Below are positions 1 to 64,000 of a stretch of DNA of 64,000 nucleotides, in pieces. The stretch is from Yuukianura sp. NJ FZ-2021. Its lineage: Eukaryota. Location of the stretch: positions 9,858,001-9,922,000 of the forward strand of contig CM102285.1 of assembly GCA_046563655.1 (NCBI GenBank). Direction: 5' to 3'. Numbering within the stretch: position 1 is the first letter of the stretch; the number at the start of each line of letters is the position of its first letter. The notes beneath the pieces were generated by a model, which saw only the letters and a list, made by a program, of their open reading frames with translations, searched no databases and was not told the DNA's origin. Both the position numbers and the translations under genes were made by a program.

Positions 1-144
1 TATAGACAATTTGATCAATTCCCATGGTTGATTCGGGTCTCGTGTCCTTTTAGCTTTAGATGTCTTCCCTCTGCACTGCCAACAACGTTTAGAATTTAAG
101 TGGAGCTGACTGGATAGTGGTTCTGTTTGATGGGTCCTACTTCA

Positions 145-3100
145 TTATGTTCCTGGAGCAAGCATCTTGGACAGTTCCTCGTCCTGGAGACAACCCTTGA
201 GAAACTCCTCTTGCGTCAACTGACCATCTCCATTCTCATCCATCTTTGCAAAGATGCTCTTGGCTCTTTCTTCCGCTGAGTCTTGGGGTCTATTAGATGA
301 ATTTGTGCCTAACATGTCATAGATTGCCTGTAAAAAGTGAAAAGAGAAAACGAGATTAGTTTCAAACAAACCCAGCAAATTCCGTGCCAAAAAGTTGCGC
401 CCAGCTATTCCACGATTCTCGATCCACCAAAATATGGAGCAGAACATGGGAGTTAACAATTATGGAGACGTTTTAGCCGTTCTTGTACATTCTCGTAGAC
501 AGAACACGCTATCTCGTTTCTAAAACTGTCCTGCATCCAGTTGTCCATCGATTAACAAACACGCCACAAATTCGACACATTTCTGTTCCATTATTACACA
601 AATTCCTTCATTTCTATTCCATTCCGCCTGATCACTGATTTCCGATGGCCTTTGTTCTTAAATTATTAGACTCCAAGCTCGTAAACTTTACCAAACACAT
701 TAATCTTCCAACTGACCAACTTCTACAGAAATAAATCCAACTTTAGAATGAGGTTTGGGCAGTGGAGCGAATTTTCAAACTTGAAATTGGGCTCTAGTGG
801 CCAATTAAAGTTTTTCGAAAAAAGGGAGGTTCAAATTATCATCAAATCCATTTCCAATTCCCAAATCCCACAGAATTCTAAATTCGCGAGCTCAGTTGGA
901 TTCGATTTTCATTTGGGAAAGAAGAAAATGGAGAAATGATCACAGACTTTTCTCAGGAAAGAAAGAAAAGAAAGTTTTTGGAAAGAGAAAGAATTTTCAT
1001 TGGTTTCCTAAATCAAATGGATCTTAAGCTCCCTACCTTTACGCCTTCCTACTTTCCCCAAAATCTTAAATTCAGTAGAACGTGAAAGTGGAGTTCTGTC
1101 TCTCCTGCAGTCAGAAAAAGTTTATTTATAGCATTTTAAAATGGATCCCTTGAGAAAATGAGCACGTAGAGCACTTGAACTGCAAGGATAAGGGCCTTCT
1201 TCACGTTTTGAACAGAACAACTACCGCAAAAACTTCAAAATCAACCAAAAACTTTACAATCCCATCCAATTCCAAAACTTTTCCGTCATTTTTCAAAAAA
1301 ATGTGATTCGTAGACGAACGGTGTGTCAAAACCTTCAACCATCTCCTTCTCTCTAACGTTTGAAAACCTAAACTGAAAAACGAGAATTTTTGAATTCGGC
1401 TGTTCAGTTTTTTCGACTAGCATTTTTAAGTTGAATGACGGAATGAAGATAACTTTCTCCAGTGAAACCATTTTTTAAACAAAAACGAAAAGTAGCTGCT
1501 ACAGAGACGTCACTTGCTTGGATTGACATGCAAAATGTTCTACCTCAAACGAACATCCAAGAAGTTGGCCTTCAAAGTGACGCTTCTAAAAAACACTTTT
1601 CTTTTTCGCTTGTTCCTAGCACACCAGAATTAAGCGAAAGAAAGTTCTTTCCAGTTTCTTTCTTTTTCCAAATGGATCGATACACGTCATCCCCCGTTTC
1701 TCTTTGCCCAAAAATTCAACTTTCCCTGCCGAAAAAGAAAAGAAAGTGTGAGCAGTCGCAACTTTCAGTCTCTTGCCTTACCTGAAGTCGAATTATCCTT
1801 CAGAATTGGACTTGGTTAGGGAATGCACCTAAAGTGGATGATGTCACCAGTACACTTTCTTCCAAATGGAGTCCCTGGACTTTTTGTCTATCTGGCACTC
1901 ACTCTGCCATTAATAAAATATAACATTCTTTCAAGAGCCTTTCCCATTTCCTGAGAAGGGAATAAATGGCGGGAAAAGGGGTCTGCTTAGCATGCATGAA
2001 TGCTTTTAGCCACAGACTGACAGAGTGTAAATGGTAACACTCGAGCACTAGACGCCGGCGGAAACATTTCCCTTGTCTCAATTTTCTTGAGCCATCTCTT
2101 CAAGCAACACAACGAAGAAAGTGGAATCCGCAGAGTAAATTGGCTAAGGGCCTCCCAAGAACTCAGTTTTGTTACATTTCAAGAGAAATGTGCTAGAATG
2201 TAAATTACTAAAAACTAAATCCAAGCAACTTTCTCTTTGTTCATTACACTAACACTCGTACTTCACTGTCTGGATTAGACCAATGTCATTTTGGGATTCG
2301 CTGTACATTACTTTGGAATCGATCCTACAGCGCCACAGACTCTCACAGTCGCCAATAAATCTGAAGTCCCTGGGGCCTGGGCGCAAGTTTTGGCACACGA
2401 GTGGTCCTGGAGGCTTAAAAGTTCCAAATTGGATTTACCTGTACAATTTTTGTCATTTCCTGAAGATCAATGACTCCGTTTCCATCGACGTCATACATCC
2501 GAAAAGCCCACTTGAGCTTTTCCTCTGGCGTTCCGGATGACGTGACATCAATTGCTAGAAGGAATTCCTGGAAAAGACACAGAAACAAATTATAATTAAA
2601 ACCACATTGCTCAGTGTTCTTTGGAGAGCAGGTTGAAGCCTTGGAGCAGTTTGTACAAAGAAATTCGTCGCCTTAGATTAGGTTTCCAGTGTTTCACAAT
2701 ATGCAACATCTTCATCAACATGAAACCAAAGGACAACTGTGCCAACGACAAACAAATCTCCTCCTTTAATCTTCCCTTTCTCCCAACTATTCTCTAGTAC
2801 GTGTCAAGGCTTAATTCCGTTTCAATGCCTTCCTGCAAATCCTGTGTACCAAAAATTAACTAATACTAATGCTATAGGTGAAAGTGACCCAAGATTTCCA
2901 GAAAAAAAAACTTCGAACGAAACTTCTTAAGCAATCAAACCATACTGACAAAATTTAAAAAAATCCTCGGAAAACTTTCAAATTCCAACACTATTTAAAC
3001 TTTCTCTCCTCCTACTAAACAGTAAGATCAGCTCTGCACAACGGCAGAACTTTCGCCACGCCACTTACGTCAATGAAAGTTGTCCTGTAAAACGCATGTA

Positions 3101-6100
3101 TTTTTTTCTTTTATTACTATATACTTTCTATGTTTCATCTCTATATCTGGAGAAAGGAAAAAGAGCTATGCCTCCGCCCATGAATTTAAAACAGAAACTC
3201 AATTAAATTATGAAAGCGGAGGTATAAAGACTGTTGCGCCGAGACTGAGACTTCCGTTTCGTTTTCCCAAAGTAGGATTTTAGTTTTTCGCCTATCGTTT
3301 TCTAGATAGCACTTCGTGCCCAAATCTGCTAGACCTTGGATTTAGTAGCATTAGGCGAAGAGAAAGGAGTTGAAAGCCTTGCTTTCACCAGACCGGATCA
3401 AAAAGCTCTACTGCTTCCTCTTCACTTAAAAAATAAAAATCCTGTCACGTTCTCCCTTAGCTTTCTCCTTCAAATGAGGAATTGAAATTCTCTAGACCTA
3501 ATCCCAAAGCCCATATATTCATCATCCGCCTCACTCTAGCTTCAATTCCTGTGAAACATCCTATCCTTTCTCCCGTCTTCCTGTAAGGACATCCTCCAAT
3601 GACAGTCCAAGTGCTCCTATTAGACCAGCGTTCTAAGTGAACCATTGAATTTTAAAATTCTGGCTTTCTCTCTCTCCTGCTTTTAGTCTTCCTGGATTGG
3701 AAAACTCTAGTGACCGTCCTCAAGCTAAACTCGAAGCCCCAGGAGCTTACATTTTTTTAGACAGGAAAGAGTGCTCGGGGAACCTCATCTGTCTGATGAA
3801 AGTTGTCTAGAGAGGGAAAAATTGAATTCAATTTCATTCTAGATGGTTTCACTCTCAAAGTCCGGTCAAGTCATGTACAGACAAACTGATGGTGACCTCT
3901 GGAAAAAGCATTTCTGAAGAGCTGCGTCCAGCGGATTTCAGTGGATAGAAACGTCAGAACCCGAGGAGAGTGAGTCAAGGACTTTAGGAAGCATTTGAGG
4001 ATCAAAATCACGTTACACGGATGGGGAAAGCCATTGATCACGTCTTTTGAACCGAGAGGCAGGGCCACGCCATTCTGTCCTGTTTTCACAGAAGCTCAAT
4101 TCTCTACGACGCGTCTACAAGGTTCTAAACAACTGTACGACACGAAATGAATGGATCGATACCACACAATTAACTCGCCGGGAAACGACAAACCGGTCAA
4201 CACGAAATTCCAAGCATTCGTAAAAAGAAAATTGCGTTTTTTGGAAACTTGTCGGGAAAGTTAAACAATTTCATTGATCGAACTTCGATTGAATTTGACT
4301 GAGTAACAGTCCAAAAAAATTTCTGCAATGTTAAATCCCTGCTCAAAAACAGTAATTTCGAAGAAACATCTTTACAAAGTTAAATTGAATTGAAAACTAT
4401 TTTGTTGAAGCATTTTGCTTTCTCCGAATTCAAGAATTGATAAATTAAATTAAAAAACTAATCAAAATGCAAACCTAAACTTAAAGCATAGCCTCGATTA
4501 CATTTCAGATCACTAGAAAATACCAGCCCTCGTTTCAAAACGACTTTCTCTAAAACTTTCTCCATTTCCTCCAACCTAGAAACAATGAAAAACACAAGAC
4601 ATTGAACTCCCATGTGCGGAAACTGTACTACTTTATAAACATGGTGCTCTTTGGTCCGTCTCGCCCGAAAAAGAAATAACACAACGAAGTACTTTACCAC
4701 CTCAAATATTTACACTACGCTTCCCTGCCTTGCTCTTCCCTCTGACAAATCCACAGGCAATTCCTGCCTCTTCCGCTTCCCGACACCATTTGCTCATGAT
4801 TCGTAATGGCCCTAACAATTTCTCCGGATTTGAGTAGCAACGTCTTCGTCTCTTTCAAAGCTTCAGCTTCACTTGGCTCCAGCATTTTCTCTTTTCTCGC
4901 AGGGAGAAATACGTTAGGAAATGAAATATTTATGAAAAAACTTACTTTGAAGTCGATATATCCGTTCTTGTCCATGTCAAACGTCCGGAAGACATGATCG
5001 CAAAACTCCTCGGCGTTACCCGTAGGGAAAAACATTTTGTACATATCCACAAACTTGGCGGGTGTTAGGCGTCCGTTGGGACAGTCTTGCTGTAAAAATC
5101 AAAAAGAGAAAAGTAAATATTCCTTTCTTTCATCATCGCAAATTTGGCAATTTGAATTTCTATTTTTACAAAAGCTTTGACCCATAAACAAAAAGGATTC
5201 AAGCAGAAAATTGGGCTGGTTCCGAAACAATTTATTTCCTTGTATTCCAGTCAATCAAACGTAGTCAAATGTTGGTAACTCACAACTGCCAACCCCATAA
5301 GTTCCATTACACAACAAACAAATAGGATCCGTTCAAAATGTAGGCATCCAATTCCATTTTCCTCTCACATATTTCTCAATTTCCTGCAGAGAGAGAGAGA
5401 GGACAGAAAGCCAAAAAATGGAAAAACACGAACTTGAAAGTAAAAGCGCTGCACCACGGGTGGAGTCCATTTCCCAAGTTTATGTTGCTAAAGCCAAAAT
5501 TTACTTTTTCCGTTTTTTCAATTCCAGGTTCCATAAATTATGTGGTAGAAGCAGGAAAGGAACGGGCGTGAGAGTGGATTTACTTTGGAAACCTAAGGAG
5601 AAAATTTCCGTTTTAAATTCCGTAGGTGAAAGTGCCAAGACACAACAGGGAAAAACGAAACAAAAAACACTTCCAAACAGGTGACGGAAATTCTGTTTAA
5701 GACGCCTCTCTTTTCATGTTATTCCGTCTCTACCATAACCTTTCTCTGGCAACTCCATAAATTAAACTTCCCTTTGCTTCTAGTTTCCTTTGTTTTCTCT
5801 ATTCAACAACGCCAGCCCTGCCTCATAGCGGTTAACAACTCCAATTCGCGTGGATTTTCCCGTCACAACCATTTGCCACATTTTCCTACTCAGTCGCCAA
5901 GGCTTCTAGAATATTTCCATGCTAAGCTGAATTTGATCAAAGGAAATCCAAGGAAAATCAATGCCTAGAGCCGAGGTCTAAACGCTTCCTCCACAAATGA
6001 ACTCGGAGCGACACAAGACAAAAACGGAAGTCCGGGAAGTACCGCTCAATACGCTTCTCCGCCTTTCTCTCATTACTCAATTCCAAAAGAGCAGCTTTTT

Positions 6101-9100
6101 CCTCCTAGCGCTGCATTTCTTTTTAAGCTCCAAGTCAATACTCATCCAAACCCATCCTCAACAGCCGAAAAACGATGATTTCAGCAATATGTCTCACGTC
6201 ACGTCATAATCATATTTTACTTCCCGCCTCTTTTTCCTCTCCAACGGAAGTTTGAGCCTTGAATTCAATATAAGTACATAGTTACTGCTTTCCAAAAAAA
6301 CAAGGCGTAACACCGCTGCATCAGCCTACACTTGTTCCTGCTGTTCAACATCTGGAATTTTCTCTAGTCTTTGCCTTGATTCCTCTGCTTTCTCCTCCTT
6401 TTCATCCATCATATTCATCTTTATGGCCAGCGACTACAAAGTCAAGCACTTCATAAATCTTGTCCATTGTTTTACTACCGACTTTCACTACAACAAAAAA
6501 TTGTGTTTTAACGGTGATGTGTGGGGGTATGGTAGTTCATAGTGCGTTTTTTCTTTCTACTAAAAAGTTCTGGGAACACGGGAATTGACTATGAATTAAT
6601 TATGAGAAGTGATTACAATTCCGAGTGGAAGCTGTGTATCCTTACACTACTTTTGCACAAACAAACTTAGAACCAGGCTTACGTCTGCTCCCCAACAACT
6701 TCAATTTTCTCTACTTTCTCTACTGAACCGAGAATAAACTCAATTATTCATTAGCCAACTTTCACTACACGGGTTTACATTAGTTTCAGTTCATCAGCAG
6801 AGGCCTGTGCTCATCCTCTCTCGAAAAGTTTAAGAGTTTATTTTGAAACCATGGTTTGACTCAACTTTCGAAATTATAATTCACTACAACTCTATTCCTC
6901 TACATACACATCAAAACTTTCTCTTTTATGTTTCTAACAACTAATTTCTTCTGGAAAATATTTCCCTTTGTGTCTTTAACTGCAAACAGGCATGAGACAT
7001 CATCCTTAGAACAACGTTGAAAGACTTTCCAAATCACTCGCCTCAGGAAAGGAGTTCTCGAGGTCTGTGACCGAGGTCAAAGCGAAATAAAAAGGCTGCC
7101 AACTCCAGCGAAAGTTCAAAGAAAGCATAAAAACGCTGATCAAGAAATGGGTCCATTGTGCAACATAAAGCCTAACCTTGCATTTTGTTCTGCCCTAAGC
7201 CTTAACCACGATTTTTTTTTATGGTCTTCCATCTCCACCTTGAGATTTAAGAAAGCGTGATAGAGTAAAGAAATCGTGATAAAGAAGAAGGTTATTCAAA
7301 CCACATACGTTTTCCAAGAACTGTAATGGCCAGTTTCACTAATAAATGCCTTTACAACGTAAACTACAAAAAAAAGTATACGAATATCGCAACTTTTTGC
7401 TATTTTCTTCAAAAATTCCTACTTTCTCTTCCGCTCTCCGCTTTTCGTTTTCCCAGGACTAGAAAATCGTGTTTCCAAAACATTACGAAAAAGTAATGAT
7501 TTGAGATTTCTAGAAATTGATAAGTTCCAAACAGTTATAAAAGTTCTACTACAGGAATTGCATGTGCTGAGGTAAATAAAACAGTTGTGCCAGAGTCATA
7601 CTTTCTCACACAAGGTTGAAAAAGTTTTTCAAAGGAAAAGAACGTAAAAAGAATTGGAATTGGAGAAATTCGAGCGTAAGTTCTAAAATACCGAAAAAAC
7701 CTTGGGTATTCTACTTTCTCCATTTTTTAACTTTACAACAAACGAGACATAAGAACCAATTGCAAAAACTTTACTTTTCCTTTCTTTGTAAGTTTTTCTT
7801 GTGCCGAGAATTCCTCACGCAAAAAACCTGTCAGCTCGTTATACCGCTCTGGTGTCAAAAATTATATAGAAACGTGTAGAAAAAAAGTTTATTTGTTTTT
7901 CTTTCACCATTTTCCAACACCTTGAACCAAAGATTAAAAGCAGACATTTTCATCAGCTTTCTTTTTCAACTAAACAGGAAGTTTCGATTTTGTTTTCATA
8001 GCAGTCTTGGCTGTACAGAGCCAAAGGCTGTAGCTAGAGTGCAAAGTCCGCGAAACAAAACATTCAATATTCTGAGCTTAAAATTTTTCTGACTTTGAGA
8101 AATGTCTGTTTCAGTTTTGACATTTCCAACTTAACTTTGCTTTTTACGTTTAAACCGATTTCGGATGCTTTCCAATAGAAATTGATTTTCCGACAGAATA
8201 GAAAGCTTTTTCTCGTAGAAAAAGTTGGATTTTTGGGTTGACTGGACATGAATAATTTTCATCATCAAGTGACTGACAAGCACAAGAAATAAACTACAGT
8301 GATCATCCATCAATCCGTTGTTAATGCACTTAAACACGATGATTGTAATGTTTTTTCCATTGTACTCTTTCCCCATTTCTGTTAATCGCATTCGCAAGCA
8401 TAAAAAGGGCAACAAACAACAAAAGAAAGTAAACGCAAAAGAAAGAATTCCTTGTATGTCAACCTAAAAAAAATCCTGATTTCACCGAATTCGGATTGAA
8501 AAAAATAACAAATTTGATCCTGCTGAGGGGTAAGTCAGTTTCACTTTTTGAAAAGGAAACGCAGAACTTCCTCTTTCCGCCGCTCCTACCTCTGCTGCTG
8601 TTTATTATCGATCACGTTTTGACTTTTGTCCTTTACTTTCTCCTGCTTTCTCTTCATTCCCAAAATTCCTTTCTTTCGAAACAAGAGAAAAAGACCATAG
8701 AAGTTCAAGAAATTTCAAAACTAACTCCTCGGACTGACTCACTTTCTCCTTGTTTCAATTAATTTTCAAAAATTAACTTTCCCTGCAAGTCTCACATTTT
8801 CTAATTCCAGAGGTGGAGTTTTTACACTTAAGCCTATACACCTAGTAGTATGCTACAAGGTAGGCAGACGGGTTAGGACCTGGACAGGAAGCATAGGGAC
8901 AGAGACGGATGAGGGAGTGACGTAGGTCGGCCGTTATAATACGGAATTCTGCGCCTTCTCTCCTTTGCATGACCTTTCTCTTTTGCTTTCCCAAACCTAA
9001 ACCTAAGAATACATAAAACCTGACTCCAAACATAGCCGAGAATACCTAAAACCATAACATTACACTTCAACCTTATCCGCTCCTTTCTTTTCCCAGCCTG

Positions 9101-9635
9101 ATAAATGGGAATTAAGCCACAGAATTTGTTCATTTGCTTTCTAACGATCCCCTTCCGTTTCCTCCCATGTCGTTTAGCTTAGCGATATTAGGCGCCTTTA
9201 ACCTCTTCTAAACTCCGAGTCCAGTTTAGAAGGAAGTGACCTCGGTAATAATTCAGAAATTATTTGGCAGTATAAACTTACAAATGGAGCTGCATTCGGC
9301 CGAACCAAATTCAAGTTTCATGTATTTCCTTAAATATTTGGATGTCGGGAGAGGTGAAAGTGATCGATGGAACCGAAGGGGGAGAAAGTTCTCAAAAGTC
9401 CTTAATTACTCAAGCTTTCCTTTCTACTTCTTTGCATGTCTTTCCGTACCACATTCAGCCCAGAACTTTGTAAATCATGCATGAAATCAACTAATTCATT
9501 AGGTTTTGGAGAGGTTAGGCTTACCTTGAACCCTTTGTACCATTCCTTTATTGTAGCCTCATCGTAGCGTGTATGGGCCTTCAGAAAGTCCAAGTCCTCC
9601 TTTAGCAACTTGTCTTTACTCGTGAAACAGCCCAT
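145..9635 (-). CDS. Neuronal calcium sensor (NCS/recoverin family EF-hand protein; NCS-2 / Drosophila CG7646 type), 188 aa
   Basis: Four coding exons with GT-AG borders: 9635-9525, 5089-4946, 2567-2439, 327-145. Joined protein: [134 protein letters not shown]...[31 protein letters not shown]. It has the N-myristoylation start MG, the CPxG of the inactive EF1 and three canonical EF loops. An acceptor at ~9659 implies upstream non-coding exon(s). Confidence 0.96.
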
Positions 9636-12600
9636 TTTTAGCCTCTGTTTTTGGGTTTCTGGAAAAACATAAAACAAATTACTCATTCTGTCGTAGATTT
9701 TCGGAAGTTTTGAATCATTTTTGTGTGAAAACTATAGTTAAATAAACAGAAATTTTAAATTTCAAGCACAGAAAAGCAAAATTGTGTCAAAAGCAGAATT
9801 TTGAGTAGCCTAATGACACTTTCCTTAGATTAGTTTTAATTCATTTGTCTACAAGGAAATGAAAATGACTAATGTAAATGTTAGTGTTGAAGGACCTGTC
9901 AGAGAGGTTAAAAATTTCACAGGAACAGGCAGAACAAGACGCAGTCGGAAATGACAAGTGAGAAAATTACTTAAAAAGGCAATTTTTCTTCCTTGTGAAA
10001 ATTAACACGGGTATTAAACTCTCTGCAGCTCAATGTCAAAACTTTTTTCAAGAGTCAAAAGCCAAACCCCAGCGTATAGTTTAAATTTGAATTCAAAATG
10101 GAAAGAGCAAGAGACCTGGAAATTTTTTCCCACCACCGAATAAATTTTCTTTGGCTAAGAGAAAGTAAAGATCCCACTTAAGCCCACTTTCTATGGAAAT
10201 TGTTAGGAAATAGAAAAGGAAATGAGCGCAGCCAGACTCTTCAGAGAGAATTTTTAGAACCAACACTATTTTTCCGTACTTCTCTGAAACTAAATTTGAG
10301 ACGGAATAGTGACTTTAGTTAGATGAAAAAGCCTCAAGTCAATGCCTTACTAAATGTAAATTAAATGTGTCATAAATTGTGGGTGGTGATGTAAATGGTT
10401 TCGCACTTGCTTTTGCGTACGCAAACAAAATGACGAACCTACCCGTGCACCGCCTGACAAATTCTTACTCAACTTGTACCTCAAAAATATTAGTTTTTTA
10501 CCCAGAATTAGTTTTTTCACACAATATTAAGCGTCAGTAGTGCATCACTGGACAAAAAAAAAGTTTTTGTCCTTCGCTAGAGGCTAGGCTCGTATTTTAA
10601 GAAGCAAAAAGAAGTTTCCCAACTAAAGTCAAGGCAATTTTTCTCGTTCTCATGCAAAATAATGCTTGCCCACGGTTGATTACAATACAAATTTTCATTT
10701 GCGCAATGAGCAAGAAAAAAGAAACTGTTTTGAGGAAGAACTCTAATCCTAAAATCCTGTTCACTCGAACATTGCATAACTAAACCTAAATTCACGTTGC
10801 AGAAATTTCGAACGCCTAGTCGAATATTACAAAATGTTGAACTTTTTCAGAATCTTTTGGTTTCAGAAAACGAAAATTCTGTTTAGAATCTGGATTTGCA
10901 TGCAAAAACTACGCAGACTTTGACATGTCAGGGTATCAATAATGTTTTTGTGCAGTACTTGCCTGTTGACTGGAAGGAAAAGGAAACAACACAAAATGAA
11001 AAATATTCCACGAGTAAATATTGAGCAACTCTGTTAAATTCACAGACTAATTTCTAATTACAGTATCTGTTCACACGTTCAATGAAACTTCAAAAGTAAA
11101 CAAATAACACTTTTAGCCCAAGTCGGAAGAGTTCTTACAACTGAATTTACAGTTTATAGCACTCCTCGTGACGCCCACCATAGCACTAAAACTCACAAGT
11201 CACTTGAAATTTTGAACTGCACAGCTCTATTCTACCACTTTTAGTATTCTACCTTGTGTCGAGGAAACAACTTTACAAATGGGGAGACCAGAATTGATAG
11301 CTCTATTCATTGTTCCTAAAAGGACAATGAAAAAAATAACGCACTCTATGACCAAACCCAGCACAGGACGACCAACTCCTTTTGCACAAAAAAGTTGTGG
11401 ACGATCCACTTGCTATATCATATCAGTCTCAAGTGTAATAAAAACGCAATGGGAATGACGTAAGGAACAGAAGGAAGCTGTGGACTATGTGGAACCTGTT
11501 AAAAACTAAAAAATTCAGCACTTGCAGCTTTCAACTTGACGTTTTAAGCTTAACCAAATGCAACGGGGAATTCTATGGATATGGATATCAAATTCAGAGA
11601 CTGCCAGCAAGAGAATGAAACTTACTCAATTTCCCTTTATTGGCAATACCCATGAGGTTTCATTCTCATATTACGAAATTTCCTATGCACGATTGTTTGC
11701 AAACATTCATCATTCAATTACAACAACTTGACCTTAATCCTCGTGGCCTTTACAATTCATCATTGTTGTACGAGTGAAAACGTGCTCAAAAATCACTTCA
11801 GTGGAGGAAAAAAACAAATGAAGTGAATATACAAGTTTGAAAACAATCAATTTGTAATTGACTACACTTACACCCACCAAATGTGACACAAACACCTACA
11901 AACCCCATCAATTTGTAATTCATTAATTATAATTTCCAAAACTTCAGGCAAATCACTCAAAAAAAATTACCTTGAACTGTGCCGACACTTCATGCGATTT
12001 TCTTTTGTCTACATTTGGCTTCGGACATCTTTAGTCGGTATTGCCAAAGCCGAGTTTCAATCCACGAAAAGATGAATTTTCAAAATTAAACACACAATTT
12101 GTTGGGCGTTTTGATTTTAATCTTAACATAAACCCCTGAAAGTAAGTTGGCTTTCACCAGTGAAAGTAATAAAGGAAATAGACTAGTGAGTCAAGGAAAC
12201 CGTGGCTTAATGACTAATATGATTAGAAAGGACGTTAAGGAAGACTCCATGTCAAAAGCCCTCCAAGTTAGTAAAGCAGAACAGGTTCAGCCCTGACAAT
12301 CCCCGACGGATCTTGTGGAGTTCCTTATTCTTTGGTTCGATAAGAAGAATGGGAGCCACAGACCATGGTGTGGGTTCTTGTCAATCTCCAAAATAAAGTG
12401 AAAGTAATAGGACTTCCAACCACTGTTACCCACCCTAAAGAAAGTGCTCAAAAGCTACTCCTATCTAGAAACTCTAAAAGTCAAAGTCTCAACTGTTCCA
12501 TAGTCTATGAAATCATAGGCGTTCCAGTCTCCTTCATGTTAGGGTCTAGCACATCCCTATTCAACAAGCTCCAGTGTCACACCAGGATAATAAATCATCG

Positions 12601-13079
12601 GATCCCATTTCAAAAACCACAAAAGAAAACAGAAGTTGGCAGGGAGGGAGCCTTAACACTAGCAAGTTACATGGACGATCTACTCCCGCCGTCATGTTTT
12701 ACTAAAGCTCTTTGAAAAGTCCACAAAAAGAATGATTCATCGTCCAAATTTTAATTTTACAATTAAAAATATCCAACACAAACTCAATCCCATGCTTTCT
12801 CCAGTCAGCCTAATGAACATTTTAGACGCTTTCTCCTGCCCGGCTTTCTTTTTCCGCCTTTTTTTGAAATTGGGAAAAGAGTGAAAGTGGAGATTAATAA
12901 TTTCCTGTCTCCATGTCCCCATTCTTCGTTTCCATTTGCACACAGTAGGTTCTCTCAGGATAAATTACATTTTCACATTTACAGGAGAAAAGTACTACTC
13001 ACTTTCACTTTTCTCTGCCAAAACTTGATCCCATTCTAATCACCCTTTTCATCTCCCTTTTCACTCTCACTTTCCCCCA

Positions 13080-13154
13080 AGGGACCTAACCTAACGTGAA
13101 CAAAACGAATAGCGTTAGGTTAGCCGGGTAACTAAGAGTTTAGGTTAGGTCCCT
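13080..13154. repeat. Inverted repeat built from TTAGG/CCTAA units
   Basis: agggacctaacctaa (13080-13094) is the exact reverse complement of ttaggttaggtccct (13140-13154). The internal cgttaggttag (13113-13123) is also complementary to the left arm. Confidence 0.7.
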
Positions 13155-16100
13155 AGAAATCCAACTTTCAGGAAAGTTAACCTCAGTATTCGACACATCC
13201 AGATTCTACACTAACTTCAGCACGGAAATCAAAATGTGGACTCATTTTTCCCCAGCACTTCTGGATTCTAGGGATAACATTTCCCATTTCCTCTTCTATT
13301 GAAGTTATACTTTTAGTTACAAAGGATGCTAGAAATGGTGCTCCAAAGTACATTCTACGTTGGTTTTGGTACGTTCTGTGAGCTATAGACTAGTAACAGG
13401 GTCAAAGGGCACATGGAGCGGCAAACTCTAGAGGAACTATGATGACATTCTTCCTTTGAATTCATTCTCACCCTATGCCCTTTCCCATTCAATTGATTAC
13501 TTCAACCCGCAAATTGAGTCCCACTCAACTTTCTCCTTTCATTTTTAGAACAACCTAACCTTATTCCTAGTCTAACGTAGTCTTAACCTAGCCTAGTCGA
13601 AGGAACAACCACAAAAGAAAATGAGTTCTTTTCAGACATACGCGGAATCACCGACTTTTTATGACAGAAAGGAGACGCGAGAACCTGTAATTGAGATCCT
13701 ACATAAGTATCATCTCCTCATATGTCAAAATCATTCAGAAATAGTAGGGCAAAGGTCACCCCGTCTCCCGCGTCGCTCGTGTCATGAGTCAATTCAACTA
13801 CGAGAAAAAAATTCTAATCATTTTCTAGCACCAACAGTCGAGAAAGTGATGACGAAAATGAAGAAACCAATTTTCATCTAAAAATTGAACAACTGAATTT
13901 CATTTTGACAAAGCTTGAATCAAATTCAGGCTTCTGAAGATGACGGATGAGTCTCTTGAGTAAATCCAACTTTGATTTCTGAATAATAAACTTCCATTTT
14001 GGACAAATAAGAAAACCACAATTCATTTGTTTGCTCGTCCAATATTTGGTTTGTGGGAAAAGTTTTCCCTTTTTGCTAAAATTACAGGAAAATTTACATT
14101 TAAATCACCCGTCTACCATTTCTTTAACCCGTTCATTTCGTAAAGAAAACAAGAATTATTTGAGAGCTTTACAAATAAAACTCCATTTTTTCCAAAAGTT
14201 CTATAATGCTCCAGTAACTTCCACTTTTAAGGAGAAAGTCAATCACAAAAGTGAATGTTTAGAAAAGTTGTAAAGTGTTATGCATATTCAAGTTTAGAAG
14301 TTGATAAAGAAGTTTAAACGTTACGTCCCACGTCTCTCTATCATTTGTTGTATTCCAAAATGAAAAGACGCTTTTTCAAAAACTTCAAGCTAACAACATC
14401 TCCAGAATCTACCCACCTTAAAAAAATCTCTCCAAAAATCACCATTTTTGTATACCGCTTCTTCTTCTAACAAGGATACTTTAACCATCAGCAACTCTGT
14501 CTGAATTCATAAAGCTTTGCCTTGCGCAAAACATCTTCCGAAATGCGTCACATCCACTTTTTGTTATGCTAACAAACACCTAACCAAAATGCATTTTCTA
14601 GTAACACACTTTTTATTAAATATAAAAAATAATTTGAAATCATCGAATCCATAATTTCCTCGTTGCATGAATTCAGACTTTGTAGCTTCCGTTTTTATCA
14701 GATTTGGAAGTAGAGTGCACAGCCAAACTGCGATAAGTGTAAGGTAGCGTTCACATCTATAGCACTGCTACAGGATTCTATTGATTTCTTGCATAATGAC
14801 ATTTTAATTCCAATGAAACCGGACTTATGTGACCTACTTCCAGATCCATTGAATTACCTCTGCACATTAACAGTTCCTCGACTCCACTCCAGCAGTAGGT
14901 TTCTTAGTTTATGGATTATGGTTAATACTAAAAACCTAAACAATAGCTCCTTTCACCAGGAGAAAGCATGAAGGTTTTTGTATTTCGATGAAAATTGAAC
15001 TTTTGTGTTGAGAAGAAAGTGCTTTTTCTTTGTTCCCTGCTCCTATTTTCCTTCTAACATGTGAAATCAAAAGCTATAATTTTGTTGAAAGTAGTAATCA
15101 AGCAATACAAGGCAAAAATAGAACTATGTGTAGGTGTAATTATTTTTAAAGAGAAAGTCCGCCTATATTAAATTACATAGAATACGAACCGCTTTGGACA
15201 ATTAAGTCTAGAAATATTTCAACTTTAAGATCCAATAAATCCTTAAAATGGGATTTAGGTTTACCCTAACCCCACATTACACATAAATTATTACAAAAAC
15301 ATTAGGTTCTCGAGGGAAAAGATGCAAGCAATTACATCCAAGTAATTGAACAGCAATACCTACAGTAAACTAAAAATAAAATTCGGATTATATAGTTTTT
15401 CAAAAGCAAACACAAAAGCTGCGTTGTTTGCAAATGTCGAAACTTCTGAAGAACAGCACAAAGTGAAGAAATAAAACATAATGAAAACGCGCAAGCTTTT
15501 GCGGTTTCTTCTTTAAGCATTTGGTTTCGAAACATTGAGAAATTGGAAATTACAAAACCAAAAGCGACCCAAGAAATAAATCAAGAGAAAGCTGATCTTA
15601 AGCACATCTTGATTTTGTAATTTATTCCTCCCGAGCCGTAACTTATTTTATATTCAAATTTACCTTCGCCTTGTTCTCAGGTAGGTTTAAGTCCTAGAGC
15701 AGTGCTTTCTCCGTCACTTTCTTCTTATGCCAAAGCCTTAACAGGAGCGATAGAGTCGTCCTCCTAAAGTCTCAGAATCCAATTTCCCCTTGTCTCTCAA
15801 TTGATCCTACAGCACATTTTTAGGTTACGGGTTTTTCCAAGAGCCACAAAAGTGCTCTCTGTCCTTCGTCTCCAATGGCACTGACTACCAAATAAATCTA
15901 AGCAAATTCCCTATTCCACTTTCCCCGCGAAACAGGAACACCCACACACATGGACAACTTGCTTTCCCCTTATCTCGGCTCTACAGTCACCGCAGACTCC
16001 CCGATGTAGAGAAAACTACTGAATTTCGAAATGCACGCTCTTCACACGGTTCAAGTCGCCGTGGTTTTCCCACGTTCGAAAATGCTGGTAAATGCTGTTG

Positions 16101-19100
16101 TCACTGGAGCCACAGGTTTCTTCCTCCCTTTGACTCGTTTCGCTTAACAAATGCGTAATTTTTCAGGAGTTTAATTTAGGAGAAAGTTTAAAAAAGTTGA
16201 AACCAGACCAGTCAATGCACGTAACGAGTCAAGCTTAAATGCTTTGTGATGTTTTCGAAGTTCGGACAAATGCAAAACTCCGTTGACAAAAGTTACTTTC
16301 TCTGAGTCACGACAATTTCAAACTTCAAAAGAGAAGCCTGTCCAATACGGGTCGTCGTAAAGTGAAAGTTTTCGCGTTCTGGAACTGGTGCTGCTTAATT
16401 TGTGTTTGAGCACAAGCAGTTTCTGCCAAACCTTAGCCTAGATGTATACTTTTAAGTTAGGTTGCTACAGTTCACCAAGAAGTCGAGCCGTCGACTAAGT
16501 TTTGTTGGCAGAAGCGAGTCGCAGCACCAGTGACCGTGCAAAATTGAGGTTTACAATTTCAAATATGAACTCTCGCTACTTTGCCACAAGCACTCCCACT
16601 TTCCTTTTAGCAAATGAGTATCCCCTTTCACTCACACGCACACTCAACTGGAGAGAAGTCTATTTACTCTTGTACGGTGTGGAAAGTTAGACTTTTAGTG
16701 GACTGACAGGCGGATATGGAAACCCACTTACAATGAATACCAAAAAGAGATCAATTTAAAATCAAGACAGTTGGTGGTTAGGTAATTCTCAGCGGAGTTG
16801 GTCGTTATCCAGCCGAAAACAGAGTGTAGTTGATGCGTCCGAGTCAAAATCGAAAGTGAAGAAGAGACTCTTCGCTTACGTATTCTTCCAAGGTTTCGTC
16901 TTTCGGTGGAAACGGGAGGTAGGAGCAAGGGAGCCTCCCCTTGCCGCACTAAAAGGCAGAAGACTCGGAGTCGTATTGGTGAAGTGCTTTCTCTAATAGT
17001 GCTTCTTGAGCCAAAGCAACCTCACCTAACCCACCTTACGAAAGAGTAGGATCCCAAATGAGAACGGTCGAACAAACAGCACTACCCCTAAGTTAAACTT
17101 GGATCAGAGAGAAAACATATCCTAACTTAAGGGAAGAAGCGCAATTGAAAGCGGACAAAATCCGGCAGAAGATGCTGGGGAGATGCAACAGACAGGATTG
17201 GGAGAAAGGCTGGAAGAAGCTCTCGTCTCATCCAATTATTCACCTGGAGTCCCTCTCATCTCGACGGAATTTAAATTCCTCTGCACGTTAATCCTCATAT
17301 TTCAATTTAAATTTTTAACAAAATTAGAAAACAACAATTTAATTTCGGGATAGAAACCAACAAACCGCATGCTGATCCCGGTTTCATCCACTTTCTCTGC
17401 TCTCTGGATTCTCGTCCTTTTTCAGTTAACTAAAGTTAACAAGATCCTAACTCGACCAAAAACTAAGCTTCCCAAAATTAAATTTTAACCATGTGTATTA
17501 AATTTTACGAAGTTAATAAAACTTCAAATCATAAAATTAAAGCAAAAGTAAATAAACTAGATTACAAATCTACGGAAAAAATAGCTTAAAAAGAAAACAG
17601 TTTTTAAAAAAACCCAAAATCCAACTGACTTTGCACGGCTTTAACTAAAAGTTTGCATGTGAAATAAAGACTGACTTTCTCTAGTTTTAGTTTTAGTTAC
17701 GTAGTGTCAAATCTTGTTCGATTTGATTCGAATTTTGTTCGTATTAGTAAACATATTGGCCATATATGGAAAGCAAACCAAAGTGACTCCTAAGTCCAAA
17801 TTCCAATCCCAGAAAATTAAATTTAAAAGTCCAGAAGATGTGGGCTGCTGACATTCTACTTTCACCCAAATGAGATTTTTAGGAATTTTACTAAAAGTCC
17901 AAAGTCAAAGTGGAATGCAATCTTTGGAAGTTGTTTGCTACTGCTTTCTCCTTAGTACAGAGAAAGTCGATGGCTAACGGCGTCAGTCTAGATGCATGTT
18001 TCCAAACTGAGTATCACAATTTGATTTCAATTCACTTTCTGTTCCAACACAAACTTAGCGAACGTGGAGTCCAGCCTTTGCCTTACCAACTGTAATCACC
18101 TAATTAATTGCTTTCTAGAATAATAAATTGGAGAAAAAAGGCGGAGAGTGAACGCATTCTGCTAAATCACGTTAGCCAAATGTTGGACAAATCTTAAATC
18201 TTTCCACCTAGTGGACCAAATAGTAAGAGACAAACATTGTTAGGTTATGCTTCATTGCTGGAGACTTAACAAAGAACTACAGATAGCCGCAGTACACCAC
18301 AAGAACTAGAGTACGACAGAACTTTTCTTTTGAAAAAAGATTAGAAAAGAAAGGTTTCAGGTGAAAGTTTTTATAAGAGAAATGATAACTTGTAATTTGA
18401 AAGTTCGTTCCAGACAACACGCCTATAAAAACAAAAAAGAAACTTCCTGCGCAATGACCGTTTCCCACAGGTACGGACTTCCTGCTGAGGTTTTCGTTTT
18501 CCTCTCAAAAACAAATTGTCTCTAAACATTTTTTTAACGACGACATTTCCAAGTTATGTCGTAGAACTGAACCAGGCAAAGAAAAACGTCTCAAATTCAG
18601 AGCCTACCAGTGACTGTACACCAGCTAGAATAACATAAACTACCATCAATGCTTCCATGTGAGATCAGCAAAACCTAACTTAAAACTTACCAATACTGTC
18701 AAAAACTAACTTTTCACCTGAATCTAGTGCATTAGAGTTAAATTTATGCTTCATGCGCAAAATAACTTTGGTTGTATCCAAATTCCAAAAGAGAAAGTCT
18801 TCGTTCTACCACACTCAAAACTTTGAGGTCCCTCCATCGTACACGTTTGTCATCAAAACGGGACCTCGAGGCTTGGATCAATCGGATCCCCTGAGCGCAT
18901 GTTCTGAAACAACGCAAAAATCAGAAAAGGGGATGCTTTCACTTCGGAACAACCGCTACATCTTCCTGCCAAAGTGAAAGTACGAGGTTTCCGAAACCAT
19001 GGAGTTTCAGTTTGATGAAGCCAGACGGCGTCCGGGACACTTTCTCCTCCCGAATACCAAATAAACCAACTTTCTCAAGAAAACGAAGAAAATACCTAAC

Positions 19101-20639
19101 TCAAACCTTCTCCAATCAACTGCTTCAACCTAGCGTAAACGAAAAGCACTGCTTTCATGTTGAAGTGATACGATTTCCTCACACTTTCTTCCGCTTGGGA
19201 ACACCAGACGAAGATATGTAGTAGTACTATGCAACTCATCCAGGAGGGAGAAACTGCTTTCCCTGATCAATGTGAGATCCGAATCCCAAATCCTCCTATT
19301 TTTCAATTCCCATAAGACCAGGCATCCCAACTGCCGTTTTTTCCTTCTGTTTTCTGTGGAAGATTGAAGAAGATAAAAGGAGACACAAAATAAGAAAACA
19401 AGAACTCTGTCGCTTTTCATCTTTTATGAGGTGATAGACAGTAGAAGAAGCCCAAGTAAAGAACAGCAGAAAAAGGTTGCCCCAGACCAGATAAAATGTG
19501 TAGCAACAAACCAGAAGTGTTTTCACACAACTTTATCTTTGATCATCCCAGCGGTAACAAAATAATAAACACTTTGCTTTCACTCCTGACTTCATCCTGT
19601 CATGTTCTGCCCAATTATGATTTACCAATAACTTCTTTTCATGGCAAAGATTTGCCTCTTTTCTTGTTCAGTTTTTTGGAAGTAAATTCGAAACCTAGTC
19701 TTTCATCATAGCCCTTGTTACAATATCCTTGGCTACCTCCAAATGCCATTTCAATCACGAAGAGCAGTGAAACAAATCACCCCCAAGGTTAACGTCAAAA
19801 GGAAATTGACCGATTGCCTCCAAAGCTAAAGGAGAAAATCGAGTCGTTTGCAATTTTAGATTCTTCGTTGGAAAGTGGAAACTAAAGCAACAGCAGAGAT
19901 TTACCTTGGCAACGCCTCTTTTCTCAGCAAACTAAAAGGCATATCGTCTTTCACCACTTTCACTGGTACATAGTAGTGTATTGACAGAATAGTCCTTGGA
20001 AACATGAAACAACAAATCCTGGAGGAAAATACCTTAGTAAAAAAAAGTGCCTAGGGAAACTGGTCGGACGATAAATTCAAAAAGAAAGTTTTCCTTGCGT
20101 TCCCGCCCTCTCCCTTTTAGCGTTTCCTTTCATCGAAATTAATTCAAAAGTTTCCCAGACTTTCTCTCCAAAGGAAACCCATCAATAATTCACTGACATG
20201 AGTTTTAGCTTTTGAAGTGCATTAAACTCCTTGTAAGAAAGTAACCTTACATAGTAAGAGAACTAAAGACCAAGTCAAGGAGATACATTTTTAATGTATA
20301 ACTTTTCACCTAAAAAAAGAGAATTGAAGAGGAGTATTTCCCAAACTACTTTGTCTTATTCTCACGAAAAGCAAAAGAAAAGTGTCTAAGTCCTTGGAAA
20401 TTGTTAGAAGATTAGAAGTGATCATTAGTACAGAGGAGAAAGCAGAAAAAAATTTAGTAGAGAAAATAATTTTTCCTCATTCTTACATGGTAGTCATCTG
20501 TTCTTTTCTCAATTGCAAACAAGCATGTCAACCTTCGTGTATCCAAAAATAACCCCTAATGATTTTTAAAATAACGTTACCATACACAGCTACTCCGAGT
20601 TTCGATTTCCGAAAAATCGGATTTCAAAATTCGTAAACG

Positions 20640-20800
20640 AGGTTTATAAAGTAGAGAAAGCTAGTTTATGCATTGACCTTGTTTGTCCGTCTGCCTGTCT
20701 GATCATATCCGCCGGCGGCATTTAATTCTGAAACGGTTGGTCAAAGGTCAATGCATCTTTCGCTACTTATTTTTCATTCTGGGTTAACCGATTTACTCTT
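20640..20800. mobile_element. Possible degenerate non-autonomous element (HINE/DINE-1-like Helentron remnant)
   Basis: A 13-bp inverted repeat (atgcattgacctt 20668-20680 / aaggtcaatgcat 20744-20756) encloses a GTCY-type microsatellite (gtttgtccgtctgcctgtctg) and a 10-bp palindrome ccgccggcgg (20709-20718). No coding remnant; boundaries uncertain. Confidence 0.35.
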
Positions 20801-23800
20801 TCCTCCTTTTCGATCAATCACCAACACCTATTTGCCAACAGATTTCAGTTATGTGCAAAAACGTAGTTTCCGCTTCAGTTTCCCGGAAAGTGTTGATGGT
20901 TTTGTAGTAGTTTGACACAAAATGAATTAACCTCGCTTGTAGTAGGCGGATAGCTAGAAAATGCTCTTCCTGTTTCTACCTCGCCGCTTCTCTCGACAAA
21001 TGAGACCAAGTGAGTAGGGACACAAGAACAATAATTAATTACTTTTGTCTTTTGTTCCAGAAAAGCATATTCCCAAACAATTAATAGCACTTGAGATACT
21101 TCCCTTTGAAGTGGGCATAAGAGCATTGTTCATTCTACCTCAAAACTCGGTTACATTCAACTTGTAATTACTCACTTCAACCACTTTCTCCTTGCATCCC
21201 AGTCTAGATTTCCAATCCGATTCGACTACACTTTACTGTGAGAATTTTATTGTGTCCCACGAGACGTAAAAAGCTCAATCCATCCTTGTTTGGCTCAGGG
21301 CCAGAAACCAGAACACGGGCACAAGGAACCGTTGAATTTCTCGTAAAAAAGAAAGTTTACCCTGGAAAGATCGATTTCTCCCATACGATGTCCCCATATG
21401 ATTACAATTATCCTCCCTGACAGCTAATCATAAACGTTCACAAAAAAGAGGACTTGACAGCAGCAAGAAGTTCTCGTTTTCAATCTTTTGTATAACAGAT
21501 TTAGCCCGGAGGGCGGCCAAAGAGAAAAAGAGAGAGAGAGAGATGTTGAACTTTCCACATCCAGGCAAAGTCAGGAAAAATCAACAGCCAGCATCATCAC
21601 CTAGAGTACTACTAAACTCAGCCCTTATTTTCCCTCTAGACGAATTCAAAATTTTAACGTGAGAGAAACTCAAATTTACCAGGCTGTACTGTAACAGTGG
21701 CGTACGGTTCATATCCTGATTCCATTGTCAAATCAAATTAAATCCTCCAACTTGCTCTTCCCATATTGATCCACACAGTACGGTTCCCAGGTCGTGCCAA
21801 AAAATAGAGAGAAAGCATAGGGGCCCAGCAGACGAACAAGGAAAAGGAAAACGTAAAGGGAAATTAACCTTCCTTTGGGGATTTGCACGTTTTCGTACAA
21901 AAGGAAAAGCTACAGCAGGAAAAAACGGAGAAGAAAGTTCGATAATAATAAGAAAAGAAAGTCCCCAAGCTCCTCCTCGAGCTTGTCCCAGATAACTGCT
22001 CAACTTCTTCCAGAAAGCAGAACTAGCAGGGAGTACTACTGCCAGAGCACGCAGCATGTACCGAGAAAACAAAGTTAGAGAAAAACAGAAAGTGAATAGA
22101 AAGTTACAGTATCGAATAGAATATGCTTTCGCTTTCCCACTTTATTTTCATAGTGTGTGTACTTTCTCCCGCCAAGCAAAAGCAAGAGAAAGTGCTCTTG
22201 AGTAAAAGCAAACTTTACTGAAGAAATGTAACCGTTTTGATGTTAAAAGTGGTTTTGAAAAGCTAAAAACATGAAAGTTATTCTGCAAAATAATAATCCC
22301 GAACTTTGAAAACCAAACATCTTCGTTAGTCATTTTCAATTTTACTTTCACTTTTTTTTTGCCAAACCGCAATCTGTTGAAAACAACAAATTCAAATCAT
22401 GTCAGCCTCTTTTCAAAACACTTTTCAATTTCTAAAACTTGAAAACAGGAGCATCAGCAGAACAGACTCTCAGCTCAAAATGAATTCTTGAAAACTTGTC
22501 GTGTTTCATATGTCAGAGACTGACTTAGCGTCCAAACCATTCAAAAAGTTGAGACTTTCTAGGCAGAGAGAAAGTTGGAAAGTGAAGGCACTGGGGAAAT
22601 GAAATCAGTTTTCTCTGAAGTTTACTAGTAACTCTGCAAAAAAGCAAAATCTTGAACATTTCCTGTCCTAAGTCTTGAATTCTCATTTCTTTGTTCGAAA
22701 TCTCGTGGTGTCACGGAGAAAGTTCTGCAAAAGTTCAATTAGCATAAATTGCGAAAAACAGTTTTTTGCCTAGAGGAGACGAAGAACTAAGCACCCATAA
22801 CTGTCGTTGATTTGTTTTGTTCTGCCTCAAGAGAATAGTACTTAAGGAAGATTCAAGAGAACCGCAATAGCTTAAGTCCTAAATTTTACTTATTCTGCCT
22901 CAGTTCAAAGCTTTTTTCTGTGTAGTAGTTGCCAAGCAGCGTTAACTTTGAATTATTTCCAGCAATTTCAAAGGAAGTACCTCCTACTTCCGTCAAAGCT
23001 TAGTCTTTTGGTGAATCGATTTTCGTTTCTCAGAAATCACCTTAAACTTATTTCAGAAAACAAAATTCAGGCAGTGAATTCCATATTAAAACTAACGGAA
23101 AAGAAAAGTTGTTTTCCGGAACTGAAATGTTTTGCTGGAAATTTTTTGCACATTACGTACTAAACAGTTTATTAAATCCACAAATCACTTCCAGCATCTG
23201 CCGAAAAGATTTGCTTCTTTTAAATTTGTCAAGGTGAACTTGAAAATTTAAGTCTAAAAAACAGATTTAACCTTGAACGCAGCAGATCCTCACACAGGTC
23301 CGATGAACTTTTAAGATATTTTGTTAAAATTTCATTTTAGACACAAGAATTTCTTTGACCACAAAAGGAATTGTTCACGGTTCGTCCATTCTTTTCAACC
23401 AAAAAAAGTAAATAGCTTTCTGCTTTCTCTTTCTCTCTCTTTTAAAACTTGACAAGTGGACACCGATCTGTTCTTAAGCTCTTCTGACTCAATTCACGGA
23501 CGTGTGTCTCCTTGGACCTACATTTTCAGCACAAAAATACTCTTTGAAGTGCTTTGTGTTGTTATCAAATGAAAAAATAGTGGACAATCCGCTACTTTTT
23601 TCTTTAAATCTATTTTGACAACTCAAAGTAAGACAGAGTGCGACTCATCTTACGGCATTTTTGTGGTTTTCTTTTTTCTAAAAACTAGACCTCTAGAATA
23701 AGATTGACATGAGCAGCGTATTTTAAACTACAGGTCAAAGGATTATAAGTTAATAGCAAATCCCTTATTCTATCAACCAGGAAAAAAGTTGGCAATGCGA

Positions 23801-26800
23801 AGCAATGGAAATTCTATTATCGATATAGAATGAAGCTGAAACTGTTAATAGGCATGTGGGAAGATGATTAACTAGAAATTGAATTGATAACTTACCTTGA
23901 GAAGTCCATGCTGAGTTGTCGCTACGCTTCAAATTTTGATCCAAGGATGAAGAAGATGAAATCACTGTTGTATGGTTGATTGACCTTCGTTATTGTTAAT
24001 TATTAGCAGATTTCGATCTGTCATTGACTCACTTTATACTTGGATTCACTTGAAAATCACAGAAACGTTAACCCTGAAGTTCCAATTTGCCGTTAATGTT
24101 GCACAACGGTGCTATAAAAATCAATTTGCCAAATGCTGCTAAGATTCCCGGACGAAATGCTTATTGTTAGTAAATTAGTAATTATTGTTATTTAGTCATG
24201 TTACATATTGTGGCTATGTACTAGTTAGGAAAAGCATAAGTGCTTAATCAATTCAGGGTTGGCACAAGGTCAAAACGGTGATTCTACCCTGTAATTACTC
24301 AAAACGAAAATGTTCAACAGAAAAGGGAACATGGTTTCTAAAAAGTCTGTGCTAAAAAGTGAATTCTTGAAAGTCCGTGTTGAAAAGCGAATTCTAACTT
24401 TTGATAAAAATATTGATCCAGAGTACTCTAAGTGTTTCAGTGGCTAAAATCTTAAATTCTTGTAATATCTATTCCGTTCTACAGTAAACGCCGTTAATCT
24501 GAGGATCCTATCCATGATTGATTTGGTCGAAAAATTCAACCTAACAATTTTTCGGAAGTGGTTTGACACGGGCATTTACTATCACGGATCTTGTCGCTGG
24601 CGTTGATCGTTACCATTTCCGCAATGTGTCAATTGTTCAGTATACTTCCTTTTCCTTGCTTGTCAACAACAACAAAAATTGATGAAGAAATTAATTGAAT
24701 CTTTCTTTCTGACGCCAATTACATTCTATTGTCTACTTTTTGTTTAGTACATATTGTTAAATTCCAGAACAGTGCGTTGAGCTTACGATAAAACCAACAT
24801 TAGGCCTCGTCTGAATAATTATTCCAAATATACTTGACTTTTACCGTGTTAACCTTATCGTTCATGTCAAGTACTACCAGGGTTCAGAGTTAGTAAATTA
24901 AACCTGTTACTATTAAAATAGGGAAACTGATGAAAATTCTAAAGATAGTAACTTGCATTGGGAATGAACATGTATAAAACATATCAACAGTCAATGACAC
25001 TTCATTGGGAAACTTACGGACGTGTAAATTCTGTCACTGATAAGAAGGCTCCAGAAGAAGTTGACTTATGAATTATGTAGCACTTCATAGGAATTTAGCG
25101 AATAAAAGTACTTACCTGTTATCTTCACACTTCGCCGAACAGCTTGAATGGTCTACCTGTCAATTACCGTTTGTTGACGATTGGCGACAGTCTGTAAGAT
25201 GCGTCTTCTTCCCGAAATAGCTTGAATTCAATAAAGTCAAAGGTCAGTGACACGAATAACTCGACAGGTCAAACTTTGAACTGCAAAGATCCAGTTTTTT
25301 AGTCTTCCGGAAAAACAATAAGGTTCCCCGTTCCTTGAGTCCTTTGATACTGAACAGGCACAGATTGTTGATTAATTAATAGTTTCCTTGTTCCCACCTT
25401 TTCACTAATTAGTTTTTGCAAAGTCAATAACCCTGTTGACACTTCAGTTTTCACACCTCTGCGAAATCATATGTTTCTCCAAAAAAGTAGACTGATTTCC
25501 ATTCCAGAAGTTCTCCGGATGAATGAGATACAAAGTTACCGGAATTCTCTCTCTTTCTCTACAAGTCTTAAGATTCACTTTCAACGAAGCTACTGTGTGG
25601 TTCTTATGGGCAATAACTTTTTTGCAACAATTTTTGTAAAAACTTTCACTTTTTAGGACTGTAAAGATCAAAATTGACAAATGTGAAGACACGGTTCTTG
25701 TCAGTAAAAGAAGAGCAGCGGAGGGAAAATGTGCAAAAACAAACACGAGCAGATATTTTATACCGCAAATCCGCGTTTGGATTTTTTCTTCCTTGCAAAA
25801 AGGAGGAGCTGCGCTTAAGGTTTGCCAAAGTTTTTGCAGCAGATGAGCAGTAGAAGAAAAAAAGACTGCGGGACTCTGGAACTTACACTAAAATTGCAAC
25901 AGCCACAACCACTTAAGAATGGTTTCTAGAAACAGTGAAAGCAGCAATAGTGCTGTCTGGACTTGGGAAAAGTCGCAGTCGCAAAGGACAGATCCAAATG
26001 GACTCACCAATCTTCATTGTCCGAAATGATCTTGGATACAATAATGTTACCGCGGGGAATGAATTCTCCATCAACTTTAGCAGCTAATGAATTGTGCAAA
26101 AACGGGAGAGGCGGGCAAGGGCGCCGTGGATAGCCCTTATTGACAATTTTTGGAGAACTGGAGAAAAATATAACTTGGCTAAAACCATAATGGGAATGAC
26201 ACACTACTGAATTTTTAAATAAGCAAAACTTCAGGAGCATTTTTCAGAGTTTTTTTTATCTAAAAGCAGCTACGCTTCACTAGTATTTATTGACACGCAA
26301 ACATTGACAAAGTGAAAGTTTGAACACAAAACGTGCAGAAATTTTAATGGAAATTATTATTATTAGATTCAAACTATTTTCCAGCACTTAGACGGGGTTT
26401 TTCTTGTAAGTTAAAACCGCTTCAACTTAACTCCATTAAGTTCATGTTATAATATTGCGCTTTCATGAAGAAGGCGAGATCATAGTTGTTACTGAAGGTG
26501 TAAAATTTAGTGTTGATTCAAACACTTGTACAAAACGATAAACACATGTAGAGAGTAATAAAAATTTTGGTACACATTTCAGATTTTGAATTGCGACTTA
26601 TACTGTAGCTGGTCCAAATCGAAAAGTGTCGTCATCCGTAGTTGAAAAAAATGAAGTAAATTGAAGTTTGTTTGAAGAAGAAGAGCGTTTCTTATTTGCA
26701 CAAAAAATCGTGAAAAATTGATCACAAGAGAATGTAATGAAAACGTTTTTCAACTGAACGAAGCAAGGGAAAGTTGAATAGAAATAATAGAGCTTTCTCT

Positions 26801-27462
26801 TAATTAAGTTAATTAAGTTTCGAAAAACAAAAAGCAAAAACAGGAAATTGCGTTTTTCAGAAACGATCCTAGAAGCGTACCGCAATTTTTCCAAATGAAT
26901 TTTTCAAATGAGCAGGAACGCGTCCAATTTTTAATTTCTTTTCTCGCAATAGCGTTTTAGTAAAAGTTCGGGAGTTAGTAACTCATAGGTGGAATACACA
27001 TAATGCGCTTCTTCTTTAAAAATTGAATTGAAAAATGGTCTGACAAAAGACAAAGGTCAGACCATTGTGTACATTATGATTATGTACATAAGAAATGTGT
27101 CAAGCATGTCCAGGATAAAAGGTCAACATCATGCCGAACTCTGGCTTTTATTTGGATAGACTTTTACTGCTAAAATTTTTACAAACAAGCTCACATTCAG
27201 GTTAGACTTGCAACCTACAATCTTACAATAGGAATTGAGATACGTTTTGTTGGAAGCATGTTTTGGGACGACTCTTTAGGTAAGAAATACAATGGTTTTG
27301 GAAAAGGTTTCCTACAAGAATACTGATTTTATATACGATCAATACTTGGCAATGATTTGACACGTTGGAGAACGTTTAGTGGGTTACTCTGGAATAACTA
27401 ACGACAGCTTCCGAATTCAACCTCTGTAAGCTGCGGAATGATCCATTCTTAGGATCCATCCA

Positions 27463-29151
27463 TTAATCCCGTTCCAATTCAACGTACTCCAGAAGCGAAG
27501 CGATTTCGCGAGCCAGCTTTTCCGAAGCAGCGCAAACTACGCGCCGACTCAGCAGATCAAACGGGCCTCCTGGAATTTCAAATCAATCGGTTAGCAATTT
27601 GAATGTCAGAAGGTTGCTAAGCAATGCTTAGTTTTAGTTAGGTTAGGTTAAGCATGGAAATGGAACTGTTCAAGTTACCAGTGATGTCAATGACACTGCC
27701 GCCAGCTTCCTTGACAATCATTTCCCCGGCACACATGTCCCAAGCATGAACTCCTTGCTCGTAGTAAGCATCAACTGCACCAGAAGCAACAGACGCCATG
27801 TTAAGAGCAGCAGATCCAAGGGCTCTTATACTAAACACACAAATAACAGAACATTAAACACCGAAAAGCAATTTAAAACCCCGAAGTTCCTATGCGCCCG
27901 TGACAGTTCCATTTCCATGCACTCGGAATTCCTTAAGCGTTTAGTTTGTAAAGTGCCCAAGAATTTAAAAACATGCTTAAGGTGCGGTATACCTCCGTAG
28001 TCCAGGAAAGCTCCACCAGCTTCCTTAATAATTACGAGCTTCAAAAATAATAAAACACATAAAAACATAATTACAATTACAATAATTTAGGCTTTTCGAA
28101 ACAAGGAAAACCGAAATTCGGAACACACCGCTGCAGCAGTGTCCCACATATGAAGACCAAAATGGCAAAATGCATCGGCTCCACCACTGGCTATCATTCC
28201 ATAAGCACAAGTTGCTGATCCGAACAGTCGAACGCTAACGATGGGTGTTAATTAAACTTTCACTGGTTAATTGAGTGCATGGAAATGGAATAGTTTGAAT
28301 GGTTTTTGATTAAGAGACAGTTACCCGTGAACTTTGCCAATCAATTTTGTTAGATTGTTCAAAACAACCTTGACACGTTCTGGATCTTTGCTGGAACCCG
28401 CTTCAGAACAAACCAAAGCCTTAGCCAATTCTGGAATGATAAAAGAAAGTTAGAGAAAGTCTTCAAAAATATAAATTTTATAAAATCTTTTGAAATTTCC
28501 AAATTCGACTGAAATGACCATTGCCCTTACCAGTTTCTCCAGAGACTTTGATTGGTTTTCCATTTAGAAACGCTCCATGTCCAATTTTGGCAGTAAACAG
28601 TTGATCCAGCAGTGGATTGTAGATGATTCCAAGCACAGATTCTTTTTTAATAAGGAGTCCAATAGAAATGGCCACCAATGGCAACCCATGGACAAAGTTC
28701 ATGGTGCCATCCACGGGGTCAATGACCCACGTCGGGTCATCGGTCAGTTCACACGGTTGACCTTCCACGGCAGACTCCTCTCCGATAAACCTAAAAGCAA
28801 ATTTTGAATGTTCAATACGCCAGTTAAATTTTGTGTTGTTGAGCTGCACTGGAGAAAGTGGTGAAAGTACTTGTGCGTCGGAAAATGCTCCTTGAGTCCA
28901 CCAATTAACAATTTCTCCACCTCTCGATCTGTTTCAGTGACTAAATCGATATCACATGTTTTGGATTCCACGTTCTTTGCTTTCATTATTGCTGCACCGA
29001 TGATCTACCAAAAGAAAAGAGTTGGCTGAAATTTGAACTGACAATGCAAATTTGACAGTGAAAGTAAATTTAAACTTACTTGACCGCATTCTTTAGTTAG
29101 TCTGATTGCGGTTACGAAATATTTTTGAAGAAGTTCTGATTCAATTGACAT
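27463..29151 (-). CDS. IMPA1: Inositol monophosphatase (IMPA1/2 family), 276 aa, two predicted isoforms
   Basis: Constitutive exons 29151-29080, 29004-28871, 28790-28531, 28430-28325 and last exon 27569-27463, plus either module A (28234-28129 + 28038-27993) or exon B (27830-27679). The CDS is 831 nt either way. Motifs: DLVTETD, FIGEE, WVIDPVDGTMNFVHG, GSA, WD..A...I.KEAGG. Confidence 0.96.
27652..27669 (-). promoter_or_regulatory. Downstream intronic pairing element (intron after IMPase exon B)
   Basis: Plus strand gcatggaaatggaactgt; 18/18 complementary to 27903-27920. It starts at intron position 10 after the exon B donor. Confidence 0.78.
27679..27830 (-). CDS. IMPase alternative exon B (single 152-nt exon, canonical-like sequence)
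   Basis: tttag|T ATA AGA...ACT G|gtaac; encodes IRALGSAALNMASVASGAVDAYYEQGVHAWDMCAGEMIVKEAGGSVIDIT. Same length and phases as module A. Confidence 0.93.
27903..27924 (-). promoter_or_regulatory. Central intronic RNA-pairing element between IMPase module A and exon B
   Basis: Plus strand acagttccatttccatgcactc. 27907-27924 is the exact reverse complement of 28273-28290, and 27903-27920 is the exact reverse complement of 27652-27669. Confidence 0.8.
27993..28234 (-). CDS. IMPase alternative module A (two exons, 106+46 nt)
   Basis: 28234-28129 encodes VRLFGSATCAYGMIASGGADAFCHFGLHMWDTAAA and 28038-27993 encodes LVIIKEAGGAFLDYG. They are separated by a 90-nt GT..AG intron with an in-frame TAA. 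Entry phase 2 and exit phase 1 match the flanking exons, and the module aligns without gaps to exon B. Confidence 0.85.
28273..28290 (-). promoter_or_regulatory. Upstream intronic pairing element (intron before IMPase module A)
   Basis: Plus strand gagtgcatggaaatggaa; 18/18 complementary to 27907-27924. Confidence 0.78.
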
Positions 29152-29875
29152 GGCTCCTAGCGTTTGGTATGAACTTAGCACAGTCTTAATGGATATCCAA
29201 TGACTATGTAGTAGTGTGTGAGGTGATGTTAATGTTGCTAAGCTATTTAAGCCAATCTCAGTTGTAGTGGGAGGTTATCTCAGACAATTAGTCAAGGTGG
29301 AACTGTACTTGGAACCAGATTTGCCCCAGAGTAATGGGCTTGTCAATTTAAAAGTGACGTTTATTGGAAATTTTTTCAACTCCTGGGAACTGCTATAAGT
29401 GATTCTATCCCTGCCTTATACATAGGAAACTTCTTGCAAAAATGTATGTATACTACCAACTTCTAAGAGTTTTAGACTCTCAAAAGGTTATGGGCTTATG
29501 GTCATGCGTTTTATTCTCGGTTCACACAGTGGTGGCTGGAATTAGGCTTTATGGAAAACGTTAAAAGTGTAAATTGGATGGTGTTTGCTCAAAGGAAATC
29601 ATTTAAGACCAACTCAAACAACATTAAAAAAAGAGGCCAAGCGTCGTATTGAGAAATCCAATAAAAAATTATAAAAAGGAAACTTAACGCTTCGATTTTC
29701 TATTTCAACGAATTTTGTTTCGTGATATTAAACTATGCTAAGGCTAAAAATTCAAACCCTTTGCTCAAAAATTGCACAACAATTCCTATAATGTCTGTAT
29801 ATCTTCTGTGTATTGCATGAAATGCTCCAAAAGACATTTTTGATTAAAGAAAATTCAAAATTAGGAAATGAGTTT

Positions 29876-29889
29876 ATCTCCTTGGCAAC
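29876..29889 (+). promoter_or_regulatory. Candidate X-box (RFX-binding site) upstream of the RSPH1-like gene
   Basis: ATCTCCTTGGCAAC fits the RYYNYY-WW-RRNRAC X-box consensus and lies ~204 bp upstream of the ATG of an axonemal gene. Confidence 0.55.
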
Positions 29890-30092
29890 AGTAACGTACG
29901 TCTAAAAACATATAACATCACTGGCAAACAAATCCAGATTTTTTTTAAATTGTTGTAAAACAACATTATTGCTTTCACTGCGCGGCGGTCATTTTCATAT
30001 TCGGAAACTCACACTTCGATCGGCTTTTCATCCTCAATTGGACATCAGAACTTGTGAATTAACCGTGAATTCTACTTCGTTTGACCACCAAG

Positions 30093-32624
30093 ATGAGATC
30101 GGACACTGAAGAAGAGGAAGGAGAAGAAATCGGAGGAGAAGGAGACTTTGTCACCGAAAACCCAATTGGAGTAAGTCTGGCTTTTATTTCAGGCTTTGCA
30201 AGATTCGTAAAACACTTCAAATCGGTTTACTCAAAATGTTCTATAGAAAAAAATGCAAAGGGAAATTAGCAAATTGAGGTTTCGATTCATCTGATTTTCT
30301 AATCAGGTTATGCGGGTCACGCTTTCACTTCGATTGCGTCTTGGTAGCGTCCTTTGAGGCTTCATGCTGGATTAACACATTTTAAAATCTTTCTAAAACT
30401 AATCTTTCTGAATTTAGGAGTATCACGGCGCTCGTAATGACAAGAATGAGCGTCACGGAAGGGGTCGAGCACTGCTGCCTGGAGGCGACATTTACCTCGG
30501 TTGCTATTACAAGGGTCTCCGTCACGGCCTTGGAATCTACAAGTACGCCAAAGGAAATGGAGCAAGATACGGAGGGGATTGGGTCATGGGTGAAAAGCAT
30601 GGCTGGGGAACAATGTACTATGGTAAGCATTTTCAATTGGTTGACTAATTAAAAAGTTACACTAAATCCGTCACTAAATGTTCGTCTGATTCTAGGCGAT
30701 GGTTCACAGTATACTGGTGAGTTTTGAACTGTTGGGAAGCAAAGTTTTTTGTACTATGAAGTTAACATTGAGGAAATTAATTAACGAAACCTAGGAAATT
30801 GGGAACATAATCAGCGTCATGGTTGGGGAGTTTATGTTTTCCCAAACTGCGATGAATACGAAGGCTGGTGGTATCGCGGAAACCGAAACGGACGTGGGAT
30901 TTATCGTACCCAGAAAACTGGCGAAAAGGTATGAAAACAATTAAATCCATTGAAAATTGAACCTCCATTAGCAGCAGTTGCGATTTTGTAAAAACTTGGA
31001 ACGTATATTTTTACAGTTTGTTGGAGATTGGATTTTGGGAAAGCGAAATGGTCCTGGAATGATAATTCGAGATGCTGAAAAGCACAAATTCATTGGAAAT
31101 TGGTACAACGATGTGGTGAGTTTAAGTATTTTTAATTCCAGGATTCAAAAATTCTCTTATATTCTTATTATTTGTTTTAAATTGAACTCATGAAGCCAAA
31201 AGGTGAAGGGGTATTTGTTTTCGATGAACTTTGCTGCGAACAACATGGACGCTACACTCAAATGAAGATTCCGCCAGAGTCAGAAAAGAAATGGAAGGAC
31301 AATGGATACCAAGTCATTTTGACCAGAGCAGGACCCCCACCATTCAATCCATTCGACGTAGAAAAATTGGAGGGTGAAAAAATAATGGTAAGGAATTGGC
31401 ACTGGATAATTCGAATGATATTTATTCGAATATTCGATATTCGAACGATAATTCGATTAAGTATAGTTTTGAATGTAAATTTCTATTTGAACAGGGTAGC
31501 GTCACGTCCAAAGCGGGAGAAGGTGACGATGGGGAAGGTTCGCGCAAAGGGGGTGGGGAGGATGCTGGAATTTTGCCAAATCCCGTTGAGATGCTGAAGA
31601 GCTACATGAAGCAGTTCGTCGAAGACGAATTCGCGAAAGACAAAGATCAAGTTCGGATTGTTCCAATTTGGCATGCAGTCAAAGTAAAAACCATATTTGT
31701 AATAATTATACTTTTTGAAATTGTTTAAAAAATGCTTGTTGCCTAAAAAATGCCTAAAATGTTGACTGGTTTTACTACAACCAGATTACTCCCATAATGA
31801 CTCCGCTTCCGGATGCCACCGTACCTCCGCCGCCAATTCCTCCGACTCCAGTGCCACCGCCTCTTCCTGAAGTTGAAAATGAAGTAATTCCAATACATTT
31901 TGGTTCAGTATTGCTGCAGTATTTATACTAGTTCGTTCTACTCTTTTAGGTTGAAGATGAAGAAGAGGAAGCCGAGGCTGAGGTAGCCGATCCTTATGCA
32001 GCCGCAAGACTTCTGGCGCAAACGCACGCGTTGGGTCCCGTCTACCACGGCCAAGGCGTCTGTCAGGACCACGAAGTGGCTCTAAAACTTCCGAAATCCG
32101 AGGAGCCATATGAACGATTTTCGCAGCTAAGTTTGACTCGTTTGGACAATATGAGGGACGTACTGGAAACTTGCGGCGGACAACTTCAGCCACTTGATTT
32201 GGAGGAAGTCAAGAAGCAAGCCACGTAAGAATTGGATTTAAAAATATTTCTGATCATTTTAATAAAATTCAGAAAGTTTTTCCTAAACGCGTTTAAATTT
32301 TGTTGGAACAGAATGAAAGGTTTGGACATGGCTACACGCTGGAGAGAATGCCTCAATCAGGATCCGAGTTGTCAGAATCCAGAAGCAGTTCCTCCGCCAA
32401 CCGAGGGCGGTAGAAGTACTTCGCAGACGTTGAACAGCAAAGATGGCCGTGCTTCAACTGGGTATGCACCGGATAATGATACTGAGCACACAGTAACTGA
32501 ACCAGAGGAAACGGATGCCTCTTATGTAAGAACACAACCAATTTTGTCAACTTCATGGATCAATTTGATTGGTGCATGATTTGATTAATCTCTGTTTCAG
32601 ACGACTGAAGAAGAGCAAGGCTAA
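30093..32624 (+). CDS. RSPH1: Radial spoke head protein 1-like MORN-repeat protein with a long Pro-rich/acidic C-terminal extension
   Basis: About 11 exons (30093-30170, 30418-30622, 30696-30716, 30795-30928, 31017-31115, 31196-31387, 31495-31683, 31785-31883, 31950-32225, 32312-32525, 32601-32624). An acidic N-terminus is followed by [45 protein letters not shown]...[33 protein letters not shown]...[13 protein letters not shown], matching the RSPH1 MORN array and EQHG motif. The 3' exons are less certain. Confidence 0.88.
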
Positions 32625-33874
32625 GCATACAAAAAATACGATGGATTTTGTTGGTGAACAGCGAAACAGCTCTAAATAAGACTACAAATCATTTCAACAA
32701 AAGACTGACCATTTAATTTCCACCAGTTACTTAAAAAAAAACAAACTTTCATTAAACTATGCAAATAGCATGATCTCTCATTTTGACATTAGTTTTGATG
32801 CATCGATTTACCAAAGTGCGAAAATAACGATAATTTTAGTGAAATGCCATGTAAAAGTTAATGAAAATTTGCTTAGGTATTAATTCACTAAATTCATGCG
32901 TATAAATAAATTTATTTCGTTTGACTTGCAAATGCGGAAAAAAACAAAACACTTTTGTGACAAAAATTTTGTCAAGCCTCACAAAATTCCAATTTTCTAA
33001 AACTCCAGACTTCGGAATTGAAAATGTTATAAAATAATGAATCATGGGTTTAGTTTCTGTCTTTGATACCTTAATTGAATTTTTAGAGCAACCCTATGAA
33101 CTTTGACCAAGTTTAGAAATTGGAATTTAAAAAATTCTGAAAAGAAGACTAAAATTTTCATTGTCGCAACTCGCAAATCAGACGCCAGCATAAAATAAAG
33201 AAATATTTTCGTAGATTTGAATTTTTATAAACCTAGGCTGATTTGTTTAATCTTTGAAGTGGCGTCGAGATACCACAACAAAAAACTCAAAATTGCTCTT
33301 CAATTTCGAATTTCGAACTAAACTTTTTAAAGACCCTTTTAAATAACGTTAACTCAAGTGATAATTGTACTTCTTACAATAAAAATAACAATAAACACAT
33401 TCTAGATTCACTTTTCACCAATTTCTAACAGTAGAGTAAAAATTTTAAGTTTCACAAGCTTCTCGGATAGCTTCTGACACCTCGCGGATACGTTTGGAAC
33501 TGATCCAACTTCTCTTCCTTTTGTCATAACAGAAATCAGCTGATGCTGTTTTTTTTTACTTGGTTGGACGTTGTACTACACATTTAATTGTTCATCACCA
33601 TCACCAATAACAATTAAATTGTGTTCATCAACGTTTTGGATCTGGTCAACTGTCAACTAAATAAAGGTCAGTAAGCTCCCCGTTTTAACTTTGGTGATAG
33701 TTGTTCTCTTGCTAGTTAGCCAGTGCTCATCCCGCTAGCAAAGATAGCTACTATACTAGTGTTCCGGCTTTTTGGAAAGGATGATAATACATTGTTTTTA
33801 GTTTACCATCAACATTGCATTTTTTTTATTTGCATGAGTCAATTTAGTTACTATTTTCTAGGTAATTCACCACC

Positions 33875-36800
33875 ATGGAGTTACCTCCTATTGTACCAAG
33901 TATTCAAACGATTCTGGAATCTGCGTGCTCACATCCAGAAGACCTGGAGATCTATAATATCCAACATAACTTGGAACTTATTGATGTCGAGCGAGATTCC
34001 TACGCCCTTCGAAAACACCATATTACTCAGCTTCCATTGACGCAGGAGGTAGTTTCTTTGTGTGCAATTTAATTATGAAGTAATGAAGGGTTGCGATGAG
34101 ATGAACATTAAGAAGTTTCATTTCATTGGCATTTGTTTCAGTTCAAACGTGATCCAGCCACTGGTCAGCGCTTGTGCAATGTTCTCCTTGAAACAAGTAC
34201 ATTCCAAGAAACGTCCAAGACTTCCTATTCGCTCAACCGAATTCCAGGTCCAAGGAATGAAGGTGTGAAGGGGAGCTCTACAAATCTTCCATTTTTGCCG
34301 GCTGGATTAGAAATCCCGGAAAACAAGTGTGTGTCTGCTTTGCTGGCAAATTTGGATCTCAATGAAGCGATCTCGGATACCAAAGAAGCTGAATTATTTG
34401 CAGAGCTTTTCGATAAAGGTAACTGTCGTTTCTTGCTTCTACATTTGCACCCACAAAAATTGGAGGTCCTTTTCACTCATTTTATTTCAACTGTTGGATC
34501 TGATTTACAGATAGATTGAAGATAATTCCGGGCGAGTCACCGTTTGAAGTCGTATTTGAACAAGGGAATGGTTTCAACAGTAGCCCAAAGCTGTCTGCGT
34601 TGTCTGTATTTACGGTTAGTACTTATTTACGAATCGCGTACTGGTATGGTATAATGTGCTTATAATATTAATTTAATCATTTTTTGTTACTAAACTCTTT
34701 TCAACAGGAAAGCGAGGAGCAACACTTCGATTTTTGGCAAGGTCAGGAAAAGGTAGACATAAAAGACGAAAGACGGCTGGCTAATAAGGAGGCTAGAAAG
34801 GAAAGAAGCCTTACACATTTGTTACGAGAATTGAATGAAAATCCGAACGCAAATAGTCTCGAAGCCAACGATGATGTATGAAACAATATGTGCAACGTAC
34901 TCACTCACTACTCATAAACATATTAGACACCTTATATACGTTTGTTTTTGGCTAGGTTGAATTCAAAGCTCCTGTTCTGGCAATTAGCAAAAGCTCTGGA
35001 GTACTCAAATCGACCAAATTACCTTGGGCAGAATCCGTTGATATAACAAAACCAATGACGGACTTCGAGGAAAGGGTACCCGACATGGCCTTCAAATTCG
35101 ACTTTACTTTGGACGAATTTCAGAAACAGGTTTGATTTTTATTCTTGTGATAACCTTTTCCTTTGAAATCGTGACAACATTTATTTGTAACTTATTTATA
35201 TTTTCAGTCAATTGCTTTACTTGAGGAACATGAAAACGTGTTCGTAGCAGCACATACTTCCGCCGGTAAAACCGTTGTGGCTGAATATGCCATCGCTCTC
35301 TCCGTGAGACACATGACCAGGTCTTGAATTAAATATCTTGAATGCAAGTTTAGTTTCAACATTTTGTGATTAAGATCGCCTCAACATGAAAGTGGACTGA
35401 TTCATTTGCAGAGCAATTTACACTTCGCCTATCAAGGCTCTCTCTAATCAGAAGTTTCGTGACTTTAAAAAGTGCTTCGAAAGCGTTGGACTTGTTACAG
35501 GCGATGTTCAAATCAACCAAAGCGCATCCTGTCTCATAATGACAACTGAGATATTGCGTTCCATGCTCTACAACGGATCCGACATCATCAGGGATCTGGA
35601 GTGGGTCATATTTGACGAAATACACTACCTGAATAACCTCGAGGTAGGACTGAATATGATGTTTCATCAAAAGGAATTCCTCGTTCAACATTTATTAAAC
35701 TTCGTTTTAGCGAGGTCATGTGTGGGAAGAGGTGCTCATTATGCTTCCGCAACACGTCAGTATCATCATGTTGAGCGCCACGGTACCAAACGCACTTCAA
35801 TTTGCCAATTGGGTGGGAGGAATTAAGAAGAAGAAAATTTATGTTGTGTCAACATCCAAGCGTCCAGTTCCACTTGAGCACTTCCTGTATACTGGCACTG
35901 GTGGGAAGAGTAAGGCAGATCAGTTCTTGGTGCTTGGAGCCGATAGTAAATTCCTAAAGCACGGGTATGTCATTTCATTTACTATTTGGGAAATTCGGAA
36001 CTGTTTTATGAACTTTCTTAATTATCTGTGTACAGATATGATGCCGCTCGACAGTCGCTGGCAGAACGACAATCGTCGTTTCAGAAAAATACTGGACCTA
36101 AGAACGGTAGCCAACGTATTGGATTCAATGAAAAGTCTGAAAAGAACACCTACATCGGATTGATAGATCACTTGAAAAAGACGGTAAGGTTATATATAAG
36201 GTCAATCACGTAAAGGAACATACAATTACAAACTTTCTCTTTCCATTCCAGGACAAACTGCCTGTTGTAATCTTCACTTTCTCGAGGAATAGGTGCGACA
36301 ATTACGCCAACATGTTGGAGTCGGTTGACTTATGCAGTGGTGCTCAAAAGGGAGAAATTCATGGATTTTTCAAAACCAGTATTTCGAAGTTGACAGGGTC
36401 AGATAGAGAGCTTCCACAGGTAAGAATTTGCTACCCAGTAATACAATAGTACATTGAATTGCTAGTATTGATTTCATAGTCAATCGACAGTATCTAACCG
36501 ATTTTGGGCAATTTCAGGTCCTTGCATTTGAAAAAATGCTGAAAAACGGAATTGGTGTTCATCACAGTGGCATCCTTCCAATTTTGAAGGAAGTTGTAGA
36601 GATGCTGTTTCAAAAGGGTTTGGTGAAGGTACATAAACATAATGAATTAACTTAACTTAAATTACTCGAATATTTGCAACTTACTGACGTGATTTTTTTC
36701 CTCAGTTGCTGTTTGCCACGGAGACTTTCGCAATGGGCGTTAACATGCCTGCTCGAACCGTCGTCTTTGACAGTTGTCGAAAACATGATGGCTTTACTTT

Positions 36801-38893
36801 CCGCAATTTACTACCGGCAGAATATATTCAGATGGCTGGACGAGCCGGCCGACGTGGAAAAGACACTACAGGAACCGTCATCATTCTATGTAAGCAAGGC
36901 GTTCCGGATTGCATGGAATTGAAAGACATGATGACTGGAACGGCTGCCAAATTGGAATCACAGTTTCGCCTAACGTACAGTATGATTCTCAACCTCCTTC
37001 GAGTTGAGAGCATCACTGTGGAGGATGTCATGAAACGAAGTTTCTTAGAAGCAGGAAAACTGACGAAAATTGAAGACATGAGGGAAGATCGTAAGAAAGT
37101 TCAAGAGAAGCTTGACGTATTGGAAACGAAGACTTGGAATCAGGGTCTGATTGACTTCTATGTTCGTGTAGTAAACTTCATTCGATTTCATGACTCCATT
37201 ATGGTGAGTTTACAAGAAACATTTATGAATCTACTTAGCAGTTTTTATCATACTTATCAGTCGTATATGGTCATTATTATCACAGAACCAGATTGTTATC
37301 CAAACAAAAGTCATTGAAGCCATGAAACCAGGCAGGATTGTTATCCTTGAAATGCTTCCCAAGTACACTGCTCGATTTGGTATTCTGATCAATTCACATG
37401 CTGCAAAGGATCCTGTCACGGGACAATTTGTCAAGAGATACAAAATTCTTATTCTAACACGACCTAAAGACGGAACTGGCGAATACACGGAAATGTTTAC
37501 GCGAATAAGTCGTGATCTCCAAGCTCCAACGAGCGAAGCTAATAATGTACTTTTTCATCGCATGATGTACTTTTCACATGAAAGTATGATAAACTTTGAG
37601 CCAGAAATTTCTGAATACGGTTATCCGTATTTCACCATACTATCGGACGTCGCACCAGGAAATATCATTGAACTAGTGGAAGGAGAATTCATTTCAGTTG
37701 ACGCAGCGTCTACTGAGCGAAGCATCATTGGACAAGTGCCCAGAGTTCGGTAAGCTAAGGAGTGTTTTTATGTTACCTGTTACTATATAATTCGTCTCTT
37801 CAGAATGATTTCCAACTGTTTTTGTTTCAGCGACCCAAAGTTGCCACCAAATGTTCGCGAAACTGTGTCAAAACTCTACGACTTACACAATGCGGAAATT
37901 GGTCAAACCAAAAACCTGAGATTTGCAAATCTCTTTGCGATGACGCCAATGCGAAATGGCGAGTTGGCAGATGCTGTTCAAACTTACATGGAGATGAAAT
38001 TACATCTCAAAAACGAGAATATCTTCACCGCAACGTCCTCATCACCGGAAACTGTAAGTTCAACTACGGAAGCAACAATTTTAACAAGTTGAACCAGTTT
38101 TCTCTGTTTAGTTTGTGGAAGTTTTCCACTACATGGGACTGGTGGAACAGCGAGACCTCATTGACTTTGCGATGTCACCAAAAAGTCTCCAGCTTCATGA
38201 GGAATATCAGCAACGTATTGAAGTTCTACGGAGAATGCAATTTATAGACAATCAGTGCTTGGGTAATATTTACTATATTTTAAACAAAAAGGCTCCGGAT
38301 GCCCTCAGTTGACATTTTAAGGCCTAAGTGCAAACGGAGCTTTCTTCTTATTTGCAGTACTGCTAAAGGGACGTGTAGCCTGTGAAATGGGTAACCAGAA
38401 CGAGTTGATGATGACAGAACTACTTCTGAATAACACAGTGGAAGATTGTACTCCCGAAGAAATTGCAGCCCTGTTTTCGTGTATGGTGTTTGAAGCTAAG
38501 CGTATTCCAGAACCAGAGCTCAATGCTCCCGACGTCCATCATCTGAGAGACAAAGTCGCTGAAATCAAGAAAGTGGCAACAGAAATTGCCACAATCCAAA
38601 TGGAATGCAAGCTAAAGGAACCTATCTCACAGTATGTGGAACAATTCAAATTTGGTCTGGTGGAAGTGGTCTACGAATGGGCCAAGGGAAAACCATTTTC
38701 AGAAATTATGCGACTGACAGAAGTTCAAGAGGGACTCATTGTGCGGACGATTCAGCGATTAGATGAAATGATCCGAGATGTCAAAGATTCAGCCAGGATC
38801 ATTGGCGATCCTTCGCTGAAAAAGAAAATGGAAGAAGCTTCGCAATGTATCAAGCGAGACATTGTCTTTGCAGCGAGTTTGTACACCCAGTAA
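33875..38893 (+). CDS. SKIV2L: Ski2/SKIV2L (SKIC2, Drosophila twister) DExH RNA helicase of the cytoplasmic exosome Ski complex
   Basis: About 16 coding exons. Motifs: [105 protein letters not shown], and the DSHCT end [14 protein letters not shown]. The N-terminal [16 protein letters not shown] Ski2_N motif argues for Ski2 rather than Mtr4. Confidence 0.96.
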
Positions 38894-40010
38894 TCCATGC
38901 CTTAAAATCAAATTACGCTGGATTCGACTCGGAGTCAAGCGTTCGTTGGAAAAACGAACTGAAGATTATTATCTTGAGATTATTTTCAAGAAGTCAAAGT
39001 CAAGAAACTATTCAATTCAGACATACAACTTATTTATGGAATACCAACGGATCATGTGTAAATTCTCAACTTCCGAAGAAGACTGATTATTTTCGGTAAG
39101 TGATTATTAATTAAGTCTTCAAGTCAGTTTATATAGATTCAAGAGGTTAATTTTATTTTAAAAAGAAAATCAGTGAAATTGAATTTACAAAGTTATGAAT
39201 CACGATTGTTATAAAGTTAATAAACCAGGGTGAAATGTCGAACTGGAATTTGTATTTAATTTTTCAGTTAGGTTGGCCCTGAGTGACCCTTAAACTCTGA
39301 ACACAGGCAAAGGACCTACGAATTATGTAGCACCAATCGATTAGTTTAAGAGAATGAATTAATTAACTATGTGTAAACTTTTGAATTGTTGTGTCTCAAT
39401 TTGTGAATGTGTTACACTGAGCCCGGGAATTCAACGAATGTTTCTAATTTGAAACGGGCGAAATTTGACAATCAAAGCAGAAAAAAGAAATTGCGATTTG
39501 CGAATCGGACGGAATTTAACAACTGCAGAGTGCAAATTCAGTCGATTTCTTTACGACAGGGACTGACAACGACAAGTAAAGCAAGAGAAGTTGAGTTTGC
39601 CGTCCTTTTTGCTTGTTTTTGTTGTTCGGATCAATCATAAAGTCTTCATCGCATTGGCATCGATCTGAGGAGCTGAATAGAAAGGTAAGGTTAATTTAAT
39701 TTGTACTTGATTTTTAGGTAACTTCGAAGACTTCGATTTCGGTGTGACAGGAATCCAACGCATCGACTATTACGTTAAATTACTATTACGTAAATTTACT
39801 TATAATCATTTAGGCAAAGCCGGCCTATAATATAATCACTGGGAGTCGCTGACGATAAGGTTTATAAAATTGCAATTTTTTTAAACACTACTACAAAACA
39901 ACTGACAGTAATCGGGCAGTGTACTTCTATCCGAAAAACTGACGATAACAAAAACTGTCCAATTAATGCGCTGTCAACCGTTTTGTTGGTTCCAGATCGT
40001 GAACTTACCA

Positions 40011-43000
40011 ATGGAGATGGCGTCGTCGCTGAAAAATAAATCTAATCAACAGTACCTGTATTCGGCACCACGCTCCACAGAATATTTACGAAATATCCGC
40101 TTATCGTCAAATGGTCCATTCGGTAATCTTCCATTTAAGCCGGTTTCCAATTCTGCAGATGGTGAAAGATTCATCAGTTTGGTTGAACATAAGAAATCGA
40201 GAATTCAAACCTCCGGAAGACGGTTAGAAATGATATAACTTTCGTATGTGCTTTAGGTATAATAAACGTTGTTTTGTTGTTATAACCTTTATCGTGCTTT
40301 CAGAGATGGACCAATCTTGTTCTCGCGTGTGAAAGATTTTCTCAAGGAATCTACACATCACTCACATCATAAATTCATTGAAGCAGACTGTGACAAATTC
40401 TATTCCATTGCCAGAGAATTCACCGCTTTGGCCGAACTTCCTGGCGGTACTCAAGGAGGTGCTGATGAAGTAGGAATTATGATTCTCCATCTTTTTTTGA
40501 GTAACACTGATCCTAGTCCTAGAAATCCAGTTTCATCAGGAAAGTCAACTGCTAACCAGAAGCAAACGTCCGCTCTCAAACAATACTTTGGAGTGGTAGA
40601 GTCTAATCTAATCACTGCGGCTGCGCAAAGTTTTAATGCTCTCATACAATGGGTTGAACCGGATCAACGGCGTGAGTTAGCAAAGAAGGTAAGTCTTTGG
40701 AAGGACGGAAACATTGACGACTCTTCCGGTGATGATTCCAGTCTATTTCCATTCGGACGTATGAAATTCACAGAAAGTATACCGAGTACAGAAGATTCAG
40801 AACTATTCGACCATTCCGTAGCAAGACTGCTTCCACTTCGAGACACTGCCGCTTCTACCAAAGGAAGTTCGCAGCAAGATCACCTGTCTGAAGAAGATAG
40901 GAAAATATTTGCGCTGTTTGCGGCTTCTGATGATTCGGAGCCAACGCCTGGCCCTTCTTCCGCTCCAACAAGACCTACTTCTTCTGTATCAGCAACAAAA
41001 GGAATCGCCTGGGATCGAACCTATCTGCTCAACATGATTGGAAATGAAGATATTCTACAAGCCTTACTTACAATTGTCAACTCCAACAAATCAAACGATG
41101 AGATTCAAGACCAACTCTTTGATCTACTTGGATTTGAAAGGATTGACCTCATCTCCAATATTCTGAGTAATCGGCAAACAATCAACAAAAATTTGAAACA
41201 AGAAGAGGCCATGACTTTAGCACAGAAAAATAGGGTCGTATCATTAAATTCGACACAATCACATCCAGTACTTGGAGTCACTATTCAATCAGCTGAGGAC
41301 AAAGTCATGGATAAAATGTACCGGAAAGCCGAGAAGAAAGCTAAAAATGCCGCTTCGATGTTGTGCGATTCATTTGCAATTTCCGAAACTCTTGAAGACA
41401 CTCAATCAAATGCAAACCAAAAGGTCGACAATTCATTTCGATCTGCTGTTAGACCTAATGGCCTCACCCTAAACTTGGATAGTCCAAACGTCTACGACAG
41501 TTTCGCAGAAATTAAGCAGAAGGCTGGATTTATTTCGGGACAGAAAATTGTTTTGTCTGATAATATGATACGAAAGACAACTTCCAGTTACGAAGAAATC
41601 AGTATTCCTGCAGAAGTAAAACAAGTTCCGAGGAATGCGCTGAATAAAGAGCTCATCAAGATTTCTGCCTTGGATGCTGTTGCACAAGAAGTTTTCAGAG
41701 GAATGACGAACCTGAACAGAATTCAAACTCTAGTCTTTGAAACTGCTTACAAAACAAATGAGAACTTACTCGTCTGTGCTCCTACCGGTAATAAACAGAT
41801 TATTTATTTTTGCAAACTTAAAACCTAACTTAACATATGTAATTTGTAATCTTTAGGTGCTGGAAAAACTAATATAGCCCTTCTATCGATACTTCAATGC
41901 ATTAGGAGCAACACCGAGCACGGAGTAATAATGAGAGACCAATTTAAGGTACGTTTTAAGTGATGTGAATTTTCAAATTGATGGGAAACTATTTAAATAC
42001 GACTTAAATTGTGTTTTTTTTCTTGTTACAGATTGTGTATGTTGCACCGATGAAGGCTCTTGCTGCAGAAATGACTGCCAACTTCTCCAAGAGATTAGCG
42101 ACATTGGGAGTTTCAGTACGAGAGTTGACAGGGGATATGCAATTGACAAAAACGGAAATCACACAGACTCAGATGCTGGTAACAACACCGGAGAAGTGGG
42201 ATGTTGTTACACGGAAGTCTACTGGAGATGTTGCACTGGCTCAAATTGTCAAACTACTCATTATCGATGAAGTCCATTTACTTCACGGAGATCGCGGGCC
42301 CGTTGTTGAATCCCTTGTTGCTAGAACCCTGCGACAGGTAAGCAGTCTAAAACGTCTCTATCTCAATGCCGGCCCCAAACTTACAAAACTGAAACATATT
42401 GTGTTGCAATTGTATCGTTTTATTGAAATATCTTAGGTGGAGTCATCACAAAGAATGATTAGAATTGTCGGTCTTTCAGCTACGTTACCCAATTACCGAG
42501 ACGTCGCGATTTTTCTTCGGGTGAATCTAAGAGTAGGCCTCTTTTATTTCGATTCACGATTTCGTCCAGTTCCATTGGGTCAAACATTCGTGGGTGTCAA
42601 GGGTCTAAGTATTTTGGATCAACAACGACAAATGGACCAGTGTTGTTATGAAAAAGTTTATGAAATGGTTTCAAAAGGACACCAGGTAACAGTATACATA
42701 TAATAATATTATAGTTAAGATAGAATCCTGTTTTTGAAAGACATTTTTTGAGGATCCTACACTTAAGCTAACAACATTTCTTTTCGAAGGAAAATTAATT
42801 CAGTTTTCATTTTCAGGTCATGGTATTCGTACATGCGAGAAATGCCACCGTGAAAACGGCGGAAATCATGATTGAAATCGCTTCAAAAGCAGGTCAGCTG
42901 GAAACTTTTTTGATGAAAAAGTCATCTGACGAGTCTCGTGGTGATTATGGAAAGGCAATGAAATCCTTCGAAAAATCACGTAACAAAAAATTGCCCGAAT

Positions 43001-46000
43001 TATTTCAAAAAGGATTCTCTGTTCATCATGCTGGACTTCTCAGGGCTGATCGGTTAGTTTAAATAGATTCGGATCATTTCCCTTACCAAACAAAACTCGT
43101 CTGATGAAGAAAACACTCCAAAACGTTTTGTCAAAGTATTTTCTTTTTTGCTTTATTTGCAGGAATATAGTGGAGAAATTGTTCGCTGACGGATTTATTC
43201 GTGTCTTAGTTTGCACCGCGACGCTTGCTTGGGGTGTCAATCTACCGGCGCACGCTGTAATTATCAAGGTATAAGCTACTATTTACTATTTTAGTTTATT
43301 GTCCCATAACAAAACTAGGATAAATTATTACACATTCATCTCAAAATATTGATTTGGTGTTACTATTTCTGATTTTTAGGGGACTGAGATTTATGACTCG
43401 AAGCAAGGTACCTTTGTCGATTTGGGGATTTTGGATGTTTTGCAAATCTTTGGCCGAGCTGGACGACCGCAATTTGACAAAGAGGGTCACGGTACCATTA
43501 TCACCACTCATGACAAGCTTGCACATTACCTTTCATTGCTTACCAACCAAATCCCGATTGAGAGCAACTTTATCAAGTTCCTGACGGACAACCTGAATGC
43601 TGAGGTGTTTATTTTGTTTGCAAAGTATTATGAATGAATTATATTGATTTGGTTTTTAAATAATTTTGCAGATTTCATTGGGATCTATCTCAAATGTGAA
43701 CGAAGCAATGGACTGGTTGACTTACACTTACTTGTACGTCCGAATGCGACGTAATCCAACTTTATACGGACTACCCTATACGGCTGTTGAAGAAGATCCA
43801 GTATTAACGTTTCGAAGAAAAGAACTCATCGTCGAAGCTGCCAAAAGCTTGGAGCAAGCTCAAATGATTCGATTTGATGAACGAACGGAATATTTATATT
43901 CAACTGGTGAGAGAAAACACAAAAACGTCAAAGAATTGACATACACGATACGATACATTTTTATTTTGTCTTAGATTTGGGAAGGACTGCAAGTAACTAC
44001 TACATCAAATACGACACGGTTCAAGTATTCAACGAGATCTTGCATCCCATCATGGGTAGAGACGCCATTTTGATGATGATATCCAAAGCCACCGAATTTG
44101 AGCAGCTAAAAGTCCGAGATGAAGAACTGGACGAGTTGGACGATCTTTCACGTGAATACTGCAACCTCAAAGTTTGGGGTGGAGCAGAAAATATTCATGG
44201 GAAAGTCAGTATCCTAATCCAAACGTACATTTCCAGAGCCTTTGTAAAATCATTCTCCCTCATGTCAGATATGCAGTATGTTACGCAGGTAAGTGATAAT
44301 TTATTAGTTGGTTAGTTAGTTAGTAATCGTTTAAGTATGTGCAAGATGAAGGTAACAATTTTCGACTGTTTTTGAACTTTCAGAACTCAGCGAGAATTTG
44401 TCGTGGGTTTTTCGAAATTGTTTTGAGACAAGGAAATCCAATTCTTGCAGGAAGGCTTCTGGAGTTTTGCAAAATGCTGGATCAGCAACAATGGGACACT
44501 GCTCATCCTCTGAGGCAGCATCCTCATTTATCACCGGAAATTTTGCAAAAACTGGAAAACGGGAAAATGACAATGGACTTCCTGAGAGAGACTCCTGCTG
44601 ATGAAATTGGCGCTTTGCTGCGACATCCAAAAATGGGACCAACAGTGAAAAAGTGTGCCGAAGAAATGCCAAATCTTGAAGTTGACGTTTTAACCCAACC
44701 GATCACTCGAACGGTACTGCGTCTAACGATTTCCATAATGCCAAATTTCCGGTAAGTTTAATCTACACGAAATTAACTTTAGCTATAAAACAAAAGTCTT
44801 GTTTTAAAGTACGTTTTTGGTAAAATACATTCAAGATGGAATGATCGACTGCACGGAAACGTTTCCGAGGGTTTTTGGATTTGGGTAGAAGATCCTGAGA
44901 CGAACTCCATGTATCATAATGAGTATTTCCTCATCACCAAGCGTCAAGTAATTGAGATGATGCCGAATATATTCTTTCTTTGTATTTGGATGTATATAAA
45001 AAGCCGTATCGACTGCCATTTTGTTTCAGGTTTTGAAGCAAGAACGACAAGAAGTAATTTTTACGATACCGATCTCGGATCCACTTCCCACGCAGTACTT
45101 GGTCAGAATCGTTTCAGACCGATTTCTCGGCTCGACTCAAATAATCCCAGTTTCATTCCAGCATCTCATTCTTCCGGAACAGCATCCGCCACACACCAAT
45201 CTTCTTGACTTAGATCCACTCCCAATTACAGCGTTGAGAGATACGCGTTTCGAACTGCTCTATCGATTCCAATTCTTCAATCCAATCCAAACACAAATAT
45301 TCCACTCTCTGTACCATACAGATTCAAACGTTTTAGTTGGTGCTCCGACTGGTTCTGGAAAGACAATCGCTGCAGAATTGGCGATGCTGCGAGTATTCCG
45401 TGTTTACCCGGGGTCAAAGGTAACAATGAGTTGAATCTGTATAATGTTCTCAATATTCGCGTCTTCATTTTCTTAAATTCCGGTTTTAGGTCGTTTACAT
45501 TGCTCCACTCAAAGCGCTGGTTCGAGAACGAATTACGGATTGGAAACAGCGTCTTCAAGGTCGACTGGGAAAGAAAGTTGTGGAACTCACAGGAGATGTG
45601 ACTCCAGACGTTCGAGCGATTTCAGAAGCTGATGTTATTGTTACAACTCCTGAGAAATGGGATGGTATTAGCCGAAGTTGGCAAACCAGAACGTATGTTC
45701 AGGTAAGCACATAAATTCTTAGAATATTAATAGCAGAAAAGTTTGCTTAAAAAGTGGAAACTTCATTAATGTTTCTCCTCTCAGGCCGTGGCTCTCATAG
45801 TTATTGACGAGATTCATCTGTTGGGTGAAGATCGGGGTCCCGTTTTGGAAGTGATCGTGTCAAGAACGAACTTCATCAGTCAGTATACCGAGAAGAAGTT
45901 GAGAGTTGTAGGGCTTTCCACTGCCCTGGCAAATGCTCGGGATTTGGCTGATTGGTTAGGAATCAAAGGCTTCGAGGGACTTTTCAACTTCCGTCCGTCA

Positions 46001-48448
46001 TGCCGTCCAGTGCCAATTCAAGTTCATATCTCTGGGTTTCCTGGAAAACACTACTGTCCGCGGATGGCCACTATGAACAAACCCGCATATCAAGTACGAA
46101 ATTGTGGTGTTTTGCACATAAGTTTTATGAATAATCGATTTTGTTTGAAATTTTAGGCTATTCGAGAGCATTCTCCTGCGAAACCAGTGTTGATTTTCGT
46201 ATCTTCACGACGGCAAACTCGATTGACAGCGTTGGATTTGATTGCCTACCTTGCAGGAGATGGAAATCCGAAGCAATGGCTGCACATGGACGAACAGGAA
46301 ATTGATTACATAATTCAAGGTGTCAAGGAATCCAACTTGAGATTAACGCTTTCTTTTGGAATCGGGATTCACCATGCTGGTTTGCAGGAAAATGACAGAA
46401 AAGTCGTCGAAGAATTATTCGTGAATCAAAAAATCCAGGTTAGTAGAAAGCCATTATAATTTTTGCATTAGATCTAGAAGCAGCTACAACAACTACCAGT
46501 TACTTTTCTAATTGATTTTTTTTACTTAGGTGTTAATTGCTACAGCTACTTTGGCCTGGGGTGTGAATTTTCCAGCACATTTAGTTGTAATCAAAGGAAC
46601 TGAATACTATGACGGAAAAACTCATCGATATGTGGACATGCCAATAACAGATGTATTGCAAATGATGGGAAGAGCTGGTCGGCCGCAATTCGATACTGAA
46701 GGAGTGGCTGTGGTTTTAGTTCATGATCAAAAGAAAAACTTCTACAAGAAGTTCCTTTACGAACCATTCCCGGTGGAGAGTTCCTTACTGGAAGTCCTTC
46801 CCGACCACTTGAATGCAGAAGTTGTTGCTGGAACGATCACGACTAATCAGGAAGCACTTAATTACCTAACGTGCACTTACTTCTTCCGAAGACTCTTACA
46901 AAATCCATCGTATTACCATCTCGAGTCAAGTGAGCCTGCCGATGTCAACAAACACCTTTCAAACCTAGTTTCAAGTGCCTTCCAAGTCCTCGAGCGTGCC
47001 TCTTGTATCTACATTCACGATGTAAGGAATTGCATAACACCTTAGCTTTAAAGATTCTTATACATGTGAATTCCTAAGTTTGTGTTTATGATATTTTAAT
47101 TTATAGGATCTCAGAACTGTTGAGCCAACTTCCTTTGGGAGGATCGCAGCTTACTACTATTTGTCACACCAGACGATGCGACACTTCCGTGACTGCCTAG
47201 GCCCAAATTATAGTTTAGAAGATTTGCTGAATGTTTTGACTCTTGTGAATGAATACGCCCAACTTCCAGTTCGACACAATGAAGACTTGCTCAATGAAGA
47301 ATTGGCAAAGGACTGCCCAATTGAAGTTGCTGCTGGCACCTACAATTCACCTCATACGAAAACCCATTTGTTACTTCAGTGTCATTTCTCCAGACTTCAG
47401 TTGCCAAGTTCAGATTACTATACTGACTTGAAATCAGTGTTGGACCAAGCACTTCGAATACTCCAAGCGATGATTGATGCTTGTGCGGAGAACGGATGGC
47501 TATTACAAACACTCAGATGCATCCACTTAATTCAAATGGTTGTGCAAGGTCGATGGCTAGAAGATGATGCGTTCATGGCGTTGCCATTTGTTGATGAAAT
47601 GGGAGCCGCAGCACTCGCGAAGAAGTTCAAGGTCGATACAATTCCGCAGTTACAATTGCTGACGAAGAAAAACTCCATGGATATGCAGCAGGTTCTTATG
47701 CCACTCCTTGAAGATCCCAATCAGTTTCAACTGGTAAGGTTTTAACTAAACTCTGGTCGTGAATGACCTTCGACCTTCGCAAACAACAAACTTAAATTAT
47801 GAAACCGTTTTAATTAATTTTTCTTCCACAGATTTACAAAACGCTGCAAGAAATACCTGTGATAACGTTAAAATTGGTCTTGGAGGTTGGTGGCGAGAAG
47901 ATTTCATTGCCAATCAGTGAAGGCTCTCAGCGTTTGTGGGTCAATGTTCCAAAGGAGAAAGAAATGGCGCTGATTTTGCACTTGACTAGAGAAAATTCCT
48001 TTCCGAAAGACATGAAAGTCTTTGCCCCAAAGTTTTCTAAGGTACTTAATTTGACCATTGCTAGAGATTAATTATTTTTTATTGCGAACCTATGGATTTC
48101 TATCTCTTTATGGTTGGAATTTCTTGACAAACATGTTCAAATGTTTACTTTTGTTTACTTCAGGTCAAGGAGGAAGGTTGGTTCATTGTGTTGGGTGACC
48201 TAGAGAAAAGAGAAGTGATTGCATTGAAAAGGAGTGGTGGTATCAAGAGAACTTTGTCACAGCAGTTGAAACTTGAGCCTGTCACGTCTCCTGGTAAACC
48301 CTGATACATTCTTTCAAGTGAACTTTAAAGTGATTTTTAATTGTTGTTTGAAATTCTTTCAGGTCGTGTGATTTACAATTTGTACCTTATGTCAGACGCT
48401 TACCTCGGTGTTGACTATCAGTATGAACTGTCCTTGAACTTTGTCTAA
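40011..48448 (+). CDS. ASCC3: Activating signal cointegrator 1 complex subunit 3 (ASCC3/Slh1), tandem Ski2-like helicase with two Sec63 domains
   Basis: About 21 coding exons. Cassette 1: [57 protein letters not shown]. Cassette 2: [51 protein letters not shown]. It ends [22 protein letters not shown]. The intact second cassette and the KHYCPRM signature distinguish it from BRR2. The start codon is less certain; a probable 5' UTR exon ends at ~39684. Confidence 0.96.
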
Positions 48449-49325
48449 ACCAGTGAAAAGTATACTGTAACAATTAACTGGAAGCTCAAAAAATTATTTT
48501 TCGATCACTAGAAATTTGATTTTTCGGAAACTATTGCGTCTACTTTGTTTAATAGTAGATGCAATAGTTTGCTAATAGAACGTCATCTAAATGGTATTAA
48601 AGTTAAATCAGTGCCCTTAGCTGACGCACAGAGACGACGCCAATGTTATAGCCTTCCTTTTATTGGTGGCTACGTGCAATGTGCAATGTGTGTCGTGTCA
48701 CACTGACGCAAACGCAACTGATAAATATAAGTTATCTTTGTGTGATTTGTATGGCTAGTGCGAACCTGTTTACGATTTGACCTTGCAGAATTGTACCAAT
48801 GACTCACCAAAAGTGTGGATGGCATTTTCTCAACACTTTGTGACGTATTTGGAAGGTCTCAGGAAGTTTGCGTTTGTTAATTCCATTGAAATTAATTAAC
48901 AGCTTTGTCCAGAAAATCCATTCCATTGTCACGTCGGATGTTGGTTTTAAATTAATTGCTAGGTGTGCTGAAGTATTTTAAAAAAATCAAAGGATGTGGT
49001 CAAGTTCGTTTGTGTGTTCAAGGCAGGGAGGATCATAGTGTGACGCTACTTTAATGCCACTTATGGCTCCTCCACTGCAATTCGTTGTTGAATCGTGGGT
49101 AATTTAATGAAGGAGTTGTTAATTACTACCTACTAATTCATGTGTCATCTCACTGCTGAATTACTACCCAAGTAACCCCCAAAAACCACAAAGGCAATGG
49201 GAATCGAGGAGAATAATATATATATATATACCAAGATTCACTTCCAGTCTCCACTTAAAATCACTTTAGTCATCATCACGATCATCAGAATAACAATTGG
49301 TGTTAAACTATTGTTCCTTATCACA

Positions 49326-49941
49326 ATGAACTACAGTTCCGCTACAGCATTTATTTTGACAATAGCCATTTTTCACATTTGTGTGGCTCAGCCGCATGGA
49401 AAAGATGGACAGAATTTTGAGAATTTAAAATACACGTTCGGGGAAGGAGGTAAGCAGTAATCAAAAATATTGTTTGAAAAATCTCATTTGTTTACTAAAA
49501 TTTTGCTGTGTTTTGCAGAGGAACTCCCCGCAGGTTTCTTTGATACTCCAGAAGCAATGGAGAAGCGCTCTACAACTCGCGGCTACCCAGCATGTCAAGA
49601 CGGAAGTGGTGGAATGTGCATTGAGGCTGGACAGTGTCCGCCGCATTTGAAGGCCGAAAGCATCGCGGGACGCGTAGCTTGTCCCAGCGGAAAAGAGTGC
49701 TGTTATGGAGGTAATTTTTCAATCTCCAGTTGAATTTGAACTTTGAATTTTCTTGTATTTTGCACAGTTTCTAAATGAAGTGATTTTGATTTTAGGTCCA
49801 ATGAATTCCCGGACTCCTTGTCGTGACCGTGGGGGAGAATGTACTGCCCCACCCAGGTCATGTGGAAATGGTCCCCAGTTGAGGAACGGAACAGAATGCA
49901 ATCATAATCGTGGAGAAATTTGTTGCATTTGGACTTTCTAG
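49326..49941 (+). CDS. Secreted cysteine-rich prepropeptide with two beta-defensin-fold-like domains (tick carboxypeptidase inhibitor / scoloptoxin-19-like architecture), 153 aa
   Basis: Exons 49326-49449, 49519-49710, 49796-49941. Signal peptide MNYSSATAFILTIAIFHICVA, an acidic pro-region ending in EKR, then C-x7-C-x5-C-x14-C-x5-CC and C-x6-C-x6-C-x11-C-x7-CC. AATAAA lies ~16 nt after the stop. The family assignment rests on Cys spacing only. Confidence 0.8.
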
Positions 49942-52317
49942 GTTGATTTTTTAAGAAATAAACTAATTTTTAAATTGGAAAATCATAGATTCTGCAAAGT
50001 CCGTCGCTCTAGTCATGTTCCGAAACAACATTTGATGTGAAATTTTTCATAAAACACACCTTGAAAGTTTTTGCCAAATTTTGAAAAGATCGCTGGATTA
50101 GTATGTTCTTAGGAATTTTGTTGAAAATCAACCTAATTTTGAATTTTCATTTTAAGGGTTTAAAATATTCTTCGGATCATTCTGAGAACAATCGTGAAGG
50201 AATTAGCAATTTAGCGCATTGCGTTCCGGAGATATGAATTTTTAAAGTTTCTGAATTTTTGGAAAGTGATTTTCCATTGGTGAGGCAAAGGAACCTGTTT
50301 GAAAAGTGTCCGGAGCTATGCGGAGATTAGGCGACTCGGAAAGGCTCCTCACCTTGCTCAACTTTTTTCCCGCTGGCGGCCTCCCCATACAAAAATCCAA
50401 AAAGCAGAAAGAGGCTACCTGCCTCTTTGGGCCGTATGATCCCCTGTCTACTTCTCTGCTCTGCCAAAGGCCTCCCCATGTAAAAGACTCTTTCGAAACT
50501 TGAACTTGGACCTCACGCTTATTTCCACAGCTAGTACATTTCTATTAGTCAAGTCCACAGATCGCACGCATCTCCTTTGCAAATACCTATCACACTTAAT
50601 TTCGCATAAAAATTTGCAAAAAAAATCTTACCTTCAATATGCTCTGAAATTTCGATATAAAAAACGTTCACACGGTATAATCCATGCTATGCAGAATTCT
50701 AGAAACTTGCAAAACAGGAGACACAAGCACAGTTCACCATTTTGTTCCCACTTTAGAAAATTTTAAAAATTTCAATCTTGCAAAAATTCTGCTTCTCCAT
50801 CGCACGATTCATGTTGCGAAACATTTTGATTTTCAGATTTTCTCACCTAATACAAAAGTCGGTTTTCTTTTGTTTTATCTTGAATCCAGATTAAACAATT
50901 TATTTATCCACCCAGGTATGTGAATTGATATTAAGGTAGATTTTTATTTATTTTGACATGGCGTTTAGTTTATAGCAATTAAAATTTTCGTTTTTTTCTC
51001 TCACTTTTGCAATTCGATGCACCAAAACGTTATGTTAAAATTTGCGATCATGGGTTTTTACTTTTGGGAATTGAATTGTCAGTTCTTTGCTGAAATGATT
51101 TGCATCCTTGATTGCTTAGTTAGAGCTAATTCGTTATTCCTCAAAAATAAAGTCTGATCTCTCCGGAACAAAGTTTCAAAAAATACAAAGAATAGGCTAG
51201 GTTATTAAACCTTACTTTGCTTATTAAGTTAGATAAGGTTTAAATGTAAGAAAAAAGTTCAAAATTCAACACCAAGTTTTTGGCTAAATTTTGAAAAAAA
51301 AATTGTGGGCTAGTTCAGGATGAAGAGGAGTTTTATTCGTAGGAAGCGTTTGACGCTACAGGGTATGAAATTGCCTGGAGGTTCTGAAATTTTGTTGGCT
51401 GGTTTTGTTGGAAAAGAATGGAATTATTGTTGGTAGAATTCTGAGTAGTGCATAATAATAGGATGCTGTAATAGCCTCACTTCCATTCCCTTTGTGCTCT
51501 GGGCCATTCATTCTTAAAAGTTTGGAATTACGTTCATGGCCTCTGGCTCCAGAAATGACAGGAACCTCATCATCCAGAAACTGCCCTGCAGGTATTTCAA
51601 ATCCTGTCGAAACGCATCAATGATATTTTGGATTTAGATGGAAGCGTACTTACTTTTGTAAGGCATGATCAAAGAATTAAAAAGTAGAATAAGAGTCATG
51701 AATAAGAAATTGGCAAAATAAAACCGAATTGTTCAAAAACACTGCACACAACATTGGCATCGCGTCAGCTTTTTCACAATTTTCAGTTGTACATTTTACA
51801 AAAGGTAATCCAATTTTTATTGAAACTGTGCAACTCATGGAACACTTGGTACCGAATAGTCACATAACCACGTTGGACTCTTTCTTGAGATTTTGATTCA
51901 GGCGAGAGGAACGGAATTGTGCAAAACGTTGTGACAACTTAAAATTTCTGATACTCAAAATCTCTCGCTGCACAAATTTCTGGTTGTTATAGTTTTGTTG
52001 TGCACTTTAACGGTTAACAGAGTGTACCATTCGGTACGTGGGCGTACACAGAAATCTTTTTGGTTGTGCGGTGCTGCGCATTATAAAGGTTACGCTGTAA
52101 AATGCAGAGTGAAAGCACCACAACCGCCACCAATACTTATTTCGACGATGGTAAAAGTTTCACAACATTGACTTTCAAAAAAAAACATTTCGCACAAATT
52201 CATACAGGTTTACTCAAAAAAGATTTTGACAGGTTAACGTATAAGTGTACTTTGGTTTCAGTTTGATTCGGCATTGAATTTTTGCGGGGTATAATTGACA
52301 CCTACTTTCTCCAAGCG

Positions 52318-52755
52318 AAAACCGCTTTTGCCATTTTGTCAAAAGAGAAGATACCGTTTTTCATAATTTTGGGTTTTGAAAGCCAGGTCCGAGCAAATGG
52401 AATTTTACAGACCGTTTTCACCGTTTTGTTTAGAATGGAGAAACCGTATTTCACAATTTTGGGCTTGGGCTTGAAGGTAACGTCCGACAAATGGAACCCA
52501 AAAAACCACTTTCACCATTTTGTGCAAAGTGAAGAAACGTTTTTTGCGTTTTGAAACCAAGGTAACGTCAGAGTATATGGCATTCAAAAAACCGCTTTCA
52601 CCGTTGTTCAAAGTGGAAAAACCGTTGTTAATAATTTTGCGTTTTGAAACAAAAGGTATCGTCTGAGGAACTGGTATTTAAAAAACCGCTTTCACCATTG
52701 GGTTCAAAGTGGAAAAACCGTTTCCATAATTTTTGGTTTTTGAAACCAAGGAAAC
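52318..52755. repeat. Degenerate ~90-bp tandem repeat, ~5 copies
   Basis: The unit core accgctttcacc...caaagtggaaaaaccgtt...ataattttg.gttttgaaaccaaggtaacgtc recurs at 52321, 52411, 52505, 52591 and 52685 (periods 90, 94, 86, 94). Confidence 0.85.
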
Positions 52756-54009
52756 TTTTGAGCAATGTTAAAATTTTGATTTGCACATCATCATTTGGGT
52801 GCACCTCGTTTTCTTAAATGCACCAGTATGAAGAAAGTTGAAAAAATTGCTAACTTTTGTGCATATGACACGAACTCAAGCCGATTACTTGTGAATCAGC
52901 TAACACCAGCGACTTGCTTTCATTTTCGATATTTTCGAAGTTGTTGGCTACGTATTAGGTGATGCACAAATTTAAGCATTAGTTTATCGAGGATAAGAGA
53001 AATGCGAATTCGTCTCTAGAATTTGTGAATGTTTCTTTCCAACCACTTTAATGTTCAAATTCCGAAGTTGTAATTGTGCAAATTTGCACACTTTTGAGCA
53101 TTGGCTTTCCATAATCGCCTTTTCTAAACATCACCTTCTTGTACTAACGTAAAAGCGGCATCATTTCATGTATTTTTCTAAAAATGCTTTGAATCATTGA
53201 ACATTGCCTGCTGCAATGCAAGTTGCTTTTCCGTAAAATAATTCATGTCCCATGTGTGGGCGTTGAAAAGTGGACAAATGAGAACTACACAAAGCCTCTT
53301 GCCCTCAAGATCAAACTTTTCAACAAGTCGACCTCTGCCACCCAGGCGTTTACCACAAACTACAATAAGGTTTTTGGTGGGTCGTTTTTGTACAAAAGCA
53401 GCAGAATTTCAATCTGCGGAGTCCATTGTGTCCTCCGTTGGACTGGATTTGTATTTGGTGGGGTAGTTTGTGTGTTGAGCCGGGAGGGTTTCACTGGGAG
53501 TTGAATCAGTAAAAACTAAAAGTATGGATTGGGAGTGTGGTTGATGCCCGGAGGTCGAGCAGTGCTCTCCGCCTTGACTGTATTTGGAGAAAGGAGATGA
53601 TGAGGAATGGTGAATTTGGCCAAGAGGCATTATTAACCCAACTTCGCCTGGAACTAAACTGAAATGCAATGCAGTTTCCATCCCAGTCATAAGCAGCACA
53701 AAAGCTAAAAGTTCCAAACGCCGAGGCTTGCCCTAAACGTCCAAACACAGAGACTTTGGCGTAGTCGGTGTCCTCAAGCCAAAGAGAATTGGAGGCTGAA
53801 CAGTACTTGTAGCACTTTCATCCCAAACCTCCCTTCAGTCCTACTTCAGGAGCCGCAGTACTCGGAACAATCTTCAAACAGGAAGAGTTAGGTTAACGCG
53901 GGAAAAGTCAGCGGAGGGAGAGAGCACCGATTCAGCGAAAAGCGAGGGAAAGGGGAAAAGCACGTGGGGAAAGTCATCTGCTGGTGAGCAAGGTCACGAC
54001 AGCCAAAAC

Positions 54010-57000
54010 ATGCTGTCATCCATGGATCAAAAACCAATCACCAAAACAATCATCATCGAAGCAGCAGCTCCACCGAAGAGACTGAAGCGGTACGTTTAAC
54101 AACCTTTAATAAATTTCTTCAGTAATACGCGTTCAGTTTTGGTTTCTTAAAGTCAAGCTGTTTTCAAAATCCTTAGTTAGCATCATGTATTGTATTTCAA
54201 AAAAAATGGATTTCGATGGATTTTTCGAAATTCTAAAAAAAAAGATTGAGGATGATAGAGTAGACAGTAGAAGTATTTATTCCCCGCGTTCCAGATTCTT
54301 CTGCACTTCTGCTGCTGCATTGTTGATCAATCTTCTCAACTTGAGGGATTGAAGAAGCAATGTTTTTAAATGAAATATTTTACGTCTATTTTACATCTAG
54401 AAAACATTCTTGTTTTGAAACTGTCGTTACATGTCGTTTGAAACGTTTCTCCAGGGAAGAATGTAACCACAAAACATAACTGCAGGAGAAAGTGAAACAT
54501 TGAAGTAAATGAGGGAACATTTTTAGATTTTAGAAAGCGATTAGACCAAACGGCTAAAGCATGTCTCCTATTTCATTTATGTGTTCCCATCATAATCATA
54601 AAGTAACTCTGATGACGACTAGTACTCGTATCAGTCTCCGATAGGATGACGACTTATTTCCAGTACTACGAACTTTCTCCATTCCTCAGAGGACTTGGAT
54701 GGTCCATTTATTTCAGAACAGTCAATAGTAAGTGGTCCATAAGAAGTGATTTCTATTCCAAAGTTTACTGGAACGATTTAGTCGTTTCGAGTGTCCATGA
54801 ATAGAAAGGGCCCTTTTAAGGGCTGCTCTCTGTGGGAATTGAACCCTCTGGACAATCCATATTGTATGTGCAGATAGAATGCCATAACCTAAGGACCAAC
54901 AAAAGTCCAGAATGGGAATTGGTCGATGGTTGTTGGAAGTAGTAAAAGATCCAGATGTGATTGTAGCTGGGAGAGATTCCAAATTCTATTGAGATGCTTT
55001 TTGAAGAGAATTGGCTGGAAGGGTTGCCTGGAGCCTTAATTCTCTCTGGAAGTTCCCATAAGATGAGGAATGGCAAAAGATGTCCGCTGGCCAATTTCTG
55101 TAATCATACACTCCGTCGGCATAACCACTTCATCTCCACATCTTCCTCCTGTTTCTGACGCTCTTCTGCCCACAGGGCCAAGGGAATTTATCAAAGGCTC
55201 ACTGAACCCAATACGCACTTCGCAGGATCTGTTAGCCAGCAGCAGGCCTCTAAACGTAACAGTGGCTGAACAATTCAAAAATGAAAAGCAGGACGTGAAC
55301 TTCTGACCTCTGCACGGAGAGTTCCGCCCGAAAGCGCTTTTGCGAAATTTTGTTTTTTCAAAAACTTCAACCAATATTTTCATTTTCAGACGCGAAAGTA
55401 TAGAATGTGAGAGCAGCTACTAAGTTTTAGTTAGTTGAACGTTGGACGCTTACGGATGCACGATGTGGGTGTTAACCATGAAGTTGAATCGCTGTTGAAT
55501 ATCTCGTTGGACGCTCCAGCCTATCTGGATACGAAATGACTTTTTGGATGAAGCGCTAAAGTAAAAGTTAATTTTCCAAACACGACCGGATATTTGTGTT
55601 GGAAAGTTTTGCTGGAAGGGGCATGGAAGAGGAAAGTGTCCGAGGGCCAAAGCTTATAAAATCTTCCAAGTGCTCATTTAAAATCAAGAGACACGGCGGT
55701 TTCAGTTCAGCTAGCACAGAAATTTGCTGGAAAAAGGGCTTTCGGCAAGTATTACGATTTCTAAGAAGAATCAACCAAGAAAAAAAAAGTCATCAAAGTT
55801 AGAGCCAAAGCACATTCTACCTGGATGAATGTTTTTGTTCTGGAGGGTAGTTGGGTTCTGTGTGCTATTGTAATTTTACCCGAAGCGTCAGTGTCATGCT
55901 TAAATATAGTAGGTGAAAGTAGACTGTTCCAGGTTCATTTTTGGAAGAGAAAAAAATTGAAAAGAAAACAATGCCCACATCATCATCATAATTGGACAGC
56001 AGTTGAGGCATACAAAAACCTTCCAGGATTAATTTCCCGTTACACATAGAGCTTCTAGGGTTCCTAAAGCACGAGATTTTACTTTCTTTTTTATTTAAAA
56101 AGTGCCATCAGCGGAATAATTTTTACAAATTCATACTCGACACAGGAGGGGATTAAGTTTTCATTCAATTATTTTCAACAGCCGCCAGGTAAACTAAAGA
56201 CTAACAGCAAAAGCCTTTCCTCATCTTCTGGCGTATTACACATTGATTTTTAGGTTTAACTTTTTAGTTAATAGAATGTTGCGCAATTCTGCCTCAAACT
56301 TCGATGATTGCTTGTAGCGAGGTTTTTCAATTTTATAGTAATCCTTAACTGAAATTAATTTAAGGTAGATTAATCAAAGGTGTTATGACTTAATTGTTAA
56401 TTGGTTTCAGGGAGGCTCGTCACATCTCTCCCAATGGATCTCCGATTCCTTTTTCAACAAGTGGAATGCCGAGCTCTTCTTCCCCAACTCCGCCAATTGC
56501 CTCCACTGCTATTTCTTTTAGTAGTCAACAAAAAATTATTGGAATTCCGTGTGTTGCTGCAGCTTCTAAGTATACTGCTCCAGGTAACACCTATGATACT
56601 TGCTTAATACTGTAACTGAACTTTAATTATAATTGAATTAATTTATTTCTAACTGTAATTTACTTATAAAGCTAAATTAACCAATTATATTAATTCATGT
56701 TTTGCAGTTCACATTGACGTTGGTGGAACCATATACACCTCCTCTCTTGAGACGCTGACAAAGTGAGTGATCCGACTTTCACCCTGGGAACTTTCACCTC
56801 CCACGGGAAAACCATGCATAACTGCTATTAAAAAAATGAAACGTTTTTCTTAGCTTCTGGTCACCAAACAAACTTAGTAGCGAATTTATGAAACGAAACG
56901 TGTGCCTGAAATTCATGAAATTTCTTTTTGTTGAAGTTAGAGTCAAATGGAGACTTAACACAGAGTTTACTAGGAACTTTATAACCCTCCCTGGGCTTCC

Positions 57001-59183
57001 CGAGGTGAAGTTTATTTATTAAAGAACTTTTTGGAGCCAGGGATAAGATGAAGAAAAGAAAAAATAGAATAATAATTATTGACCTCAGGCCGTTTTGTCA
57101 TTGGAAAAAAGTAGAGTACTATGAAAGAATACGAGGGAAAAAAATTAAAGTAAAAGTTCCCTCAGGCTAACTAAATTTTCTTCTTTCTCATTAAAGTTTC
57201 CTTATTACTCCTAACTGCGAAAGAAGAAAAAAAAAGGAGAATTTTTGTGATTTTTTTTTTGCTGAAAATTTAGTTTTCTCTGGAGGTCTCAAACTGGTTG
57301 AGTTCTTCAACTATTACTTTGCTGGAGGTGTTTTTTCTTTCTTATTTTTTGGTAAAAAGCCATGAAAATCAAGGGAAAAGCTCAGAGATTTTTTACATTA
57401 GCTTATGTAAATAGACATACAAACAATGTTCTTAGGACATGAATTTTAGGAAATAAATGAGCCTAAACAAGCCTTTTTCCACAAAATTTAAAAAACACGA
57501 AACACTTCAGGCTTCGCTTTCAACTTTTTTGAATAATTGTTTTAGTTTGTGGATTTTTTAACAAGTTTCTTGGGCTGAATCGGTCCTAATCTTTGGAAAA
57601 AGCTTGACAAGAAAAGTACGAAGAACATTAAAAAATTTTCTACTTTCTCTTTTCTATGTTTCAGATTTCCAGATTCGCGTCTCGCCAAAATGTTCAACGG
57701 AAGCATCCCAATTGTTTTGGATAGTTTAAAACAACATTACTTCATTGATCGTGACGGCGATATGTTTCGACACGTTTTAAATTTCATGCGGAACAACATC
57801 CCATCCCACTCAAACACTAAACTGCTTCTACCCTCTGATTTTCCAGACATTGAACTACTTTTGGAAGAAGCCCGCTTCTTTGAAATCCAAGGTACGCTTT
57901 ACGAAATCAATTGCTCATCGCGGCTTTTCCATCAACCGTGAACATCAGCATCAACCAAAACGTCCAGGACGGTCCTGTTGCAGCAATGCTGACTGCGGAT
58001 TGGTTGATGCGGCGGTGTGTTCCTCTTCTGTTCCAAATTCATGCTACGTCCCATCTTAACAAGATGAGACTCGCCCCAAGACTTTTAAACCACTTCTTTT
58101 CCAAACTCGGAGTTTTGAGTGCTCGAAGCGATTCTGAGATTGTTTGAATGTTTGGTACTTATGACTAGCCTGGCAAATAGTTTTGTATGTCTAAAAACTC
58201 CGCCGTCTACCTTTAGCTTCGGCTCTAAAGAAGAAGAGAGATTTTTCTCCTAGAATATCTTCTAGTTTCTACACTACCATCTTCTAGCATCATCACTTTA
58301 GTTTACGTGTCTTGCCCAATCCCAGTTTTTTTTCTTCCGCCCCGAGAAGTGAAAAAGTTAATTTCGCTCATCTCATCTTCCCTCTGCTCTGAAAAGTCAT
58401 AGAGAAAGAAATTGAGATAAAGTGTAGAACACTTCTTCGTAAGAGCCGCAGAGAAAGTACGAAGCACTTCTTAAAAAAAATCTAAGAAAAAAAATATCAA
58501 CTTTTTTACTTTTACTTTTTATTATAGAAATGTGCAGAGAGCTGGAACAATTAAAAAAAGACCGCGACGAAGGTGATGGAGGGGCACAGGACTACCGTGC
58601 GAGGTCAAAAGTCATCCGCGGAGGGAGTAACAATGGCGGGGCAAGTGGCGGGGCACTTCTTCTCAATAACAATCATCATTCCATAACTCCACCCAAGCGC
58701 CGCCTTGGAAATCACCATCATCATCACTTGAACAACTTCGGTGGAAGCAGTAGTAGTGGCGGTGGGGACTTGAAGGGCGTGGGACTTGAGCCTGAAGGGC
58801 TCGGTGAAAGCAGTGAAAGTACAAAGAAGTCAATTTGTCTAGGGGAAGAACGCGTCCTTCACGAATGTCTCATACTGAACATCAGTCCAGACTTGGGCGA
58901 GAGAATCATGTTGTCAGGAGAGAGGGCCCTTATTGAGGAAGTATTTCCAGAAACGGGGCATGCTGTGCTGGAGGGTCGTAGTACAAGTACTAGTGTCGCC
59001 TGGCACCAAGATGCTAAGCATGTTATACGATTTCCACTTAATGGCTACTGTAAACTAAATTCTATTCAGGCCATTACGAGACTCTTGGGCCTAGGCTATG
59101 TCATTGCAGCGAGTCACGGCGGTGGGGTTGACAGTCAACAGTTTTCAGAGTATCTCTTCGTTCGGAAGTGTTCGGGAAGTTAA
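54010..59183 (+). CDS. twz: KCTD1/KCTD15-family BTB/POZ protein (Drosophila tiwaz-like)
   Basis: Exons 54010-54089 (putative first exon, phase-compatible), 56411-56583, 56708-56762, 57665-57891, 58528-59183. Diagnostic segments: [75 protein letters not shown] and the C-terminal [13 protein letters not shown]...[23 protein letters not shown]...[14 protein letters not shown]. Confidence 0.93.
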
Positions 59184-60623
59184 AGCGATTTAAATGGACG
59201 TTAGCTAATCCTCGAACTCAGTCTTAGCAATGCCCTAGCGCTGGAAGCCGTTGCTATACTTTTAATTCTTTAGTTTGAGCTTATTAACGTGTTACATTAC
59301 AGCAAACTAGTTAACTTAATTGGTAATTAAAATGTAAAACGTAGTTTAGTTTAGTTATATTCAACGTTTGTTAAACTCTCACGTTCACTCACTAATAATA
59401 CTCATCACACCGACTTCAGAAAACTGAAAGCACTTTTCCATCAAAAGGAAAATTATTTGGTGAAACTTATGAAAAAAAAACGCGATCTTATTGTGTTGTT
59501 TCTTTTCGAAAAAAAATTCGCTGCGTTGCAGGTAGTGAAAATCAAAAACTTTTTAAATCAAAAACGTCAAGCGTTCGTTATATAAAATGGACGTTTGGGT
59601 TAGTACTCAATGATTGAATGGACGTGATTGGCCTAAGGTGCGGAATTTGATGTCCAGTTCAGAAAATGAAGTTAGAAATTTCAATTTTTTGAAAAGTGAT
59701 TTGAATCGCTAGAGGGCAATGGAATGGGAAGGAGAGCAGCGCTGGTTGAATCCATAGCTGGAAGTCGTAATATAGAGCCACAGCGTTTACCATTTGGAGC
59801 TTAGGCTTTGGCCCCTCCAGCACTTTCGCCATTTTCTCCAGTGTCGTCGTCCCACTTGAACCTTCGCTGCCTCAGGCCACCCACGTCTATTCTCAGTTCC
59901 ATGCATATGCACATGTGGAACCAACATAACATATACATGTAAAGTCCCCAATTCCAGAACACTGGAACTTTCAGTATACAGAAATTGAGTACTACGCTAA
60001 GCTCCAGGCCCAGTTCTGTCCATGAGAACTTACACGGAGTGACAACGCCCTGTTTCAAAACTCAATTTTCCAAGCTGAAGTCCCTCCAGCGCCTAAGTTA
60101 CTGTGCCGATACATTTAATTCCCATAGGCCATTTTCCCAAAATTTCCAAAAGGTTAAAGGGAACAGAACAGAAAGTCCAGTTCAGAATTCGGCTTGGACG
60201 TAACACTCGCCATCATGCCCGCTTACGTCATTTCCAATTCGGCACACATAACATAACCAAGAACCTAATTCGAAACAAACACAAAAGTTAGTATGTTATG
60301 TTATGAATTTTAGAAAGTCACCAGCAAGCCTTCTTGGAGGCTTCGTTTATGTTTGGAAATGTAGGAAAAGAGAAAAGAGAAATTACCAGGACGTCGTGTG
60401 TGAAGTTTTTGTTTGTTTTAGCTTGCTTGTGGTCACTTTCACTCTTTGTATTTACCTGTTTTACATCATCGTTCCAATTCTACCAAACAAACAGAAAAAC
60501 AGCAACATTTTTTAACAGCACGCACGATTAATTCTTGGATTCGTTTGGATTTGATTACATTTATTCTTGTTTTCATTAGTTTTGTTCGAAGTTGTTGAAT
60601 TGGCATTGCACTAACACTAAGAA

Positions 60624-62392
60624 ATGGCCAAATCCAAAGGAAAAGGAAAGCGCAAGGGTGGAAAGAAAGGGAAGAAAGGCGGTGGAGACGGGGAAAAAAA
60701 GAAGAAATTGAAGGCAGTTCCTGAAGGATTGGCTCTTAATGAAATGACAAAGAAGCAACTCAGGAAACACGTCCTGAAGCTTTTTGTAATTTTTTACAAA
60801 TTTTTAAACCTTACAACACTATAACTTTACACTTTTATTGTTCAAAGTGAAAGTAAGTGAAAGCAATTTGACATTTTCATTCAGATTGAAATTGATCGAG
60901 AAAGAGTTGAGCGGAATTTCTTCATGCTGGAACGAGACAAGCAATTCCTTTTGTGGAATTTGGTTCTGGAACAAATTTCACAAGAGAAAGATCGAGCTCG
61001 GCTTCTGGAAGTTCACTACGATGATGTACTAAAAATAATCATTACATATGAAAATTAACCTATTTTTGGTTTTTCGTTTTTCAAAATTAGCTTGCAATTC
61101 TTTTTTCATTTCAAATTTTCAGACGGAACGTGACAAGGACAAGGAAATGAACATTTGGAAACAGAAACTTCGACACATGATGGGCGAACAAACGGAAAAG
61201 TTGGCCAAGGCTCGAATGTCCAACCTCTACAAAATGAAACGCATTCAAGATGAAATTTGGGAAATTTATATGATGCTCCGTGATGGGATGCTGGAGAAGC
61301 ATCGTCAATGGAGAGCAATGGAAGCCAGCAAATACGGACTTTTGCAAAATCTGGTCCAAGGTCACCAAGATGAAATCACGACGCTACGACAGCAATTTGC
61401 CGATGAAGTTAAAAGAATGAGCGAAGCTACTGAACGCGAAGCAGCTATGGAGAGAAAACGAGTCGACAATGCCAATTCTCAGCAATTGGCTACTCTACGG
61501 GCCAAAAAAGAAGAGCAAATTGAGCAAATGTTGTACATGCATGAAAAGCAATTGCTGGAGATGAAGACGTTTTTCAACGATTTGGAAGTGAACAATATGG
61601 CTGTCATTACAAGCTTACAGCAAGAAATTGTTGTTAAAAAGTTGAACGAACGAAGACTTCAGCGAACTCTCAAGGAAATCAAGGACAAGCATCAAGGTCT
61701 TCTGGTTCCAATTGAAAATTTTGAAGCCAAAATGATTGAGTGGGCGGATGATGAGAAGGAAATGGAGAGAGTCAGGAAAGAAATTGCTAAAGGAGAAAGA
61801 CAGGTCAAAGTTCAACAGTTTTAAACATTTCAGTATTGTTTCAGTCATACGTAAACCAAATGCCTAATATTTTGGTTGTTTCTAATTTCAGTTAGCCCAG
61901 AACCAGCAATACATTAGCCTGATGTCTTGCGCCAACGAAGCGTTGCTTCAAAAGACTCGCTGCATTGACAAGGAACGGAACGCTTTGCGACGATGCTTTA
62001 CGCAATCGGTACTGAAAAATCACATGAAGGGAACAATGGGCCGGATCGTAACTGGATTTAAGCAGCGAGCAGCCGATGCTGGTTACATCACCGCCGTTCC
62101 CGAAGATGACGAATGCAATGTCGCAAATGCTAGGAAGAAGGGTGTTTGCAAAGCGCTTCAACCGCTGTTCGACAAATCTCCATTTGCTTTTAACGAGTGC
62201 ATCTTCCCCGACCCTACTCAAGAGCCACACCCATATTGTCGTCCGATTCAATGGAGCCCACAGCGTAGAAGCCTTGGACCATCTTTCATTTGTGATGCGC
62301 CTCAACGTGTGTCAGAACAGCAACACCACTTTCTGCCTCCGTTGACACAACCGAGACGTTGTATTCGACCTGCCAATTTCACTGACGAATAA
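60624..62392 (+). CDS. GAS8: GAS8/DRC4 (dynein regulatory complex subunit 4)-like paralog 1, divergent, ~494 aa
   Basis: Exons 60624-60785, 60885-61025, 61123-61803, 61892-62392. A Lys/Gly-rich N-terminus is followed by EGLALNEMTKKQLRKHV, EIDRERVERNFFMLERDK, HEKQLLEMKTFFNDLEVNNMAVITSL and a long coiled coil. Confidence 0.85.
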
Positions 62393-62824
62393 TGGACAAC
62401 TATACAACAATAATAATCAATACACACCATATACACATATGTATATTTAAAAATGTCGAAAGTGCGAATTTGGTTTCACAACAATCAATAATCTCCGAGT
62501 TTCACAAGCTAAGTTATACGAAAATATTGTACAATTTTGGAAAAATAGTAAACAATCGAGAAAAAATAACAGAATTGGAGTTTTTTTTTGGGTGAAACTA
62601 ACTTTCACCAAAAATATGGGTAAAATTAAAAATTCTGTTTTTCTTGAACTTTAAAATACAAGGGATCACGCACAAGTATGGACCCACCCCTTTCCTAACG
62701 ATCAAGCTTTTCTCTGTGTGCCATTATTGTCTGCTAAGAACTTGGTTTGGTGTATGTCTAGTTCCTTTTAACGGATATTTTTCAAAAAATTTTAGAATAA
62801 GTTAAGTTTCAATTGTTAATTAAG

Positions 62825-64000
62825 ATGGGAAAAAAGAAGGGAAAGTCAGGCGGAAAGAAAGGGAGGAAAGTCGTTGATGGGATTTCAACGGCGGAGATGT
62901 CACGCGAACAACTGCTGGGTCATATCAAGCGTCTCCAGGTATTCAACATAGCAAGTATTGTACTACTTTTAAAAACTTATTGAAAATTATGCTAAAATTA
63001 CTGCCAATTTTATTTAAAACTAGAGTGAAATTGATCGCGAACGTGAGGAACGGAATTTCTTTATGCTTGAAAGAGAAAAACTATTTTCCTTATGGAGCTT
63101 GGCACTGGAGAAAATCAACGAAGAAAAAGACAAAGCCCGGCTAAGAGAGATACATCTCGACGATGTAAAAAATTGTTAATTTGCCTATTCAAAGTAATTA
63201 ACCATCTTGATTTAACTCAATATTAGTTATTTACCATAGGTTCGTGAAAGTAAAGAGGAAGACATGAAGTTGCAGAAACAGAAGGTTCGGTATCTTATGT
63301 CTGAGCAATTGAAGAAACTGGGTGAAACGCGTCTTGATTACTTGTACCGAATAAGAGATCATCAAATTGAATTCGGAAAAGTAGAGGCCACTTTAAGAGA
63401 GAAAGTACAAGAGGTCAAAAGTGAAGCCAGTACAACAAGAGCATGTCTTTTCCAAACAGTTCGAGACTTACAGATTCAAAAAATACAAGACGTCTCAATT
63501 GTCCGAAGAGACTATGCATCAGAAATCCGTCGATTGGAAGTTGAATCTGACTTGAGAGTGGTCAAATGTCGAGACAGATTTGAGCTCGAGTCGAAACAAG
63601 ATCTGATTCAGCTCCAAATTATCAAGGACGAACAAATTCATCAGTTGATCCAAGTTCATGCAGAACAGTTGAATCAGTTGAAAGACTACTACAATGACAT
63701 CATAACTAACAACTTAGCACTGATTACTACGCTTCGGGATGAACTTGCAGAAAGTAAATCAAGAGAGGCAAAGGTTAGTTCTGAATTGGAACGTTGTAAG
63801 GTCAACAAGCAACAATTTAAAGAGAAAGTTCAGCAATTGGAACTCAAGATGGTAGAATGGACAGAAGAAGAAAAGAAAACGGCTTCTAGAATTACCCAGG
63901 TCCAAAGAATGGACAAGAAAGTGAGACATCTAAACGTTTCCTGCTGATCTGTTTCAAAAATTTTGAAAAAAGAAAATTGGCTAATCTTTGTTTCAGGTTA
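62825..64000 (+). CDS. GAS8: GAS8/DRC4-like paralog 2 (5' part; continues beyond the window)
   Basis: Exons 62825-62938, ~63024-63164, ~63240-63920, with the next acceptor at ~63996. MGKKKGKSGGKKGRKVVDGISTAEMSREQLLGHIKRLQSEIDREREERNFFMLEREK...KQKVRYLMSE...LKDYYNDIITNNLALITTL matches GAS8 hallmarks. Confidence 0.9.

What the first reader, a model, noticed from the sequence alone, without database searches (positions are those of the whole stretch)
27652..28290. Three-element competing RNA-pairing switch controlling IMPase alternative exons
Seen in sequence: in the minus-strand pre-mRNA, a central intronic element (GAGUGCAUGGAAAUGGAACUGU, 27924-27903) sits between module A and exon B. It can form a perfect 18-bp helix with an upstream intronic element (UUCCAUUUCCAUGCACUC, 28290-28273) or a perfect 18-bp helix with a downstream one (ACAGUUCCAUUUCCAUGC, 27669-27652). 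The two helices share 14 nt, so they are mutually exclusive, and both can extend a few bp past small bulges. Upstream pairing loops out module A, which would favour B. Downstream pairing loops out exon B and sits 10 nt from its 5' splice site, which would favour A. Established: competing intronic pairings drive mutually exclusive splicing in insect Dscam1, 14-3-3zeta and Mhc, and a central element competing for both flanks is described for human ATE1 exons 7a/7b. Inference: the same mechanism operates here in an inositol monophosphatase, where I know of no description of it. Two perfect 18-mers in introns of 90-160 nt are very unlikely by chance.
Basis: partly seen in the sequence, partly recalled or inferred. 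Interest (0 to 1): 0.92.

Follow-up and report, generated by a model that had tools for sequence, protein, structure and literature searches.

The report
RNA switch for alternative IMPase exons
A springtail-like inositol monophosphatase gene carries two interchangeable versions of one coding segment, and three short intron sequences can form two equally strong, mutually exclusive RNA helices that most likely help the cell use one version or the other, a known kind of splicing control seen here in a new gene and animal group.

Summary
On the minus strand, C (27924-27903) forms a perfect 18-bp helix with U (28290-28273) or with D (27669-27652). The two helices share 14 nt and are isoenergetic (-30.7 and -30.0 kcal/mol). 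They are the only perfect inverted repeats of 16 nt or more within 1 kb in the 64-kb window.

The gene is an IMPase closest to springtail proteins. Module A (two exons, 106+46 nt) and exon B (152 nt) are homologous. Including both or neither shifts the frame. Folsomia isoforms X1/X2 and an unnamed JGI protein pair show both forms in relatives.

Two related genomic contigs (L008, L010) each have a helix of about -31 kcal/mol between the A-B intron and the B-last intron, with unrelated sequences (0 of 200 shuffles each). So a helix that loops out B is conserved in architecture. The upstream competitor U is significant only in the window.

My reading: an old helix that bypasses B, plus a lineage-specific second selector that makes a two-way switch. 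This resembles Drosophila srp, but with one shared docking site. No RNA data exist for this species, so function is inferred. It is a new variant of a known kind, of moderate interest.

The parts
28273..28290 (-). U: upstream selector in the e4-A1 intron (intron positions 35-52 of 90); perfect 18-bp complement of C 27924-27907
27903..27924 (-). C: shared docking element in the A2-B intron (positions 69-90 of 162); pairs with U through 27924-27907 or with D through 27920-27903, with a 14-nt overlap
27652..27669 (-). D: downstream selector in the B-last intron (positions 10-27 of 109), 9 nt after the exon B 5' splice site
28129..28234 (-). Exon A1 (106 nt), first half of alternative module A; matches PF00459 profile positions 189-224
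27993..28038 (-). Exon A2 (46 nt), second half of module A; A1+A2 = 152 nt, 50 codons
27679..27830 (-). Exon B (152 nt), the canonical alternative; matches PF00459 profile positions 190-239 and aligns to residues 190-239 of solved IMPA1 chains
28325..28430 (-). Constitutive exon e4 upstream of the cluster
27463..27569 (-). Last exon (constitutive), including the stop codon
28531..29151 (-). Exons e1 (29080-29151), e2 (28871-29004) and e3 (28531-28790) of the same IMPase gene; either isoform is 276 aa

Best explanation
The window holds a springtail-type inositol monophosphatase gene on the minus strand. It has an old pair of mutually exclusive coding alternatives: module A (here split into A1 and A2) and exon B.

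The C-D helix is this lineage's version of a conserved inter-intronic helix of about -30 kcal/mol. That helix loops out exon B and brings the 5' splice site of A next to the last exon. In the window it also starts 9 nt from the exon B 5' splice site. As a result, transcripts that take A skip B rather than including both.

In the window's lineage a second selector, U, has appeared in the intron upstream of A. U pairs with the same docking element C. The U-C helix loops out module A and brings exon e4 next to B. The two helices share 14 nt of C and have equal stability, so only one can exist per transcript, which gives a two-way switch. The 4 nt of C left free in each helix could serve as toeholds for exchange.

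What is shown: the elements, their exclusivity and energies, the exon homology and frame logic, both isoforms in relatives, and recurrence of the B-looping helix. What is inferred: that the helices form in vivo and steer splicing, the direction of each effect (by analogy with srp), and the toehold idea.
For: Elements and chance. The coordinates and perfect 18-bp pairings are confirmed. In shuffle tests, 0 of 200 reach the observed score for either helix. Only these 2 of 21 intron pairs in the gene stand out.

Energies and exclusivity. The duplexes are -30.7 (U-C) and -30.0 (C-D) kcal/mol. In the folded ensemble of the 968-nt segment from e4 to the last exon, C is paired with U (P 0.84-0.94) or with D (P 0.04-0.06), which sums to about 1. 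Blocking C costs about 19 kcal/mol. Blocking U or D gives nearly equal ensembles (-292.0 and -292.4).

The exon pair. Each isoform is 276 aa. Including A+B, skipping both, A1 alone, or A1+B all give early stops. A1 and B hit PF00459 at the same profile positions.

Relatives. Folsomia candida X1 and X2 differ at 21 positions, all within residues 191-238. An unnamed JGI pair differs at 26 positions, 25 of them in the alternative segment. Gene predictions for Allacma, Orchesella and Folsomia contain A and B in tandem.

Comparative RNA evidence. Genomic loci L008 and L010 carry A and B as 152-nt exons. Each has a helix between the A-B intron and the B-last intron, with scores of 49 and 48 and 0 of 200 shuffles as good. 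The energies are -32.4 and -30.8 kcal/mol and P is about 1 in the global fold. Their sequences are unrelated to the window's.

Precedent. In srp, upstream pairing drives the distal exon, downstream pairing drives the proximal exon, and disrupting both gives double inclusion or skipping.
Against: Isoform use in this species is unverified.

The U-type helix is absent from 2 of 2 relatives (149 of 200 and 148 of 200 shuffles do as well; 52 of 500 for L008 and 13 of 500 for L010). The three-element competition is therefore not conserved and U could be young and neutral.

The equilibrium model favours U-C about 94:6, and U-C is also transcribed first. On this model C-D would form rarely unless kinetics or proteins intervene.

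In L008 and L010 the B-looping helix is predicted at P of about 1 with no competitor. Springtails such as Folsomia nonetheless have both forms. The helix alone therefore does not decide between A and B, and its role may be fidelity rather than choice.

Contigs in 2 DNA runs (X1, X3) stop matching the window at 28283, inside U (table 7). U may be polymorphic, or those contigs may come from another locus.

The core is a doubled hexamer, which makes origin by slippage somewhat easier. The three species' helices cannot be aligned, so no column-by-column covariation test was possible.
Confidence: 0.55

Rival explanations
1. Only the C-D helix (looping out B) is functional, as a fidelity device that prevents A+B double inclusion. 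U is a recent, selectively neutral copy of the D-type sequence and has no role in exon choice.
For: The helix between the middle and downstream introns is significant in 3 of 3 loci, while the upstream-middle helix is significant in only 1 of 3. No clear upstream competitor exists in L008 or L010. U and D are 17 of 19 identical as direct repeats (family D2). A contig in 2 runs diverges inside U.
Against: U-C is a perfect 18-bp helix with the same energy as C-D. It is offset by exactly 4 nt rather than being a plain copy of D. It sits in a locus where DNA contigs differ from the window by up to 11 substitutions and 2 gaps in 130 nt next to U (table 8, record 5), yet none of the listed variants falls inside U. 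That list is truncated: 40 of 170 substitutions and 12 of 17 indels are shown. A stable helix that sequesters the docking site would affect C-D whether or not it was selected for.
Confidence: 0.2
2. The inverted repeats flanking module A and exon B promote back-splicing, giving circular RNAs of A1-A2 or of B. They would then not direct linear exon choice, or would do so only in addition.
For: The geometry fits: complementary sequences lie in the introns on both sides of an exon.
Against: The arms are only 18 nt. The exons form a frame-locked mutually exclusive pair, for which competing structures are the documented mechanism. No RNA data were available to test either outcome.
Confidence: 0.08
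3. The three elements are remnants of a dispersed repeat, a transposon end or microsatellite-like slippage, and have no function.
For: The core is (TTCCAT)x2. The whole genome is not held, so the genome-wide copy number could not be checked.
Against: Only 3 exact copies of the 14-mer occur in 64 kb, all in this gene. No contig laid on the stretch fits two places of it (table 1: 0 in all 4 runs). Similarity among U, D and the complement of C does not extend beyond the paired core. Analogous helices at the same place in 2 relatives use different sequences. There is no Rfam match.
Confidence: 0.07

Closest known systems
Bidirectional RNA pairing at Drosophila serpent (srp) exons 4.1/4.2 (Yue et al. 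2016, PMC4691838; abstract, section 5 and passages read)
   Same: Both have two mutually exclusive exons with intronic elements in the upstream, middle and downstream introns. In srp, pairing of upstream with middle favours the distal exon, and pairing of middle with downstream favours the proximal exon. The outcome depends on relative pairing strength, and loss of both pairings gives double inclusion or skipping with a frameshift.
   Different: srp has four elements, with two separate docking sites in the middle intron, so both stems could coexist as a pseudoknot. Here a single 22-nt docking element is shared with a 14-nt overlap, so exclusivity is built into the sequence. The proximal alternative here is a two-exon module. 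The gene and taxon differ, and only the downstream pairing recurs in relatives.
Human ATE1 exons 7a/7b, elements R1/R3/R4 (Kalinina et al. 2020/21, PMC7797038; abstract and passages read)
   Same: A single central element (R3) in the intron between the two exons is complementary to two similar competitors. The isoform ratio tracks the difference between the two helix energies. Blocking R3 gives double exons.
   Different: R1 and R4 both lie immediately upstream of their exons. R4 is in the same intron as R3, and both act by hindering 3' splice sites. Here the competitors lie on opposite flanks (upstream of A, downstream of B), loop out whole exons, and one abuts a 5' splice site. No counterpart of the 30-kb R2-R5 module was seen.
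Docking site/selector systems of Dscam1 exon 6, 14-3-3zeta and Mhc (recalled; seen here only as cited)
   Same: One docking site is complementary to several selectors, and only one pairing can form per transcript.
   Different: In those systems, as I recall them, all selectors lie on one side of the docking site, one per variable exon. Here there are two selectors on opposite sides of a central docking site.
Duplication model for the origin of competing structures (Ivanov and Pervouchine 2018, PMC6071210; abstract only)
   Same: U and D are near-identical direct repeats, both complementary to one element, as expected if one arm of a stem was copied.
   Different: U and D sit at non-equivalent positions relative to their exons (38 nt upstream of A1, 9 nt downstream of B). 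Similarity does not extend beyond the core. A copy made together with the exon duplication is therefore not supported.

Membership tests
Competing RNA structure (docking/selector) control of mutually exclusive exons | A cluster of homologous, same-length alternative exons of which exactly one is used | tested here: met
   A1+A2 and B are each 152 nt, with 21 of 50 aa identical. Both match the same PF00459 profile positions. Including both or neither gives a premature stop. Isoform pairs in relatives differ only in this segment. Use of both forms in this species could not be tested.
Competing RNA structure (docking/selector) control of mutually exclusive exons | One docking element complementary to two or more selectors, with pairings that cannot coexist | tested here: met
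   C pairs with U or D in perfect 18-bp helices that share 14 nt. In the ensemble, P(U-C) plus P(C-D) is about 1.
Competing RNA structure (docking/selector) control of mutually exclusive exons | Pairings conserved in evolution, by sequence or by compensated architecture | tested here: inconclusive
   A helix between the middle and downstream introns is present in 3 of 3 loci with unrelated sequences. The upstream-middle helix is present in 1 of 3. Only 2 relatives were available and the introns could not be aligned.
Competing RNA structure (docking/selector) control of mutually exclusive exons | Disruptive and compensatory mutations change and then restore exon choice | not testable with these tools
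   This needs a minigene or in vivo editing.
Bidirectional dual pairing (srp type) | Elements in the upstream, middle and downstream introns form one upstream and one downstream stem | tested here: met
   U lies in e4|A1, C in A2|B and D in B|last.
Bidirectional dual pairing (srp type) | Two separate docking sites in the middle intron (four elements) | tested here: not met
   There are only three elements, and the two docking stretches overlap by 14 of 18 nt. srp has four elements.
ATE1-type R1/R3/R4 module | Competitors lie immediately upstream of each alternative exon and mask the 3' splice sites | tested here: not met
   U ends 38 nt upstream of A1. D lies downstream of B at intron position +10.
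Inositol monophosphatase family (PF00459) | Match to the family profile above the curated cut-off | tested here: met
   Exon 3 scores 117.1 bits, exon B 65.1 bits and exon A1 32.9 bits, against a cut-off of 27. Exon B aligns to residues 190-239 of solved IMPA1 chains.

The most novel reading that the evidence does not exclude
This locus may show a one-way fidelity helix turning into a two-way splicing switch. On this reading, springtails have long used a single helix of about -30 kcal/mol to bypass exon B when A is taken. One lineage then gained a second selector, offset by 4 nt, that competes for the same docking site with equal energy. The result would be a minimal three-element, toehold-bearing RNA switch contained within 640 nt. 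It would choose between two IMPase active-site variants, the Glu213-type and the His-type.
Probability: 0.35. Interest if true: 0.62.

Novelty: new variant of a known kind. Interest (0 to 1): 0.48.

Why it matters
Competing RNA structures are the main documented way of keeping duplicated exons mutually exclusive, but well-defined cases are few and mostly come from flies and mammals. This would be a compact case, with everything inside about 640 nt and two perfect isoenergetic helices. It lies in a basal hexapod and in a metabolic enzyme.

The alternative segment corresponds to IMPA1 residues 190-239. That stretch includes the positions of Glu213 and Asp220. From recall, not checked here, Glu213 contacts the inositol ring and Asp220 binds metal. 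All A-type exons seen replace the Glu with His, so the switch would select between enzymes with different substrate pockets.

The comparison with two relatives also suggests how a bidirectional switch can arise from a single conserved helix. That order of events is testable once more springtail genomes are aligned.

Practically, the Allacma, Orchesella cincta and one Folsomia gene prediction fuse A and B into one protein, and these models should be corrected.

Tried and rejected
No whole genome is held for this window, so the genome-wide copy number of the element could not be counted.

No RNA holder was listed by the look-up of sequencing runs, so isoform use and junctions in this species could not be read.

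Read laying on 4 DNA runs gave only contigs. No listed variant falls inside U, C or D, but only 40 of 170 substitutions and 12 of 17 indels were printed. By my own count, 14 listed variants lie in the three flanking introns, so about 2 would be expected in the elements by chance. This is not significant and I do not use it as evidence of constraint. Depth per contig cannot show repeat copy number.

RNAduplex on whole introns gave long interrupted duplexes and noisy z-scores (window U-C z -4.5, C-D z -1.9). I replaced it with an ungapped local helix score.

The loose-end sequence at 28283 was searched in the window with up to 3 mismatches and gave 0 matches, so it is not a local rearrangement. 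Its origin is unknown.

The Rfam scan of 27000-29400 gave one chance-level miRNA match outside the region (E 0.88).

tblastn of both isoforms against the window found no second IMPase gene, so no paralogue comparison was possible.

Earlier findings of this scan: nothing by place or by words.

Of the 80 metagenome loci returned, I screened the 25 best-scoring by tblastn and 22 hand-picked ones. Only L008 and L010 were seen to hold both A and B. Seven (L001-L007) look like intronless transcripts of B type. The other screened loci hold a single B-type exon or non-springtail or prokaryotic homologues. Not all 80 were examined, so further A+B loci cannot be excluded.

Literature searches for IMPase with mutually exclusive exons or RNA structure found nothing relevant: 3 papers, 5 and 2, all off-topic.

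The remaining protein-database searches were not spent on the phyletic spread of the A-type exon.
Full report
**1. The observation**

- U, TTCCATTTCCATGCACTC, at 28290-28273
- C, GAGTGCATGGAAATGGAACTGT, at 27924-27903
- D, ACAGTTCCATTTCCATGC, at 27669-27652

The repeat finder reports both arm pairs as 18 nt and 100% complementary, with 348 nt and 233 nt between the arms. The two helices share 14 nt of C.

The 14-nt core occurs three times exactly in the 64-kb window, all in this gene. In the whole window there are only three perfect inverted repeats of 14 nt or more within 1 kb, and only two of 16 nt or more. Those two are these helices. Among the 21 pairs of introns of the gene, these two pairs score 44 on an ungapped pairing score and the other 19 score 25 or less. 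In 200 dinucleotide-preserving shuffles of the introns, none reaches the observed score for either pair. One caveat is that the core is a doubled hexamer.

**2. The gene**

On the minus strand lies one inositol monophosphatase gene:

| Exon | Coordinates |
|---|---|
| e1 | 29080-29151 |
| e2 | 28871-29004 |
| e3 | 28531-28790 |
| e4 | 28325-28430 |
| A1 | 28129-28234 |
| A2 | 27993-28038 |
| B | 27679-27830 |
| last | 27463-27569 |

All introns are GT..AG and 75-162 nt long.
- Exon 3, A1 and B all match Pfam PF00459. A1 and B match the same profile positions, 189-224 and 190-239.
- A1+A2 and B are each 152 nt, covering 50 codons, with 21 of 50 residues identical.
- With A or with B the protein is 276 aa. 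With both, with neither, with A1 alone or with A1+B, the frame shifts to an early stop.

This is the frame logic of a mutually exclusive pair. The unusual feature is that one alternative is a two-exon module.

**3. Whose gene it is, and whether both forms are used**

The closest proteins to exon 3 are an unnamed JGI protein (82% identity) and Allacma fusca (80%), followed by further springtails and insects. No protein of this species itself is in the collection.

Evidence from relatives:
- Folsomia candida isoforms X1 and X2 are both 273 aa and differ at 21 positions, all within residues 191-238.
- Two unnamed JGI proteins of 272 aa from one cluster differ at 26 positions, 25 of them in the alternative segment. 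One is A-type and one is B-type.
- The Allacma fusca, Orchesella cincta and one Folsomia gene prediction carry an A-type and a B-type segment in tandem. This is an annotation error, but it shows both exons in those genomes.

A-type exons share a DAFCH motif where B-type exons have DAYYE. The A/B pair is therefore old within springtails, and both forms are annotated in at least one named relative. Use in the window's own species could not be tested.

**4. Energetics in the window**
- The two core duplexes are -30.7 kcal/mol (U-C) and -30.0 kcal/mol (C-D).
- With 12-nt flanks they are -34.3 and -35.9 kcal/mol. The C-D extension reaches the GU of the exon B 5' splice site.
- In the folded ensemble of the 968-nt stretch from e4 to the last exon, each U-C pair has probability 0.84-0.94 and each C-D pair 0.04-0.06. 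C is therefore almost always in one helix or the other.
- Blocking U gives an ensemble energy of -292.0 with C on D. Blocking D gives -292.4 with C on U. Blocking C gives -279.5.

The preference for U-C is about 1.7 kcal/mol by my arithmetic from these probabilities, which is within the error of the model. U and C are also transcribed before D.

**5. Relatives at the DNA level**

One scan of metagenome contigs with an alignment of the A-to-end parts of three springtail predictions returned 80 loci. I screened the 25 best by tblastn and 22 hand-picked ones, not all 80. Two of these, L008 and L010, were seen to hold e4, an A-type exon, a B-type exon and the last exon in order. Both are closest to springtail proteins among 13 proteins compared. 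In both, A is a single 152-nt exon, so the A1|A2 intron of the window is probably a gain.

The same helix test was applied to all three loci:

| Locus | Middle x downstream introns: score (shuffles as good) | Upstream x middle introns: shuffles as good |
|---|---|---|
| window | 44 (0 of 200) | 0 of 200 |
| L008 | 49 (0 of 200) | 149 of 200 |
| L010 | 48 (0 of 200) | 148 of 200 |

The helices of L008 (509-539 with 1013-1043, -32.4 kcal/mol) and L010 (3192-3216 with 3644-3668, -30.8 kcal/mol) form with probability near 1 in folds of about 1.1 kb. Their sequences are unrelated to each other and to the window's. In both relatives the middle arm begins 17-20 nt after the 5' splice site of A.

Searching e4, the upstream intron and exon A for a partner of the middle arm gave nothing in L008 (52 of 500 shuffles as good). 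In L010 it gave only a marginal 12-nt match inside exon A (13 of 500).

So a helix of about -30 kcal/mol that loops out exon B recurs in 3 of 3 loci. The upstream competitor is seen in 1 of 3.

**6. Reading**

The conserved part is a helix that encloses exon B and shortens the path from the 5' splice site of A to the last exon. By my arithmetic from the positions, the looped path is about 100-150 nt instead of 423-641 nt. I infer that it lets transcripts that have taken A skip B, which avoids the frameshifting A+B product.

When e4 is joined directly to B, the middle arm is removed with the intron, and B then joins the last exon normally. This explains how both isoforms can exist in species where the helix has no competitor.

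In the window's lineage, U adds the opposite stem. It encloses A1 and A2 and brings e4 close to B, a looped path of about 106 nt instead of 494 nt. Because it uses the same docking element, each transcript can hold only one stem.

This matches what was shown by mutagenesis for Drosophila srp. There, upstream pairing drives the distal exon, downstream pairing drives the proximal exon, the ratio follows relative strength, and loss of both stems gives double inclusion or skipping. The direction of the effects here is inferred by that analogy. The idea that the 4 free nucleotides of C act as toeholds for exchange is my own inference.

**7. Evidence against, and open points**
- No RNA data exist for this species.
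- U is not conserved, so it may be young and neutral.
- The model's 94:6 preference, together with the order of transcription, would make C-D rare unless kinetics or proteins intervene.
- In the DNA runs laid on the locus, contigs differ from the window by up to 11 substitutions and 2 gaps in 130 nt beside U. An AA insertion sits directly next to U, behind 28291. None of the listed variants lies inside U, C or D. However, only 40 of 170 substitutions and 12 of 17 indels were printed, so this is not evidence of constraint.
- Contigs in runs X1 and X3 stop matching at 28283, inside U. Their other part is not found in the window. U may be polymorphic, or those contigs may come from another locus.

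**8. Comparison with what is known**

The class of mechanism, competing RNA pairings in mutually exclusive splicing, is well established (listing; abstract of PMC6071210).
- srp is the closest case. It has four elements and two separate docking sites that could coexist as a pseudoknot. Here one docking element is shared.
- ATE1 has a shared central element, but both competitors lie upstream of their exons and act on 3' splice sites.
- Dscam exon 6, 14-3-3zeta and Mhc are recalled as one-sided docking/selector systems. I did not read those papers.

Three full-text searches found no paper linking IMPase with mutually exclusive exons or RNA structure, or describing mutually exclusive splicing in Folsomia. 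There is no Rfam family in the region.

**9. Verdict**

The elements are real. The exon pair is a genuine and old mutually exclusive pair. One of the two helices has comparative support. The full three-element switch is plausible but lineage-specific and untested. It is a new variant of a known kind of splicing control, in a new gene and a new animal group. I put my confidence in the switch reading at 0.55 and interest at about 0.48.

Noticed in passing
window 28039-28128 (minus strand): Alternative A is split by a 90-nt GT..AG intron into A1 and A2. In the related loci L008 (338-489) and L010 (3024-3175), A is one 152-nt exon. This looks like an intron gain inside an alternative exon, giving a two-exon module opposite a single exon.
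   Followed up: partly
proteins P0014 and P0022 (Branchiostoma lanceolatum isoforms X2 and X1): Both are 284 aa and differ at 20 positions, all within residues 200-249. This is the same IMPase segment as the springtail A/B exon. The same exon seems to have been duplicated into a mutually exclusive pair in amphioxus as well.
   Followed up: partly
window exon A1 against exon B; proteins: All A-type exons seen carry DAFCH where B-type exons carry DAYYE. The position aligned to IMPA1 Glu213 is His in A-type exons. The roles of Glu213 and Asp220 are recalled, not checked here. The two isoforms may differ in substrate pocket.
   Followed up: partly
window 28283 (inside U), table 7: Contigs in DNA runs X1 and X3 match the window from 28283 upward and carry unrelated sequence below it. 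That sequence is not found elsewhere in the window. This could be a haplotype lacking half of U, or another locus.
   Followed up: partly
proteins P0003 (Allacma fusca), P0123 (Orchesella cincta), P0121 (Folsomia candida): These public gene predictions run A and B together in one protein of 337, 349 and 317 aa. Mutually exclusive exons have been mis-modelled as consecutive exons.
   Followed up: yes
L010 3084-3095 with 3194-3205: A 12-nt stretch inside exon A is 92% complementary to the middle arm of the conserved helix. Only 13 of 500 shuffles do as well. It could be a local competitor in that species, or chance.
   Followed up: partly
window 27637-27650 (minus strand) and 13080-13094 / 13140-13154: A telomere-like CCTAA run (TAACCTAACCTAAC) lies directly 3' of D. 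The only other perfect inverted repeat of 14 nt or more in the window also contains CCTAACCTAA.
   Followed up: no
window about 30093-31700 (plus strand): A gene with a MORN repeat (PF02493, 25.9 bits) lies head-to-head with the IMPase gene. Its start codon at 30093 is 941 nt from the IMPase start at 29151.
   Followed up: partly

What the first reader, a model, noticed from the sequence alone, without database searches (positions are those of the whole stretch)
27679..28234. Asymmetric mutually exclusive cassette: two exons (106+46 nt) versus one exon (152 nt)
Seen in sequence: the same 50-codon IMPase segment is encoded twice in tandem with identical total length (152 nt), identical phases (2 in, 1 out) and a gap-free alignment. 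Copy A is split by a 90-nt intron; copy B is not. Because 152 is not a multiple of 3, including both or neither shifts the frame. Inference: an internal duplication was followed by intron gain in A or loss in B, giving a mutually exclusive unit of two exons that must be co-included. That is unusual, since most such clusters swap single exons. Automated annotation could easily miss module A, and the supplied ORF track shows only its second exon in frame.
Basis: partly seen in the sequence, partly recalled or inferred. Interest (0 to 1): 0.8.

Follow-up and report, generated by a model that had tools for sequence, protein, structure and literature searches.

The report
Springtail IMPase alternative exons with RNA switch
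A springtail inositol monophosphatase gene carries two alternative versions of one 50-codon segment, one of them split by a small intron, and three matching intron sequences look like an RNA switch that lets only one version into each mRNA.

Summary
A minus-strand IMPase gene (8 exons, introns 75-162 nt) encodes Pfam PF00459 positions about 190-239 twice. Module A is 106+46 nt split by a 90-nt GT-AG intron. Module B is 152 nt. Phases are identical, and every combination other than A-only or B-only shifts the frame.

Module A is not a dead copy:
- Its dN/dS against a related genomic contig is 0.14, versus 0.12 for B, with synonymous sites saturated.
- A-type modules of eight springtail sequences form a clade (99/99 support).
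- Folsomia candida RefSeq isoforms X2 and X1, and two unnamed JGI proteins, differ only by A versus B.

New here: an intronic element between A and B is 18/18 complementary both to an element upstream of A and to one downstream of B (-33.1 and -32.6 kcal/mol). The same three elements occur in the relative, with two compensatory pair changes. This fits competing loop-out of A or B, like the bidirectional pairing described for Drosophila srp.

A second relative has module A unsplit, so the intron is probably a recent gain. All A modules replace the residue aligned to human Glu213 by His.

No RNA data exist for this species, so its splicing remains inferred.

The parts
29080..29151 (-). Exon 1 of the IMPase gene (start codon 29151-29149), phase 0 at its end
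   Evidence: Sequence reading. The spliced translation aligns from the N-terminus with springtail IMPases.
28871..29004 (-). Exon 2 (134 nt)
   Evidence: GT-AG borders, continuous alignment with relatives.
28531..28790 (-). Exon 3 (260 nt). It holds the DPxDGT metal-binding motif.
   Evidence: Pfam PF00459 E 1.3e-33. 82% identical to P0002 and 80% to Allacma fusca P0003.
28325..28430 (-). Exon 4 (106 nt). This is the constant exon upstream of the cassette and ends after 2 bases of a Gly codon.
   Evidence: 30 of 34 aa identical to L001.
28273..28290 (-). Element U (upstream selector), in the intron between exon 4 and A1. It lies 34 nt after the exon 4 donor and is 18/18 complementary to M.
   Evidence: Inverted repeat I2. 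Duplex -33.1 kcal/mol. A counterpart is present in L001.
28129..28234 (-). Module A, first exon (A1, 106 nt, 35 whole codons). It carries the His at the position aligned to human Glu213 and the conserved Trp-Asp.
   Evidence: Pfam positions 189-224. Omega 0.14 for A1+A2 against L001.
28039..28128 (-). 90-nt GT-AG intron inside module A. It falls between the codons aligned to human residues 224 and 225.
   Evidence: L001 has a 90-nt intron at the same place with unrelated sequence (33 of 90 ungapped). L003 has none. No other copy in the window.
27993..28038 (-). Module A, second exon (A2, 46 nt)
27903..27924 (-). Element M (central docking site), in the 162-nt intron between A2 and B. Bases 27907-27924 pair with U and bases 27903-27920 pair with D, so the two pairings share 14 nt and cannot coexist.
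   Evidence: Inverted repeats I1 and I2. In the window-L001 alignment M is an 18-nt block of identity in an otherwise poorly alignable intron.
27679..27830 (-). Module B (single 152-nt exon), the canonical IMPase version with Glu at the position aligned to human 213
   Evidence: Pfam positions 190-239, E 9e-18. Omega 0.12 against L001.
27652..27669 (-). Element D (downstream selector), in the intron after B. It starts 10 nt after the B donor and is 18/18 complementary to M.
   Evidence: Inverted repeat I1. Duplex -32.6 kcal/mol. The L001 counterpart shows two compensatory pair changes.
27463..27569 (-). Coding part of the last exon (stop codon 27465-27463)
   Evidence: 28 of 34 aa identical to L001.

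Best explanation
This is a genuine alternative cassette in a springtail (Collembola) inositol monophosphatase gene, conserved across springtails. One mRNA takes either module A (two exons, 106+46 nt) or module B (one exon, 152 nt).

Proposed mechanism (inferred): a 22-nt intronic docking element M lies between A and B and can pair with only one partner at a time. Pairing with U, upstream of A, loops out A1, the A intron and A2 together. It brings the exon 4 donor to within about 110 unpaired nt of the B acceptor, giving isoform B. Pairing with D, just downstream of B, loops out B. It brings the A2 donor to within about 154 unpaired nt of the last acceptor, giving isoform A. These bridged distances fall in the range of the gene's ordinary introns (75-162 nt).

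Because the loop-out acts on everything between U and M, the 90-nt intron inside A can be removed constitutively. It does not disturb the choice, which would explain how a two-exon unit can alternate with a one-exon unit. Frame incompatibility (152 is not a multiple of 3) disables any mis-spliced product.

The duplication predates the divergence of the springtail lineages sampled. The intron in A is most likely a later gain in the lineage of the window and L001.

At the protein level, the swap replaces the active-site residue aligned to human Glu213 by His and keeps the metal ligand Asp220. The two isoforms are therefore probably enzymes with different substrate or cation behaviour.

Status of each step:
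- Shown: anatomy, conservation, selection, complementarity, and isoform pairs in relatives.
- Inferred: splicing in this species, the causal role of the pairings, and the biochemical difference.
For: Anatomy and frame
- Exon borders, phases and frame consequences.
- Both modules map to the same Pfam PF00459 positions.

Selection
- Module A: omega 0.143 against L001 (dS 1.23) and 0.18 against L003.
- Module B: omega 0.121 against L001.

Relatives
- The closest proteins are springtail IMPases.
- F. candida X2 (A-type) and X1 (B-type) have 0 differences outside the module and 21 of 50 inside it.
- JGI P0002 (A) and P0125 (B) have 1 difference outside the module. P0125 is encoded uninterrupted at L002 116-931, with no A module on that contig.
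- In a tree of 110 modules, the 8 springtail A modules form a clade with 99/99 support. B modules group with other arthropods.

RNA elements
- There are two perfect 18-nt inverted repeats that share the central arm.
- The 14-nt core occurs exactly 3 times in 64 kb, all in this gene.
- The longest complementary run is 18, against maxima of 12 and 11 in 1000 shuffles each.
- Duplex energies are -33.1 and -32.6 kcal/mol.
- The minimum-energy fold of the 755-nt stretch forms U-M.
- L001 has U, M and D in the same three introns, with energies of -27.5 and -30.2.
- M is an identity island in an otherwise diverged intron.
- The M-D extension shows two double compensatory changes, and U-M shows one A-U to G.U change.
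- Cognate M-D duplexes (-32.6, -30.2) are more stable than cross-species ones (-23.3, -27.7).

Literature and residue mapping
- The srp model (upstream-to-middle and middle-to-downstream pairings that select one of two exons) comes from passages of PMC4691838 and the Discussion of PMC6071210.
- Residue mapping to human IMPA1 comes from the alignment to 1ima.
- Asp220 as Mg-II ligand, and Glu213 beside the metal sites, come from passages of PMC4954947.
Against: - There is no transcript evidence from this species. No RNA run was listed and no genome is held.
- The RNA model rests on only two genomic sequences with all three elements. L003 ends before M.
- In L001 both helices are imperfect. M-D has one internal mismatch. 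U-M is 15 contiguous pairs including one G.U.
- U-M shows no energetic covariation: cognate -33.1 and -27.5, cross-species -27.7 and -28.7.
- The 755-nt region as a whole is not unusually stable (z -1.70; 1 of 20 shuffles folds as well).
- The A1 acceptor has a poor pyrimidine tract, so A may be a minor form.
- Word-based protein searches with A1, and with the A module of P0002, found nothing beyond P0002 and Allacma.
- The claim of a biochemical difference rests on one aligned residue and on recalled structural literature.
Confidence: 0.7

Rival explanations
1. The two modules are real alternatives, but exclusivity is enforced by other means: frame incompatibility with decay of wrong products, splice-site competition, or protein factors. 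On this view the complementary elements are incidental, or only tune the A:B ratio.
For: - Any wrong combination shifts the frame.
- Passages of PMC5740500 report that most conserved human clusters have incompatible frames.
- U-M shows no energetic covariation between species.
- The whole-region fold is not exceptional.
Against: - Two perfect 18-nt complements to one shared element, inside a 1-kb stretch, are far beyond chance.
- They persist across a divergence at which synonymous sites are saturated.
- M-D shows compensatory changes.
- With introns of 75-162 nt, default splicing would join every exon, so some device against double inclusion is needed.
Confidence: 0.17
2. In this species module A is an unused or decaying duplicate, and only B is spliced in.
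For: - No RNA evidence for A in this species.
- Weak pyrimidine tract at the A1 acceptor.
- No database protein matched A1 in the word-based search.
Against: - The frame is open across both A exons, with four canonical splice sites.
- Omega is 0.14-0.18 with saturated dS.
- All A-type signature residues are kept.
- The A-specific intron and its splice sites are conserved in L001.
- A-type isoforms are recorded in relatives.
Confidence: 0.06
3. The three complementary elements are leftovers of a mobile element or of the duplication itself, for example terminal inverted repeats, and have no role in splicing.
For: - U and D are direct repeats of a 14-nt core.
- The Discussion of PMC6071210 proposes that tandem duplication can create such repeats.
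Against: - The core occurs nowhere else in 64 kb.
- U lies upstream of A while D lies downstream of B, so they are not at equivalent positions of the two duplicated units.
- Neutral leftovers would not survive a divergence with dS above 1 while the surrounding introns are scrambled.
Confidence: 0.04
4. A and B are both constitutive, giving a longer protein, as in the deposited fused models of Allacma, Orchesella cincta and the older Folsomia model.
For: Three deposited models contain both modules.
Against: - In this window joint inclusion gives a stop two codons into B.
- The fused models need extra non-homologous residues or an internal acceptor to keep the frame.
- A protein with this segment twice has no counterpart among the other proteins examined.
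Confidence: 0.01

Closest known systems
Drosophila serpent (srp) exons 4.1/4.2: bidirectional RNA pairing model (Yue et al. 2016, PMC4691838, passages read; summarised in the Discussion of PMC6071210)
   Same: - Two alternative units lie between constant exons.
- One pairing joins the upstream intron to the middle intron and selects the downstream alternative.
- The other pairing joins the middle intron to the downstream intron and selects the upstream alternative.
- Splice sites are brought together and the in-loop exon is skipped.
   Different: - In srp the two pairings use two separate pairs of elements and exclude each other only through a pseudoknot. Here both pairings use the same 14-nt core of one central element, so the competition is direct.
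- One alternative here is a two-exon unit.
- Function here is not tested.
Human ATE1 exons 7a/7b (Kalinina et al., PMC7797038, abstract and passages read)
   Same: A central intronic element (R3) between the two exons is complementary to two similar elements (R1, R4) that compete for it. In minigenes, disrupting and then restoring the pairs abolishes and restores exclusivity.
   Different: - In ATE1 both competitors lie immediately upstream of the two exons and overlap their 3' splice sites, so they act by hindrance. Here the second competitor lies downstream of B, and neither overlaps a splice site.
- ATE1 also has a 30-kb R2-R5 helix.
Vertebrate GNAO exon pairs 7.1-8.1 versus 7.2-8.2 (PMC5896119, passages read)
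   Same: The mutually exclusive unit consists of more than one exon, and those exons must be taken together.
   Different: In GNAO both alternatives are two-exon units made by duplicating an exon pair. Here a single exon was duplicated, and only one copy is split (2 exons versus 1).
Folsomia candida RefSeq IMPase isoforms X1 (XP_021957606.1) and X2 (XP_035702966.1)
   Same: They are orthologous modules of the same gene. X1 carries the B-type module and X2 the A-type, and they are identical elsewhere.
   Different: They exist only as database models. I found no description in print. Their exon structure and introns could not be read with these tools.
Branchiostoma lanceolatum IMPA1-like isoforms X1/X2 (P0022/P0014)
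   Same: The two isoforms differ only within the same segment, and the residue aligned to Glu213 changes (to Gln).
   Different: It is an independent duplication: the amphioxus variants fall outside the springtail A clade. Gene structure was not seen.

Membership tests
Mutually exclusive exon cluster made by tandem exon duplication | Neighbouring homologous coding units in one gene | tested here: met
   A1+A2 against B: 80 of 152 nt and 23 of 52 aa, with no gap. Both map to Pfam PF00459 positions about 190-239.
Mutually exclusive exon cluster made by tandem exon duplication | Same length and same phases, each unit with its own canonical splice sites | tested here: met
   106+46 = 152 nt against 152 nt. 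Phase is 2 in and 1 out for both. All borders are GT-AG.
Mutually exclusive exon cluster made by tandem exon duplication | Mature mRNAs carry exactly one of the units | tested here: inconclusive
   - This species: no RNA run was listed.
- Relatives: the isoform pairs F. candida X1/X2 and JGI P0125/P0002 differ only in the module.
- L002 is an intron-free contig with B only.
Mutually exclusive exon cluster made by tandem exon duplication | Joint inclusion or joint skipping is non-productive | tested here: met
   All six other combinations run into stop codons.
Competing RNA pairing control of exon choice (docking site and selectors; bidirectional pairing) | One intronic element is complementary to two or more others, with overlapping footprints | tested here: met
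   M pairs 18/18 with U and 18/18 with D, sharing 14 nt. Energies are -33.1 and -32.6 kcal/mol. Shuffles never exceed a run of 12.
Competing RNA pairing control of exon choice (docking site and selectors; bidirectional pairing) | Elements and pairing conserved between species, with compensatory changes | tested here: met
   L001 has all three elements in the same introns. M-D shows two double compensatory changes and U-M one wobble-preserving change. Only two species could be compared.
Competing RNA pairing control of exon choice (docking site and selectors; bidirectional pairing) | Disrupting a pairing changes exon choice and restoring it rescues | not testable with these tools
   Needs minigene or genome-editing experiments.
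Inositol monophosphatase family (Pfam PF00459) | Significant match to the family profile over the whole protein | tested here: met
   - Exon 3: E 1.3e-33.
- Module B: E 9e-18.
- A1: E 6e-8, 32.9 bits against a cut-off of 27.
- The relative P0122 matches human IMPA1 (1ima) at E 2e-79.
Inositol monophosphatase family (Pfam PF00459) | Metal-binding residues present (DPxDGT motif; Asp aligned to human Asp220) | tested here: met
   The motif is in exon 3, and Trp-Asp is present in both modules. The role of Asp220 is taken from passages of PMC4954947.
Inositol monophosphatase family (Pfam PF00459) | Glu aligned to human Glu213 in the substrate pocket | tested here: not met
   Module B has Glu. Module A has His, as do all 8 springtail A modules. 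Isoform A is therefore a family member by fold and metal site, but with an altered pocket residue. Enzyme activity was not tested.

The most novel reading that the evidence does not exclude
A minimal three-element RNA switch (one docking site flanked by two equally strong selectors) chooses between two versions of an enzyme's active-site segment. It has done so since early in springtail evolution. Because the switch loops out whatever lies between its arms, it allowed one alternative to acquire a new intron and become a two-exon unit without losing exclusivity. Isoform A, with His in place of the substrate-pocket Glu, would be a phosphatase with a different substrate or cation response, made from the same gene.
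Probability: 0.4. Interest if true: 0.6.

Novelty: new variant of a known kind. Interest (0 to 1): 0.5.

Why it matters
- Size. The whole switch, with both alternatives and the flanking splice sites, fits in about 760 nt. The two helices are perfect and of nearly equal strength. That would make it a very small natural system for testing how competing RNA pairings enforce one-of-two exon choice where introns are short.
- The split module. It is a natural experiment: it suggests that loop-out control works on multi-exon units. It also shows why length-matching predictors and gene callers mishandle such loci. Three deposited springtail models fuse the two modules.
- Enzymology. It points to a conserved IMPase isoform with an altered pocket residue. 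A parallel, independent alternation of the same segment occurs in amphioxus.

Tried and rejected
- RNA evidence: the look-up of sequencing runs listed no RNA holder, so read laying could not be used. None was listed; that is not the same as none existing.
- Own genome: none is held for this window.
- Protein search with A1: with 5 intron-coded residues added to reach the minimum length, and searching longer proteins, there were 5 candidates and none scored.
- Protein search with the A module of P0002: this returned only P0002 and Allacma P0003, 2 of 9 candidates. The word index is too coarse for a 50-aa segment, so the taxonomic breadth of A-type modules stays open.
- Whole-intron duplex folding: this gave sprawling structures with many large loops whose energies overlapped the shuffles. 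I dropped it in favour of element-level duplexes and longest-run statistics.
- Second complement: a stretch just 3' of U is complementary to the B donor (13 of 15, I3). It is marginal in the window (1% of 500 shuffles as good) and not reproduced in L001 (22%). I treat it as probable chance.
- Rfam: only a sub-threshold snoZ6 match appeared (17.8 bits against 35, E 0.48). I treat it as chance.
- Introner-like origin of the A intron: no second copy exists in the window.
- Earlier notes of this scan: nothing on this genome or topic.
- Related loci: of the 80 metagenome loci, only L001-L006 were examined. The others matched at 62% identity or less and were not looked at.
- Literature on one split alternative versus an unsplit one: searches returned nothing on such a case. 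I judged this from titles, abstracts and passages of PMC2257972, PMC5896119 and PMC5740500. Supplements were not read.
Full report
**What is in the sequence**

The gene runs on the minus strand from about 29151 to 27463. It has eight exons and GT-AG introns of 75, 80, 100, 90, 90, 162 and 109 nt.

The spliced translation is a 276-residue inositol monophosphatase. Exon 3 alone matches Pfam PF00459 at E 1.3e-33. There is no second IMPase copy in the 64-kb window.

After exon 4, which ends at 28325 with two bases of a Gly codon, the same 50-codon segment is encoded twice:
- Module A is A1 (28234..28129, 106 nt), a 90-nt intron, and A2 (28038..27993, 46 nt).
- Module B is 27830..27679 (152 nt).

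The alignment between A and B has no gap: 80 of 152 nt, and 23 of 52 aa counting the two split Gly codons. B matches Pfam profile positions 190-239 and A1 matches 189-224.

A-only and B-only both read through to the same C-terminus. Both modules together, neither, A1 alone, A2 alone, A1+B and A2+B all hit stop codons.

**Module A is not a dead copy**

The best relatives of exon 3 are springtail proteins. They are an unnamed JGI protein P0002 (82%), Allacma fusca (80%), Orchesella dallaii and Folsomia candida. The search gave 1022 proteins at E<=0.001 among 1405 candidates, and the best 120 were listed.

Scoring these against both modules showed three with an A-like segment and one, Allacma, with both.

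The cluster look-up then gave matched pairs:
- F. candida isoform X2 (A-type) and X1 (B-type) have no difference outside the module and 21 of 50 differences inside it.
- JGI P0002 (A-type) and P0125 (B-type) have one difference outside the module.
- P0125 is encoded without interruption at L002 116-931, and that contig holds no A module. It therefore looks like a spliced B-only mRNA.

A scan of metagenome contigs with exon 3 returned two genomic relatives, L001 (85% in exon 3) and L003 (77%). Only 6 of the 80 returned loci were examined.

Nei-Gojobori estimates against L001 give omega 0.143 for A (dS 1.23) and 0.121 for B (dS 1.02). A against L003 gives 0.18.

In a tree of 110 module sequences, the eight springtail A modules form a clade (99/99) on a long stem. 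B modules sit among other arthropods (50 columns only, so many other forks are unresolved).

A is thus an old, selected, springtail-wide alternative. What is missing is RNA from this species. No RNA run was listed and no genome is held.

**Three complementary intron elements**

The repeat search found two perfect 18-nt inverted repeats that share one arm:
- M (27903-27924) lies in the intron between A2 and B.
- M pairs with U (28273-28290), in the intron upstream of A1.
- M pairs with D (27652-27669), which starts 10 nt after the B donor.

The two footprints on M overlap by 14 nt, so only one pairing can exist at a time.

Evidence that this is not chance:
- The 14-nt core occurs exactly three times in the 64-kb window, all here. 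Seven matches are found at up to two mismatches, against 0.85 expected, and 0 of 100 shuffles reached seven.
- The longest complementary run between the introns is 18. The maxima in 1000 shuffles each were 12 and 11.
- The duplex energies are nearly equal, -33.1 (U-M) and -32.6 (M-D) kcal/mol.
- The minimum-energy fold of the 755-nt stretch forms U-M. The stretch as a whole is not unusually stable, however (z -1.70; 1 of 20 shuffles as good).

**Conservation of the elements**

L001 has the same architecture: A1 of 106 nt, a 90-nt intron, A2 of 46 nt, and B of 152 nt. It also has U, M and D in the same three introns.

In the pairwise alignment, M is an 18-nt block of identity in an intron that otherwise hardly aligns. 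This holds even though synonymous sites are saturated between the two species.

Listing the pairs base by base shows the following:
- The M-D extension has two double compensatory changes (C-G to U-A, and A-U to U-A).
- L001 has extra pairs that offset one internal mismatch.
- U-M has one A-U to G.U change.

Cognate M-D duplexes (-32.6, -30.2) beat the cross-species ones (-23.3, -27.7). U-M shows no such difference (-33.1, -27.5 against -27.7, -28.7).

L003 has a U-like sequence near 723-735, but the contig ends before M. The comparative support is therefore real but rests on two species.

**How it most likely works (inferred)**

All introns here are short. Left alone, the spliceosome would probably join every exon and produce the frame-shifted A+B product.

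- U-M pairing encloses A1, its intron and A2 in a loop. It leaves about 34+76 unpaired nt between the exon 4 donor and the B acceptor.
- M-D pairing encloses B. It leaves about 72+82 nt between the A2 donor and the last acceptor.

Both bridged distances resemble the gene's normal introns. This is the logic described for Drosophila srp, where an upstream-to-middle pairing selects the second exon and a middle-to-downstream pairing selects the first. That logic works by bringing splice sites together and by in-loop skipping (passages of PMC4691838; Discussion of PMC6071210).

Here the two pairings compete for the same nucleotides rather than through a pseudoknot. Direct competition for a central element is known from human ATE1, but there both competitors sit at the 3' splice sites (PMC7797038, abstract and passages).

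Because the loop-out acts on the whole interval between U and M, the intron inside A needs no special control. That would explain how a two-exon unit can alternate with a single exon.

**History of the intron**

In the module tree the window and L001 are sisters (95/80), with L003 next (98/80). The window and L001 have the intron. L003 has module A as a single 152-nt exon (872-1023). B is unsplit in both species where it was seen.

One gain in the common ancestor of the window and L001 is the most economical reading. A loss in the L003 lineage cannot be excluded without the loci of Allacma, Folsomia and Orchesella, which these tools do not hold.

The intron sequences of the window and L001 are unrelated (33 of 90 ungapped). 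The intron has no other copy in the window.

**Protein consequence**

Aligned to human IMPA1 (1ima), the module covers residues 190-239.

- Both modules keep Trp219-Asp220. Asp220 is a ligand of Mg-II (passages of PMC4954947).
- All eight springtail A modules have His where B and 94 of the 108 matched motif instances (in the 130 proteins on hand) have Glu213.
- A modules also differ consistently at the positions aligned to 199, 211-212 and 238 (listing).

That Glu213 contacts the inositol ring is recalled from the crystallographic literature and was not read here. The passages read place it beside the metal sites. I infer an isoform with altered substrate or cation behaviour. This is untested.

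**Comparison and novelty**

Mutually exclusive exons from tandem duplication, and their control by competing RNA pairings, are established. Multi-exon exclusive units are also known: the GNAO exon pairs 7/8 (passages of PMC5896119).

The A/B isoforms of the Folsomia orthologue are already in RefSeq. I found no paper describing alternative splicing of IMPase of this kind, in springtails or elsewhere:
- The search for 'mutually exclusive' + 'inositol monophosphatase' + 'exons' found 5 papers, 4 of them listed.
- The search for 'Collembola' + 'alternative splicing' + 'mutually exclusive' found 6 papers, 5 of them listed.
- None was on this topic, judged by title and abstract.

I also found no described case of one split and one unsplit alternative.

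The predictor described in PMC5740500 looks for candidate exons of similar length in neighbouring introns (passages). It would probably not find a split copy.

The new points are the three-element switch with a shared central site, its conservation, the 2-versus-1 exon asymmetry with a probably recent intron, and the His-for-Glu swap. I rate this a new variant of a known kind, of moderate interest.

Noticed in passing
P0014 and P0022 (Branchiostoma lanceolatum IMPA1-like isoforms X2 and X1): The two amphioxus isoforms (284 aa each) are identical except within residues 200-248. This is the same segment as the springtail module, with Gln in place of the Glu aligned to human 213 in X2. In the module tree they lie outside the springtail A clade, so the alternation of this exon seems to have arisen independently.
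   Followed up: partly
P0003 (Allacma fusca, 337 aa), P0123 (Orchesella cincta, 349 aa), P0121 (Folsomia candida OXA61374.1, 317 aa): These deposited gene models contain both A and B modules in one protein. The modules are joined by non-homologous residues or by an internal acceptor in B. They look like mis-annotations of the same alternative cassette.
   Followed up: partly
window 28260-28274 and 27670-27684 (minus strand): The 15 nt just 3' of element U are 13/15 complementary to the end of B plus its donor site. This is marginal against shuffles in the window (1% as good) and not reproduced in L001 (22%). It is probably chance, but it could mask the B donor.
   Followed up: yes
P0040, P0044, P0130 (unnamed JGI/Logan proteins, 275 aa): These IMPases of unknown origin also have His at the position aligned to Glu213, with a 'WDTAAA'-like stretch resembling the window's module A. 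They fall outside the springtail A clade in the tree. Their taxon is unknown.
   Followed up: no
L003 about 723-735: A U-like sequence sits in the intron upstream of the unsplit A module of this relative. It shares the first 10 nt of the core, then diverges. The contig ends before the expected position of M, so its pairing could not be checked.
   Followed up: partly
P0124 (77 aa, unnamed JGI protein on a 1516-nt contig): This fragment starts at a Met inside a B-type module and runs into the last exon without interruption. It may come from a transcript whose upstream part is out of frame (double inclusion or a retained intron).
   Followed up: no
window 27697-27788 (minus strand): A sub-threshold Rfam match to snoZ6 lies inside exon B (17.8 bits against a gathering score of 35, E 0.48). 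I regard it as chance.
   Followed up: yes

Follow-up and report, generated by a model that had tools for sequence, protein, structure and literature searches.

The DNA analysed here (the window) is a stretch of 64,000 nucleotides from the springtail Yuukianura sp. NJ FZ-2021, located on contig CM102285.1 of assembly GCA_046563655.1, and coordinates below refer to it unless another locus is named. Its minus strand carries an inositol monophosphatase (IMPase) gene at 29151-27463. The neighbouring genes, recognized by their Pfam domains, are as follows.

145-9731, minus strand: EF-hand calcium-sensor gene (Pfam EF-hand), spread over about 10 kb
30420-32630, plus strand: MORN-repeat gene (Pfam MORN), divergent from the IMPase gene
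35401-38893, plus strand: SKI2-type RNA helicase (Pfam Helicase_C, DSHCT)
40266-47745, plus strand: ASCC3/SNRNP200-type RNA helicase (Pfam), adjoining the SKI2-type gene
57579-59183, plus strand: BTB/POZ gene (Pfam BTB_2)
61039-62392 and 63240-63947, plus strand: two GAS8/DRC4-like coiled-coil genes (Pfam GAS)

We take the EF-hand gene to be of the neurocalcin/hippocalcin type, and the BTB/POZ gene is presumably of the KCTD1/15 type. The two GAS8/DRC4-like genes apparently arose by tandem duplication.

The model of the IMPase gene consists of four shared exons followed by A1, A2, B, and a last shared exon, with GT-AG intron borders throughout. Its parts and the putative regulatory elements in its introns, all on the minus strand, are listed in the order of transcription.

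29080..29151, minus: coding exon 1, 72 nt, start codon at 29151 (gene model)
28871..29004, minus: shared exon 2, 134 nt (gene model)
28531..28790, minus: shared exon 3, 260 nt, with the equivalents of the metal and phosphate ligands Glu70, Asp90, Asp93 and Thr95 (roles from excerpts of PMC4954947 and PMC2080633)
28325..28430, minus: shared exon 4, 106 nt (gene model)
28273..28290, minus: upstream selector, 18/18 pairing with the docking site, which would loop out module A
28129..28234, minus: exon A1 of module A, 106 nt, with His (28162-28164) at the position of Glu213 and His217, Trp219 and Asp220 retained
28039..28128, minus: intron inside module A, 90 nt, phase 0, missing in the three other springtail genomic A exons (3/3; loci L001, L002, L004)
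27993..28038, minus: exon A2 of module A, 46 nt (gene model)
27903..27924, minus: docking site in the A-B intron, 22 nt, able to pair with either flank but not with both at once
27679..27830, minus: module B, 152 nt, with the Glu213 equivalent at 27758-27760
27652..27669, minus: downstream selector, 18/18 pairing with the docking site, which would loop out module B
27463..27569, minus: last shared coding exon, 107 nt including the stop codon (gene model)

The two parts of module A (106 and 46 nt) add up to exactly the 152 nt of module B, so that the modules agree in length and frame and either one yields a protein of 276 aa. All six other combinations (A and B together, neither, A1 with B, A2 with B, A1 alone, A2 alone) run into a premature stop after 192-242 aa. 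The modules are homologous, with 21 of 50 amino acids identical, and encode residues 192-241 of the protein, corresponding to 190-239 in the numbering of human IMPA1. The two isoforms differ only in these ~50 residues and are 92% identical overall. The springtail IMPase gene contains a tandemly duplicated exon whose copies are predicted to be spliced in a mutually exclusive manner. Exon A1 by itself exceeds the cut-off of the Pfam Inositol_P family (PF00459) with 32.9 bits against 27, which argues that module A is not a chance reading. A homology search with A1 and its in-frame flanks found no match among 3 candidates, and a search of the ESM Atlas returned generic IMPase clusters only. The interval 28129..28234 given for module A in the original prediction holds A1, while the remainder of the module lies in A2 (28038-27993); the A and B peptides quoted there are indeed read at 28129-28233 and 27680-27829 on the minus strand.

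The catalytic residues are divided between the shared exons and the swapped module. The metal ligands named in excerpts of PMC4954947, Glu70, Asp90, Asp93 and Asp220, are all present in both window isoforms, the first three contributed by shared exon 3 and Asp220 by whichever module is used; the same excerpts place the His217-Asp220 stretch next to metal site II. According to passages of Brown et al. (2007, PMC2080633), Glu213 forms hydrogen bonds with the C3 and C4 hydroxyls of inositol, and Glu213 and Asp93 are the only side-chain contacts that determine specificity. These passages also describe residue 213 as Glu or Gln in enzymes specific for Ins-1-P and as Asp, His, Ser or Thr in less restricted enzymes. 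Isoform B, with Glu at 213, agrees with the pattern of inositol-specific IMPA1-type enzymes, and isoform A, with His, departs from it. The attention paid to Glu213 in the original prediction was therefore well placed, and its IMPA1 numbering fits our HMMER alignment to chain 1ima_A (residues 191-224). Its further statement that the modules exchange the substrate-binding pocket holds for Glu213 but goes too far, since the other substrate contacts named in excerpts of PMC2080633 (Asp93, Gly94/Thr95, and the beta9-alpha6 loop) are encoded on shared exons and the swap covers just part of the pocket.

Both isoforms belong to the IMPase family by a wide margin, the A and B isoforms of the springtail Folsomia candida scoring 261.5 and 275.9 bits, respectively, against PF00459 (cut-off 27). 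Modelled with AlphaFold2, isoform A of Folsomia (pLDDT 94.9) has the five-layer alpha/beta sandwich fold and superposes on human IMPA1 with a TM score of 0.96 and an rmsd of 0.9 Å; as the alignment behind the model consists mostly of Glu-type rows, the good model indicates compatibility with the fold, not activity. Among solved structures, B is closest to IMPA1 (54.4-51.5 bits, compared to 48.9 for IMPA2), in keeping with its description as the canonical form, whereas the best match for A is IMPA2 (30.2 bits, compared to 23.0 for IMPA1). A profile of five A exons likewise scores higher with IMPA2 (67.9 bits) than with IMPA1 (62.7 bits). The view of A as a conserved, foldable variant that keeps Trp219 and Asp220, with the other metal ligands on shared exons, is upheld. 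Passages of PMC2080633 include strand beta10 and the beta10-alpha7 and alpha7-beta11 loops in the dimer interface, and these elements appear to fall within the swapped module; heterodimers of A and B are thus possible but not automatic and cannot be assumed.

We searched for related genes with shared exon 3 (595 matches among 1405 candidates, the best 120 of 595 being listed) and by protein-cluster look-ups, and a metagenome scan yielded 418 relatives among 600 stretches, of which 78 loci were kept (designated by L numbers). In the representative search, the highest-ranking match (P0142) was discarded as spurious, being a repeat protein from bacteria; the other 6 of 7 matches are IMPases. In Folsomia candida, RefSeq contains an isoform X1 with Glu (automatically named IMPA1) and an isoform X2 with His (automatically named IMPA2), both 273 aa long and different only in the module. 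Gene models from Allacma fusca, Orchesella cincta and Folsomia join A and then B in a single protein, a protein from Orchesella dallaii carries the A form, and a further A/B pair (P0006/P0133) comes from JGI. Among springtail-type metagenome loci, L001 and L002 contain A followed by B, L004 has A at the end of its contig, and L003 is an intronless A sequence. Both isoforms are thus known as spliced sequences from springtail relatives, A being represented by the Folsomia X2 isoform, the JGI pair and L003 (RefSeq X1 and X2 are models). Module A forms a single 152-nt exon in L001, L002 and L004, and from this comparison the intron that splits it in the window was probably gained in the window's lineage.

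Module A, like module B, is conserved across springtails. The springtail A modules form one clade in every module tree, with support of 100/100 (63 rows), 100/99 (49 rows) and 100/98 (52 rows), and the clade spans Symphypleona and Entomobryomorpha. In a backbone tree built without the module, the window gene lies inside Collembola (SH-aLRT 95), nearest to Allacma and two further proteins. All 10 pairwise comparisons among the five A exons give lower pN (0.17-0.30) than pS (0.58-0.83). By these substitution patterns and their open frames, the five springtail A exons for which DNA is available are all under purifying selection, and A has not decayed. The 12 springtail A rows (11 distinct, P0144 being the L001 exon) share an invariant signature, F211-C212-H213-x-G215 together with Y238, and most have Ala199 (11 of 12) and Cys198 (10 of 12). 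The ATCAY that the original prediction noted in place of AALNM is mostly specific to this species; the general features are the signature and, in most cases, Ala199. The A modules have a mean identity of 68%, compared to 76% for B, and sit on a longer branch.

The introns around the modules suggest how one exon might be chosen over the other. The docking site can form either of two 18/18 helices, with the upstream selector (28273-28290) or with the downstream selector (27652-27669), and the two helices have 14 nt of the site in common. For each of them, none of 60 shuffled sequences produced a helix as strong, and the upstream helix is present in both the minimum free energy and the centroid folds, although the 761-nt region as a whole folds no better than its shuffles (z -0.88). 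A helix between the middle and downstream introns, of similar strength and unrelated sequence, occurs in both other complete springtail loci, L001 and L002 (0/60 shuffles each); the upstream helix in these loci does not rise above shuffles (55/60 and 32/60 as strong). In L004, the upstream intron contains, at 713-745, a motif that resembles the upstream selector of the window, and the contig ends before the partner intron. The donor sites of A are non-consensus in the window, L001, L002 and L004, and weaker than those of B.

On the strength of these predicted pairings, the exon is probably chosen by competing intronic RNA helices. Pairing of the docking site with the upstream intron would hide A and lead to the use of B, pairing with the downstream intron would hide B and lead to the use of A, and nonsense-mediated decay would eliminate wrongly spliced transcripts. 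We infer that B may be the default and the downstream helix a conserved device for admitting A. The locus would also represent a compact three-element RNA switch. The L038 introns show no pairing above shuffles. In the L038 intron upstream of the Gln module, 15 nt match the downstream selector of the window (1479-1496); this match is located inside an apparent repeated element, and no pairing partner for it was found in L038. The 10-nt selector core occurs in 3 of 78 loci, including L030, which has no second module. We treat both the recurrence of the core and the L038 match as unexplained or due to chance.

The same exon is duplicated in other animals. RefSeq contains X1/X2 pairs of equal length that differ solely in the module in three amphioxus species (Glu/Gln) and in the prawn Palaemon (Glu/His), and gene models of the isopod Armadillidium and the annelid Paralvinella carry both modules in tandem (Gln then Glu and Thr then Glu, respectively). 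At least two copies of the module are present in 5 of the 78 metagenome loci (L001, L002, L038, L029, L028). L038 has a Gln copy followed by a Glu copy. The annelid-like L028 has five tandem in-frame copies at 677-3382 (155, 161, 161, 152 and 152 nt), with the Glu copy last and three copies more divergent, with insertions near position 213; the related L029 has three copies, one broken by a stop. In both L028 and L038, the exon preceding the array has its closest relative in Paralvinella. The duplication is not universal, as the available DNA of L071, L075 and L076 contains a single module, and among the insect and cladoceran (Daphnia) matches listed only a single Glu-type module was seen for this gene.

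We compiled 15 pairs of modules (7 springtail, 2 malacostracan, 3 annelid-like and 3 amphioxus, L028 being represented by its last two copies). In all 15 pairs, which cover four lineages, Glu213 is present in one copy and His, Gln or Thr in the other; two of the searches, including the metagenome scan, used non-Glu modules as bait and were therefore biased towards pairs of this kind. The non-Glu copies retain Trp219 and Asp220 in 15 of 15 cases and His217 in 14, whereas Asn199 is present in only 1 of 15, compared with 12 of 15 Glu copies. Where the order can be seen, the non-Glu copy is first in 10 of 10 cases (5 DNA loci and 5 gene models, from three lineages only).

Substitutions and insertions around position 213 were also seen elsewhere in the family. 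The His-type module of decapods (P0219, P0258) has His217 changed to Cys as well. Additional IMPase genes or forms of amphioxus carry His or insertions at 213 (P0021, P0030, P0038, P0057), and a second hymenopteran type of IMPase has an insertion immediately following position 213 (P0005, P0080, P0111, P0116-P0117, P0122-P0124). In ray-finned fish, His213 occurs in IMPA1-like paralogs that fall into at least two groups (P0143, P0145, P0173-P0180, P0184-P0209), and fused gene models from sturgeon and wrasse show a His gene adjoining a Glu gene.

The history of the duplication was investigated with four module trees: 63 rows; 37 of those without column 213; 49 rows without the fish His rows and with column 213 kept; and 52 rows that include the fish His rows but neither column 213 nor the three divergent L028 copies. 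IMPA2 is represented in them by one row (shark P0206). In the 63-row tree, the springtail B modules are placed with those of insects and Daphnia (84/87), in which case A would predate the springtails, yet a springtail-only duplication is not rejected by the AU test (p = 0.42 with 37 rows and 0.34 with 52). Springtail A is sister to shark IMPA2 in the 49-row tree (99/88), falls among the fish His paralogs in the 63-row tree, and is unplaced in the 52-row tree; A and IMPA2 do not group in the 63-, 37- or 52-row trees. With only 49-50 columns, the AU tests reject no hypothesis (p = 0.20-0.42), including a single clade of invertebrate non-Glu modules (0.30), vertebrate monophyly (0.20), and A with IMPA2 in the 52-row set (0.38). 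The backbone tree unites IMPA1, IMPA2 and the His genes of fish in one clade of vertebrates (96) and nests the His genes within IMPA1 (94), so that the change from Glu to His has arisen more than once; IMPA2 is placed with IMPA1 and the window gene in Collembola (95), so the window gene as a whole does not group with IMPA2. The Gln isoform of amphioxus is no closer to IMPA2 (313.6 bits) than its Glu isoform (316.5 bits). Module A resembles IMPA2 in sequence, but 50 columns cannot separate a single ancient origin from repeated duplication, and tandem-exon events are often convergent according to an excerpt of PMC9741552.

One scenario, which we regard as possible but doubtful, is that the ancestral bilaterian IMPase gene contained two exons used in a mutually exclusive manner, the first of the non-Glu and the second of the Glu type, that both were kept in springtails, malacostracans, annelids and amphioxus, that the Glu exon alone was kept in most insects, and that in vertebrates the two were split into IMPA1 (Glu) and IMPA2 (Gln). 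It draws on the duplication of the same exon in four lineages, the constant order of the copies, and the one tree that joins springtail A with IMPA2; the instability of this grouping, the amphioxus Gln form, and the independent change from Glu to His in fish speak against it. If the scenario is true, the isoform pairs of invertebrates are natural same-backbone chimeras that isolate the difference between IMPA2 and IMPA1, and they could reveal the physiological substrate of IMPA2.

As to function, isoform B would be the Mg2+-dependent, Li+-sensitive myo-inositol monophosphatase of the phosphoinositide cycle. For isoform A we favour, with a fair degree of confidence, the reading that it is an active phosphatase with a loosened grip on inositol and a relaxed or shifted preference among sugar phosphates. 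Its metal centre appears intact, while Glu213, which grips the inositol hydroxyls OH3 and OH4, is replaced by His and Asn199 usually by Ala; such an enzyme should still hydrolyse phosphomonoesters, with less preference for, and lower efficiency on, myo-inositol-1/3-phosphate relative to other sugar or polyol phosphates. A may thereby play a role held in vertebrates by separate paralogs, IMPA2 with Gln and the IMPA1-like genes of fish with His. The change may be one of ratios only, as standard IMPases already hydrolyse galactose-1-P, glucose-1-P and others (excerpt of PMC12599262). Two points count against relaxed specificity: the correlation with His, Ser or Thr at 213 in the available passages of PMC2080633 comes from distant prokaryotic enzymes with a shorter beta9-alpha6 loop, unlike the springtail isoforms, in which this loop is unchanged, and the same passages class Gln213, the residue of the amphioxus and isopod variants, with inositol-specific enzymes. 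It is also conceivable, if rather unlikely, that A accepts essentially the same substrates as B and that the two differ in regulation alone (by pH, Mg2+, Li+ or ionic strength), for example if A made bulk myo-inositol as an osmolyte in drought while B served signalling. Folsomia candida shifts its myo-inositol levels under drought (PMC4494283), pH and Na+ tune one of the IMPase paralogs of tilapia (PMC4466255), and the swapped His217-Asp220 stretch adjoins metal site II (PMC4954947, in part). The salt-induced tilapia IMPase 1, however, appears to be of the Glu213 type: the ends encoded by its cloning primers (PMC4466255, supplement S5) match the Glu-type fish group, its residue being inferred from that clade, which removes the osmolyte parallel, and loss of the Glu213 contacts should reduce affinity for Ins(3)P, the MIPS product. 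For the same reason we rejected the idea that the His form is the salt-induced fish IMPase (IMPA1.1), whose primer-encoded ends match neither of the two His-type groups.

The longer branch and lower conservation of the A modules, the additional loss of His217 in decapod variants, and the three divergent copies with insertions near 213 in L028 could be taken to mean that A is a weak or silent enzyme with a regulatory job, either damping B in heterodimers or acting as a scaffold. We consider this improbable: the retention of Asp220 and Trp219 in every non-Glu copy of the 15 pairs and the invariant His213 of springtails argue for a positive catalytic role, and excerpts of PMC2080633 locate dimer-interface elements within the swapped segment. 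The non-consensus A donors and the single Glu-type modules among the insect and cladoceran matches listed might raise the suspicion that A is a duplicate in decay, or an exon seldom used and without function at the protein level. This reading is largely refuted and hardly credible in view of the open frames and purifying selection in 5/5 springtail A exons, the extent of the A clade over Symphypleona and Entomobryomorpha, and the existence of spliced A sequences; a dedicated RNA helix would favour A as well. Human IMPA1 and IMPA2 reportedly do not heterodimerise, a result attributed to Ohnishi in 2007, which counts against the damping of B by A.

The two springtail isoforms parallel human IMPA1 and IMPA2 (PF00459; PDB 1IMA, 2CZH) in fold and metal ligands, B resembling IMPA1 (Glu213, Asn199) and A resembling IMPA2 best (Gln213, Ala199), but they are splice products of a single gene that share the same backbone, and A has His rather than Gln. 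The fish IMPA1-like paralogs share the change from Glu to His at 213; unlike the springtail exons, they are whole-gene duplicates nested in vertebrate IMPA1 (94), in which His arose separately. Among tandem exon swaps, PKM1/PKM2 and KHK-A/C are known in enzymes. Excerpts of PMC9741552 describe substitutions of tandem duplicated exons that fine-tune a protein on a fixed backbone, with convergent origins known. Another analogy is provided by the selectivity-filter exons of NALCN, where alternative exons likewise swap a residue that determines specificity; according to Senatore 2013 (PMC3557258), these alternatives are found widely among the invertebrate bilaterians, while vertebrates have settled on a single form. 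NALCN is an ion channel, whereas IMPase is an enzyme of which vertebrates keep both residue types in separate genes. The RNA arrangement recalls the bidirectional pairing of srp and the docking and selector sequences of Dscam, 14-3-3zeta and Mhc, where upstream and downstream pairings each loop out one alternative (PMC4691838 and PMC6071210, in part). According to an excerpt of PMC4691838, srp uses two separate pairs that exclude each other through a pseudoknot; the IMPase locus differs in having one central site for both flanks, in direct competition, and one alternative split by an intron.

A full-text search that covered few subscription papers and was judged from its listings returned no published description of mutually exclusive splicing in IMPase, and RefSeq already carries the X1/X2 isoforms without comment. 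What is new here is the duplication of the same IMPase exon in decapods, an isopod, annelid-like loci and amphioxus as well as in springtails, and with it an enzyme presumably tuned in four animal lineages by a tandem-exon swap at the residue that recognizes inositol. IMPase performs the last step of inositol synthesis and recycling and is a proposed target of lithium. To our knowledge, the invertebrate IMPase has usually been treated as an enzyme of one form. Our results describe a splice switch that exchanges the residue in contact with the inositol ring; it is conserved among springtails and recurs in crustaceans, in amphioxus, and in annelid-like worms, where as many as five copies occur. 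Be it by common descent or by repeated origin, animals have time and again kept an IMPase without Glu213 beside the standard form. This points to a substrate or a regulatory demand that has gone unrecognised, and isoform pairs that differ in only ~50 residues make the role of A and the questions surrounding IMPA2 directly testable.
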